Origin: Balanoglossus misakiensis
Lineage: Eukaryota > Animalia > Hemichordata
NCBI GenBank assembly: GCA_040954595.2
Contig: CM082584.2
Location: 9,257,061 to 9,321,060 of the forward strand
Direction: 5' to 3'
Length of the DNA stretch: 64,000 nucleotides
Below, one piece after another: positions 1 through 64,000 of this stretch. The translations under genes were made by a program, and so were the position numbers. How positions within the stretch are numbered: position 1 is the first letter of the stretch; every line of letters begins with the position of its first letter. A model generated the notes under the pieces. It saw only the letters and a program-made list of their open reading frames with translations. It did no database searches and was not told the DNA's origin.

Positions 1-115
1 AAGGGTGGACGAGTGATATTCTTAGGTCTACCTATTCCCAGTGGATCTAAAAGTGATTTGCTCTGTACTGCAGTGTGTACTTGGTAGCTGATTGCATTTT
101 TTTATGTGTGAACAG

Positions 116-3100
116 AGCTGGGCATTACATGATGAAATTGATGACAAAAGCAGAGAGACAATCGAGAAGATGCTGCTGGAAGAAGAGTATCCTTTTGTAC
201 GTTTTGAAAAGTTAAACACCTTATTTTCTTTGTTTTCCAAAGACTTCTCACACACTTTAAACATAGCAAAGAATTACAAGATTTTTAGGACTATTTTTTT
301 CTGAAAATATGTCGCTGAGGTGCATACTGTAGCCTTATATTCATTCGTCATTATCTATGTACATAATCCTTGACCCAAGCTCCTTGTAGGTTGTATTTCC
401 AAGGCAGAAGCATGCATCCAGATGAAACAAGTCCACCCACCACAGAAAAACCAAAATCCTCCACAAACAAAGCCAGCAGGTAAAGCTCCACTATCTGTAA
501 CTTTTGGCCAATTTTTTCTATATTTTTGTCCTGCTTATCAGTAAATTGAAGAAATGTACTTTTCTTTTGCTTGGGTGATGACACAGCTGATTGTCAGATG
601 ATTTTTTTTTCTTTCTCAGCTCCAAAGGAAGAGGAAGAAAGCCATTGTTTTCTGGTAACAGGTAAGGGAGCAGTCCTCTGTTTATTGCCAGTGAACTCAC
701 TAAGGTATATTTGCACCCTTGTTGTGCTGTGACACTCTACATGCGATATCTTTGTTCTGTGATCTGGACCACAAACTAATAAACTTATTGTCAAGATCTC
801 ATCATTTGTGTTTTGCCCGTGATTTCCTCAGGGCGAACAGACTACCATCCCACAAAATGCCGTGGACAGAGGAAGAGAAGTCGATCTTTGAACAAGGAAT
901 GGTGAGAGAGATGCAACACTTATGAAATAATCACTGCCATACATAGAGCCCTCTGGTGTTCAAACATGTCCACTAATGTCCAAGTTTACTTTAGTACAAT
1001 TTAATTTATTGTACTTTAGTCTGGTTGAATTTTTGTTACTTTAGTTCAGAGGTAAAATCCTCTTACCAGTTGCACTTATTTGTATTGCATTGTGTTTCTG
1101 TTTGTCAATAGGAAATATATGGTAGAAGTTGGACCAGAATAGCACAGCTGATAAGCACAAGGACAACACTACAGGTCAAGAACTATGCCAATCAGTATTT
1201 CAAAGTCAAGGTCAGTTTTACTGTATAGTGACCCTGGGTAACCTAATGTAATAACATAACATGTACTTGATATACAAAATAAACATACTGAAAAATACCA
1301 GCAGATAGTGGGCCCTTTAACCCTTTCTATACAATGGTTTGGTCCAAATGCATTGTTTTCTATAGTAAAGTTGGATTTCTTAAAAGGGAACTGGGGATGA
1401 AAGGGTTAATTAAAGGGCACCTATACTGACAGAATTTAGAAAAATTTAATGAAGCATAGCAACGTAGCCTTGCAATGTTTCACACAAAATATCTCTTGAA
1501 TTTTTCTCGGTGCAGGCCAGGGAGAAAGACAAAACAGACAGGGACGCGGATGCAAGTTCTTCATCGGAGACGGAATTCCATCCTCATCTTCTGAACCCCA
1601 GCGATATGCACAGTCAAGAAGAAGCCCTGGCCGCCATGAGCACTGCCTTGCCAACCATCACCACTCTCCCCAAGATGGCCGACAACCACGCTGTCAGCAG
1701 ATCGCTGAAGACCAAGAGTCCAAAAACGAGCAAGAAGATTGGACGTCCGAAAAAGAAAAGTCTTGCGGAACCTGAAGCCGTCCAGAATGTGGTTATCAAT
1801 GAACAGGAGGAGAACCCGGTCTTTGAGAACACGGAATTGGTCTCCGAGGTGGAGGGACTGAAATCACTGGGAGAGCTGATGGGAATAGAGGAATGGGTCA
1901 AGGAGGAGATGGATGAAGGGAAAGAAGAGGAGGAGGTGGATGTTGAAGTTGATATTGATGGGGAGGACGAGGGGCTGATGGATGAGGGCAGTCTTCTCAA
2001 AGGTAGAAATCTCTCCCCGCAGACAATTTACTCCACATTGCTGAAGTCAGCTGAAGGTCAGAGCGCGATTGAAAATGTGTGTGACGACTCGGACTCTGTC
2101 CACACAACAGAAGACAATAGAGGTGAATCCAATGATTGTGGTTTTCAGAGTTCCAGACCCAGTTCTGTCAGTTTATGTGGCTCTGTCGACAATGACGATG
2201 AAATGCTCATAGAGCGTGGAACTGAGAGAACTGCTACTGATTCCAGTGCAATAAACGAAAACGTTGCCACGAGTTTACCGAACCTAACGCTGGCGTCCTG
2301 TGTTCCAGCCGGTGTCAGCCAGGATGAAGAAGAGTCGTCTCTGAAACTGGAGAAAATCCACGACGACTTCGAAGAGCGGTTTCTGAAAAGCGATGAAGAC
2401 GACAGGAGATCGGAGGATTCATTTGGTGATAGATGCGGGCTGTTGATCGGGGACACTTGTTCCACCGAAAATGCTTCCACGGAATTTTCAGAGGACGAAA
2501 CCTTGATTGACTTTGCAGAAAAAAATTACAAAGAGGAAAAGCCAGGTAAGATGCAGGACTATTAGTGTGTGTTAAGACTTAAGCCTGCATAATCTTCAGA
2601 ACAGTAACCCTTGGACAAGACACCTTTTAACCCTAACTTTATCTGATCAGTGGGAAATGTGGGTCGGGTAACTGTCGTGATAGTCACAATTTTGAACAAT
2701 CTAGCATAAAATAAGGTGATAATGCATATCACCTTTACAAATACAATGTAGTAAAAGTCACTGTCATTGCAAATTAAATGTGAATGAGCCCAACAAACCA
2801 TCTGCTGCTCTAAAATAAAGTTTCTGACTGTCATTCATTCTCAGATCCCTGGGCTGACATCCCCAAAGGCACACAGGAGGTCCATATGGACAGGAGTGTA
2901 ATCACAGATGATGAGAAATCAGCACATCCTGAATTCTTTAATGGAAGGCAGCTGAAAACTCCCCAGCGTTATTTGAAAATTAGAAATTATATCCTAGAGT
3001 CATGGTAAGTCAGGCTTTTGTGTTCACAAGTGCCAGTTCACATACAATAATTCAACAGAAAACAAAGTTGTTGGAAATGACAACCGTTTTTCTTTTCTCC

Positions 3101-6100
3101 TACCCAGGGATAAAAGTAAACCTGACTATCTGACCAAGACTTCAGTGAGACCAGGTCTGAAGAACTGTGGTGACGTCAACTGTATCAGTCGAGTCCATGA
3201 ATACTTAGAACATGTTGGTGCAATCAATTTTGGAGTTGGTGAGTGGAGTTGAACTATAGTGTAAGACTCATGGTGGAGTGTAAGAATGAAGGTGAATGAT
3301 TTAAATAGTAGGAGTAGAAGTGACATTGACAGTTAATGGGCAGACATAGGTGACTGTATATTTATATATGCACCACACACACACACACACACCATAGACT
3401 ATAGTGCACACACATATGATACTTTGAAACATTATGATGGTATGACACAGAGAAGCATGGGCTTGTTGAAGTAGAACATGCAGGTATCTCATTTGGAAGT
3501 TGTAAAGTAATACTCTACAAAAAAAATTATTGAGGTTGTGGTGTAATTCACAGAGAATCCGTTCAGATCTACCAAAGCAGCTGCTAGTTCCAGCAGAAGA
3601 ACATTTACAAAAGATGAACTGATCGCCTATCAAGCAATACGGATGCAAACCATGGTAAAGTCAAATACACAGTAAAATCGTGTAGACAGAACTGTCTAAT
3701 CTTGAAACCTATCCATTGATCCATTGAGTTTTGTTATTTTGAAAGAAAACAAGAAACCTAGAATCCACTGACTTTACATTAACGACTTTCCTGACTGTGC
3801 ATCTAAACTTGTTCCATCTTCCAGCGCCCAAGGAAGAGGAAAATTCGGGATACATACGGCAACTGGATTGATGCTGATGAGGCTGAGGGTCAAACGATCG
3901 ACCATGATGGCAGTGACAGGCAGTCAACAGAAGACAACAGATCTGCAAGGTTTGTTATAGCGCCACCTCCTGGCCATCCCGTTTGCCCTGTCGTGCAGCT
4001 TTTCAGTGATACTAGTTATTTGGATATTAATTAACATGGGATAATTTGTGCTTTGACCGTTTCAGATCCAGGCCCAAGTACAACAGGCTGACTACATATG
4101 ACCCGTTCAAACTTGTGCCATGTCAGAGTTTCACATCTGATAAGCAGGTACGTGTCTCCTCAAGAGGGCGCTTATATGGTACATTCCAGAAATTTACATA
4201 TAACAGCTCATATGCCCCAGGTGTGACCAGCATTCTGATGACTTACAATTCAGCAGGATTCTGTAAGCCAGAGCAACATGGATAATGCCTAATATGAACC
4301 ACAATGTCAAAACACAATGACTTTGCTTATTCAACCTGTGTGTCTTAATTCTAGACTAAGTGGACATAACTTTCAACTGCAGGTCTAGATCAAAATGTAG
4401 TAAAAATTATTAATTTAATTTAGCAAAAAAATGACAAGTTGACTACAGCGTCGAAAGGGTTTAAACTAAAGCTTCACATCCAGGCCTAAAAGCCCCTATA
4501 CTGCATTTTGCTCGGTCCTATTGTCTTCCACAGCACGGCAGGGGTGGGGGCAGGCCTACACGCAGGAAAACAGAGCAAAGTTTGCATGCAAGTCTTCCCT
4601 GGAGACGCAACCGTCCCCGGAAGACTTTAATCAGGGCTGAACAATGCAACCGGCGACCAGGTGTACTTCAGGGCTGAGGAGAGTCAAAAGTCTGGTTTTT
4701 AGAACAATTAGAGTGTCTGCCAATCAATGAATGGTTAACCCGGGACAGCGATAAGAAACACAAGGATGCCTGTATTACCCACGAGAAAAGAAATCAGTGC
4801 AGTGTCGGGTTTAGAGCATCTGTAACCTCATTTTAAGAGGACGCGGTGACATTCGTATCTTTTGTATTCTGTAGTGTTCATTTTATCAGTTTCTCAGGTG
4901 CCGCATCAGTTAAGGCCTGATTAATCTTGCTGCTAATGAAATTCCCCCATGTGATGTGACAGCTAGTGTGTCCTGTTTTTGTGATGGAGAGGTGGGAGGG
5001 ATGTCCCGCACTTTCAGGGCCGAAATCTGCAGTTAGACGACAGGGAGACGGGATGGCAAGGATAAAACTAGTTTTTGGAGAGCTTGAATGGTTTGAAAAT
5101 AACATGGGGGCAAGCAGGCAGATAGAACTTTAGAGGAGTTTGACAGGGACTGATAGAAAGTGAAATGTGTCTTGCTGGCTGGCTGGCAGAAGAATGCATA
5201 TATTGAAATTAGCATTGATTACTGGTAATAGAGCCAAATGAACATTCGAGAAGGGGAGGGGATGGATAGAGACCAGAATAACAGTGACACTTGTAACAGT
5301 TAGAAGTGATAATGAGATTAGAGTTTGATTGACAGCTCATGATGAAATCAAGGATAGACCACCTAGGTAGGATCTGACAGGTGATAGAGTTGAGTGAGGG
5401 TACTGATTGATTGATGTTTAATCTGTCAAACCATCTCACAGAATGACAGCTAGAGATAGGTGTATACATGAAGCCAACCAGGCAGACAGATGGAGATGCA
5501 GAGACAGACACAGACTACAGACAGGCAGATGACAGGAGACAAATACCAGATAAATACTAGGGGATAATACTGTGGGACCTTGATGGTAAATCATTTGCAT
5601 AGGTGACCACTTGGGGGTAAATTCTGATATTAAAAGCTAATAGGGTCATCCTCATGCTTATCTATCATGTATTTGCCTTCATGCTGTTGAGTAGAGAGAT
5701 AAACTCGGACATGACATGGCCTAAAAACCCAATCACCCGTGATGTTACCTTTGATACAATTTTGCCATCCTTGCTCTGAGCAATATCGGCCGTGCTTTGT
5801 ACATGTGATGATATGGCAATCTGTGTCATCTCTTAGGGCAGTGTCATTAACTGATACAGAGAGGGTGTGGTGCTGCAAACACGTACTGTTAACACAGATA
5901 ATCAGCAACTAGTTCCAGGTTTCCATGCCCTTAATCACGTACCACCGAATTGGGTTGACCCCCCTGACCCCATTGTATCAAGTTCGATATTGCAGCTCTT
6001 AGGAAGAGAAATGGCTAGATTTTTCTTTTTGAATAAATATGTTGTTGGTTTTCTTTGGTTTCACTGAAAATGTTCTTCTCTTCTTGCCAGGCACCTTTCA

Positions 6101-9100
6101 GTGTCAGCATTGGAACAAATGTACTGCTGATTATGGACATGGTGAGTGGGAGTTCGGTTACTACAGCGAAACCTGAAAAACTGAACAATGTCTGAAATGG
6201 AAACTTACATCTACCTATACTGAACACTTTTACCAGATCCTGTATTTCATCAAACATGTCACCTTTGTGTTTAAATTAAATCTTTTTTATAGTCTTTTCG
6301 TTATCTGACTAGGTTTGAGTTACATACATGTTTGTGAGAAAAGTCTGACAAAAATTCTGATCTTATCCACTTCTAAACTTTCAGCATTCCCATCTTGCTA
6401 CCACCGAGGTCATAGGCTTGCTGGGAGGAACATACAGACATGACTTGAATCACTTGGAAGTGTTTGTAGCTGAGCCCTGCCACAGTCTGAGCACTGGACT
6501 GCAGTGTGAGATGGATCCAGGTAAGTGTGGTCAGGGGAAACACAGTGACACATGTTGACTGGCTATAAGGGCAACAGCATACGTCTAAAACCCTAGGGAC
6601 TGTGAGTCACCCCCAACCCATCTTTAGACGCTTTGTTTTTTGTTTTAATTTTCAGTGTCGCAGACGCAGGCTTGTGAGCAGATCAGAAAGATGGGGTATG
6701 ATGTCGTAGGCTGGTATCACAGTCACCCCAGGTTTGCTCCCAACCCATCAGTCAGGGATATTGAAACGCAGGCAAAGTATCAGGTATGTAAAATCTCCAG
6801 TTATTATTACGGAGAATTTTATCGAAGCACAACTGTAGAATTCAGGAAACCATACTTTTTAAGTTCAAAACTATTTTGTGTGTGCTCTCATCAGATAATT
6901 CGCCCATGACCGAGTGTGGTCTTCATGGCAACAATACATGTATGTATGTAACATACACATTTCATTTTATTATTTTTACAGGAATGGTTTGGGCAGGGTA
7001 ACGCTCCATTCATTGGTGTTATTGTAAGTCCATACAACAGACTCAATACCAGTACACAGTCTCAGTTCAGATGTCTGACAGTCAGTGATGAATTCCACGT
7101 CACAGATAAACACAGTAAGTTACGAGCTTTTTCTCAACTAAGACTTAGAATTGGCCAACAAGCAACAGTAGCCACTGTCATACTCCCTGCAGTATGCATT
7201 ATATCATGTCAGACAATACCAGTACACAGAACATTTTGAATGCATTGCGACTATATCATTCATGACTTGTCATGATTTGATTGCAGGGCTTCCATACCAG
7301 TTTGAATTCACCATTTTCAGTCAAGGGTCAGAAAACCTCACCAAGCTCCCCGACAAGATAACAGAGTTGGTGGAAGAATTCTCAGTGTACCATCAGTAAG
7401 TCTTTATCAGCTAGAGACATTCATTTGTTAACAGATGTCATTATTAACAAACCCCTGAAAATCGTGCTTTTTGTTGAAAATGAGGAATTTGGCATTTTGT
7501 TATTTGTCTTGTCAGCAATTCTGTCCACTTTGGTGGCTGTCATAAATCAATTTTATTAGTCTTTCATTGTACCTGTCCTCGGCTGGTACTGGACGTATCG
7601 TGGGCAAGAGCACTGTTCTTGTGTGCCAAGTTGGCAGACTTTCAGGAAAAGAACAGAGTGCTTCTGTGCCCAAATTCACGTAACCAGTCTCGAAGAGATT
7701 TCATCATGCATGAACAGGTTCCATCATGCACCAGACTGTAGATAGAAACACTTGTCAACTAATTTTGAGGAAAGCAACTTCCAATTTTTCTTCACGCTTT
7801 TAAGAGAGAATAGTCTAAAGTTGCATTGAGCAAAGCCCAACCAAACCTGTCCACCCCTAACAAAAACTGTGCTAGAACTACTCGTGTATAACTGATTGAT
7901 ATTTGCTCGTTTCCCTTTCAGTCGTGTCAACATGTTACGACAGTACAGAAGCGACTTGAGAATGTCTTACTTGGAAAAGGTAATTAGATACATGAATGCA
8001 TTAAACCTTACAACACTAGCTGGGTAACTTGTAGCATTATCTTCTTCTGATATTATCTGTCCTACTGACATACTTATTCTGTCATTCATCATTACAAAAA
8101 GTTTCCAGTCATAATAACCATCAGTCACAACATGAGATATTATTTGTTCATAGCAATCAAAATATATGATATTATCCATTTGAGTGTGACTCATTGCTCT
8201 TTTATCTGAAGGGGATGTTTCATGCGCAGACAGTTATACATTGGACTTCTGAACGAAGATCACAGATCAGTTTGCTCAGCATTGATCAATAAACCACAAA
8301 GGGATATCCTCGGTTGTTTACCACAAAATGTACCGTGACCATATAAGGCCTGTATAATTCACAGTGGTGAAGTGTGTTATTGATATGAATTATTGCAAAT
8401 GAGGGAAGTGCTGGCCTGTGTTTTTCATAAAGTATAAAGGCTCTAAACAATTTTGGAGTGGGTGTACTCTAGCGGTAGTTGGTTGTTAGGCATGATAAGA
8501 CAATGCCGGGCCTCTGTCCAACTGTATCAATGACTGTCCCGAAACCAGTACGCCTACGTGCCTGTACAACCCTGATGTCTTCGTAATTAAAAACACGCAA
8601 GTCCACCGCCGCGGCGCAAGGTCTTCGGAGTAGGGGCATCGTCCTCTGTCGTGTTAATTGCCATGAACTGGCCAATAAAGCATGGCTTGACCAAACATCC
8701 AGTCATTAATTGTGCAATGCTGGCTGTCACGTCAAGTCACCAGTCCTGGGGGTCTTTGAAGGTTGTTGCGCAAGACAAATATTTCCCTATTGCTACCATA
8801 TTATACATGACATCATACATGCACGTGAGATTTAAAACATACTCAGAATTTTTGTCTTGCTTGTCTTAGACAACACAAAGAAGCGTTTTAATTTCCTTCA
8901 CCAGTTAAATAAGATAGCTGGTACATCCAAAGTGAATTCTCTCCCCGGGAGAAATCTACAGTTGTTTTGCAACCACATGCAGTGTGTGTTTCCGTTTTCC
9001 ATTGTTTCTCTAGCTTTCGTTTTCATCATTTCTTAAGGCCCGGGGGAGTTGAATGTATAAATTTCCGAAATAATCTTTGCGTGGGAGTGGGTTTCCCAGA

Positions 9101-10341
9101 AGAAAACCATAATTACTTACTTTTTCTAACAACTCTCCTTTCATTACAAAATGTCAGAAAGAAGGGGAGAAGGGGCTGTTTTTCTGACCTCACAGTAGAG
9201 TCCCTATTTCATCATTGCAAAATTAATCCAGAAATCAAAGTCTACAATGACGTCATGGGGGTATTGTTAACCTTTGCAACACAGTACAACGACCAGTGTG
9301 TCATCTATTTCAGTCTACAAGAGCGGGCATTATCTGCTAGGTCATTCAAAAGGTTCTACTTCAAGTCTCAAAGTACAGGGTCGGTGCTTGTTGATGTATA
9401 TTGCAGTTGGACTGCATGCTCACGTCCTTTGTCTTTTTCGACGGGAGTGAATTATGTGACAAACACTTGTTTCATACACACAGATTTATAATTGCTCCTC
9501 GCTTAAAGTCCAAGAAAGGAAATAAACGAGGTCAACTCAGAACTTCACTTTTAGAACAATGACCGGATCTAGACCATTATCAACCACTTTGTGTTGTTTT
9601 CACTTTGGCTACTAAAAATGAAGAGTTTTTGAAACCTACAATCATTATTTCATGGACTCCTAATCTAATATGCCAGTCCACAATAGACTTATGATGATCA
9701 GTGAATTTGCGATTATCCGATAGGTGGACAAAGACAAGAAAACTGCCAGACTGACACATAGTATTTGCATGTAACTGTGTTTTTATGACAGTTGCATTTC
9801 AAAAATTATACCCCCCGCCCTGGTAACTGGTAACATGCTGAGTTCTGCTGACAGGCATTTTGACCACAGACTGGCCATCTGTTGTCTACAACAGACCACA
9901 GATGATCAGTGACATTTTCTGGTTGTTTCAGTTATGTCAAACTTGCATTCCAGCTGTCGATATTTTGTCATTCTTTTCAAGCTACTTTGCAAAGATATCG
10001 CCAAGTTCTCACATAAAAAAAAATGTTTTCTATTTCAGATGCTGGAGTCTATCAGGTCCTACATCCACTGCGATGACGAATTCAATCAGTGTGGTGGTCT
10101 TCTCGATTTCATCAGAGACAGTGTCGTCTCCCACTTCTGCGAGAAAACAGACCCTGGTCACATTGAGGCGACTCTCATGGAAAAATCAGGCCAGGACAAT
10201 GCTGAGGAATTCTCCGCTCTATCCGGGCAGCCGGAACATGTCCATCTGGATACTGCCGGGTCTTCCTTGGCGGAACTGGATCACAACCAGGAAGGCTTCT
10301 TCCAGGAACCTACGGAAAAGACGTGCGAAACAGAAAGATGA
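116..10341 (+). CDS. MYSM1: Histone H2A deubiquitinase MYSM1 (SANT/Myb + SWIRM + MPN/JAMM); multi-exon, 5' end lies upstream of the window
   Basis: Approximate exons: 116-186, 390-479, 620-661, 832-901, 1112-1210, 1516-2545, 2845-3004, 3108-3238, 3554-3654, 3825-3949, 4067-4147, 6091-6141, 6385-6520, 6656-6783, 6982-7114, 7287-7394, 7922-7979, 10039-10341. Motifs: IEKMLLEEE; [47 protein letters not shown]; [18 protein letters not shown]...[33 protein letters not shown]; [21 protein letters not shown]. Confidence 0.95.
187..389 (+). other. U12-type (minor spliceosome) GT-AG intron in MYSM1
   Basis: 5' splice site GTATCCTTTT at 187. U12-like branch site TCCTTGAC at 367-374, close to the AG at 388-389. 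Splicing keeps the frame (LLEE-E-LYF). Confidence 0.85.
1321..1405. mobile_element. Miniature piggyBac-like element (85 bp) in a MYSM1 intron
   Basis: TTAA|CCCTTTC...GAAAGGG|TTAA: CCC/GGG termini, 7-bp TIR, TTAA duplication at 1317-1320 and 1406-1409. Confidence 0.6.
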
Positions 10342-13300
10342 GTTTTATGTTCAGAAGGTAATCTGCCCAAAAATCAACACCATCCAATGTTCCGTGAACA
10401 TTGATACTGTAATATCCTCTTATCAGAATGTCTTAAAGACGCACAACTCCACAACACGACTTTTAATTTTACAGATTGACCACAAACAATTTAAGCCTCT
10501 TATTTGCTACATATTTATCCTTTGGCCATTCATTTCAGCCATTCTGTGCTGTACTTGAATAATATTCACAATACATGATTAAAATCCAAACTTTAAGCTT
10601 GAAAAATATGAACTGTCTCTTGTCATGCTTGAAAAAACATTGATTGTTTAAACTTGCTGACACGCTGGCTCAACCAGGGAAACACCGGGACTGTCATTGG
10701 TGGCAAACACTCAATATAGTTTTATCATCATAATGGTGAGTATACCAGGATACCTTTGATTATGTGTGTGTGTGTGTGTACACGTGAATATCTGACCGTT
10801 GCTATCTGAGCACAACGGCATTTTGTACAAAGTTGAAAATGGTTTCGACCTTTCGACCACACACACCTGCAACTCCTCAATTTTGCTGACGTGTGCCAAA
10901 TTCAGCCACTAACAGATGCAGCAGAAAATTAAAAAATCCCCAATCACAGATTTAACAGCCTAAAGCTCAATATAATTTTTATGAGTTAAAAACAAGACAG
11001 TTTAATAATATGTCATTCTGAGTTGAAATGTCATACTTTATAGTTGACGGTGTTTTCTTTTAATCTGTGGTACCCATCTTGAGGTGGGTACAGGTTAATC
11101 TTTTCTCTGACGCAACTCCCTGCACCTATCAGATTCCAGGGAACAATGATCAAGAGGTCACATGACAACTGTACTTGTGATCTACTTTATCAACATGTGG
11201 CCGCACTACATTGGTCAAAACCAGTCCCTAATCCATCTGTTTGAAAAATACCTAATAAACAAGATAAGAATGACAATGCAGGATTTGGCAATTATCGTAC
11301 ATTCTCCTCGTGGATTTTTTGTCACGCTTCTGCCCCTGCAAGTGAACATCTCAAAGTCATTGATGACGAGCGATGGTAACCCACAGCAACCCCAGAACAT
11401 CCCATAATATGAAGCTTTCTTTTCTTGAGTTTAGAACCGGTTGAGTGTGTCATGGTTTACAAATCAGTGCTGATCCGCTGAAAAATAAAGAAATTTGCCA
11501 TGTGCCTTTTTTGAGTTTCTGCCAACTTACAGTAAATGTACCCATGATTCTAAAAGACTTCAACCTATTCTGATATACAATGTAATGTACCTTGTACCAG
11601 TTCTTATGATTTGGGCTGTAAATGCGACAGTCAATCAAAAGTGGCTTTTACCTAATAAGGTAGTCTTACATCACAATGTGACGATGACCCAATTTGTGCT
11701 CGGTCACCAGCATTTGGTACGTCCGTAGCGAAATAATCTCAGATGTGGACTTTTATCTTTTATCTTATGGTGAAGTTAGCGATCGATACTTTTGTCTTGT
11801 GATAGATGGAAAATGACAAAGCTGATTTGTCTCCGATCACAACAGACTAGTCCAAAAATTGGGGGGAGAATACTTTCCCTCTATAAATGGTATAACCGTA
11901 CCCATTCCGAGGTTGCTTTGTAGGAATTTGACTAAAGTGCGCCCTCAACTGACAGATACTGACACACTACTCTTGGAATTCAAAGTGATGTCATTATTGC
12001 AAAGATCAGTCTTTTTAACCCACCCAGGTGTGAAAACACTGGCATATAGTTGTAGCAGTGTGCTAATATTATTGAAATGTACATGTCCAAGGGCGAACTC
12101 CAGCATAATCATTGCCCATTGTTAAACACTGCCCTTGAGACTGATTTGCACGATGTGTCAATACAACTGAAAGCATCAACACATACAATAAATTTTCCTT
12201 GACAAAAATGGTTCCGCACTAATTTCTACAAAGACTACATGTCGGTCCAGTTGGAGAACTGAGCGCATGCAGTTACACGTGCAAGTGAGACTGGGAACTT
12301 AAAAGCAACGTCAATTCAATACCACATCCTCAACGAAATATTTACTTGCCTGTTCTGTTATCTCAAGCTAAACCACAGCTACGCAACAGATGTACTTACA
12401 GATAATTGACAGATAGCAGGGTGCATCTCTGTCAATAACAAAAACCTTTGAACTTTATAATCCTGACTGACCACATCCCACAGAATTGATCCGATATGAT
12501 ATATTGTACGTCTTTTGAGTCTTGCAGGGTTTCACGGAATCTAGGACACCAATACCTTACGTCATTTCATACATAACTGCCACGAGATAGTTGGTTTTAC
12601 AAAATGAACACAGCAAGTAATATTTGTAAAATTCTACCTTTGGTATTGTTAGAGGGACAAAGTTACCCACTTTTGATTTAACATTTTAGTTCCTTCTGAT
12701 AGCTTCTTTATCTATCTTGTTCATCAATGAAAAACGCCAAATCACAATTCAACTAAAATCATCACCCTCAAATAAGCATGACGTCATCAAATGTCCCTTT
12801 AACAACCATGCCTGAGTTATGATGCATGAGAGGAGTGGTCCTGAACTTTGAGTCAGAGAGAGATTTCTTTCAGTGTAAAGTCTATTGGGGGAAATCTGTG
12901 ACAAGTGACATGTAGAGTCCAATAGAGGCCACTAAATTATAGTACATGAACAGGACAAACGGCCGGTTGACGTTGTTCCACACCTTGCACAAACATAATC
13001 AGAGAGGGCCCTGTAAAAAAAGCCACGCGTGGCACGTGAAGTGTAAAATATGAGAGAATGTTAATGGTGTATTGTATTCTTCTATCTTTTGCCAAAGTGT
13101 ATCACAGAGCCCAATTTTGCCTCCCAGACTTCCATCAATGCCAGAGTCCTGATATCAGAGATCATATCATGTACAAGCAGCGCAAGAATCCCCCATACCG
13201 GGTTCAGCTCCAGGTAACACGTGAACAAAACACCAAAGCCTGTTGAAGTAGACAGGTTGCAACTCACATTATCATCCTCATCAAAGCGTTATCATAAAGA

Positions 13301-16300
13301 TAAACTTTCATAAACATCACAAGGTTTCCAGCAACAAATGAAATCAAATAAACATTCATGAAATATTGGTTTCCAAACAGGGGCAGACCATGAACTTTTC
13401 AACTGTTCCCCCCCCCCCCCCCCAATGACAGTCATGCAGTCCTATACTGATTATTGATAACTATTAATATGATCAACAAAATCACATGCTTTAACTTTTT
13501 GACAGCACTTTCTCATATTGAGGTAGTCAATCCATATGTACCGTATGTCTCACATTGCCGACAAAGTTCATTCAAGATCAATCAGAGTTTTTAGTCATAT
13601 CACAGGTAAAATGGATTTCAACAAACTAACACAGGCTATTTTCCCAGTGAGACCTGTTTTTCAGGTCAGTATATGCCAGATTTCTTAAGATTAGTTGTTG
13701 TTTTTCCCCATCGACTGCCTCAAGGTTTGCAATGACTTGAAGTTTGACTTCTATTTACACAGATGTACATGCAATCTTGCAGTGACAATGCAATCTTACA
13801 AAGCAAATACCAAGATGTTTTTCACATGGACCTATTTGTCAAATCTTTTTCCCTGCAAAACTGCAAACACCTCTAATCATTTGTACTGACTAAGAAAATT
13901 TCCCCTTGAATTTCTCCTATTCAGTTTTCTAATCAACTCAATTTCTAATAAGCGATTGCACATTTTGCCTAAGTGCATCATGGGAGATCACTAACAGCAC
14001 TTCAGCTCAATTGTAATACATTTACATACACACATTATGCGTTTAATTTTTTCTGTACTACAAACGATAGAAATTTGTGAATAAGCACTTCCAACTTTTT
14101 CCGAAATTCATGGATTGAAGAAAGGAACTAATATTTTGCAAGCACTGAATAATTTTTTTTATACTTCAAGGAGCACCACTTGCCATTGGGCAGTGACATC
14201 ACTTTAATGTGTACTTTAATGACCAAAGAATTCCCCGGACAACATTTTCGGCACGTACCCTGTGTTTTGAATGTTGTACCTTTCTTTGTTACAGCCCCTA
14301 TGGGTCCGGGGGCTCTCTCATTTACATACAATGACTTCATTCCTAACTGACCTGCAACTGTCAACTATTAACAGGAATGACTGGTTGCTGTGAACAAATG
14401 TAGGGACCGATCTGTCAGGAATGAAACGGATCCAATAAAAGCTTCATGTTGTTTAGCCCATGCAAATAAATCATGAAATGCAATTTGTGGGAGAAAAATA
14501 TGAGAGGTCAAGTGTTGGTTAAATATTTTGTGCAAGGGAGGGCAGATCCCATCTGTTCTTCACTGGAAGACACAAACCCTAGCAACAGCATGTATACAGC
14601 AACAGCATGTATACAAACTCTTGATTTAGTATATGCATCACGCTCTGTACTATATTATACCATTTTTAAATTATAAAAATGATTTTAATATTTTGTCTAT
14701 ATGGCATAATTAGCAGCAAGCAATGCTGGACTGTTGCTATGTCACATGTCCATGGGTGAAGACATTATCTGTAAGCTTCTTGTCTATTCTTTTTCCAGAA
14801 TTTTGTTCTGTATATCAGATATAGCTTCACGAGATGCCTGAAATTGCCAGTATTCTCTCAATTCTGCTTGTAAACATAGTCTGTATATGTATATTGTTGC
14901 TAAATTAATTCATTCTATTACTTAAATTCATACATTTGAAACAATGATAACACACAGACAGCATTGAAACTGAGCCATTTCATCATATGAAATACTTTAC
15001 ACTTTCCATACAGCCCACTTTTCCCATCTCACATCACCATTTCATAATTCAACCAATCTGTGCATGTGTTCTATATTCATTGGCCAGTATTAATCTATCT
15101 TCATTTCACAAGGCACACAGCTGATCAATACCCAAGGCGTACGTGTGCATGCACTTTGATCCCAGCAGACAATTGCCGTGATACACTTAATCTATTTTCG
15201 GATATCAGATAATTCCATTGGTGGATCTATGCAGGACTGAAATCAAAGTTAATCATAAATGGATCATCCAGATGGAAATTTCCAAACTGATGTCAAGATT
15301 TTTACTCTTTGTCCCTTGGACCCTATATTAAAGGTACATTGTACTTATCAGGGTGATCGAGGTTCGAACCAATCAATTAGCAGAACAGCAGAACAAAACA
15401 TCTCCAACTGGTGAGAAATATAACTCCACATCTTTCTAGGTCTGAGTTCCTTTTTGGCTCATTGTCCATATACAGGATGTGAGTTAATTGCAACAACTGA
15501 CCTCCCAATATATTTCAGGAAGCAGAACAAAAAAGATCTATCAAAAGAAATCAAAATAAGTAAAATGTCAAAAGTGAACGATTTGTCCCTTTAAATGCAC
15601 AAAAATAAGAGAAAACTTGGTTGCTGAGCAAAATGCTAAAAAAGTCCTTGCCTGGGTGTTTTTATCTGAAATCCTGTATAAAGGTTACCCATTATACTTT
15701 TACTGAACAGATGAAGACAATCAACCCTCATTTGAATAAGTGTGTCACGGGCAAGATCAATGTCAACACTCCAAAATGTCGACATGATCCCACCCATTGG
15801 AGACTTTAAATTCAGCATGCACTGTCAAAAATGGTATTTTTTCCAGCAAACTGGCCCAAAACTTTCAAATTATCATTTAAAGGTTTTTCAACCTCACTTT
15901 CATTCTACTTTGAAATGTAATTCTTGCAGAACTAGTTGACACAGTACAGAAACACCAGCTAGGCCTTGCACTGACCGAAGCACAAAGAAAAGCATTCAAA
16001 ATTTGTTGGAAAGTCATAAATGATCTTTCCATTAGAGAATTTTTAAAAAGATTGGAAATGTACCAAAACTCAGCCATGACGAAAAACACACTTTTTTGTT
16101 CTGTTGACGTTTCCACAACAACATAAAAGTGCACACTGATTGCATAATGTCTTCTTCATTCATTATGTATTCAGGACAGAATTTACATACAATCCCAAGC
16201 AGCTAAAAATACTTGAGGTTTGGCCAAGGTTTTCCCACTTCTTCAGACTAACAACCGATCTCTGTCGGTTTTCTGGTTGATATGGTAACTGTCAAATAAA

Positions 16301-17385
16301 GTAGGGCAGTAAAAAGAAAAGCATTCAAAGATAACTAGGTCTGCATCAAAGTGCTGACAATAGCTGAGTCTGACCTCTAACCTCTAACACCCACAATGCA
16401 TTGCAGAATTTTGCAAACTATCCTCAGAGAAGAAACTTGACACTATAAGTGACCAAATTGATAAAATCAAGTTTCTTTTACATCTGCAATGATAAATCAA
16501 GATCTTTCTCAGTTTTAAACATAAATATACATTTTTCAAGATGTTTCACATTACAAAAACAGGCTATTTGCATTATTTTGTTCTGGAGAGCGCCAGCGGT
16601 ACAACTACAACTCACAGCGGTTTTGGTTGAAAACAACACCACCTCTGAAACACCAGCACATTATTTGCAATTGAAAAAGTCCTTTATTCCATGATGTGAA
16701 CACAGTCTAATCTCCTAGGTGCGACTGTAGCTGAATCGACTCTGAAAGGGACTCCCCTTCTGGTGGAGTTTTACAAGTGAAAAACAACTTTTCAATGCAT
16801 GGTACTGATGCAATACCTCAGTACTGATTGATTTTATTATTGAGATAAGGGGTCTTGTTATTCCCCTTCCTTTGGAAGTCAGTGGGTTGAATGGAAGTGC
16901 TGCATTTCTTTGATGCTACAGTATTTCAAACAACTTGAGGCTGTTGAAACAAACAGAGGATCAATGTTGTTCATTTTGTCACAAAAACCCTAAGAAAACA
17001 TACCATGAAATCCGAAAAATATCCACTCAACAAACCATATTTTAAACCACAGTGTAAAATAACCTATCAAACAAGTATGAATACAAATAATTATTTCAAA
17101 AATGTTATCAATAAAGATTTCATTTTGAAATACATATCTGACTTCATTCCCAAAAGTCCTTTTCACAATTGATACATGTCAGTGCACAGTATTAATAGCA
17201 AAAAATTCAAAGATTCCAGAAAAAGTTGAAAGACTGCCAGCACCAAAATAGATCTCACTTCTTTCTTGATCTGTGACATTTGTGGGGTTTCAAATCAAAA
17301 TTCCACACAGCTGTGGTTATATTTTCACCAACAAGTTACTATACTCTCTATCTCGGTTAGAAGTACACTGCAGTTCCAGATGTCC

Positions 17386-17453
17386 TAGCCTAGTACATCG
17401 CAGTATTTTGTTTTGGAAGCAAGGCGGACAAAATACGGCTAGGAACTAGACTA
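17386..17453. mobile_element. Short degenerate foldback element with TAG...CTA termini
   Basis: Left arm TAGCCTAGTACATCGCAGTATTTTGT compared with the reverse complement of the right arm, TAGTCTAGTTCCTAGCCGTATTTTGT. No TSD visible. Confidence 0.4.
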
Positions 17454-20400
17454 CCACCGGCGTATTTCGACCATAGTATTACCATCATCAACTAAGAGAC
17501 AACAGAAAACCCGAGTAGATCTTCGTGCATAAATCATGGTCAAATGTCTACACACTATCACCACATACATGTGCACATGGTCATCATCATCAAACAGCTG
17601 TTGACCGGAAGTAAACAACACCGCATGTCCTCAATCTCTGGAATATTTATACACAATGATAAACCAGGGCAAATGAAAGTTCATTCAATCCTTGCCTGGA
17701 GAACCAAAATTAACTTTTGCAAATGCCAAATGTCAGAATTATTTTGAAAAGGGGCTATTTATGATAGACATGAGATATATACCTCTTTTTAATAGCACTC
17801 TTCCTTTCATATAATTGTTTACCATTCGGTGACTGACCATGCAGAATCCGAATACCTTTTTACCCCTCCACCATCAGAACTTGGTTCAACCCCATTGTTT
17901 TCAACAGGATCCATGGGACCCATGCACAGGAAATAGGGGTTCAAGGTCCTAGACTTAAGGGCCTGCTTCAAGCTTGGAAATCCAAAGGACACACCAAAAC
18001 ACATGCTTTGTTCAAGCTGGCCCCGACAACTTGTTGTTTTCAAAACTTTGTTTTCAATTCAAGGCACCTGCTAAATTTATGGTTTCTGTGACGCACTATT
18101 ATGCAATATCTTCTTGTTAGTGTGAAACTGTGCATACACCTTTTAAAAAATAATAATGGGATCCATGAATACCCTCACTCTTTTTAAATGGGATGGCTTG
18201 CGCAAACAACATTGTTTTTATGGGCAAAAGCGTTATCATAATTAAAAAAAATTTCCTCCCCAAGCTGTCAAAAAACAAAATGTTCTTTCCACAACAATGA
18301 CATCAAGTATTTCTCAATAAAAAACTTTTCACTCTTTGTTTTGACGAAGATATATCTTCAAACAAACACGCATCATACAGCAACCTTACAGTCTGTAAAC
18401 AATGTTGGCACCACATAGAAGTGAAAAGAGTCCAGGTTGCCTTGAAAATGTCAGTGAATTCATCAGGTTCCGTGAAGTGGTACGTGGCCTTCGTGCAAAT
18501 GTTGCGCAAATTCTTATCAGACTCGTTTTGTTTTTTAAATCAGTGCCGCCCTACTTTTCCATAACAATTCAAAACCCACAGGTCATATGGCTGCATGAAA
18601 CCAAAGGTCAGATATCTTTTTTTATTGCTGAGTTAAGATAAGACCTAATTCTGTATGATGACATACTGCTCTATACAGTTTCCTCACATCAACTTGTTTG
18701 TACCAGCCGAGTCTTGAGTACTCATTCATTGAACCGACCTCCAGTTTCCCACCATTGTATGTAAATGACGACTTTCTCTCATTTAAATATGAATAAATGT
18801 TTTTCTCCTTGGGACTGCGATGCCCTTGCAAAGATGAGAGCTGTGATGTTTTCAATTGCAGAACTGCTAATTAAAGTGTAATAGGAATTACACTTTGGCA
18901 ATACTTAATGAAATTTACATCACAACAATGTGAAATGGACAAGCATCAATCTGCATATAGCTGGTACATTTCCTATTGTTTGTGACTTCAAATCAGTTAG
19001 CTTTGATGTAACCACTAACTGAGAATAACTGATGATATTTGTTTCATCGTGCAATTATTAAACATTTGTCAAAATCACCTTCTATTGTAATATCAACGGA
19101 ACAGGGTCACATACCAAAAAACATAGACATGACATTTCTGTTGTTCACATTGCTATTGTATTTTTGAAGTGTTTTATCTGAGCTCCAATGAATCTAGCCA
19201 TTTTTAAGCAAACTGAACTTAACCCCCACAAGGGTCAACTCCAGCTGTTATTAATTTCTTGACAGGCACACACACACTGTGTATTATGCTAATAACCTGG
19301 TCAAGCAGGGTAAGATAATAATCAGCAATTAGCAGTAATTAATGTTAGGCTATTCTCAGAACTGCTATGCTGGTACCCAGGCAGCACAGGCTTTGTTTTT
19401 GTTTCACACCACAAACAGTGTTCAACAAAGGCACCTACTGTTGAGTGGCAAAGCAGTTCTCTTCAAAATGTTTTACATCCATAGGTAGAATGCTTTTACA
19501 TCTATGTTTTCAACTATCAGTCTCAGCTCACCGACACACACGGTGGGGTTGAAAGCTATACTTTGCCTGCGGGCAGTCATCATTTTTGGGTGCACCCAAT
19601 AAACCAACACAGCTGCTTCTAAAATCAAATTTACTGGGGCAGTCAACACACAAGTACTTGAACTAGTACTGATAACCCTGGACGTAAATTGTGTGTGAAT
19701 GCCGAACTAGCAAAGAAAATCAAGCGGTAAGCATTCGATTAAAACATGATGGTTGGGGCAAAGACTCATGATGGGTCATGATGTACAAGGTGCTCTCATG
19801 TGTAAAACCCAAAACCACCACTGGCAAATTTTTAGCAGTAATTTTCTATTGACATGAGTGAATATTTGCCAGACCAGCAGACTGATGGATCTTACCTCAC
19901 GAGATCTTTTTCTGCATTGTATTCCACACTTTAATAACCAATCACGGACTTCCAGAGAAATATTTGCCTGGGGTACTTCCGTAACCATGACACACATCAC
20001 CATTATTCCCGTTTTTAATATGTTTTCTTCAGAGTATGTCTTGGTAGCGGTCACTAACCATTTAAAATCCACTGTACAATTTCCACTTAAAAGGCTCAGT
20101 CTGTTATACAGGAAAGCGTTCTTTTCAAGTCGTGGATGCATTTAATATTCCATGTATAATGTTTGTTTTTGTTTTTCCTTTCGGGTAAAATTTTTCCGAA
20201 CAGTCATGTTCAGGGATGCATGTGCAGGAATATATGACCCTGATTCCACAATCCATATTCACTCCATTTGGTCAGATGTTCGGAAGTCACTACTTGCTGG
20301 CAACCCTCAGTCAAAGTTTGTTGACCTGGCAACAAACTTCCACCAATCCATTCCATGTCAGACTTCCCACAAAGTACTTTCCTGGTGTTTTCTTTCAACA

Positions 20401-21581
20401 GTTCACATTTCTTCTCCTTTATATCCATTTATCACCAATCCATTTTAATGGCTAGTACATTGTATTTACAGTCATAATCCCATTTAAGTCTCCAGACATT
20501 TCCAAGGAGATGTTTTACACATTGTGAAGTACGCCAGATTCATATACTCCCATGTTCCAAAAGGGATGCCAAATTGATACTGGTCTTCTGATATTATCCT
20601 TGCAGAAGTCTTTCCTTGTTCTTATGTTTGTATCGGCCAAGTTTTATTTTCTTCGCCTTTTACATGGCAAAGTAATATCTGGTATTGAGTCGCCCAATAC
20701 CAGCACAATGCGGTATGGCCGTCCATAGTGTTTTCTTGGCAAAATTGCAAGGTCCATCTTTTATTTCAATCAGCATATTCAGAAAACTTTCCAGTGTTTT
20801 ATATTAAGTTTCCATATATTCCAGTCCCAGCCATAGCTATACATCTGTGTTGCCGTGGGTGACGTGACCTGGCAGACGATACCATTATAACCTAGAACTG
20901 AGACATATACAGGGTATCAGCTGATGAAACATGAAATGCGTTTGTACATGCATTGTCTAATTGGAGAACATATCTCAGGGACTGCCCCTCGCCAAGAAAG
21001 CGGACACCCCTTCTTTGTGGAAGTCCAGCAACCTGGGGCCTGTATGCGTAGGCAAAAGTAAACAAATCAGCCGGCGATCACACCATATACACGTCACACT
21101 GAGGACACGACCTGTCCATGTGGTCATATGAATTAATTCAACACAAACTTCCAAAGTTTGCGCAAAAATGTTCTCTGAAAACTCATTTAACACCACTGAA
21201 GCAGTTAGTCTCCTTTTCACTGCAGTTATAAAGGCGTATGCACCAAAGTTTGACGACCAAAATCCATTTCACCTCTGACACGTGGACGTCATGTTTACTA
21301 CTATATGCAAATGAGCTAGAAGCATGGCATGAATGTTTGGTCCCTGTTTTAGCAACATATTTAGGACACTGAACGACAGAAATAAACAATTTTAGCTGTA
21401 TATAATATTCACAGCCCTCTTATATCACATTTCTTCAAATTAGACCACATATATGTCAGTAATTCATCTTACAAATGTATCTGATATCCGTGTGTTAAAA
21501 CTGTTATTATTATTATTGGTCGTCTATTCGTGCAAAAAATAAGTATTTCTGGTCCAAATGTTATTAAAATCGCTCACTTAC

Positions 21582-21830
21582 CTGTACACATGTATCGGAA
21601 CATATTCCTGTCGTTTCATCCCATTTCAGGCCAAGAAATCCACATTTCGCGTCAAAATCTGCACTAAACTACGCAATGTGTAGTATTCCGTACACTGATT
21701 ATGCCAGTTTGAGAAAACCGCAAAGTTACTGCGCAAGCGTAAAACGGTACTGACCAATCAGAGTCCGAGAAGGGTTGATGACACTGTCAGGTGAGGATAG
21801 TGGGGTGATTTGCGCTGACCAATAGCACGC
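21582..21830 (-). promoter_or_regulatory. Housekeeping-type promoter and probable first exon of an unidentified minus-strand transcript
   Basis: Two CTGACCAAT boxes (~21750 and ~21815), an NRF1-like TGCGCAAGCG (~21730), a local CpG increase, and a consensus minus-strand donor CAG|GTAAGT at 21582/21581. Confidence 0.5.
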
Positions 21831-22878
21831 GGCTGTACAGGGATGACCGGACTCATGCGAATGAAGCCGGTGTCACTTCACTTCCTATATGCACTAGGTT
21901 TACAATACATCATCAAACACATTTAAATATAAATACGTCATCACACTATAGTACAGTAACAGAGTTAAGCAGAAGGGAATTTAAATTTCAACTCAAATGT
22001 TCTGTTGCAAAGTTTAGTATCCTTTATTCATTTATTTATTTCGCGCGTACGCAAACTACACCAAATCGCTTAGCAACTTTAAGAAATCAGCACTCAGAAT
22101 AACTGTGCCATTTCACCTTCAGTATTCGGAGTGGAAATTGTCAATATAAGTGAGAAACATAAAAAATATATATATATATGAAATTACCGAGTAAATAATC
22201 AAAGTCAAAAGCTAAGTTAGTTAAGTAGAATCTATAAAATTGTCATTTACTTGAATTTTTCACTATGGGGCCGAAAGATGAACTTTACACCATATCTGAT
22301 TAAAGAATTTTTTTTCTTTAGTGTGGGTTTCGTGTATTGCCGATGTTATAAATTTCAAAGACATGACAAATCAGTGAATTCTGTGCCTGCATTTGGCATA
22401 TTTAGATCTGGCATACATTTGATCCGATTCGCCAGATAAACTCAGCTCCGTTAGATGGCCTGTCACAAGATAAACCCATCGTTGCTAAGACGAGACTATT
22501 ATGTCGATAGTTTAGATTTCAACACCGCCTGGTACCTTTCGATCGGTGACTGGTAATCAAAGTACCAAACCGAGTCACGGGACGGGCAGTGTGAACTACA
22601 GACTTACTCCACTGGGCTTTCTGACACAAAACTCTTCTCTCTTCAAAGATGTTATCTTTGTTCGAGATAATAATGTCGATCTTTTATCTGTTGGTAATAA
22701 ATCTGCGTCAAAAATCCGTACATTGCCCCGCAGAAGTTTTCCGCTATCTGTTTTATCAGCCTTTGCTTAGTGTTATTACAATTCTTTTATCTTTTTTTGT
22801 CATTGGGTATGAGCATACTGGTACGTATCTGTACAATATGGATAGTACAATCGGGTCTCCATGAGAATGCGCTTCACA

Positions 22879-22879
<1 letters not shown>

Positions 22880-22910
<31 letters not shown>

Positions 22911-22923
22911 TTTCATCATCATC
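22880..22923. repeat. Compound (CGT)/(CAT) trinucleotide microsatellite
   Basis: cgtcgtcatcatcatcgtcgtcgtcgtcgttttcatcatcatc. Confidence 0.8.
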
Positions 22924-25900
22924 CAATTTCTGGCAGGATTATATGTGCAACTTTGAGTGTGACGCACATCTTCGCCTCTTGGTCCGTCAAACGAGCTGAC
23001 CACTGAGATAAAAAGTGAAGTTACGCCCTTCAGAAATCATAAATTTTCCTAAGAAATTTGTCAAGAAATTGAAATAAGCTTGCATTTATTTTGCTTGTTT
23101 GCTTCTCATCAAAAATCACGGCTCAACAAAGTAAGATGGCGTCCCTCTTTTAAATCATGGTAATCATAGTAATACAAATGTCAAGAGTCAGATGAATGAT
23201 GACACAGGCACGTACGTGTTACAGGGCGGGTAGGCCAGAGACGTGCGTTTAACAGCGTGTGCATTGGCTGACAAGATGAAGTGGTATTATCTCGAAAATG
23301 ACCATATACGCGTCAAAAGAAACTACGCACTTCTAATAAATTGTACAGAACGCACAGCGGAAAACATTATCAGATCAAAGGGTTATCTGCGAAGTGTGTG
23401 TATCAAATGTATGTACATGCAATCGGTTGACCAAAAATTGAGATTAGAAAGAGCTGACAGTTAGACTTAAGTAATTCTTATTTTTTCATATTCGATACAG
23501 TAGAGACTCCAATAAGCTTTAATGATAAAACGTGTATATTGTCGTCAACCTACTGCACTAGCGACAATATGCATTACTTGACAACACGCGTTTCAGAGCG
23601 GCGACTTGTAAACAGGTTTTGAAACTCTCTCTGTCTGTCTATTTTTACATCCATTTATGATTTCTTCCAGTACAGACTTGAAAGAAATGAAACCGTCCTT
23701 CAACGAATAAATAAGCATACCGTCAGGAAACACTCTCTGCGTGAAAACATATCGGTCTCGTACAGAACAACTCATGTTTAGCTCAATTTACACGAACATC
23801 GTACCGAATGCTACAGGGAAATGGCTCATAGCTATCTATAATAATAGTAGGCTGAGCTCAGTACAGTGCAGATGATCCCGATGATGGTACACAAGTTTTT
23901 CATCGGACATGACAATGAAACGGAGTTATCTGAATTCAAAACTGCGGCAATTCGGTCCGTTCCCATACGATAATGCGCTCCCCGCATCCAGGCCGCCAGT
24001 TTCGCTGACACACGATGATGCAGGCGTAGATGATTTCCCTAGGCATGTGTGTCGTAACTGAATCTCTCGAAATTGAGTTGGCGGTACAGGCTAAGAAAGC
24101 TAACCCAACTCCATCCACGAACCAAATCACCTTTGTCCACGCAGTTTATTCGTGTTTATACCCGGTTACATAATTGCAAATACGATTGTGTTTCGCAAGC
24201 CACAGCGAATATTCTTGAATTTTGATCGTGTAGAATCGCGCACCGTGATGTCGAAATGCCTTCATAATCCTATAACCTAATTAAATATATTAAGTAAGGA
24301 TTACACTTCATTTGGTATTTCATGTTAAAGCGCAATACTTTTTGTAGCTTGCTTTGCTTTGCTTTTCGCTCAGCAATTTTATTAATTCAATTTATCACCC
24401 GTAGTTTATAGTGCGCTGATGTATTCACGATTTACAATTACAACATATTTTGCTCACAATTAAGTACAGAATGGGGTGCGGGCAGTGTGTCTAATAATTG
24501 TGGCAGTGTGGTACTAACAATTTCAAAACAGGAGATACGTATAAACAAGCCGTGAAATGCGAAATCCCAAAATGCAATCAGAGTATATGTTATTATCAAT
24601 TGGCGACGGAGGGTACACCAAGACCCCCGTCGTTATACCGTGAGACACTCGACTCCGCCGAACAAACTTCAGTGAATTTAACGATGCCGGATTCATCCTC
24701 CGTCGAGATCGCATTGTTCGAAATGTAGAAATTAGTCTGAAGTAACAAAAGACTATACTAGTAATACTTCTCGTGTCTTTGATCAGACATTTAATATTTG
24801 ATGGAAGTTCGTTTAGTTTTTGCGTACATTCGTGTGCCTTGTTTGGACAGGGCACCGTAATGGCCATGACCGTTGCTGGATATCGGGGATTTTATGGTGG
24901 ATTGTTCAGAATAAAGTTGCGGCCTCCGCTATATCACGTCATATTTAAAAAAAAATCCCTACCGAACATTTTGCAGTTAATACAGATTGAATTTCTATGG
25001 TTTGTCATATTAACACAACTGTTTTCGACTGCTACAGCGGATTTAATGCACGATATAACGGGAGATCTTTAACAATCGACAACTTCTGTAGAGTTTTACA
25101 TGAAGTGTGAAGGTCGCCGTACAATCGCTAAACACAAATTAGGTGCGGACGGGTTCGTTTGTAACTTTAAAATCTTCCACACTTTGTGATCTTTACTTCC
25201 TCTTCGGCATTTTCGTTTCTGAAACTATCAACTGTTTTCGCGAGAGGTATTCGCTCAAGGTTCTCTGTTATTTGCGAATTTATAAAAGATTTAAGAAAGA
25301 GATTTATGATGAGTTATTCGTAACATATTGTTTTATGATGAGGCGTACGTGTGTTATGTGTAAGTTTGAGACAAAAGCAAAGAGATGGCTATATGGATTT
25401 ACGGTACTAGTAAATAGTAGCAACGACATTTTACCTCGTACCTGCGCGTGTTGTAAGCGTAGATCGTGGTATGTACTGTAAAGTCAGGGTGAGTCATTTA
25501 CGTGCTCACTAAACCGCGAACGTACTGAGGGTCGGACATGCGTGGGCAGTTTTTGCTTTTCTCCTAGCGAAACTAAACTCACCCGCAAATGACAATAGCG
25601 ACAATGGAGAGATTCTGACACACGGTGTTTTCCGCAGTTCGGTTATATTCGCGTTGATATCTAGCAATCGAAAAATCTCGCTATACTCTCTCGTCTCTTC
25701 TGCTTTCCTACTGGTTCTAGTCAAGGCCAATAATTGCAATTATCGTGAGTGCATGCATAAGCAAGACCCTGCGTTAAAGATGATTTGATGTGAATTTTCT
25801 CGCGTTTACAGGACTATGCACGGGTCTCCCCGCGGCACTTTCTTGCGGTCGATTTTGCAAGAAACCTATCCCTGGTATCACGCATGGAGTCCCTGAGAGA

Positions 25901-26019
25901 CTCCCGTGCCTGTTTTCGTATACGTAACAATTTGAATATGCTAATTAACTAAATCAACAATGCGTGGATCTGCGATAGGCTGGTATTTTGAGATGTAGTC
26001 AGCAGAAATCTCCATCTCC

Positions 26020-26090
26020 TTGCCAATCAATAGGCACTGATTATGTTCACGACTTTTGACCTCTATTGTTTGATCGCTGTATATAAAGCT
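26020..26090 (+). promoter_or_regulatory. Core promoter of the lipoprotein gene (CCAAT, TGACCT half-site, Fox-like TGTTTG, TATA box)
   Basis: CCAAT ~26023, GACTTTTGACCT ~26051-26062, TATTGTTTG ~26064-26072, TATATAAAG ~26080-26088, about 70 bp upstream of the ATG at 26158. Confidence 0.7.
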
Positions 26091-26157
26091 CGTTCTCCCG
26101 GCGAGAAGAGCATACCGCCTTTCCCTCACCCATACCGAGGTCGTGCAGCGTATCAAC

Positions 26158-29100
26158 ATGGAACTCAAAGCGGTAGTTTTATTCGCTGTCATAGGGACTG
26201 CTTTTGCAGGTAAGAACAAATTATAAGCATCTCGTTCAAGGTTTTCTGCGCCATGTCATACTATTTTAATTTTCTTGGGAGCACATTCTCTCTTTAAACC
26301 GTAAGCGTTTTGCCGATGCACGAGAACTTTTGAAGAAAATTTTTCGGCTTCGGATACAAGACAAAGCGATGTGAGCGTCCGTTTTGATACTTAATTTTGC
26401 TTGCCTTTGAAAATTTCTGCCTCCTGTTGCACATCGATGATTTCATTACAGTTCGTTTCCCCGAGGAATATCCTTCGCTGTCTTGAGACCGTGCACAGCT
26501 GATGGGCCTTGGGCTTATGCCAGTACAGTGGCGCACTTGGTATCAAAACACATTCTCGAGTTTCGCGCTCCTCTTAGGGAAGCGAAAAGATTCCAAGCGC
26601 GTTTATTGGCAGAGTAAATAACAAAAGTATATCTCTCCGAACTGTTTACATCGTTTTGTCAGAAGAGATAAACTGTATAGAAACATTTAAATTCTACTTA
26701 TGTCGACAAATACAAGTCGTTTAGATAAGTGCATATCTGTCATCGCTCTCATAATTCATTTTTTCTCTGTTCATGAATGAAATTCTCAACTTTATCTTTC
26801 TTTGTTTCCACAAAGGTCCCTTTTCGAGGACGGACTCGAGCTGTGCCCGAGAGTGCACAGGTAAGTGTCTTTCTTTCGTACGTACGTATTTTCTAATCGC
26901 AGTCTAAGGCAAGGGTGCCCACGCTCCACTGTGCTCCCGAGGCAGAGGTGTCTTGCTGTAAACTGTGGGCGCTGTGTCACTCAGACCCGATGCAGTTTTG
27001 ACACTACAGCTGATTCTTGTTTATCACGGGGCAAGGCTTTTTTAGGGGTGACAAATGCAAGCTAACAAACAGTTCAAAGTCCGCTGTTAATCCCCTATTT
27101 GGATGCGGTAGGCAAACCCCCGGCGCGATCCCATTGGCCATTCGAATCAAAACGGTCATGTTTGCGTTTCAGTTTAACAAGTCATACCAAAGAGGTCGCT
27201 TTGATTGACACTTATTTACGTCCTCTGCACTTTATCGTCTTTGAAAGTTAATCATTCTCCCCGATTCTCGTTTGCATACAATGGGAGTTCGAACAAATGA
27301 ACATCGACCAAAGTTTGAAAAGTTTTAGTCACATGACCATGGGGGCGCTCTGCCCTATTACTTTGTACTTGTGCATGATACGCTGTAATATACATGATAC
27401 ATGTGATATAAACAGTTAATCAGTTCAAAATGGCGGGTGTTTTGACCTGTGGTGGGATCGGCTCTAATTTGCACCTAAATTCACCTCCTAGAACAAGTTA
27501 TACTTCTTTATACAGTGATCTTTTCCGCGGAAATATTCTTTCTGACTTGACCCATTTCATCATTTACCGTGGACTTGGGTAAAGGTCGCAGATGGAACCG
27601 GGGTGAAGGTTGGACTGTGTGTAGGGCTTGTATTTTTTCGTAATAAATTTGTATTTTGTCGATCGGATCGTGAATACATATTCCACGCATATCCACAGTT
27701 AGGAGCTATACTGATAAATGAATATACTTGGCAACTCAAATTGTTAACTCACACTTTGATGTTCATTTGATTGTGGATGTTGAATACGCACATCAGTGAA
27801 AACTTTGTGTGATGCTTATCCGTAACCATGGTAACGCACCAGTAACTCTACCCCTCTCTCGACTTTTCGTGTTGGGAGATGGTCAATAAATGGAGTGATA
27901 AGAGCTACAGATCCACAGCCACGATTTTTTCATACAACGACAGACCACAATATAACTCATTTTTGCATTTTGCTCATTTTTTTTCACTTTCAGACTCAGA
28001 TAACCTCAGGTATGGTAAAGGCCTGACTTATAGATACAGCTATACCACCACATCAACAAGTCTCATCAATGGCACTTCTGATGAAAGCACTGGCTTTCAG
28101 ATCAGCGCTGATGTTGAGATTGAAGTGCTCAAGAAATGTGATATGAGCCTCAATGTAAGTGTAGTATACTTTATACTGGATGAGTTTTTCTTATAAATGT
28201 TGAATTTATCATCTTTTTTTTTGCTCGAGATGTAAGGATTTTATGGTTGTATTTAACACTGATTTTCTGTTGTCTCTGCAGCTCAAGAACGTCAGGATCC
28301 AAGAAGTGTCTCCAAGCAACGAGATGCTCGACAGAGAAAGGGTGGACTTCTTCAGGAGGACCCTGGAAGAGAAGCCGTTGGCTTTCTCCTTCCAAGATGG
28401 TGTCATTCCTGAAATCTGCCCCGACATCGAGGAGCAGGCTTGGGCTTTGAACTTCAAACGTGGTGTGCTCTCTCACTTCCAGAGTTCTTACTTCCAGAAG
28501 CAGGAGAAGAGTGCCATGGAGGTATTGAATGTCAATTTTTAAGGAAATATCCCCCCCCCAAAAAAAAAAAAAAAAAAAAAAAATCTTCACTGAAACCCCC
28601 AGATTTTTCTGTTGTATACTGCATGAAAAAAGTCTGATCAACGTGAGTTTTTTCTTTTGCAGACTGATGTAACCGGTAGCTGTCCAACCAAGTACATCTT
28701 GGAGACTCAAGGTTACGGCACCCAGACAATCAAGAAGTCCAAGGACTTCATGGACTGCACTGACCGCCAACACATTGAGTCTGCTGTACAGAGCACCATT
28801 TATGACCCACGTGCAGTAAGTGTACATTGTAATTGATATCTGTCTGTCTGTCGGTCTGACTGACTGTCTGTCTGTCTTTTGTTCCTGGTGAATGATGACT
28901 TCTGCATGTATGATTTATTTCAAAGTATGCCATTCAAGGATCTAGCCCTAAACATAAAACCCCCTTTTGTCCTTGTCCATTATCAGCCAACCCAGAGCCT
29001 TGTCAGAAGTGAACAAGACTGTGACCAAGAAATCCAGGACCAACGTGTCAAGCGTGTTTCCTGCAAGGAGAAGCATGTCAGCCGTCCATTCGCCAACCAC

Positions 29101-32100
29101 GACAGCGCTGCTCTCACCAAGATCAGGACTGTTTTCGAGTTTGTTGAAATCAGACGTGAAATCAACAACGCCTACAGTAAGTACAGTGTAGTGTAGAGTA
29201 CTTGATCTCATCACTCAAACAGATATAGATGATCACCCTGCATGGTGGACATAAGAAAAGGCATGATGTATTTAAATGTGCCAAAAATGCAATTGACTAA
29301 ACGTTGGCGACTTTTCCAACTGTGATGTTAATTTTATTTTAATTCGATTCATTGTCTGGTGAAGATGAGCTAAAACTTTTATGCCGTCTATATTACAGTG
29401 CTGCAATCCCAGGTTCAGACCCGCAAGACTCTGCTCTTCGACCACAAGCCAAAGACCCAGACCGAGGGTGAGGATGAATCTAAAGTGGAGGAGGTTCTCG
29501 ACGAGATCTGCCGCTCCGCTGAGGTCGACGTCCGCCCAGAGACCGCCGAGCTGTTCACCAAGCTGGTCTTCAGAATGCGCAAGCTGACTGTTGACAGTCT
29601 TCGCAGTATCCACAGACGCATCCAGGGCGGCAGAATCTGCCAGCGCAACCAGGAGAACATCGAGTAAGTAGAACTGACAGAAAGTAATTGAACAGAATGT
29701 GAGAAAAAACTTGCAGACATCACTGCCTGGCATTGGAAAAGAGTGAATGAGTCATGTGGAAAACAAACATTATGATCCTGGAAAACTAACAGAAATACAT
29801 GGCCTCTCATTCTACTCTCTAGGAAATTCTTCATGGATGCCATTCCCATGATGAGCACCACCGCTGCTGTCTCTTACATGAAGGAGAAGATCTCTTCCGA
29901 GGAGGTCGAAGGCATTCATGCCGACATGTGGCTCATGTCCCTTGCATTCATCACCCACCCAACCAAGGAAATGATCAGAGAAGTCAGAGTGAGTTAAATG
30001 CCACATTGTTTCAGTGCATCATGAGAGCTATAGCTATGATTTTTCCCTGTCAAAGCACGATGTAGTACAATCCATCGAACTAAAAGTACTTGTTGAATTC
30101 TGCGAGTCTCTGTTTGCCTGAAAAAAACCCAGAGATCTCTAATAAGCTAGATGTTTAGTGCCTTACTGATGTGATGAGAACCTGGACTAAGGGAGTTCTG
30201 TTGAATTTCTTCTGAAATTTTATACTCAATTTTTCCAGGATCTGACTCGCTACTCCAACCCACGTCGCAGCACCTTCTTGGCTGTCTCCTCAATGATCCA
30301 CAGATATTGTGAAAACGAGAAGAGAGACTGCTTGAACGACGACGAAATCACCAGCACACTCAGAATCTTCGAGGAGAACCTCGGCTACAAGTGCTCTGCT
30401 AGCAGCGAGGAGGATAATGAGAAGGTAACAGAAAAATTGTAGAACCTCTCTGTGCCAAATAACTTATACAGTCTGCTGACAACTTTATGAAGATGTGCGT
30501 AAACTTATTAACTGAGCGAAGAAACCAAAAACTATCCACATTTGGGGTTTAGAATAATTATTTTTTTAACATCTCTACAGATCCTCCTGTCTCTGAAGGC
30601 TCTTGGTAACTCCGGTCAGATCGGCAGTGCCACCAACACTCTGACAAGCTGCTTCCGTGAGGAGGACAACCCAATTGAAATCCGCCTGGAAGCCATTGAG
30701 GCCTACCGTCGTATGCCATGTGAAGCTGATGGCGTAAGTGTTCAAAGAAAGCATAAGATTTGACTTGAATTTCAGCCTAGAAGATCATGTGGTTTTAAAA
30801 GAGTGGTGACTTTTGCGAAAGAACCATTTATGAAATCTTAATATTTTTTTTGACAGCGTGAAGAGCTGATGAAGATGCTGGAGGACCCTAAGGTTGACAC
30901 TGAAGTCCGCATCGCCGCCTACTTGGCAGTCATCAAGTGCCCCACTCCAAGACTCCTGGAGAGAATTCACGAAGTTCTGGAGAAGGAAGAGATCAACCAG
31001 GGTAAGGGAATGAAACCTACAAATCTAAAAAAATGTTTATGTGGAATTTAAGTGTTTTGTACACAGCTTTATGACGGATTCTACGCTTTTCAAAATCCTA
31101 AAAAGTCTTGTAGTGAAAACTACCACTAGAATTAAGACTCTGCAGTGATGTGATGGTTAATGCAGTTTCTTGCTTGTTTCCTTTCCAGTTGGATCATTTG
31201 TGTGGAGCCACCTCAGAGGACTGAACTCGACCTCCGACCCTCTGAAGCAGGACATCCGTAAGATGCTGGAAGACACCAAACTGATGAGGGAATTCAACAA
31301 GGATCCCAGAAAATTCTCCCGTGCTTTCGAGGGATCTCTGTTCTCAGGTAACTTGAGATCCACTCTCCTTATTATGGTTAAAAAAAGGAATACCGATTAC
31401 GTCAAAAGTTATTTCACTGTTTCATGATACTGCAAGTTGGGATGTTTTAGTTTCTACAGCTATTGAAATTATTATTTGCTGTGGAAGTAATGGCATTTTT
31501 GTTTCGTATTTCTGTTGCAGAGAAACTGAACATTGGTGGCACTGTTGAGAACCACCTGATCTTCAGCCAAGAATCCTGGATCCCACGCTCTGCCATGATG
31601 AATATGACTGCCCAGGTCTTCGGATATTCCATCAATCTCTTTGAGGTACGATTCCACAGATCTTTTGGTATACGTAACATGCATCGATGGCAATCATACT
31701 TGGTTACTTCATTTGTAATACATGTATTGTAAAGAAAGGTACAAGATATAGAGGGGAAAAATGGTAAAAAGTCCGCAGTTCTGTCTCAAGATATGTTTCA
31801 CAGTTGCAGTCAATATTTCAGTCTCAGGGGGTAGCGTGAGAAAGTGTAAGCTGTGATCCTGTACTGTTTTCTTCTTCAAGACTGATGATGGATTTCTCGT
31901 CTTCTTGCTCTTTTCTCTACAGTTTGGTGGCCGCGTCGAAGGCTTCGACTACTTGCTGGAGAAATTCTTCGGACCCAACGGATACTTCCCAGACAACAAC
32001 CTGTTGGAGATGGTCAAGGTGTCCGAAACTGAAGGCCGCACAAAACGCTCGGCCATCAAACCCGACAAGATTGGCAAAGTAAAGGACCGAGTAAGTTCCA

Positions 32101-35100
32101 GCTTCTGTCATTCACAGTGTTCGGGCACAGGGAATTTTCAAACACACAGCGATTTTTAGGCCATTGGTGATCGATTCAATATTAAATCACTTGAAATAAT
32201 CTTATTTCAGTTTGATGCCCAGCAGAAGAACAGCCCAAGAGGCTCAATGTACATGAAGATGTTCGGCAACGAGCTGAGCTTCTTGGACTTCCAGAAGATG
32301 GACTGGCTGAACCTGGAGAAGGAATCTGTCAACCTCATCGAGCTGATGATCAAGCTGTCCAAGGAACACTCCAAGGAATTCACCAAGAACATGATCCTGA
32401 TGGAGAGCTCCTTCGACACTCCAACCATCATTGGTATGCCACTGAACGTCGCCATCAACAGCACCGCCTCCCTCAACCTGAAGATCAGCGGCAAGGCTGA
32501 CCTGCGCAAGATCATGGTGTCTCCAAGAAGCTTGAACATCACTGGAGCTATCCGCCCAAGGTATGACAATTCTGCATAATAATTCTTCAACCTGTCATTG
32601 GATACCAAACCAGATAGACCAGGGTTTTCCTTTGCAAACAAGAAACTTCACTATACCGTTTCTGACGAGACATGTTTTTTTCTCTCTCTTTTTCTGCAGT
32701 GCTGCCATTGCTGTCAGCACTGAAATGAGCATGTGCGCTTTCATTGCCCGCACTGGACTGAGAGCTGTCACCCGTATGCACTCTTCCACTGCTTTGGATG
32801 GTAGCATCTCCCTTGACAGCAGCGAGACCTTCAAAGTCAAGTTCAATGTCCCAGACAACCGTATGGAAATCATTGATGTCAGGTAAGAAATGAGGATTGC
32901 AACTCAGTGAAATATGTAACAGTAATGTGCCCTAAGTAGTTCAGGGGACACAATCTCATTTTTTTTTTGTAAAAACATCTTAACATCATTTCTCTTTCTG
33001 TTGCCACTGTTTCTAACAAGACATTTTTTCGTTCATGCCTCCAGCAACAAATTGTACCTGTTGAATGCCAAATACCCGATGGAAATTGCCGGTGTCAGAG
33101 AGAACTACCGTGAATACAGCAAGTGCACCGGACACATTGTTGAGAAGTGGGCTGGTGTCAGACTCTGTGGTGAACTGAAATACCCCAATGCCTCTCAGGA
33201 GGTAAGTTTTCTCTTCAATGCAGTCCATGTACGTTGAAGCAGTTCATTACTTAGATGGATGTTCTTCTGTTGGAGTTCGATTCGTAAGACAGGATGCTTG
33301 AGGTGTACCCTATCCTGTGCCACCTGTTAATTTACCAATTGTTGTGTTTTTCGCTTTCAGATGAATGCCCCCTATTTCCCATTGACTGGCCCAATCAGTG
33401 GCAAGATCACCCTTGACAAAGTTGACCCAACTCTCACCTCTTATGAGATGGAAGCCAAGTACAAGGTTCAGAGGGTAAGCTAGCTGAAACTAATTCGAAT
33501 AAAACATACATTTAATTAATTTAAAAAAAAAAAAGGCCGACATCAAACTTTTTTTTTTAATTTGAAAAAGTGTCAGTTACAGTACTTATGTTGAATCTGT
33601 GTATGCATTTTAACAGTTAAGAAGAAAAGGACTTATTTTTGTTTTCCTCTGAATTATTTTAACAGAGCCGCGTCAATGGCAAGACTGAAATCAGCGACAT
33701 CCTTCGCTTCATGATTGGTACCCCAGGCACTCACATGCCACGCACCCACTCCGTTGATGTCACACTGAACCGCGCCCAGAAGGCCCTCAGCGTCGATCTG
33801 GTCAGCCTGGACAAGAAGGTCTTCCTCACCACCAGCCTGGTCAACGAGACCGACTTGAAGAGAGTGGAGTTGAACGTCAACTACAACAACATGAAGCAGT
33901 ACACCACCTCCGCCGAGGTTGCCATCGACAGGAACGAGCGAGAGAACAAGGTGCGCTACATGCCAACCATTCAAGTCCGCCTGCCCAACAGCATGGACAT
34001 GACCCTGTCTGGTACCTTCACCCACGAGCCACAGCGCAGCCTGGAGAGTGACGTGACCTACCAAGGGATCGGAGGAAAGAGCCGCTTCGTCGGCAGAATC
34101 GTCAACGACACCGACATGAAGAGCATCGCCCTCAGCGTTAGCTACAATGATGCCGAGCCTTACACTCTCAGCGGTGAAGTTGGCATCGACAGGGGTTACC
34201 AGCAGATCCGCTTCAGGCCCGACATCCAGCTGCACCTGTCCGACAGGAAAGACCTGAGAGTGTTCGGCGCCATCACCCACCAGACCGACCGCAGTCTGGA
34301 CATCGACATGACCCTGCGCGGCGTCAGAGACCGCGACGTGGCCGTGACCGCCAACATCAACGGCGAGAAGTGGCGCAGCCTCAACGCCGACGTCACCCTC
34401 AAGGGCGTCAGGGACGAAGACATCACCTTCACCTCCGGCATCAAGAACGAGATGTGGCGCAGCCTGAACGTCGACATGTCCCTGGCCGGTCTCACCGCCC
34501 GCCCGCTCTCCGTGAAGACCGACATCGAAGGCGAGAGGTGGAGCCGCCTCAGCGTGGCCACCACACTCAAGGGAATCAAGAGAGACGACATCGTCTTCAC
34601 CAGCGAGATCAGCGGCGAGAAGTGGAGCCGCCTGGCTGTCGACATGTCCCTGGCAGGAGTCAGAGAAAACGAGATGTCCCTCGCCAGCACCCTCAACGTG
34701 GATGGATGGAGATCCGTCGATGGCAGCATCACCCTGAAGGGAATCAGACAGCAGGACATGGTCCTGTCCGGACAGATGACCAACCAGCCCTGGAAGAGAC
34801 ACGACAGCAGCATCACGCTGCAGGGAGTCACCGAACGCGACATCGTCCTGCGCACCTCCGTGAGCGGCGAGAAGGGACGCAGCCTCGATGGCAGCATGAC
34901 CCTGAGAGGCGCCAGGCCCACTGACATCACCCTTTCCACCAGCCTCAGAGGCGAGTACATGCGCAGCTTCGACGGAAGCGTCACGCTCTCCGGAGTCAGA
35001 AGGGAAGCGATGACCGTAAGCACCTCCCTTAATGGTGAGATGGGAAAATCGTTTGACGGCAGCGTCACCCTCACTGGAATCGCCAGAAGGGAGATCACTC

Positions 35101-38100
35101 TGAAGACCAGTGTTGAGGGCGAGCCGTGGAAGAGCCTGGAGAGCAGCATCGAGCTGACTGGTGCAACCAAGAACGACCTGAAACTGAGCGCTTCGGTGAG
35201 CGGTGAGAAGTGGAGCCGCTTGGATGGCAGCATTGTACTGAAGGGAGTGAGGAAGAACGACATCAGCCTCACCACCAACATCAACGGCGAACCATGGCGT
35301 TCAATGAATGGCCACATCACTCTCAGAGGTATCAGAGAAAATGACATCAGCTTGACAGCAAACATGGATGGCGAGAAGGGCAGCAGATTCAATGGTCTCG
35401 TCACATTGAGGGGCATCAGACAGAATGACATCAGTCTGAACGTCAATGTCGCCGGTCAGATGTGGGACCGCCTGAATGCTGACATCACCCTGAGGGGAGT
35501 CCGTCAACAAGATATTGTCCTCAGCACCGACATCACTGCCGAGATGTGGTCCAAACTGAATGCTGACGTTTCTCTGAAAGGCATCAGGGAGCGTGACATC
35601 ACCCTCAAGACTGTCATCAGTGGCGAGCCTTGGCGCAGCCTGGATGCAGAGATCACCCTCGGAGGCATCAGAGAACAAGACATGAGCTTCGAGACAACCA
35701 TCACTGGTGAGAGATGGCGCAGCCTGGATGCAACCATGACCCTTAGAGGAGTCAGAGAACAGGACATCAGCTTCGAGACAACCATCACTGGTGAGAAATG
35801 GCGCAGCCTGGATGCAACCATTACTCTTAGAGGCGTCAGAGAACAAGACATGAGCTTCGAGACAACCATCACTGGTGAGAAGTGGCGCAGCCTGGATGCA
35901 ACCATGACCCTCAAAGGTATCAGACAGCAGGACATCAGCTTCGAGACCACCATCACTGGTGAGAAATGGCATCGCCTTAATGCTGACATGACCCTTAAAG
36001 GCGTCACCAGACGTGACATCCGCGTTATCACCGCTGTCCAAGGCGAGAAGATGCGCAACCTGAATGCTGACTTGACCATCTCAGGCATCACAAGAGAGAA
36101 CATCGTCTTCAGCAGCAAGATCAAGGGCGAACCATGGCACAGCCTGGATGTGGACATGTCCCTCCGTGGCGCCCATGAGACCACACTCTCCCTGAAACAC
36201 ACCATCACCTTGGAGCTGTCCAAGAGTCTTGAAGTTGACTTCACCATTGAAGGTTTCAACAAGATGCTCGACATCTCTCACAAGCTGATCAACAACGAAG
36301 CCCTCAAGAGATTCGAGTTGAATGTAAATGTCAATAACGACAAGCAGTTTGCCACCAGTGCTGAAGTTGCTATCAGCGCCAGAAGTGGTAACGTGCAGTA
36401 CCTGCCAACTTTCGAGCTCCACCTCCCCAACGGAAAGAACATGATCCTGAGAGGCAGCATTGCACACCAGCCTCAGCGCGGTGTCGATGTCTACTTCACT
36501 TTCTCCAGATCCGGAAATGTAGAGTTGACTGCTGAAGGTTAGTTTAATTATCCATCTTTCCCTTTAATAGGAGTTTTGAGCTACGGCTAGGAGAATGAAG
36601 TATGCGCAATCATAAACTCCAACCTATGTGAAGAAAGTTCCTCTTTCTTGTGATGGTCATCATGATTGTTGATTCACATTTTTTTCCCCATCACAGGACG
36701 CTTCATGAATGTGAGCGGAGAGCAGTACACCACTGAGTTGACATTCACTCACGCCAAACTCAACCTGAAGATCAACAACGACATGCAATACACCAAGGAA
36801 ATCATGGGCTCTCACTTTATGATTGAATACACACCGCAGGGCAAACCAACCCACACTATCGAGTTCTCTGAGACGTTCCGCAACAAGACTGCTGATGTAA
36901 GTGATTTTTAACATGTACTCTTTTATTTACACTTGTGACACGAAAGAAAAAAAAAGAAAGAAATATTACTTCAAGCAGAAATAGAAAGGAAACCCTTGTA
37001 GGTAGAAACTGGGACACAGGCTTGTCATAAAAAGCTATCTGTATATCACATCACTGACACTTTCGATATTTTTTGCATTTTTTCAGGGCAAGCACCACTA
37101 CGAATATGACAGCAGCATGATGACCACCCAGTGGCCAGAGTACAACTATGACAGCAAAATTGCAGTTGAAGCAGCTGCTCGTCGTGAAGGCAGCATTGAT
37201 GTGACTGTCTGCTATGGCCCCAGAACCTGCGATGATGCCAGCAAGACGGTACGTGCACATGATTCTGGAAAAAATTTCCTGTGTTGGGTCTCAGTATTGA
37301 AGGAATGGAATCGTACAGGCTGAAAAAATTACAGTCCAGTTTGACTGACATGTTTTTTGTTTGTTTCAAATGTTCAACAGGTGACTTTCAACATTAACAT
37401 GAAGAACGAAAGCAACATCTACGTCAACAAGGCCAACGCCGCCATGGCTGTGACTCTCCCAGCCTACTCTGTCGACTTCAACATGGACGCCAGCCACGAG
37501 AACACCAGGCACTTCCTGCAGTCGCTCGTCAACGTCAACTACAGACGCGGCGGACGCGTGGGCATGGTGGTCGAACTGAGAAATGACACCCGCGACCTGA
37601 TGAAGGTCAACGCTTTGGTGCAGCTCAACCTCCCATCCCGCCAGCTGTCTCTGAAGCACGACTGCGAAGAGGTGAAGGCCAAGAACTACAAGTCAGAAAC
37701 CACCATGCAGTGGGAGGACGACAAGAAGGTGACCATGGAAGTTGAGTACGACAACGACAGCGACGAATTCAAGTTCGACCACGAGGGCAAGATTGTCTTC
37801 AGCTACCCAGGCCGTGACATCATCCTGAAGGCCAGTGCATTGAATGATGACAAGAAGACCAACGGCGATTTCGAGATCACCTACGCTCCCAACAGGGCCA
37901 TCACCTTCAGCTCTGAATACAAGAACAAGAGCAACAAGAGGAAGACAAATCGCGAAGCCACCATCCGGTTCGACACCCCATTCCGTCTGTTCCGTGACAT
38001 GGAACTGTCCGCCAGCCTGGAGAACACAACCGAGCTCTACGACGGCGAAGTTACTCTGCAGTACGCTCCACGCAAGTCAGTCTCCATGAAGGGCCGCTAC

Positions 38101-41100
38101 CAAAACGCAGGTGAGCCAGACAAGACCCGCCACGAAGTCGAAGCTACCTTCAACGTTGCAAGACGTGAAATCCACTTCTTCACCTACGTGCAGAACAACA
38201 GCAGAGAATACGAGTTCGGCAACCAGTTCACCCTGACCCCCGAGTTCGGCGACAAGAAGGAGGCCACTTTCGCAGTCGGCTACGGTAACTACACCGACAG
38301 CACCAAGCTTCACCACGAGGTCTCCATGGAGCTCACCGCCGGCAACTGCAACATGCTGGGCGAGTTCGGCTTTGAGAAGACCGAGCGCAGCTTCGTCACC
38401 GAGACCCTGATGAGATGGAACCAAGACAAGCAGATGACCTTCACTGTCAACCTGGACAACAAGAGCCGGCCGGAGCAGACCGAGTTCGACCTGGACGTGC
38501 ACCTGAACCACCCGAGTCGCAGAATCGTCCTGGAATTCCACCACGAGAACACCACCGCCGACGTCCTCTCCAGGGTCGACCTCTCCTGGGAACCAACCAG
38601 CAAGATGACAACCGAGCTGGTCTACAGCAAGAGACCAAGCGGCGACAAGGATGTCCACTCCACCCAATTCTCCGTCATCCACCCACAGAAGGCCGTCGTC
38701 CTCAACTACAACCTGGAGAGGAACGAACGCGAGCTGAACAACGACTTCGAGCTTACCCTCGATGGCAAGAGCACCATCAAGGTCACAAGCGACTACAGAA
38801 ATGGCACCGACAGCCGCAGATTCATGTCTGACGCCAACATTGAATTCGAAAGCGAGCTCATCTCATCTGACCCAGTTAGAGTTGAATACCACGTAGAGAG
38901 GATTGGACAGGAATTCAACGTTGACTCCAAACTGACCTACCAGAAAACTCAAGAGGTGAGGTTTTATTATACACTGTACAGGCAATTATTTGATTTAATT
39001 CCACCGTAACAAATTCTTTGATTCTGATTAGACTAAGAGCAGCAGTGGAATCCCTGATTTGAGATTAATTTTAAATTATCCACTTTGCACTGTTGTCCTA
39101 GTTACTTAGCTTCTTTTTAATTGCTTATGGTGTTCTCATTTCTTGCCTTGTAGATCGAGATTGAAATGAGCCATGCTATCCCACGCAAATCTGAAGATGG
39201 CCAGCGCAACGAAGTCAGCTTCAAACTGGATACCCCTCTTGACAACAACAGCCCAATGAAGACCATCGATGTCGAAGGTAGCTACGAGCGCGACTTGGAC
39301 AGCCACAACGTCGATCTCGAAGTGCAGTGGGGCCGCAAGCGCAGAAACCAGAAGGTGTCCATGCAGGGAAGCTACGACCGCAAGGCCGAGGGAACAAGAT
39401 CAGAGCACAACGTGGAAATGAAGCTGAAGCACCCACTGGAGCTGCCACTCATCCCCGAGGAACCAGAGATGACATTCAATCTGGTCCTGGCTCCACAGAG
39501 CAAGGAGACTAGGGTAAGAAGGCGTCCACTTTTTCTACTCCCTCAGGCTTTCTCCCTCAACCTATTCAAACACTGTCTGACTGACACACAGCAAAATGTC
39601 ACTCTTCAAACAGTTGCCAAAATGGTTTCGTTTTCTACTCATTTGACTTGCACCCTGACATATCAATCGACTTTTGACTTGGTCAGCTTGATGTGGCTGC
39701 ATGCACATGTATCTAATGAAACAACCACATGTACTTATGCAGGTCACCTACAAATGGTCCGAACTGAAGGAAGCCAGCATTGCCGCCGTCTACCACAACT
39801 ACACCACCTCATCCAAACTGCACCATCTTGCTGATGTCATCATCAGCCACCCAGATCTTGAGGAGGTGAGTATAGATACACCAGAAGAATGTTTGAATTC
39901 ATGCCATCATCGGTTGCCAGGAAACTGGGCAGTCTGCCTCACACAGAGATCAACTGTGTGATGTGAAAAAAACTCAGATGCAGTAATGGTAAATCAAAAT
40001 TCTAAGATTAACTGTATTGGTGCACTGCCAGGATAAGCGACATAGCCTTAACTTCCAACTGTGGCTTTTTTCTCTCGCAGGACATCCACATGACCACTGA
40101 GACTAAGCTGTTCAGCGGACCAGTTCTTGTCAACACCATGGTGTCCGTCATCTACAGTCCAGACAAGGAGAAGGAAATCTTCTTCAAGACCAAGGCTATG
40201 AACAAGTCCTCCGAGACCGAGTTCCGCTACAGCTTCGAGACTGAGCTTCATCACCTGTACAACAACATTGATGTTACACTGGAAAGGTGTGAACCCACTT
40301 TCTGTTTGGATTAACCTATTATTTCTATAAGACTTGCGTCTACATTCTTCTTACAAAAAAGTGACAAGAACTTTGTTTTGCCAAGTGAACTTTGGTGTTA
40401 ACAACTTTCAATGTTTTTTTTTTAAATTTACAGTGAAGTAGGTAACACTGAGCAGAAAGCCAATGGACTCTTTGACCTAACCTTCAAGAACAAGGAGCAA
40501 TACAACAAGATTAAACTGGATGGTGAAGTTAACAAACCAGAGAGATCTTTCATTGTAAAGGTAGGTGTTTTAATATTTCTGTCATCTTCCAAGCACTCCT
40601 TTCATTGAATTTGATTTTAGTTCATGATGGCTGTGATATCATGTAAGGTGTTTCTGCAATGAGTCAGAGTTCTTGAAGTAATTATTTGCTGCTTGTGGAT
40701 AATTTACCAACAATTGCTAATTGTGAGATATGTCCCCCCTCCCCCAATTTTCCCAGACCGAGACCCCCGTGAAGACCATTGAAATGCAGGGCCAGTTTGA
40801 AGACAGATCCACCGCAGAACACACCATCTTCTACATGACACTGCACAATAAATATGATGGCTGGAAGGAGGTTCACAGCAGCATCGACATCAACACCAGA
40901 GAACGCCTGTTTGAGGTCACAGTCCACCACAACTATGGTAAATAGGACTGTCTTTCCCTTTTTCGCCCATGCTTGTCAAATTTCCACTGTACGTGATTAA
41001 CATTTTCTGTACCTAACAGGAAAGAAAGTCTAAGCTTCTCTTGTCCTTTTTCATGCAGAGAGACCAGAAGACTACACCCGCCTGACCGCTCAATTCTTGA

Positions 41101-44100
41101 ACAGCACCGCAGTCGAAGTCAGAGCCCACCGTAACATCCGTGGTGAGATCATCACTGATGGTTTGATCTACGCCCGCCTCAACACCTCCGAACTTCTGCA
41201 CACTCGCATCCACTGGCGCCCACAGATGTTTGGTGAAATCAAGGTACAAAATGACTGGCGCTTTTTGCAGTCTTATAATAGTATTTTCATGGTGTACAAA
41301 AGAGCCTGCTTATCTGTCTGAACTAACTGTCACATCTTAATAAAATGTTTGTACCTAAAATTTTATATTGTCAAAAATACCTAAAATTTTATATTGTCAA
41401 AAAATAGTTTCAATCCACTATTCATTTTAACATAGCTTGAACTGATCTTTGGTCAACTGGTTTCATTGTTTTAAAGATTTCAAATTAAAGTCTGTACTTA
41501 TTTACTGATGTTTGCACTTTTAAATTTCCGACAGCGCTACGCCAATGAAGTTATTGAGAGAAGCAGGAATCTTCGAGTTGAAGCCACACAGGCCTTGAAG
41601 GAGAAATACTGGGAACTCAAGTATTTGGTCCAAGACGAGATCCGCAGACTCAGAGAGGAGACCGCCATCAATTCTGAATTTGTGCAGGAACTCAAGAAGC
41701 TTGGCGAGGAACTCAAGAAGATGGCCATGGAAATTTACAACGACATGAAACCAGAGCTCAAGGTATGATATCACAAAAATTGGACAACTGTTGTTGTGGT
41801 GATTTTAAGGTGAAAATAAGTTTACACCGAGTACTGTTGCAGTGTACTATAAACAAGAAGGGAGAAGTAACTTGTGTATATTGCAAAACTATTTTAAAAG
41901 TATTAACTTCATGTATATGATTGACTTTCAGGACAAGATCGAAGAAATGAAACAGACCATCCAGACCAAATATGAAGAAATCCGCGCCAAGGCCGAGGAG
42001 CAGTACAAGGAATTCCAAGACAAGTACATGAACGACTTGAAGGAGACCATGAGACAGAGATGGGAGGAGATCAGAGACCAGGCCATTGAATACTACGACG
42101 AAGAGATGAGACCAGTCATGGCCGAGCTCAGAGAGGCCTGGGAAGATGTTCTGGATCTCGCCAGAAAGGACTGGGATGACATCGCCGAGTACTGGATCGA
42201 GCAGTACGACGAACTGAAGGCCATGGTCGAAGAACACACCAAGGTCCTCAGGGAAGAACTGCAAGAATACATCGTCAGAGCCAACCTGACCTACCAGGCA
42301 ATGAAGGGTGAGTGTCTTCTCTACTGAAAATATTTGCAAGCAAAGCATTGTTATGGCAATTAATTTGTGGACCAGCAGAAATGTCTGATAAGCAATTGTG
42401 TGGAAGCTAACTGTCCATGTTCAATCCTTCTCTACGCAGTGAAATTGGCTGAGCTCAAGACCGAGGTTTCCAAGAAACTGAGGGAGTACGAACAGAAATA
42501 CGAAGAAGTCAGAGCAAGGATGGAGAGATTCGCTGCCCGTACTGCAGATGCCATGAGAGCCAAGTGGACCGAGACCAGAGATTTGGCCATGAAGAAGTAT
42601 CAGGAATACAGGGCCATCGCCGAGCAGAAATACCAAGAATACAAAGCCATCGCTGAGCAGAAATACCAAGAATACAGAGCCATCGCTGAGCAGAAATACC
42701 AAGAATACAGAGCCATGGCCGAGCAGAAATACCAAGAATACAGAGCCATGGCCGAGCAGAAATACCAAGAATACAGAGCCATCGCTGAGCAGAAATACCA
42801 GGAATACAGGGCTATTGTCATGCAGAAGTACCAAGAATACAGAGCTCTGGCAATGAAAGAGTTTGAAGATGCCAAGGCCAAGGCTATTGCCACCTGGGAG
42901 GAATACAGAGAAGAGCTTGAACCCAGACTGGAAGAGATGAGACGCCTGTACGAGAAGACCCGCCAGGAAGTCATGGAGAAATACGGAGAGGCAAAGGACA
43001 GACTGCAGGAGATCTACGATGACATCAAGAGGCAGTTTGATGAGCAGTACAAGGCTATCATGAGCATGAGAGAGGTGCAAGAGATCATGGAAATGCAGGC
43101 CCTGAAGGACGTCCCACAGATTGTCATGGAAGAGGTATGTACAGCATTATATTTGATGGCGCAAATACAGGGATTTGATACTTAGCGGGATTGAATGTAA
43201 ATTAGAAATGGGCGACTGATGTTTGTTTGAGAGCAAATAAAATATAGCTACACTAGTGCTTTGTGGACACCATGACGTACAAATGTATTGTTATTGATCG
43301 TGCTAACTGTTCTGGGTTGTCCTGTTCTAGGCCAAATGGGCATGGAACTACTGGCGCGTGGAGAACAGCACCAAGGAGATGTACAACAGAAGCATCGAGA
43401 CCACCGTGAGACTGATCAACGAACTCAAGGAAGAGCTGAAGAACAAGTACTTCCGCTTCGAGCCCGAGAACGGCAACATCTTCATCACCGTCCCTCTGCC
43501 CATCAAGCAGCACAGCTTCGACACCTTGCCCGATATCCGCAACACTCACTTCGACACCCTGCTCAACGTGAACCCCATGGACGTGTACTACAAGTACAGA
43601 CCATCCATGGATATCTGGGACTGGATTCCACCACACAAGAGTGAGTAATCTGATCATGGTTTTTTTTCATAAACATCGTTTTCAATGATGTGCTGTCAAA
43701 CGTGTACCAGACACAGACAAGCTGAAAAAGTACAATTTTCTGTTTGATAGTCAAAAAGAATCACAAAATACTGAAATTGTCATTAATCAAGCATTTCTTC
43801 ACCCCTCCCCCAAAAACAGGCCATGCCATGATTGCTGGTATGCAACACTACATGACCTTCGACAAGAAATTCTACGAATTTGCCGGCGCCTGCAGCTACA
43901 TCGTGGCCAGCGATTTCATCGATGGCAACTTCTCTGTGATTGTCAACTATGATCGTGAGAGCGACAAACCAATCAAGAACTCCTTGACTGTCATTTCCCA
44001 AGACAAGGAAATTGAAATCTTGCCAGACTTCTCTGTAAGTGTTTGCCTTGTATCTTGCGCAGTTCTGCATGATTTTCAAATCACTGTCTCAAACCCTATA

Positions 44101-46624
44101 CATAGGATCACTTGCAGTAACATAAAATACATTAGTAAAATGTGAATTTTTTTTTTAATTTTAAAGTTTTAAAATTGTCAAACTGCGCCTTGGCGAACCG
44201 ATTTTGTTGAAGGCTATCCAACTAAACTTGAGCTCAAATTAATAATTGTGGTTTAATTTATTTTATTCTGACAGGTCAAGGTGAACGACACCACAGTGGA
44301 ACTGCCAGTGCAGTACAGAAACACCACCATCACCCGTGAAGGCAACATGATCCGCGTGCACAGCGCCAACGGCGTCACCGTCACCTGCAACCTGCCACGC
44401 GATGTCTGCACCGTCCAGGTCTCCGGATGGTACTTCGACAAGACCGGCGGACTGGCTGGCACCTACAACAACGAGCACTACGATGACTTCATGACCTCCG
44501 ACCGCCGGGTCACCGACAATGCCGAGGACCTGGCCCGCAGCTGGGAGGTCGGCAAGCAGTGCAGGAACAACATGAACAGAGCCCGCGTCTGCGACAACAT
44601 CGAACAGAGCCCCAGAGCCGACATCTGCAACAACCTCTTCATGAACGAGGCCTCTCCACTGAGGAAGTGCTTCGGTCTGGTAAGTCGCCGTGATTATTAA
44701 ACCCGAAAGAATTCATTGATGGCTGTGCCATTTCCAGAAACAGCAGTACAAAAAGCATCTACTAGAGAAATAATCATATTGTTTCAGTGGCAGATTATAC
44801 TTGTGGCAGTAATTCACATGAACATATTTCTGTGCCTGGTACTAAAACCGACATCATTGCTTTTCTGTTTCACAGGTTGACCCACAACCATTCAGACAGA
44901 TGTGCCTGAACGATCTGTGTGAAGCCAATGAGGTCGACACTGAAGAAGTCCCATGCAATGCTGCTGCTGCCTACGTCAGCGAATGCAAGATGAGCAACGT
45001 CCCAATGTACATGCCTAAGACATGTGGTAAGTAGATTGTGTGTGAAGAAGGTGTCCTTTTCTTGAGAACCCAAACTGTGGGTAGAGTTCCTGTACCAGTG
45101 TTACAAGAGACAGAATCTACAAACAAGTGCCCATTTTCTAAGTTTTTTCCCTCTTTCCTGACAGTCTCATGCAAGAAACCAAACGGTGGCATCTTCAACA
45201 AGAACGAGAACATCAAACTGACCACCACCAAGGACAACGTACCCAAGTCTGCCGACATCGTCGTCGTTGTTGAGGAGAAGAAATGCAACAAGATTCCAGC
45301 CAAGTCTCTTCGCAACTTCATCCGTGATTTGGATAAGGAATTCGAAGACCAAGGTGAGTTTTTTTTCTTAATTAATGGTTACAATAGTTTTTCTAAGTAA
45401 ACCTTTGCTTTCTATAATACAACTGATGGAATCCATTTCTTCACTCAGTGGAATTTTTCAACTTCTAAATGCAATCGTCTGGCTTCTGTTATACTAGGTC
45501 TTAAGGACAACCGCTACGGTCTCGTCGGATTTGGTGGCGAGGGCGTCCATGCTGAAGAACATTCTCACACCATCGACTCCAAACTCTTCCACCAAAATCC
45601 ACGCAAGTTCGTTCTCGGCAGCAACGATCTCGACTTCTCCGGCAACGGCCAGTACAACGACACCTTCCGCGCTATCCGCATGGCCGCCGAGTACCCATTC
45701 CGCACCGGCGTCGCCAAGACCATCGTCCTCCTGAGCTGCAGCGACTGCTCCGAGTCCACCATGGAGTACAGGGAGATCCACGGCATCCTGACCGAGCAGG
45801 GAATCAGCCTGCATGTGATGACCGACAATGGCTTCAAGATCAAGAAATCCAGCATTGTTATTTATGGTGAGTATTATAAAGCCACTTGCCAAATATCTAA
45901 TTTCTAATTGCATGCAAATTCAAGGGAGGGAGAGAGGTGGGAGGGAGGGGGATTGATGCCTAAATTTAATTTGTAAAATGTAATTTGCCACTGAGTCGAC
46001 CTGACCCAGTGAATAAAATACAGTTTGGCATTTTCCTCTCTTAACGAAGAATATTTCATATCTGGCAATCTTTAGGTTTGGATGCTAAGACTGTCTTCAC
46101 CAGCAAAGACGACAACAACCCATACGGAACCAAAGATCTCCGTGAATTCGTGAGAGGCCCCGAAAACCGCTGCACCAGACTGGCCCAGGAGAGCAACGGC
46201 ACCGTCTTCGATGCCAACCTCCTTGGCGAGAAATCCTTCTCCGCCGTCTTCAACCCACGCATGGTCTTCACCACCAAGCCATCCCCCTGCCAGCTGTGCG
46301 AGTGCGTCGAAGATGCCCAGGGCATGGGAAGATCCGTCTGCAGACCCTGTGAGGAGCCAACACCCATCAAGGCCATCAAGGTAGGCATTGCTATAACAAA
46401 ATGTTAATGAAAATATTTGCGGAGGGGAATGAGATGTTTGGTTTGCAGTGTATACTTAAACTCACAGCCTCGTAGCTAAACGCATTTCATTGTCTCTCTC
46501 TCCCAACCAGCTTCAGCCCAGCATCAAAACCACAAGCGCCGAAGTGAAATCCAGCAAGGAGGTCATCCTTTCGGACGTCAAGAACAGCAAGAAGTTCGAT
46601 GACTGGTTCAAGAAGCAGCAGTAA
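26158..46624 (+). CDS. Apolipophorin/apoB-like large lipid transfer protein: signal peptide, vitellogenin-N/LLT module, furin site, long beta-sheet region, amphipathic helical region, VWD + C8, C-terminal VWA-like region. ~39 exons, ~4,100 aa
   Basis: Exon 1 (26158-26209) encodes signal peptide MELKAVVLFAVIGTAFA. LLT motifs: YRYSY, WALNFKRGVLSHFQ, ETDVTGSCPTKY, LKALGNSG, EVRIAAYLAV, NQVGSFVWSHL, SWIPRSA, NLFEFGGRVEG, YFPLTGP. VWD: HYMTFDKKFYEFAGACSY...GWYFDKTGGLAGTYNNEHYDDF. C8: CFGLVDPQPFRQMC. Largest exons are 33666-36537 and 37381-38955. Last exon 46511-46624 ends FKKQQ-TAA. My by-eye exon sum is about 12.36 kb and stays in frame. Confidence 0.93.
34290..36221 (+). repeat. Coding tandem array of 23 x 84 bp (28 aa) inside the largest lipoprotein exon
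   Basis: Consensus RSLDA(D/T)MTLRGVREQDISFETTITGEKW. The 23 units span exactly 1932 bp with no indels. Units 17-20 (35634-35969) are near-identical at the DNA level. Confidence 0.95.
42589..42852 (+). repeat. Coding tandem array of 8 x 33 bp (11-aa EQKYQEYRA(I/M)A) in the helical region
   Basis: GAGCAGAAATACCAAGAATACAGAGCCATCGCT-type units repeated in frame. Confidence 0.95.
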
Positions 46625-48289
46625 ACTAAACGACCTCAATGCAAACTTGTTATCCCCTACGACCTAAGCATGTACGCTGCATGGGTCCTTGTGACCCATA
46701 GAGACGTTGTAATGCAATCTTTCCTTTGAACTGAAATTAGATCTTCAATCGCTCCAGTTTTATTAAACAAAAACAAAAAATTAAACACATTCAGGGTTTC
46801 ATCTTCTAGAATTGTTTATTTGGGATTGAAAAGAACATTTGGTATCATCTCGGCATTTAAAGCAAGATTTGAATTAGAACTTAGCATCTTCTTTCCCAAC
46901 TTCCTAAAAAAAAAACTAAGATCTCTATTTTCTAAAACACGGCAGTTTTATTGTTTCACTGCCCTTTGTAAACTTTTCACTGAGTTTGAAATGATTAAAG
47001 CAATGCAATTATTTAAGAAAAAGCAAGACTAACTTATAAGTTTCTGTTGTCTGTAGTTCTTATTTTGCTTTGAGTTTTTTTTCAGTTTTGGCAAATGAAC
47101 TGGAATTATGCGATTAACGCACAATTGAACCATTTCTACATAACTTTGTCCACAAAATTACCAGATTATCTGGACAAAAATGAAACTTACTAACCAGTGA
47201 AATTTGCCAAAACTATCCCTTAGTTCTCTCCCACCCCTTCCTTATTATTTTATTTGACCTGGTTATCTGGGAAAATGGGACAGCTCATTTCATTTACAGG
47301 GTAGCACAGAGTAGAGGGAAACTTTAGGAAAAAAATATCATTTTGCCAAAAGTGAAAATCATCACCTTAGAGCAATAGATGTGCTGCAAAATATCAATTA
47401 CTTGACTATCTTCCAAAAAGTCTAAAATTTAACGGATGCAGTTTATTCATACCCGAGGATGTTTTATTTACAGTAGAGAAATCTACAACAGTACTACCAT
47501 GTCTGAGGGAGCCACTTAGTGTCTTAACTTCTCAAGACTTTCAAAAGTTGTTTTGTATCTTGTGTGTTTTATGGATAGCCTCCAAATCCTGATCTTTGAA
47601 CTTGAGAAATGTTTGACTTGACTGATGATGTGAAAAATTATACTTTAAAGCATTAAACAGTTTTAAATAAATCTTACAAATTGTAACTCATTCCTGAGTT
47701 CCCCATGGTCTCTGTTTTGGCTTCTACACAAACTAACACTCTAAACGCAGCAGCATTGTAAACTTGAGAAAGACCTGAAACTCCTTAGAAAATTAACTAA
47801 CATGCATGATAAAACGGCATTAAAATAATACCCCCATAAATGCTTGTAGGTACCGGTTAACCAGCCCAAACCCACACTTTACATGCTAATGTCTTTTTTA
47901 GTCAACGATCTCGCTATCCGTGTCGGAAAAATCTAATGTAGATTGGGTAGGGGAAATCTTATCTGGATAAATGATGCCATGGCATTGTCTGAACCTTTCA
48001 CGCCCTTCTGGTTCCTTACTGGTCCACTGGAGTGGACTGCAAAGTCGTAGAAGTAAGATACTAAGACACTATATCATATAAATGTATTACATGGTTTATT
48101 AAATATACAATTTGGAATACAAATGTGTACAGAACTTGGTTATCAACAGCATGCGTCCCAATTGTTTACGCTAGGCTTATCCACTTCTCAATCCACTAAA
48201 AATAAATGTCACATTGCCCCTGCAAAGAGCCATGCATTTTGAGGGATCTTTTGCACTGTACAGGACAATGGTAACTGTTATTCCAGACG

Positions 48290-49216
48290 TCAAATATTTT
48301 GCAAGTATATCAGTCTCGACAGCTGGCACTGTTCCCGGCACAGTGGACATTCCGGCTTTGCCAGACACCATTCCGTGATGCAGCTCCAGCAGAAGAGATG
48401 ACCACACGGCGTAGCTGTCGGATGCTTCCGGGTTTCCAGACACAGCGAGCACCTGCTCCTGGGATCGGCACCGTCCACCTCACCCGGAACGACGTCATTC
48501 CCGTTGCCCACGTCCCGGACTTCCGTGGCCCTGTCTTTCGCACTACGCAGAGATCTGTGTCTGACAAAACCGCTGTACAGATTATACAGGATCGACAAGA
48601 CCAGCTGAGCCAGTGTTATCCATCCCAGAAATCTATAGCTCGGTTGATATTCGTCGTTTGAAATTCCAGCTCGGACCATCAAGTATCGCACCGATGTGAC
48701 CCGCTTGGAAATGTGGTAAAAAATGCCTTTTAAGTAGAAGAGTGCCAGGTGAACCCGGTGGGTGTACATTACACACGTACGGACGGTCGGGATACTCTGC
48801 AGCAGAAACTCTTTCGCAGATTCCGACAGATTGAGTCGTGTTCCGATCGCCTGAATATGCCGTTCTAGCAAAACCAGTCCTTTCTCTATGAGGTAGGGGA
48901 CCAGGCAGTTCAGGAGGACGTGCAGAGCTCTGGCAGTGGTCGACGGGATGGCTCGCTGGGTGCCATCCACCTGGACGATGTTACAGTACTCCTCCCCGAG
49001 AGTTTGATACCCAGCGATCGTGGTCAGCGCAAAGTAGCCCAAGTCGGCGGCAATGTCCAGTTCGCGCCGCCAGTGAATCCATGCTCCGGCCCCAGCAATG
49101 CTTTGAAAGATATCACTCAGATTCCTCCTCAGTAAATGAAGGTAGAACCAATCTTTCTGGTTGGACCTGATGATCTCTGGAGGCCCAGCAGGTTTGAACA
49201 TTCTGGACTGGGACAT
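48290..49216 (-). CDS. PEX10: Peroxisome biogenesis factor 10 (Pex2/Pex12 N-domain + RING E3 ligase); intronless CDS, 308 aa
   Basis: [58 protein letters not shown], and [43 protein letters not shown]. Confidence 0.97.
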
Positions 49217-49242
49217 TCCTCAAAGCTCTGAGGGCCTCTGGC

Positions 49243-49669
49243 CTGCAAGTAGATATATATAATATAGCACAATCATATATTGCTATTGTTCTATTGTATA
49301 AACCACTAGTATATTTACTTCTTCCATAGACAGTTCTGTCCATGCTTAACGCCGTTGAGGGCGCTTCGCGATCACTGGTTGATTTCCTGTTTACGTACGA
49401 TATGCGAGACCCTGGGCCCTGCCATGGTGTGGCAGGGCTGTGTGGTCTTACGGCTATTGCCCTGTGATGCAGAGCTAGGTGGCTCATAGCCTCACGAGTA
49501 CGGGTATGGCGAGAATCCGGAGTAGCTAGGCACCGCCATGTGGAACGAACGACGGCCAGCCGCGCCAACGGTCACAGTCACACGACCAGCGTCGTACTCG
49601 TATCAAGCTTTGCGACGAACTTCAAAGCCTAACATTATAGGAACTATAGTAAAATAAAGTCTAACTTAC
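49243..49669 (-). other. Probable 5'UTR intron of PEX10
   Basis: Minus-strand donor GAT|GTAAGT at 49669 and acceptor ACTTGCAG| at 49243, 26 nt upstream of the ATG. Confidence 0.55.
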
Positions 49670-49771
49670 ATCGACTAATTCTGTATTAGAAAGGCGCCTG
49701 CCCTTCGTCGAGGACCAAGAAGACAACGAAGAGTACAAGCACAAACGGCCCAACGAGACGCTTCCATGCGT

Positions 49772-49791
49772 TGCACTTTGACCTATGAACT
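49772..49791 (-). promoter_or_regulatory. Overlapping DR1 nuclear-receptor elements upstream of PEX10
   Basis: TGCACT-T-TGACCT-A-TGAACT, which reads AGTTCA-T-AGGTCA-A-AGTGCA on the minus strand. Confidence 0.5.
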
Positions 49792-50544
49792 TTAGACTTA
49801 TGTGACCCCGGATGCGTGCGTGCGTACGTATGTAGGCCTATGTACAAGTGACAGCAGTAGTCGATAGGTACAGAAAATGAACTTTCAGTAGGCAAAAGAA
49901 AAAGAAACCAGAGATCAGACTTCCATTTTCAATAAAATGGAATCTTTATTGCATATTTCTATTCAAAAAGTGGTCCTTGCACACTGTATTGTATCATTTT
50001 GGCAACAGAAATGATGCGCTGCAAGAACTCTGCCTGTATTCAACTGTTTCCCGATCTGAAAGACTTGAGTGCCCCAAAGCTTCACTGCCAGTTCAAAGAA
50101 TCGCCTTATAAAAGTATTTCCTTCTTGTCCACAGCACAAAGCAAATTCGCAAGGTACATCTGTCATGGAAGCAGATTTTGGACCTTAGTTGAGTTATCTA
50201 TCCACTATTTAGGCCTACTTGCCCAAAAGTGCATTTCACATAATGTTCCTTTTCATTTTGTGCGTATCTTGTTATGTCCCCAAAAAGAATTAAGAATTAA
50301 TATAGAATTAGAAGACAACATGAACAAAACAGACTGAAAAGCGAAAAAGTAGCTGCGCCTAATATCCGATTAAATTCCTCCATCAACGTATCTAATAAAA
50401 AAACTTGTGGTCGTATATTATACGTTGTTACATTTATATTTGCAGTGCTGAAAAACTGTAAAGCAAACTTTAAGAACCGGAATTAATGCATGGTGGAATG
50501 TTTCTTTCTTTCTTCAAGTTCACTTGTCAAGTTCCCAGTTCGGC

Positions 50545-51600
50545 CTAGTCTTTGTAGACGCAATTTTCCAAGAAATCTCTAATGGTCATGCCGATTTCTT
50601 TGGGAGAATCTTCTTGCAAAAAATGCAGCCCCTTGACTGTCTCAACGCGATGATTTGGCCAGTTTTCAGTAACTTTCTTAATGTGCGAACTGAAGAATCC
50701 TGGTTTGGCATGTATGTACAGTTTGGGAATGTCTTTGCTCTGCGATAGCCATGCGCAGTATGCATCTACTATTTCTATCACGTCTTGTGGTCCTTCCGTG
50801 CGCACGGGAATTTCTCTCGGCCAGGTGAGGGTTGGTCGCCGGTCCTCCCCCGCATCGAGGTACGGCCATCGATAGGCATTCATTTCATCTTCGGAGAGGT
50901 CTCGCATGATTGCTCCAGGAAGCAGTCGCTCGACGAACATATTCTTCTTCAGCACGATCTCTTCCCCGTCTTTGGAGCGCATCGACTGGAAGATGTTGCG
51001 AGCGATCTCGGGGAAGGCGTCCCAGGAGGGCATGACGCCTACCACGCCCTCCATGTGCACGATCGCCTTGACGCGTTTCTGGTGCTGGTGGCACCAGTGC
51101 AGACCCAGACCTGACCCCCAGTCGTGGCAAACAATGGTTATCTTCTCGGGCAAGCCGACATTTTCTATCCACGCCGACAGGTACCGGTAGTGATCGACGA
51201 ACCGATAGGAATGGTTCGGAAGCTTGGCGGATTTCCCCATCCCGATCAAGTCAGGCGCGAGGCACCTCGCCACGCCCTCAACGTGTGGGATGACGTCTCT
51301 CCAGAGGAAAGAGGACGTTGGATTTCCGTGGAGGAATACCACTGAATTTCGTTTGAACTCGATTTCTGGTGGGGCTGAGTCGTAGTAGTTCATCACCGAG
51401 TCCAGTACCTTGATTTGCCGACATTGTGAGAACCACGCGTCACCCGCGGCAGATGCAGTATTCCTTGCGGAAACTTGGGACAGTGTCGGAGATGCCCTTG
51501 TGCCCAAACTTTCCCCGTTCCCTTGGAGATGGGCCCTCAGAATCGACATTCGCTGCATACTTCGCCCTTTTCTTACAAACTGAGCTACCAGTCCAGCCAT
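50545..51600 (-). CDS. Renilla-luciferase-like / haloalkane dehalogenase alpha/beta hydrolase; intronless, 351 aa from the ATG at 51600
   Basis: Colinear with Renilla luciferase: VLDSVMNYYDS, FLHGNPTSSFLWR, RCLAPDLIGMGKS, nucleophile HDWG, acid HMEG, RRPTLTWPREIP, KPGFFS, base KGLHFLQEDSP. The longer ORF starting at 51750 probably runs into the promoter. Confidence 0.95.
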   Translation of the reverse strand: MAGLVAQFVRKGRSMQRMSILRAHLQGNGESLGTRASPTLSQVSARNTASAAGDAWFSQCRQIKVLDSVMNYYDSAPPEIEFKRNSVVFLHGNPTSSFLWRDVIPHVEGVARCLAPDLIGMGKSAKLPNHSYRFVDHYRYLSAWIENVGLPEKITIVCHDWGSGLGLHWCHQHQKRVKAIVHMEGVVGVMPSWDAFPEIARNIFQSMRSKDGEEIVLKKNMFVERLLPGAIMRDLSEDEMNAYRWPYLDAGEDRRPTLTWPREIPVRTEGPQDVIEIVDAYCAWLSQSKDIPKLYIHAKPGFFSSHIKKVTENWPNHRVETVKGLHFLQEDSPKEIGMTIRDFLENCVYKD

Positions 51601-52763
51601 GTTGATAAATAGGGTCAAAGGTCGCTCAACACGTGACGATCGAAAAGTGCGTTGTCCCTGCTCCATACTCACGTGATCACTATGACAGCGATCACGTACC
51701 CGAACAGAAGAACATCGGGAAATGATACAAGGCAATCGGTCTGCAGTCATGACATCATGGACATCATACGTTAGATTCTTCAGTAATTTATAGTCAATTT
51801 ATTTCATTGAACAACCCTTAACCCAATACGCGCGCGTATGACTGCTGGCAAGGTGGCTCCTGGCCAAGCAGCCATGTTTTTCTGATTTTTCAGAGCCTCT
51901 AATATTTGTCTTAAAACGTATAAGAACAATGTGCTGAACACATGCATGTTAATTTGTTTTAGTCTATGACCATTTCCCAGGTATTAAGATGTAAGCAAAT
52001 GGATTTGTGATCATGTGGAAATGCAGCTTACACTGTGACCAGTAAATATGATTCCATAATGGACTACAAAGTATTAAAAAGTTGATGTTTTATTTAATCT
52101 TCTATCATTCTCTTATCATGAACTTGAACATGTTACTGGTGTTGTGCTGGATGCAAATCTTCAGGCTGTATCACCACTTTCCACTTGATACTTTTATCCA
52201 TCCATAATCTCCATGGTTTTTCCCCAATGGTCTGTCCATAGTTGGCCCTTGTCTTGATTTTGTTTTCGACTTCTAGCTGTAAACTCAAGGTTCCAAACTA
52301 AGTTGGACCCCCACACATGTAAACAGGGGTGTGAGGCTTACACAAGTTGTGGCTGCAGTTTGCATACACTGTTACTGTAGGTAAAATGTGAACCTTTCCT
52401 GAAGTTTTCTGTGTTTGTCTTGACATTCTTGGGGAGAAGCCAACACCAATCATCACTGAATCCTGTTCGCATATGACATGTGACTTCAGTCAACTGGCGG
52501 ATGTTTAAAAAAAAGGACTCAGGAAACACAAACTCTTTAAAAACATAGAAACAGGGCCACCAAACATGTAGCACTTGAAATGGCATTGGTTTTTTTAACC
52601 GGAGCTCAGCAGTGGTACTTCTCAAGGATAAAAACGGCGCAATGGATGTCCACCAGAGAAAACGTATATGAATAGTCACACACACTGACCAACTGGTTCA
52701 CTGTGGAGCGTGTAACTATTTACATAACTTAATTAATAAAGAAAATTGAGGCAGTCACATCCT

Positions 52764-55282
52764 CTACTTGAGAGGTGCCAGTCCAAGCTTTGCCCTGAGA
52801 GCATTGGCTTCAGCAATCTCAGTGTCTTCATTTGTGGCATGTCTGCTTTCACGGTGTTCTCGGTCCCTGTCTCTCTCCCTCTTCTTCTTCTTGTGTCTTC
52901 GTGGCCTGCAATGAAAACAAAAAGGAAACATCCAAAATGAAATCACCACCTTCTTACACCTCCCAAACATTTTGATTTCATCAAGATTCTGATTTGTGCA
53001 AGGTTTCACTAGCAACAGGTCCACTGAAATTAATGATCCCCTCCTCCCCCAGCAGCAACATGGTTCAGCCCTATTGTTATCAATGGCAAGGGCAGACTAC
53101 ATAATGCAGGAATGGGGGTGAAGGGGCTGAAGAAGTTCACATGCACTTACTTATCATCAGGTGACGGTGAATGATGGTGTCTGCTGCTGCGATGATGGCG
53201 ACTGTCATCCCTGTGTCTGTGACCTCCTGTTAGACAGAAAATATTGACTCGAAATTCAGAGAGTACTTTTCAAAATTTTGGAAACACTTGATATGTATTA
53301 CCAAAGTACATGCAGTACTGTTATCTCACCACTCAGAGAATGAAAATTATGAGATTTGTACATATTGTAAATATTAAAGTATTGACATCATGCAATTTTA
53401 TAATTACCTGGTGATCTGTGCCTTCTGTCTCTGTCCCTTGACCGTGATCGACTTCTTCGCCGTCTTGGACTGCGACTTCTGCTTCGTCGTCGATAGCTAT
53501 CTCGTCTTGGAGACGGTGATCGACTTCTCCGCCTGTGTGGTGACCTGCTCCTACTTCTTCTATACCTGGGCGAGGGACTTCTTTTTGGTTTGTCAAGGTC
53601 TCTGTAGCTGTGGCGATGGTCCGGTGAAGGGACACGATTTGCCTCCTGGGAAAACAGGTTTCAAGAATATTAGTTAATACATGCGGCAATCTCCGGAAAC
53701 CAAGTGGAATGTATTAAAGAATAACATTTTGGACATTTTGTTTATATTCACCTCCATGTCAAGTTCATCTTCACTTTCTTCAATGTCATCTAGATCTTCT
53801 TCCAAAGCACTAACCTGAAACAGTTTGAAAGAGAAAAAATCTGTTCATGTTGTTCATGAATATTTCACTTCAGATGAACAGTATTTCAAGTTGTACATTA
53901 GGAAAAGGGCCAAGACGATGTTTTGTACTGATTAGCCAATAGAATTTCTCATTTTCCAGTGTGAGTGGCTGACCTCATAGGCAATCATGTGACCTTACCC
54001 TTTGCTCCAATTGGTTGGATTCTTCCATGACTTGTCTCTTCTGTAGTCTGGGTAAAATGACATCACAAGCTCTCTCTTCTCTCAGCAGCGCATCAATGAA
54101 CTCATCAACATGGCTCAATTCGAACACTGTGTATGATACAAGTGTTATGTGTGTAAATATCACTGAGACTTGTATTTTGACTGAAACTATCACCACCGTC
54201 GCCATTACATTGAATGTTGTAGAGTTAGACCTAGATGCATAAATATACGGGTGTAGTATTTAAAAAGGTGTAGACTAGATTTGAAAGTCTCTCTTTTACT
54301 CACCTCCAGATGAATTTTGCAACTTGATTTTTCTGTAGTCATTGTACAGGGGCTCCAGATACTTGTAACAGTCTAGTGAGCTTCCAACTAGTCGCATGTA
54401 AAAGGCTCCAAGGCACCTGACATATCTGAAAGTAAATAGCGCTTCAACTTAATTTTGGAAAAGTGTGATTTTCTTCTGTTACGTTTCATACACTCCAGTC
54501 TCCTACTCTGGTGCATAAGTTCAATTCGCATCACACATTCACTTTCGATGCCTTAATTTGAAAGCAAATAACATTTTGCAGGAGGGCAACACCCAGCATA
54601 CATGGTTTGCTACTCACTTGAAATCTTCATTCCTGATAAACTCTACGATGATATCTTTCTCCGGTTGGATTTGAAGCATCTTGAGTACAAGACACAGGAA
54701 TGGAGATGGTTTCACATTTCCCCCGTACACTCCTCCCACAAACTTTAGTTCCATTGCTTTGTCCACTAGGAGCTCGGCTGAAAGTGAATAGTACAAAAAT
54801 TACTACATTGTACATAGAACAGAAGTCATTGGAGCTGTAGTACTCACATACATGTAGTACTCCCATTCACTCACTGACTCAGGTACATACAATCCTGGGA
54901 TTTAGAAGGAAGTCTATAAATTCTACGAGTTTTGTTTAGAACATTGTTGCACTTCATTACTTGGAGTATATGCCTACAATTTTTGGACAGTAGGGTTTAC
55001 CACACACTGGTACGTAATGTACATCAATCATCATACATGTACATGTGGTTGTAAAGGCGACTTCCGGTTCCGTGGTTTCCATTTAGACTGCAGCAGACAG
55101 TGTCCATACACGAAACATAGCAAATAGCTAAGGGATCTCCTTGAATACTCACCAGATAAAGCGAAACATTCTTCCTTCCAATATCGACACTCGTAAATAC
55201 GTGACCTGGTGATTTTTTCGATCAAATATTGCGGGTTTGTGCCTTTCACGCTGTGAGCGTCTTTCACAGTGCGATTCGCCAT
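52764..55282 (-). CDS. PRPF38A: Pre-mRNA splicing factor 38A; multi-exon
   Basis: MANRTVKDAHSVKGTNPQYLIEKITRSRIYECRYWKEECFALS, GGVYGGNVKPSPFLCLVLKMLQIQPEKDII, HVDEFIDALLREERACDVILPRL, an RS-rich exon at ~53408-53646, and C-terminus EIAEANALRAKLGLAPLK. Approximate exons: 55282-55153, 54777-54618, 54426-54304, 54127-53999, 53814-53752, 53646-53408, 53227-53151, 52905-52764. Confidence 0.96.
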
Positions 55283-55553
55283 TTTGAAACTCCCCGGATG
55301 TGTTAACTTTGACCTTACGGCCGGTAGTAGTGCGAGTGTCAACAGAACTTCAACGAAACCTGGCCTCAAATAACGCCGAAATCACCATCAGGACATTCAT
55401 CCGCATTAAAGTCCCGATTATTTCGGTACCGGCTACGCAATTACTTTGCGTACTCTTCGAAGAAATAACATAGAAAAGTTTCGCGGGTTCTGTCACGTGG
55501 GGGGAATCCCCATCCCACAATGCAATGTTCCAACCTGGACTCACAGAAGTTTA

Positions 55554-55999
55554 TAGTCTCGGTTACCCAGACGCCTTTGCTTCTTCCGATGCTCTGCAGA
55601 AAAGGGTCTGGGGAAATGCTATTGAAAGCTTTGTAAAACAAAATGGCCGATGTCAGGATTTTGATCATCGCCTGATTGGCTGAGCTGTCAGTATGACCCG
55701 GGTCACTGACTCTCGACAATGTGTGATTATTTGTCGTATCTTCATATCAAGAGACCGGTACTTGTTGGTTGATGCGAAAGGCAAAATGCGTCCTCTGTTA
55801 GCATTGTTGGAGAAATTATATGAAATATCTTTGGTAGACGATTGTCGAAACTATTGCAGTGACCCGGGTCATACTGACAGCTCAGCCAATCAGGCGATGA
55901 TCAAAATCCTGACATCGGCCATTTTGTTTTACAAAGCTTTCCCCAGACCCTTTTCTGGAGAGCATCGGAAGAGCAAAGGCGTCTGGGTAACCGAGACTA
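55554..55999. mobile_element. Non-autonomous foldback DNA transposon (446 bp, ~150-bp TIRs, TAG...CTA termini, 9-bp TSD AGAAGTTTA) in the PRPF38A/ORC1 promoter
   Basis: Arms 55554-55708 and 55857-55999 are reverse complements apart from one 11-bp indel, one 1-bp indel and one substitution. AGAAGTTTA occurs at 55545-55553 and 56000-56008. Confidence 0.9.
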
Positions 56000-56086
56000 A
56001 GAAGTTTATTGAACTGGAAGTGCATGCACCCGGCGTATTCAAATAGTTGAACAGTCGAGTCCTCGATCGATACCAAATTAATCATA

Positions 56087-59000
56087 ATGACGCTGAAACA
56101 CAATTACTTTCGAAGGGAGGAGACATTTACCGCAGAATGGGTGGGTGAGGGAAAACCTTCGAAAGACAGAAGGAAGAGCAGCATTCATTATGAGTAAGTG
56201 ACTTTGATGGACATATGTCATTGTCAGCTTCATCATTGAAATGAAACAACATGACTAAAAGTGTATACTACATCCACAGCCATGATGAAACTGAAATATA
56301 ACTTTCCTGCACGTCCAGTTTAGTGTAGTGTAGTGTAGTGTTGTGTAGTGTAGTGTAGTGATGAGTGAACTTTGAAGGGTAAACATTCATCTCATGATCA
56401 CATCAATTCAGCTTTGATTGATGCAGTTGCAATATTACACATTCATACGTCCCATTGTGAATATTACAGCATTATTTATTTTTCCTTCAGGTCATTTTAT
56501 TTGAAGGGTAGCAGTGGAAGCAAAGTGCACATCCACCGAAACGATTATGTTTGCATAGATAATTCCCTTGGCGTTGACGCATCCTGGCAAGACAATAGTT
56601 TTATTGCAAGAATCGACGATCTATATGATACAGGTATAATCCATTCCATATGTTCAAACTGTCACTTTCGTTCACATTGCGTAATAGACACACATTCAAT
56701 GATTCATTCTTGGAATACGATGATTAAGTCTGAAAAATAACCTTGGAATGTTTTCAACAACTACACACACAGGAGAAGACATCGACAGCAAGAGAGCTTC
56801 GTTGCAGTGGTATATGAGGAATGATGAGCTTCCCAAATCCAAGCAGAAAAAGCAGCATGACCACAGAGAGATCTTTTCATACACAAGGAGGCTGAGATTG
56901 GAAGACAGGGAGATAGACATTGAAACCATCAGATGCAAGTGTAAGGTGAGTCAGTTCCAATGGTATCCATTTCTTCCCACTTATTTCACTCTGGCTTTGC
57001 CGGGTGATAATTCCATGCAGTAACAAATTTCATGGTGGTTGTATCTTGCAGGTCATTCACATTCCCGAGACGTGTCTTTTACCGGACATCATTTCGGACA
57101 ACGGCGTCAATACTTATTACGTCAGGAAGGCCTTTAACGGAGAAAGATTCCTGCCCGTGGAGAAGCAACTGATCGACCGGAGATTCGCTCACCCGTCTCC
57201 GTCAGACTCTGCCAAGAAGGGAAACTACAACACAAGGACTAGAACACCAGGGAGAACCCCAGCCAAGGCGTCTGTGAAGAAACTGGCGAGGCCGAAAAAT
57301 GAAATTGACCAGAGGGAAAAACATCCAGTGAAAGAAACCTCGAAAGTGAAGATTGGAAAGACAGAAGAAAAAACTGCAAAGTCTCCAGGTTAAAATTATG
57401 AGTTATTATTATATATGAATGTCATTGATGCTATAAAAGAATGTATGCCATGTAAACGACTTTCTCGTTAGTTGGATTTCATGGAAAGTACTACCTTACA
57501 TACATGTACATATATTTTCCACTTCAACATAGAGGAACATGCACTACTGTAAGATAAAATGAAACATGGTGTAACATTTTCCCCCTTTGATTATGTCACA
57601 CAGGGGAGTTTACATCTCCAAACAGAAGAGGACTTATTAGAGATAAATTTGTGCTGGATTTTCTACAAAACGACAGTGATGACGAGGATGCATTTGAAGA
57701 TGATGACAGCGCGTCAGACAGGACATCAGTGTACAGTGGCGAGTCTGTGGACTTGGCCGTCAGTGTGAAGAAGAAGGGGAAACTGGCCAAACGGAAAGCT
57801 AGTAAGAGTGAGGTAGGGGACCTGTCTGTCAAACCCAAAAAGCAACGTGTTGGCGTATCCGTGCTAAGTACAACACCGTCTGTGAAGCTGGTAGACAGGA
57901 AAGAATTGAGGTGTCCGTCGACGGCTCCGGCCAAGAAGTCTTCAGTTTCGGTGGAGAAGGGGGCACAGTCGGAGCAGAAGCAGCAACACAGGAGGAAATC
58001 AGACACCAGATTATCCAGGAAATCTCTGAGTTTTGACAGCAAATTGCCAAGATCAAACGGAGTGGCTGTCTGTCTGGAGTCGTTGTCGGTGAAAGTTCGG
58101 CATGATGATGCAAAGACTCCTCAGAAAAGACCCCTTAGCTCAAGCAAAATGAGTGGGACCAGACCCCCTAACGCAAGCAAAATGAGCGGGACCAGAATGA
58201 CGCCAGCCAGAACAGCCAAGAAGAGAGTAAGCGTGAGAGTGGATGAGGACAGTTTTGATGACAGTGAAGTTGATGAAGATTATCGTCCGAAGAAGGAAGA
58301 GGAAAGTAGCGATGATGACAATGATGATGACGATTTCCTGGTGGAGGTTCAAACTCCTCGATCGAAGAGAAGGGCCTCAGTGAACACTCCACGCAGTAGA
58401 GGAAGACCCAGGAAAGAGGTGAGGGGGAGTGTATTTTGTCGAGGGCTTACTTTTGATAGCTGGTTGAGATACAGTGTCACATCATTGAAAATTGCTTATT
58501 GAATAATTGTCTAACTCTATGACAATTGTACAATTCATAGTAATCATGATCACCAAAAGGATCTTACATGTATTGTGCCATTTTCTTGTGAAACCAACAC
58601 AGCAGAGCACTGCCCAGACTCCAAGAAACCAGACCAGGAAGACGCCACGGAAGGCGACGATGACACCAAGCATTCCACACAGACACAAACCATGCCTGTT
58701 GCCCAAGAGTCCACTGGAAGCTGCCAGGGCCAAGCTCCACGTATCGGCCGTGCCGGACACTCTTCCGTGCCGGGAGGACGAGTTTGCCGACATCTATGGA
58801 TTTGTGGAGAGTAAGGTCTTGGATGGAACTGGTGGGTAAGTTCATTTGGAAATCCTGGCGTAAATTGGATGGAGAGAATTATGACTCAGACTGTTATTAC
58901 TAGTATGAATTTGATTAAAAATTGTGTGTGCAGATCTATTTGCATATATATATTTTTCTTCATAGATGCATGTATATATCTGGGGTGCCAGGCACTGGTA

Positions 59001-61163
59001 AGACAGCTACAGTTCGTGAGGTGATGAGGTCATTGACCAAGGAAAGAGACTGCGGAGAGTTGCCGAACTTCAACTTCATTGAAATCAACGGCATGAAACT
59101 GACAGACCCTCATCAAGCCTTTGTGCAGATACACAAGGTAATAATGATAAGAATGACAGTTTTGGTAGAGAGCATCTTTTTGTCACAGTGAATTTCAGCA
59201 GATACTACCGGGTATATAAAAATAATAAATCATATCATGACTTTTCGAAGTCAATTGGAAGACATGGAAAAGATTGATGGTGATAAAAATGTTCCGTTTC
59301 TTATGATAACGGATTGCTTCTTGTTCAAACTTCCCGTAGCAACTGTCCGGGCAGAAAGCAACTCCTGAACACGCGAGTAACTTACTGGAGAAAAGATTTA
59401 ACACACCGGCACCGAGACGGGATACAGTGGTATTACTGGTTGATGAGGTAAAATAAATTTCCTTCAAATAATTGCTAGCCTCTCCGGTCCCCATTGCAAT
59501 GATAGATGGAGATGCGAAATACGCAGATGGCAATAAAATGCTGGTACATGTAAGACCGTCCCAGTGTCAAACAAGATTTACAATATAAGTAACTCCTTGT
59601 AACTGGAAGTACTTGTTTGTGTGTTGCAGCTGGATTTACTGTGGACGAGGAAGCAGGATGTGATGTACAACATATTCGACTGGCCAACCAGACCGCATGC
59701 CAAGCTGGTTGTCCTGGCCATTGCCAACACCATGGACTTGCCTGAAAGAATTATGATGAACAGGGTGTCCAGCAGGCTGGTAAGTCAAGCACCCCTATGT
59801 ACTGTTGATTTTGGAATAGCCCTTTTGTCGGCTATGCATATTATAATGGGTTTTCAGTAGGTATACCAGTACTACTCAAAGCTTAACTTTTTCATTGTTT
59901 TTGCCTTTTAGGGCCTGACAAGAATGACATTCCAACCCTATACGTACAACCAGCTCCAAGCCATAGTGCTGTCCAGATTACAGGACATTGATGCGTTCGA
60001 TGACGACGCTGTTCTCTTTGCCGCCAGAAAGGCTAGTACAAAGTGACATTGGTTCATAGAATGATAAGTCTGATTGTTGTCTTGTGATTTGGCGTCAAAA
60101 TCTGCAGGATCTGTTGCATGGACGGGTGATCAGGGATATGAAATTTTAACTCCATTTTTCTGTAGGTGGCTGCTGTCTCTGGTGACGCACGACGCGCCCT
60201 GGACATCTGCAGACGAGCCACTGAGATAGCTGAGCAGTCGCAGCGAAACTCCAAAGTGCCGGGTCTCGTCGATATCATCCATGTAGAAACTGCCATCCAG
60301 GAAATGTTTTCATCTCCCAAAATAGTCGCCATGAGGTAAGAATCGTGATTCTCGACGAAGTGAAAATGCAAATTCAGGAAACATGACCATGCCTGGGTGA
60401 GAGCCAGATTGTACAAATTTTCTCCTGGTTTCCAAAATTTTTGTAATATTAAAATACATGTATATTATTCTTCAGGATTTATTCCGTTCTCAAATGATAA
60501 GAGTCACTCATATATGTTAATCCATGTTATAGGGAATCGTCGCTTCAAGAACAGTTGTTCCTGAAAGCCATCGTGTCAGAATTTCGTCAGAGTGGATTAG
60601 AGGAAGCGCCCTTTTCAAAGGTATGGTGATGTCAAACTCTTTAATGACCTAGCAGTGCCTTGCATGTTCAGTTAAAACTGCTTTCTTTGAAAGTACACAG
60701 TATTAGACTGTTACTCAAATACGTTGTACTAGACATAATAGATCTTTTAGCTAATTTACATTCTTTTTCTGTGTCAGGTTTTGAAACAGCATGCGACTCA
60801 CTGCAGACTTGATGGTAAGAAACTGTCTGTCTATTTGGTTAATGTGATGCAAGAAAAAATAGAATTACAAAGATGACAAAATCCAAAATGGCCGCCTACC
60901 TCTGTGTAGTCTATGGGGCAACACGTCATTTTGTGATTTTAATAAAATCAAGACTGTAAAATACCACAAATATTTCATTTTCTGTTCCTTTCCCACCCAC
61001 AGGTATCAGACCACCAACTACCACAGAAGTCGCTTCAGTGTGTGCCAGGTTAGGCAGCAGCAAATTAATCCTCATTGAAAGTGGACGCAATGACATGCAC
61101 CAGAGGATACGACTCAACGTCAGCCAGGATGACGTCATGTATGCCCTCAAAACCAAGCAATAA
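56087..61163 (+). CDS. ORC1: Origin recognition complex subunit 1 (BAH, disordered linker, AAA+, winged helix); multi-exon
   Basis: Starts [24 protein letters not shown]-like [10 protein letters not shown]...LQWY...[28 protein letters not shown], Walker [12 protein letters not shown], Walker [51 protein letters not shown], and C-terminus [22 protein letters not shown]. Confidence 0.97.
56320..56360. repeat. (TAGTG)n pentanucleotide microsatellite in ORC1 intron 1
   Basis: tagtgtagtgtagtgtagtg ttgtg tagtgtagtgtagtg. Confidence 0.85.
60032..60165 (+). other. GC-AG intron in ORC1
   Basis: AAG|GCTAGT...TGTAG|GTG is the junction that gives the conserved in-frame [15 protein letters not shown]. 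Confidence 0.75.
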
Positions 61164-61208
61164 TACATCGTGTTGAAATCACATGCATCACCAATGTGAT
61201 CATGTTTT

Positions 61209-61996
61209 AGGCTGCATTCACAAACACCTCTGGAGGGGGGGGCGGGAGAATTCAAATTTTTTTACCGCTAATTTTCACATGCCCCCCTTCCGAACTGCCA
61301 ATATTTTCAAATCCCCCCCTTCCGAACTGCCAAAATTTTGAAATCCCCCCCCCCATTTTCTTTCACTGAGCAAAACACATCACCTATCTATCTTGTAAAA
61401 AGAAAAACAGCGCTCCCATGAAAAGAATTTGAAACTGATGTTTTCCCTCATCAGTGGGTATTAAAACTGAACATTGTTTTTATTTTTTAAGTACATATAT
61501 TTGTATTCTGTGTTGGGAGACATTGTAAACTGAGAATTGAAGGGGGTGGGTTTGGGAGGGGGTGTCCCCCTCCCACGTAAGAAAATTTTCTAAAATACAG
61601 AGCTCAAAGCTGCATTTTAATGAACCCGGCAAAAGCAAATTAACTCAACTACCGGTATGTTGGGGAGGACAAATTTAACCGTCGCTGCTCAAAGTTATCA
61701 TGGGGTGGGGGCAAGTCCCCTGACCTGGGATACTAGATAAACCAGTCAATGATTGAAAGGTGTTGATGAATGGAGGGGGTGTCCCCCTCCCACATTAGAA
61801 AATTTTGTAAAATAAAGGGCGCGAAACTGCATTTTTGTGGACTCAAAATAAATATTTAGTCGTTAAAGTTTTCAAGTCCCCCCCTTTCAGTCCCTAAATT
61901 ATTTCAAATCCCCCCCCTTACATACCCTCAATTTTTTCAAATCCCCCCCCTCAATTCTCCCGCCCCCCCCTCCAGAGGTGTTTGTGAATGCAGCCT
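61209..61996. mobile_element. MITE (~790 bp) with perfect 44-bp TIRs just downstream of the ORC1 stop
   Basis: AGGCTGCATTCACAAACACCTCTGGAGGGGGGGGCGGGAGAATT at 61209-61252, with its exact reverse complement at 61953-61996. Internal subrepeats (TTTTCAAATCCCCCCC; GGGGGGTGTCCCCCTCCCAC). AT-rich flanks, TSD ambiguous. Confidence 0.9.
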
Positions 61997-63554
61997 TATA
62001 TACATTCATCACTGCCACGATAAACAATTTACAAACCTGGACAATTTTAGTGTTGAATACCTTTTTACAATGCCTTCATGTGATAATTTAGTATTAGTGT
62101 CTTTTGTTTTTATACTGTGACTATTTTTGTGTGTGTTGGTAAACCAGTCTAAGTGTTTTGTGATTTTTAGTCGTAGTGTACTATTCAGGACTGATTTTAA
62201 TGTAGGCCTCTATTTTTATCAAGAATCTGTATTTTATTTATTTTTATGTATTAAAATTTGATTGAAAATTCATATGCGACACTGTGTTATATATGCTTCC
62301 CTGGGGCAAAAGTGGGATCATGCAACCCCCCCCCCCCCCCTCCCTCCAGAAAAGACCAGTTTTCTCAAAAGGTTGAACGACTCCAGTAAAATTACTAATG
62401 ACAGACAACTGCATGGCACATGACGTTTCATTTTTTTAATGATCTTTTCCAACACGGGCAAAACTTGACAAAAGAAAATATGTAGCTGCCAGACGAAAAA
62501 CTGAAAACAAATTGGACAACAAATTTACATATTAGAACAACACGTACGACTTCCTTTCTTGTGGAAACAACAATGCTGACGCAGTGAGCAGTAACGAAGA
62601 CCGCAATAACACCAAACTGGTAAGTATCTCAACCAGTATAATGGCAAACTGGTGACGATGACATTGAAATGATATTGTACATGGCCCCAGTGTCTACCAA
62701 GTAAACATCTATGAAGTGCTTGACAGTGCTTTTAAATTATATGAGGTGTTTTTATGACAAAAATTACTTTCACAATGATAGACAACTCTCCAGTACATGG
62801 ATGCTGGTGTATTTCATCACCATGGTGATTATTAAATTATTGAACAGGCTGAAAAAATTTTTGCAATGTGCATTTCATCCAGTATGGTACAGTTGCCCCA
62901 TCGTGCCATAAACCCCATCCACATGTTTAACAGACAGGGCCTGCTTCGGCAAATCTGCATAAAGCCCAAACCCTAGACGAAGCATAGACACTGATGCCAC
63001 TGATGTCCTACAAATGATCCTTGTTCATTTCTGATGGACAACACTGCAAATGGCTTCAAGTGTCGATTCATTTCGTTTTAACGCGAGTATCCATCAATAA
63101 GTGCAGAATGACATCTTGAAATGTGATGAAAACATATTCGGTGTGTACTTTCTGATCTGGAAAATGCAAAAGTTGCATTGGAATTCATCTCTCTGAGGAT
63201 AGGCAAGATACTGGCCGCACACTCCTTGAATTAAGTTCAGTGCAAAGATTTAATATGGGCCTTTGATTGTCACTGGTGACAGAAAAGGAAATAACTTTTT
63301 TATTCCCTCAGAATCACTTTTCATTAACGCTGTTGAACTCTTTTATTGCTAACACACTGACAGCAGATTTATCTTTCCCCGGGAACTGTAAATCAAAGAT
63401 GAGTTTTTGCACAGGCAATTTCGAGGAGACCTGACTTGCTCCTTCAGTGACCATGACTGCAGTGTGAATTAAAACTCTGTATTAAACACTGATAACAAAT
63501 TCTTTTCGCCCCATATTACGTGCACGCATCTCTCTACATTCAGTACTTTTTTTT

Positions 63555-63961
63555 TCAGACATCTGTACATGGAATGAAGAGTAAAAACTGTACAAACAAA
63601 ATGCAACAGAAATAACAGTCACGACAACACCAAAGCTGTGACAATTCCACCAGAACGGTGGAAATGGCTTTTGATTTGAATAAACTCTCCCCACTGGGAA
63701 TTGCGTTGCTTGCAGTCAACACTCTCGATGGGGCGGGGGGAGGTAGCTTCAGCACAGCACTGAAAAAAAATCAATATGTATTGCACCTGCCAAGAAACAA
63801 GAGAAAATCAGAAGGTAAAGCGGGGCGTTAATCTTTACCCCACTTTAAAACTTGCATGTATCGCTTGCCCTTGAGCCAGCCTGAGCCAACCGGGGGGCAG
63901 CGGTCTCTTGTCAATATCTCTTGAACATACACCAAGGCTCTTGGCCTCATCTGATGTCAAC
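63555..63961 (-). CDS. Probable 3' exons of an unidentified gene entering from beyond the window end
   Basis: Minus-strand acceptor TTTTTTTTGCCAG| at ~63962 opens LTSDEAKSLGVCSRDIDKRPLPPGWLRLAQGQAIHASFKVG. A GTAAAG donor at ~63838 and a TTTTTTTTCAG acceptor at 63760 would join in frame to AVLKLPPPAPSR...DV-TGA. No family recognised. Confidence 0.35.
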
Positions 63962-64000
63962 CTGGCAAAAAAAATCACGCCAGGTTCAAGTCCGTCCTTA

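What the first reader, a model, noticed from the sequence alone, without database searches (positions are those of the whole stretch)
51526..51600. PTS2-like peroxisomal signal (RMSILRAHL) on the luciferase/dehalogenase-like protein, with alternative starts
Seen: an N-terminal extension of ~35-40 aa relative to RLuc, MAGLVAQFVRKGRSMQRMSILRAHLQ.., containing R-M-S-I-L-R-A-H-L (51552-51526). In-frame ATGs lie at 51600, 51558 and 51549, and the first 28 aa are basic with no acidic residues. Established: PTS2 is R-[LIVQ, also M]-x2-[hydrophobic]-x2-H-L near the N-terminus (thiolase RLQVVLGHL, AGPS RLRVLSGHL), is recognised by PEX7, and import needs the PEX2/10/12 ligase. Firefly luciferase is peroxisomal, whereas RLuc has no such signal. 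Inference: an RLuc/HLD-family enzyme that acquired organelle targeting, with start choice perhaps selecting mitochondrion, peroxisome or cytosol, encoded directly beside PEX10. This could be an undescribed peroxisomal dehalogenation or luminescence system.
Basis: partly seen in the sequence, partly recalled or inferred. Interest (0 to 1): 0.8.

Follow-up and report, generated by a model that had tools for sequence, protein, structure and literature searches.

The report
Animal dehalogenases carry conserved peroxisome signal
This acorn-worm gene encodes a dehalogenase-like relative of sea-pansy luciferase, and its short N-terminal peroxisome-import-type motif is conserved from soft corals to sea squirts but missing from the luciferase itself, so these enzymes of unknown role likely work inside peroxisomes (and possibly mitochondria).

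Summary
In detail: RMSILRAHL lies at 51552-51526 on an intronless 351-aa HLD-II haloalkane dehalogenase of an acorn worm. It is not a local gain. A PTS2-type nonapeptide occurs in 34 of 73 animal homologues (shuffles 1.2; bacteria 1 of 165) from five phyla. The central position, left free in the search, is hydrophobic in 36 of 36, and His varies only to Gln. Renilla luciferase nests among motif-bearing octocoral-type enzymes, so it likely lost the signal. The extensions also look like mitochondrial presequences. In acorn worms a Met two residues before the motif is kept in 5 of 5 intact genes. Two Glandiceps duplicates show complementary states: motif without leader, and leader with broken motif. 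The window's own copy deviates from the strict consensus at two positions, and PEX7, start sites and localisation could not be tested. PEX10 adjacency is not seen in two relatives, the third start (M18) is not conserved, and luminescence is unlikely. Best reading: a likely new PTS2 cargo family, probably shared with mitochondria; substrate unknown. I found no report of it in four targeted literature searches, nor in this scan's earlier notes.

The parts
50545..51600 (-). Intronless gene for a 351-aa HLD-II haloalkane dehalogenase / Renilla-luciferase-like protein
   Evidence: ORF; Pfam Abhydrolase_1; 79% to Ptychodera flava, 80% to Glandiceps; best PDB hit AncHLD-RLuc 6g75 E=2.6e-149; single copy in the window
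51526..51552 (-). PTS2-type nonapeptide RMSILRAHL (residues 17-25)
   Evidence: Sequence; conservation statistics; modelled as part of helix 11-25 at low confidence
51559..51600 (-). M1 leader (residues 1-14), basic and hydrophobic, no acidic residue; predicted to add mitochondrial-presequence character
   Evidence: Net +5 and hydrophobic moment 0.76 from M1, against +2 and 0.47 from M15; same-length leader in P. flava, 8-aa leaders in Saccoglossus and Glandiceps copy 2
51556..51558 (-). M15, second start candidate, two residues before the motif
   Evidence: Met at this place in 5 of 5 acorn-worm genes with an intact motif
51547..51549 (-). M18: second residue of the motif; not supported as a start
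   Evidence: Weak context; Val in P. flava, Glandiceps copy 1 and one Saccoglossus gene
51451..51525 (-). Unstructured linker (residues 26-50) ending in an R-x-x-S/T-type site resembling a presequence cleavage site
   Evidence: No secondary structure in model; R-x-x?-[ST]-[STA] in 32 of 73 extensions against 15.7 in shuffles
50623..51324 (-). Catalytic pentad N93, D160, W161, E184, H326, with P94 (Ala in RLuc)
   Evidence: Alignment to RLuc residues N53, D120, W121, E144, H285, A54; Pro in 79 of 79 animal-clade sequences
51610..51648 (-). Conserved non-coding block (ACTTTTC, E-box GTCACGTG, CCTTTG) ending about 10 nt before M1; likely core promoter
   Evidence: Aligned with both Glandiceps copies; function inferred
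48290..49216 (-). PEX10 coding exon; neighbour, probably unrelated to the finding
   Evidence: Pfam Pex2_Pex12 + RING; sequence; adjacency not seen in relatives

Best explanation
The gene encodes an animal haloalkane-dehalogenase-family protein with an intact catalytic pentad and an N-terminal nonapeptide conserved across five animal phyla, which likely acts as a PTS2 signal taking the enzyme into peroxisomes through PEX7, with part of the protein possibly going to mitochondria. Shown: motif, conservation pattern, active-site residues, tree position. Inferred: (1) after transfer from bacteria the gene gained an N-terminal helix plus linker early in animal history; (2) PEX7 binds the helix and the folded enzyme is imported; (3) the same basic, acid-poor extension can also be read as a mitochondrial presequence, and in acorn worms starting at M1 would favour mitochondria and starting at M15 peroxisomes (about 0.4); (4) the enzyme hydrolyses aliphatic carbon-halogen bonds, by analogy with DafA, probably clearing haloalkyl by-products of peroxide or lipid metabolism (substrate class about 0.3); (5) Renilla luciferase lost the signal secondarily.
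For: Motif R[LVIQM]x5[HQ][LAIF] in 34 of 73 animal extensions (36 with Val allowed last), shuffle mean 1.18, 0 of 2000 shuffles reach it; strict consensus 10 of 73 (0.08); bacteria 1 of 165; R..H spacing 7 in 42 sequences against 3-17 at other spacings; unconstrained central position L/I/V/M in 36 of 36; His 31, Gln 5. Pro 0 of 324 positions in the motif against 45 of 666 in the next 20 residues. These match the PTS2 features in PMC4585086 section 12. Present in 17 of 29 clusters at 70% identity and 17 of 33 named proteins. Helix then unstructured linker in the model. PEX7 is listed for Capitella, Strongylocentrotus, Branchiostoma and two Ciona species (PMC4690255 supplement 2). Glandiceps duplicates are sisters (91): copy 1 starts at the M15 equivalent with RVTVILSHL and has no leader ATG; copy 2 keeps an 8-aa leader, has ATA at the M15 codon and RGTVIFSHF. 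RLuc lies in a 99-supported clade with motif-bearing octocoral-type proteins. DafA is a measured dehalogenase (PMC12059646).
Against: The window's own nonapeptide fails the strict consensus at position 2 (Met) and position 6 (Arg) and the original consensus at position 2. 37 of 73 homologues, 16 of 33 named ones, lack the motif. PTS2 proteins are described as acid-rich upstream of the motif, but 29 of 36 have no acidic residue there and 53 of 73 have none before residue 20, so mitochondrial import could dominate. Sequences are related, so shuffle counts overstate independence. Only 7 of 36 motif-bearing proteins have two Met before the motif. The Glandiceps split is one case, and copy 2 is not among the called genes. 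The N-terminal model has pLDDT under 50 for most of residues 1-41. PEX7 was not seen in any hemichordate.
Confidence: 0.68

Rival explanations
1. The extension is only a mitochondrial presequence; the nonapeptide is a by-product of an amphipathic helix, or is overridden by mitochondrial import.
For: Basic, acid-poor extensions (53 of 73), enriched R-x-x?-S/T sites (32 of 73 against 15.7); several homologues without the motif look like plain presequences; a single PTS2-destroying change can create a mitochondrial signal (PMC4585086).
Against: A presequence has no known need for His or Gln exactly seven residues after Arg (42 at spacing 7; Lys..His 1); 7 of 36 motif-bearing proteins have acidic residues upstream of the motif.
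Confidence: 0.2
2. The family signal is real but this copy has decayed (Met at 2, Arg at 6) and the protein is cytosolic or mitochondrial only.
For: Two deviations from the strict consensus; decay is common in paralogues such as Glandiceps copy 2 and P. flava P0005.
Against: R, central L, H and L are all kept in the only copy in the window; Met at position 2 recurs in 5 of 36 homologues and a Saccoglossus paralogue; Arg at position 6 is shared with P. flava; RMx5HL is tabulated for three rice proteins.
Confidence: 0.09
3. The protein is a peroxisomal coelenterazine luciferase, part of a light system linked to PEX10.
For: Homology to RLuc (153 identical of 308 aligned); shares H182, V186-V187 and F222 with luciferase-capable members.
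Against: P94, G185, F196, F204 and an ancestor-type alpha-4 segment; the ancestor's luciferase activity is about 7000-fold below RLuc8 (PMC8203615); P. flava light is ascribed to a brominated quinone and riboflavin (PMC4208949); homologues occur in non-luminous animals; PEX10 adjacency not seen in two relatives.
Confidence: 0.03

Closest known systems
DafA of Amphiura filiformis (PMC12059646) and DspA of Strongylocentrotus purpuratus (seen only as cited in bioRxiv 10.1101/2025.09.13.676034)
   Same: Same animal HLD-II clade, single-exon genes, catalytic pentad; G185 matches DspA Gly145, the Val pair matches DafA
   Different: No localisation or N-terminal signal is discussed in the papers checked. 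I could not map DafA or AfLuc onto my sequences, so whether they carry the motif is open.
Renilla reniformis luciferase (PDB 2psf and relatives) and AncHLD-RLuc (6g75)
   Same: Fold, pentad, about 50% identity to RLuc; closest solved relative is the reconstructed ancestor
   Different: RLuc has Ala54, a remodelled L9/alpha-4 region and no extension or PTS2
PTS2 cargo proteins such as peroxisomal thiolase (PMC4585086 section 12)
   Same: Near-N-terminal R..hydrophobic..H/Q-L helix without Pro, followed by an unstructured linker
   Different: Met at position 2 and Arg at position 6; no acidic region upstream; cargo is a bacteria-derived hydrolase; under 30 PTS2 cargoes are counted in that review
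Dually targeted mitochondrial/peroxisomal enzymes such as AGXT (PMC4585086 sections 23, 25)
   Same: Location may be set by start choice and may shift between lineages
   Different: The examples described there pair an N-terminal signal with a C-terminal PTS1; here both signals would overlap at the N-terminus, a case the review calls conceivable but unstudied

Membership tests
HLD-II haloalkane dehalogenase | alpha/beta-hydrolase fold with cap domain | tested here: met
   Pfam, PDB hits, model pLDDT 87.9
HLD-II haloalkane dehalogenase | Asn-Asp-Trp-Glu-His pentad with Pro after the Asn | tested here: met
   N93 P94 D160 W161 E184 H326; pentad definition recalled
HLD-II haloalkane dehalogenase | Hydrolysis of haloalkanes | not testable with these tools
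   Shown for the relative DafA only
Renilla-type luciferase | RLuc-type Ala54 and L9/alpha-4 segment, small residue at the Phe164-equivalent site | tested here: not met
   P94, ancestor-type segment, F204; the role of residue 54 is recalled, PMC12059646 mentions a single-residue switch without naming it in the part read
PTS2 cargo | Strict consensus R[LVIQ]xx[LVIH][LSGA]x[HQ][LA] | tested here: not met
   Window copy has Met at 2 and Arg at 6; 10 of 73 homologues do meet it
PTS2 cargo | Key residues Arg, hydrophobic, central hydrophobic, His/Gln, Leu; no Pro; near N-terminus; unstructured linker | tested here: met
   RMx5HL variant tabulated in PMC3355810
PTS2 cargo | Acid-enriched region upstream of the motif | tested here: not met
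   None in the window protein; none in 29 of 36
PTS2 cargo | Selective conservation of the motif in orthologues | tested here: met
   34 of 73 against 1.18; flanks variable
PTS2 cargo | PEX7 in the genome; PEX7-dependent import | not testable with these tools
   No genome held; PEX7 listed in bracketing lineages only
Mitochondrial presequence | Basic amphipathic N-terminus without acidic residues, Arg-based cleavage site | tested here: inconclusive
   Hand-made features are met for the M1 form; no trained predictor was available

The most novel reading that the evidence does not exclude
A bacterial dehalogenase was domesticated in the cnidarian-bilaterian ancestor as an organelle enzyme through one overlapping PTS2/presequence N-terminus. 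Acorn worms split the two destinations by two start codons, Glandiceps has fixed them in two genes, and the conversion into Renilla luciferase went with loss of the signal. This would point to an undescribed peroxisomal-mitochondrial dehalogenation step in marine invertebrates.
Probability: 0.3. Interest if true: 0.78.

Novelty: new member of a known kind. Interest (0 to 1): 0.58.

Why it matters
Why some animals kept haloalkane dehalogenase genes is stated as an open question in PMC12059646, and their natural role is unknown. A conserved organelle signal says where to look for the substrate and can be tested with a simple reporter. It would add a whole enzyme family to the short list of PTS2 cargoes and give a natural case of a PTS2 overlapping a presequence, which PMC4585086 calls unstudied. 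It also adds a localisation change to the origin of a widely used luciferase. The parts themselves (PTS2, the enzyme family) are known.

Tried and rejected
No genome is held, so PEX7, PEX39 and other copies could not be searched. No RNA holder listed; start sites are unmapped. PEX10 link rejected: best tblastn hit in Glandiceps L001 E=2.4; of 831 window ORFs only those over the dehalogenase gene matched L001; the P. flava locus lists a second dehalogenase and PRP38 but no PEX10, though no DNA was served, so an uncalled gene is not excluded. PTS1 switch: P0040 lacks the motif and ends in SKL, but 1 of 79 is no more than the 5 of 165 seen in bacteria, so I do not count it. A pre-animal origin of the signal (Rhynchopus RAACLVSHL, unnamed P0278 RATALSRHL, P0309 ending SKL) is unresolved: these form a separate long-branch group. 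DafA and AfLuc sequences could not be identified. The Atlas search gave only haloalkane dehalogenases. A search for peroxisomal dehalogenation of halogenated lipids gave one unrelated paper. Earlier scan notes gave nothing on this motif. Bromophenols and bromoindoles of acorn worms (PMC6315191) are aromatic and so unlikely substrates (established knowledge).

Full report
Observation. The minus strand carries an intronless ORF at 51600-50545 encoding 351 aa. Residues 17-25 are RMSILRAHL (51552-51526). In-frame ATGs lie at 51600, 51558 and 51549 as stated, and also at 51750 and 51666. The two extra ones are upstream of a non-coding block (about 51648-51610, with an E-box) that aligns with both Glandiceps copies, so they are probably outside the transcript; this is inferred, as no RNA run was listed. 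The first acidic residue is E30.

Identity. The best homologues are from the acorn worms Ptychodera flava (79%), Glandiceps talaboti (80%) and Saccoglossus (65%), and the window protein is sister to the P. flava one (SH-aLRT 99). The pentad N93, D160, W161, E184, H326 aligns with that of Renilla luciferase, with Pro94 in place of Ala54. For RLuc I used residues 1-311 of an unnamed fusion construct (P0261); its V146, D162 and F181 match the numbering in bioRxiv 10.1101/2025.09.13.676034. The closest solved structure is AncHLD-RLuc (E=2.6e-149 against 5.4e-105 for RLuc), and the alpha-4 segment is of the ancestor type. G185, F196 and F204 side with dehalogenases or weak-luciferase ancestors; H182, V186-V187 and F222 are shared with luciferase-capable members. 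The protein is therefore best read as DafA-like: a dehalogenase with at most trace light.

Conservation of the motif. From three homologue searches plus two genes translated from L001, I kept 244 full-length sequences; fragments under 275 aa, sequences without the HGN motif, one synthetic protein, one bacterial fusion and the truncated Glandiceps model P0003 were dropped. 79 form the animal clade (support 0.99). Five with extensions under 20 aa and one isoform were then dropped, leaving 73. R[LVIQM]x5[HQ][LAIF] occurs in 34 of 73 (36 with a final Val allowed), the original consensus in 21, the strict one in 10; shuffle means are 1.18, 1.51, 0.99 and 0.08, and 0 of 2000 shuffles reach the observed counts; the first 40 residues of bacterial homologues match in 1 of 165. 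Arg-His spacing 7 occurs in 42 sequences against 3-17 for other spacings. The central position was left free and is L/I/V/M in 36 of 36; the eighth is His in 31 and Gln in 5; Pro is absent from all 324 motif positions. These are the PTS2 features described in PMC4585086. Named carriers include Dendronephthya (ending in Val), Owenia, five echinoderm genera, Branchiostoma, Clavelina and Ciona intestinalis; 16 of 33 named proteins lack it, some narrowly. The sequences are related, so the shuffle test overstates independence; 17 of 29 clusters at 70% identity carry the motif. The model shows a helix at 11-25 and no structure at 26-50, at low confidence.

Against. The window's copy fails the strict consensus at two positions. 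RMx5HL is tabulated for three rice proteins (PMC3355810) and Met at position 2 recurs in the family, but I saw no test of it in animals. The acid-rich upstream region typical of PTS2 proteins is missing in 29 of 36; 53 of 73 extensions have no acidic residue before position 20, and an R-x-x?-[ST]-[STA] site is enriched near their end (32 of 73 against 15.7). The extension thus also resembles a mitochondrial presequence. I had no trained predictor and no control set of presequences.

Start choice. In acorn worms a Met two residues before the motif is kept in 5 of 5 genes with an intact motif, and 4 of these 5 have an upstream Met with an 8- or 14-residue acid-free leader. From M1 the window protein has net charge +5 and hydrophobic moment 0.76, from M15 +2 and 0.47; P. 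flava behaves alike. Glandiceps has two sister copies. Copy 1 (L001 9929-10939; its gene model starts too late) begins at the M15 equivalent with RVTVILSHL and has no in-frame ATG between the conserved block and that Met. Copy 2 (L001 4602-3571) keeps an 8-residue leader like Saccoglossus, has ATA at the M15 codon and Gly at motif position 2. That is what a split of two destinations would look like, but it is one case. Outside acorn worms most carriers have a single Met; only 7 of 36 overall have two. M18 is not conserved.

Direction of change. RLuc has no extension and falls in a 99-supported clade with Dendronephthya and three unnamed motif-bearing relatives, inside the animal clade (94) (quick tree, no bootstrap; 60 of 233 rows used). 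PMC12059646 likewise places RLuc with non-luminous octocorals and argues for an early transfer from bacteria.

Context. The neighbour is PEX10 with its own coding exon 1.3 kb downstream. It is not within 10 kb of the Glandiceps gene and is not called in the P. flava locus, where PRP38 is the conserved neighbour. I treat the adjacency as chance. PEX7 could not be sought here; it is listed for Capitella, Strongylocentrotus, Branchiostoma and two Ciona species (PMC4690255 supplement 2, places 15-42 of 84 read), which bracket hemichordates; no hemichordate row was found. P. flava light is ascribed to a brominated quinone with riboflavin.

Mechanism and odds. Motif under selection: about 0.95. PEX7-dependent import of this protein: about 0.68. 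Some mitochondrial share: about 0.55. Start choice setting it: about 0.4. Substrate: aliphatic halides from peroxide or lipid chemistry, about 0.3, inference only.

Literature seen. PMC12059646: term passages, parts 2 and 3 of 6 of the text, supplement searches and part 3 of 5. PMC4585086: passages, sections 12 and 25. bioRxiv 10.1101/2025.09.13.676034: passages and section 25; supplements not seen. PMC4690255: passages and supplement rows. PMC12339391: passages, supplement search without hits. PMC5413902, PMC3355810, PMC4208949, PMC6315191, PMC8203615: passages only. Not in print as far as searched: 0 papers; 0 papers; none with 'peroxisomal targeting signal'; 'peroxis' occurs 0 times in PMC12059646, PMC5413902, the preprint and PMC8203615. 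Subscription papers, among them the DspA description and Chaloupkova 2019, were not seen and could mention localisation.

Verdict. A real, conserved and apparently unreported targeting signal on a known enzyme family: a likely new PTS2 cargo, with a plausible overlapping mitochondrial signal. Interest 0.58.

Noticed in passing
P0005 (P. flava paralogue, locus, 14181-15245): The copy next to PRP38 has Ala for the nucleophile Asp, Leu for the catalytic His, an insertion in alpha-4 and a broken motif: a likely pseudoenzyme kept as an open frame.
   Followed up: partly
L001 9929-10939 and 4602-3571: The Glandiceps gene model P0003 starts 24 codons too late and hides the motif; the intact second copy is not among the called genes.
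   Followed up: yes
window 51610-51648: Conserved block with an E-box and a direct-repeat-1-like nuclear-receptor site (recalled consensus) immediately before M1; the 5' leader may be very short, which could favour skipping M1.
   Followed up: partly
P0065, P0127, P0043, P0062, P0130, P0410, P0415: An unnamed subclade near the octocoral proteins has replaced the motif with MGxxxS starts (myristoylation-like, recalled), and some members have a longer presequence-like form upstream.
   Followed up: no
P0320, P0278, P0309, P0284: Non-animal or unnamed dehalogenase homologues with RAx5HL motifs (one from the diplonemid Rhynchopus) or C-terminal SKL/AKL: possible independent peroxisomal targeting.
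   Followed up: partly
window 48290-49216: [quoted passage not shown]
   Followed up: no
window 33663-46455 (+): Large multi-exon gene with apolipoprotein-like repeats, a 959-aa exon at 33663-36542 in a G+C- and A-rich stretch and von Willebrand-like exons; probably a large lipid transfer protein.
   Followed up: no
window 55474-56103: A stretch appears duplicated (near-identical translated segments at about 55550-55750 and 55850-56050) upstream of PRP38.
   Followed up: no
P0302 (Owenia): A divergent paralogue begins with a hydrophobic signal-peptide-like stretch, suggesting yet another destination in this family.
   Followed up: no
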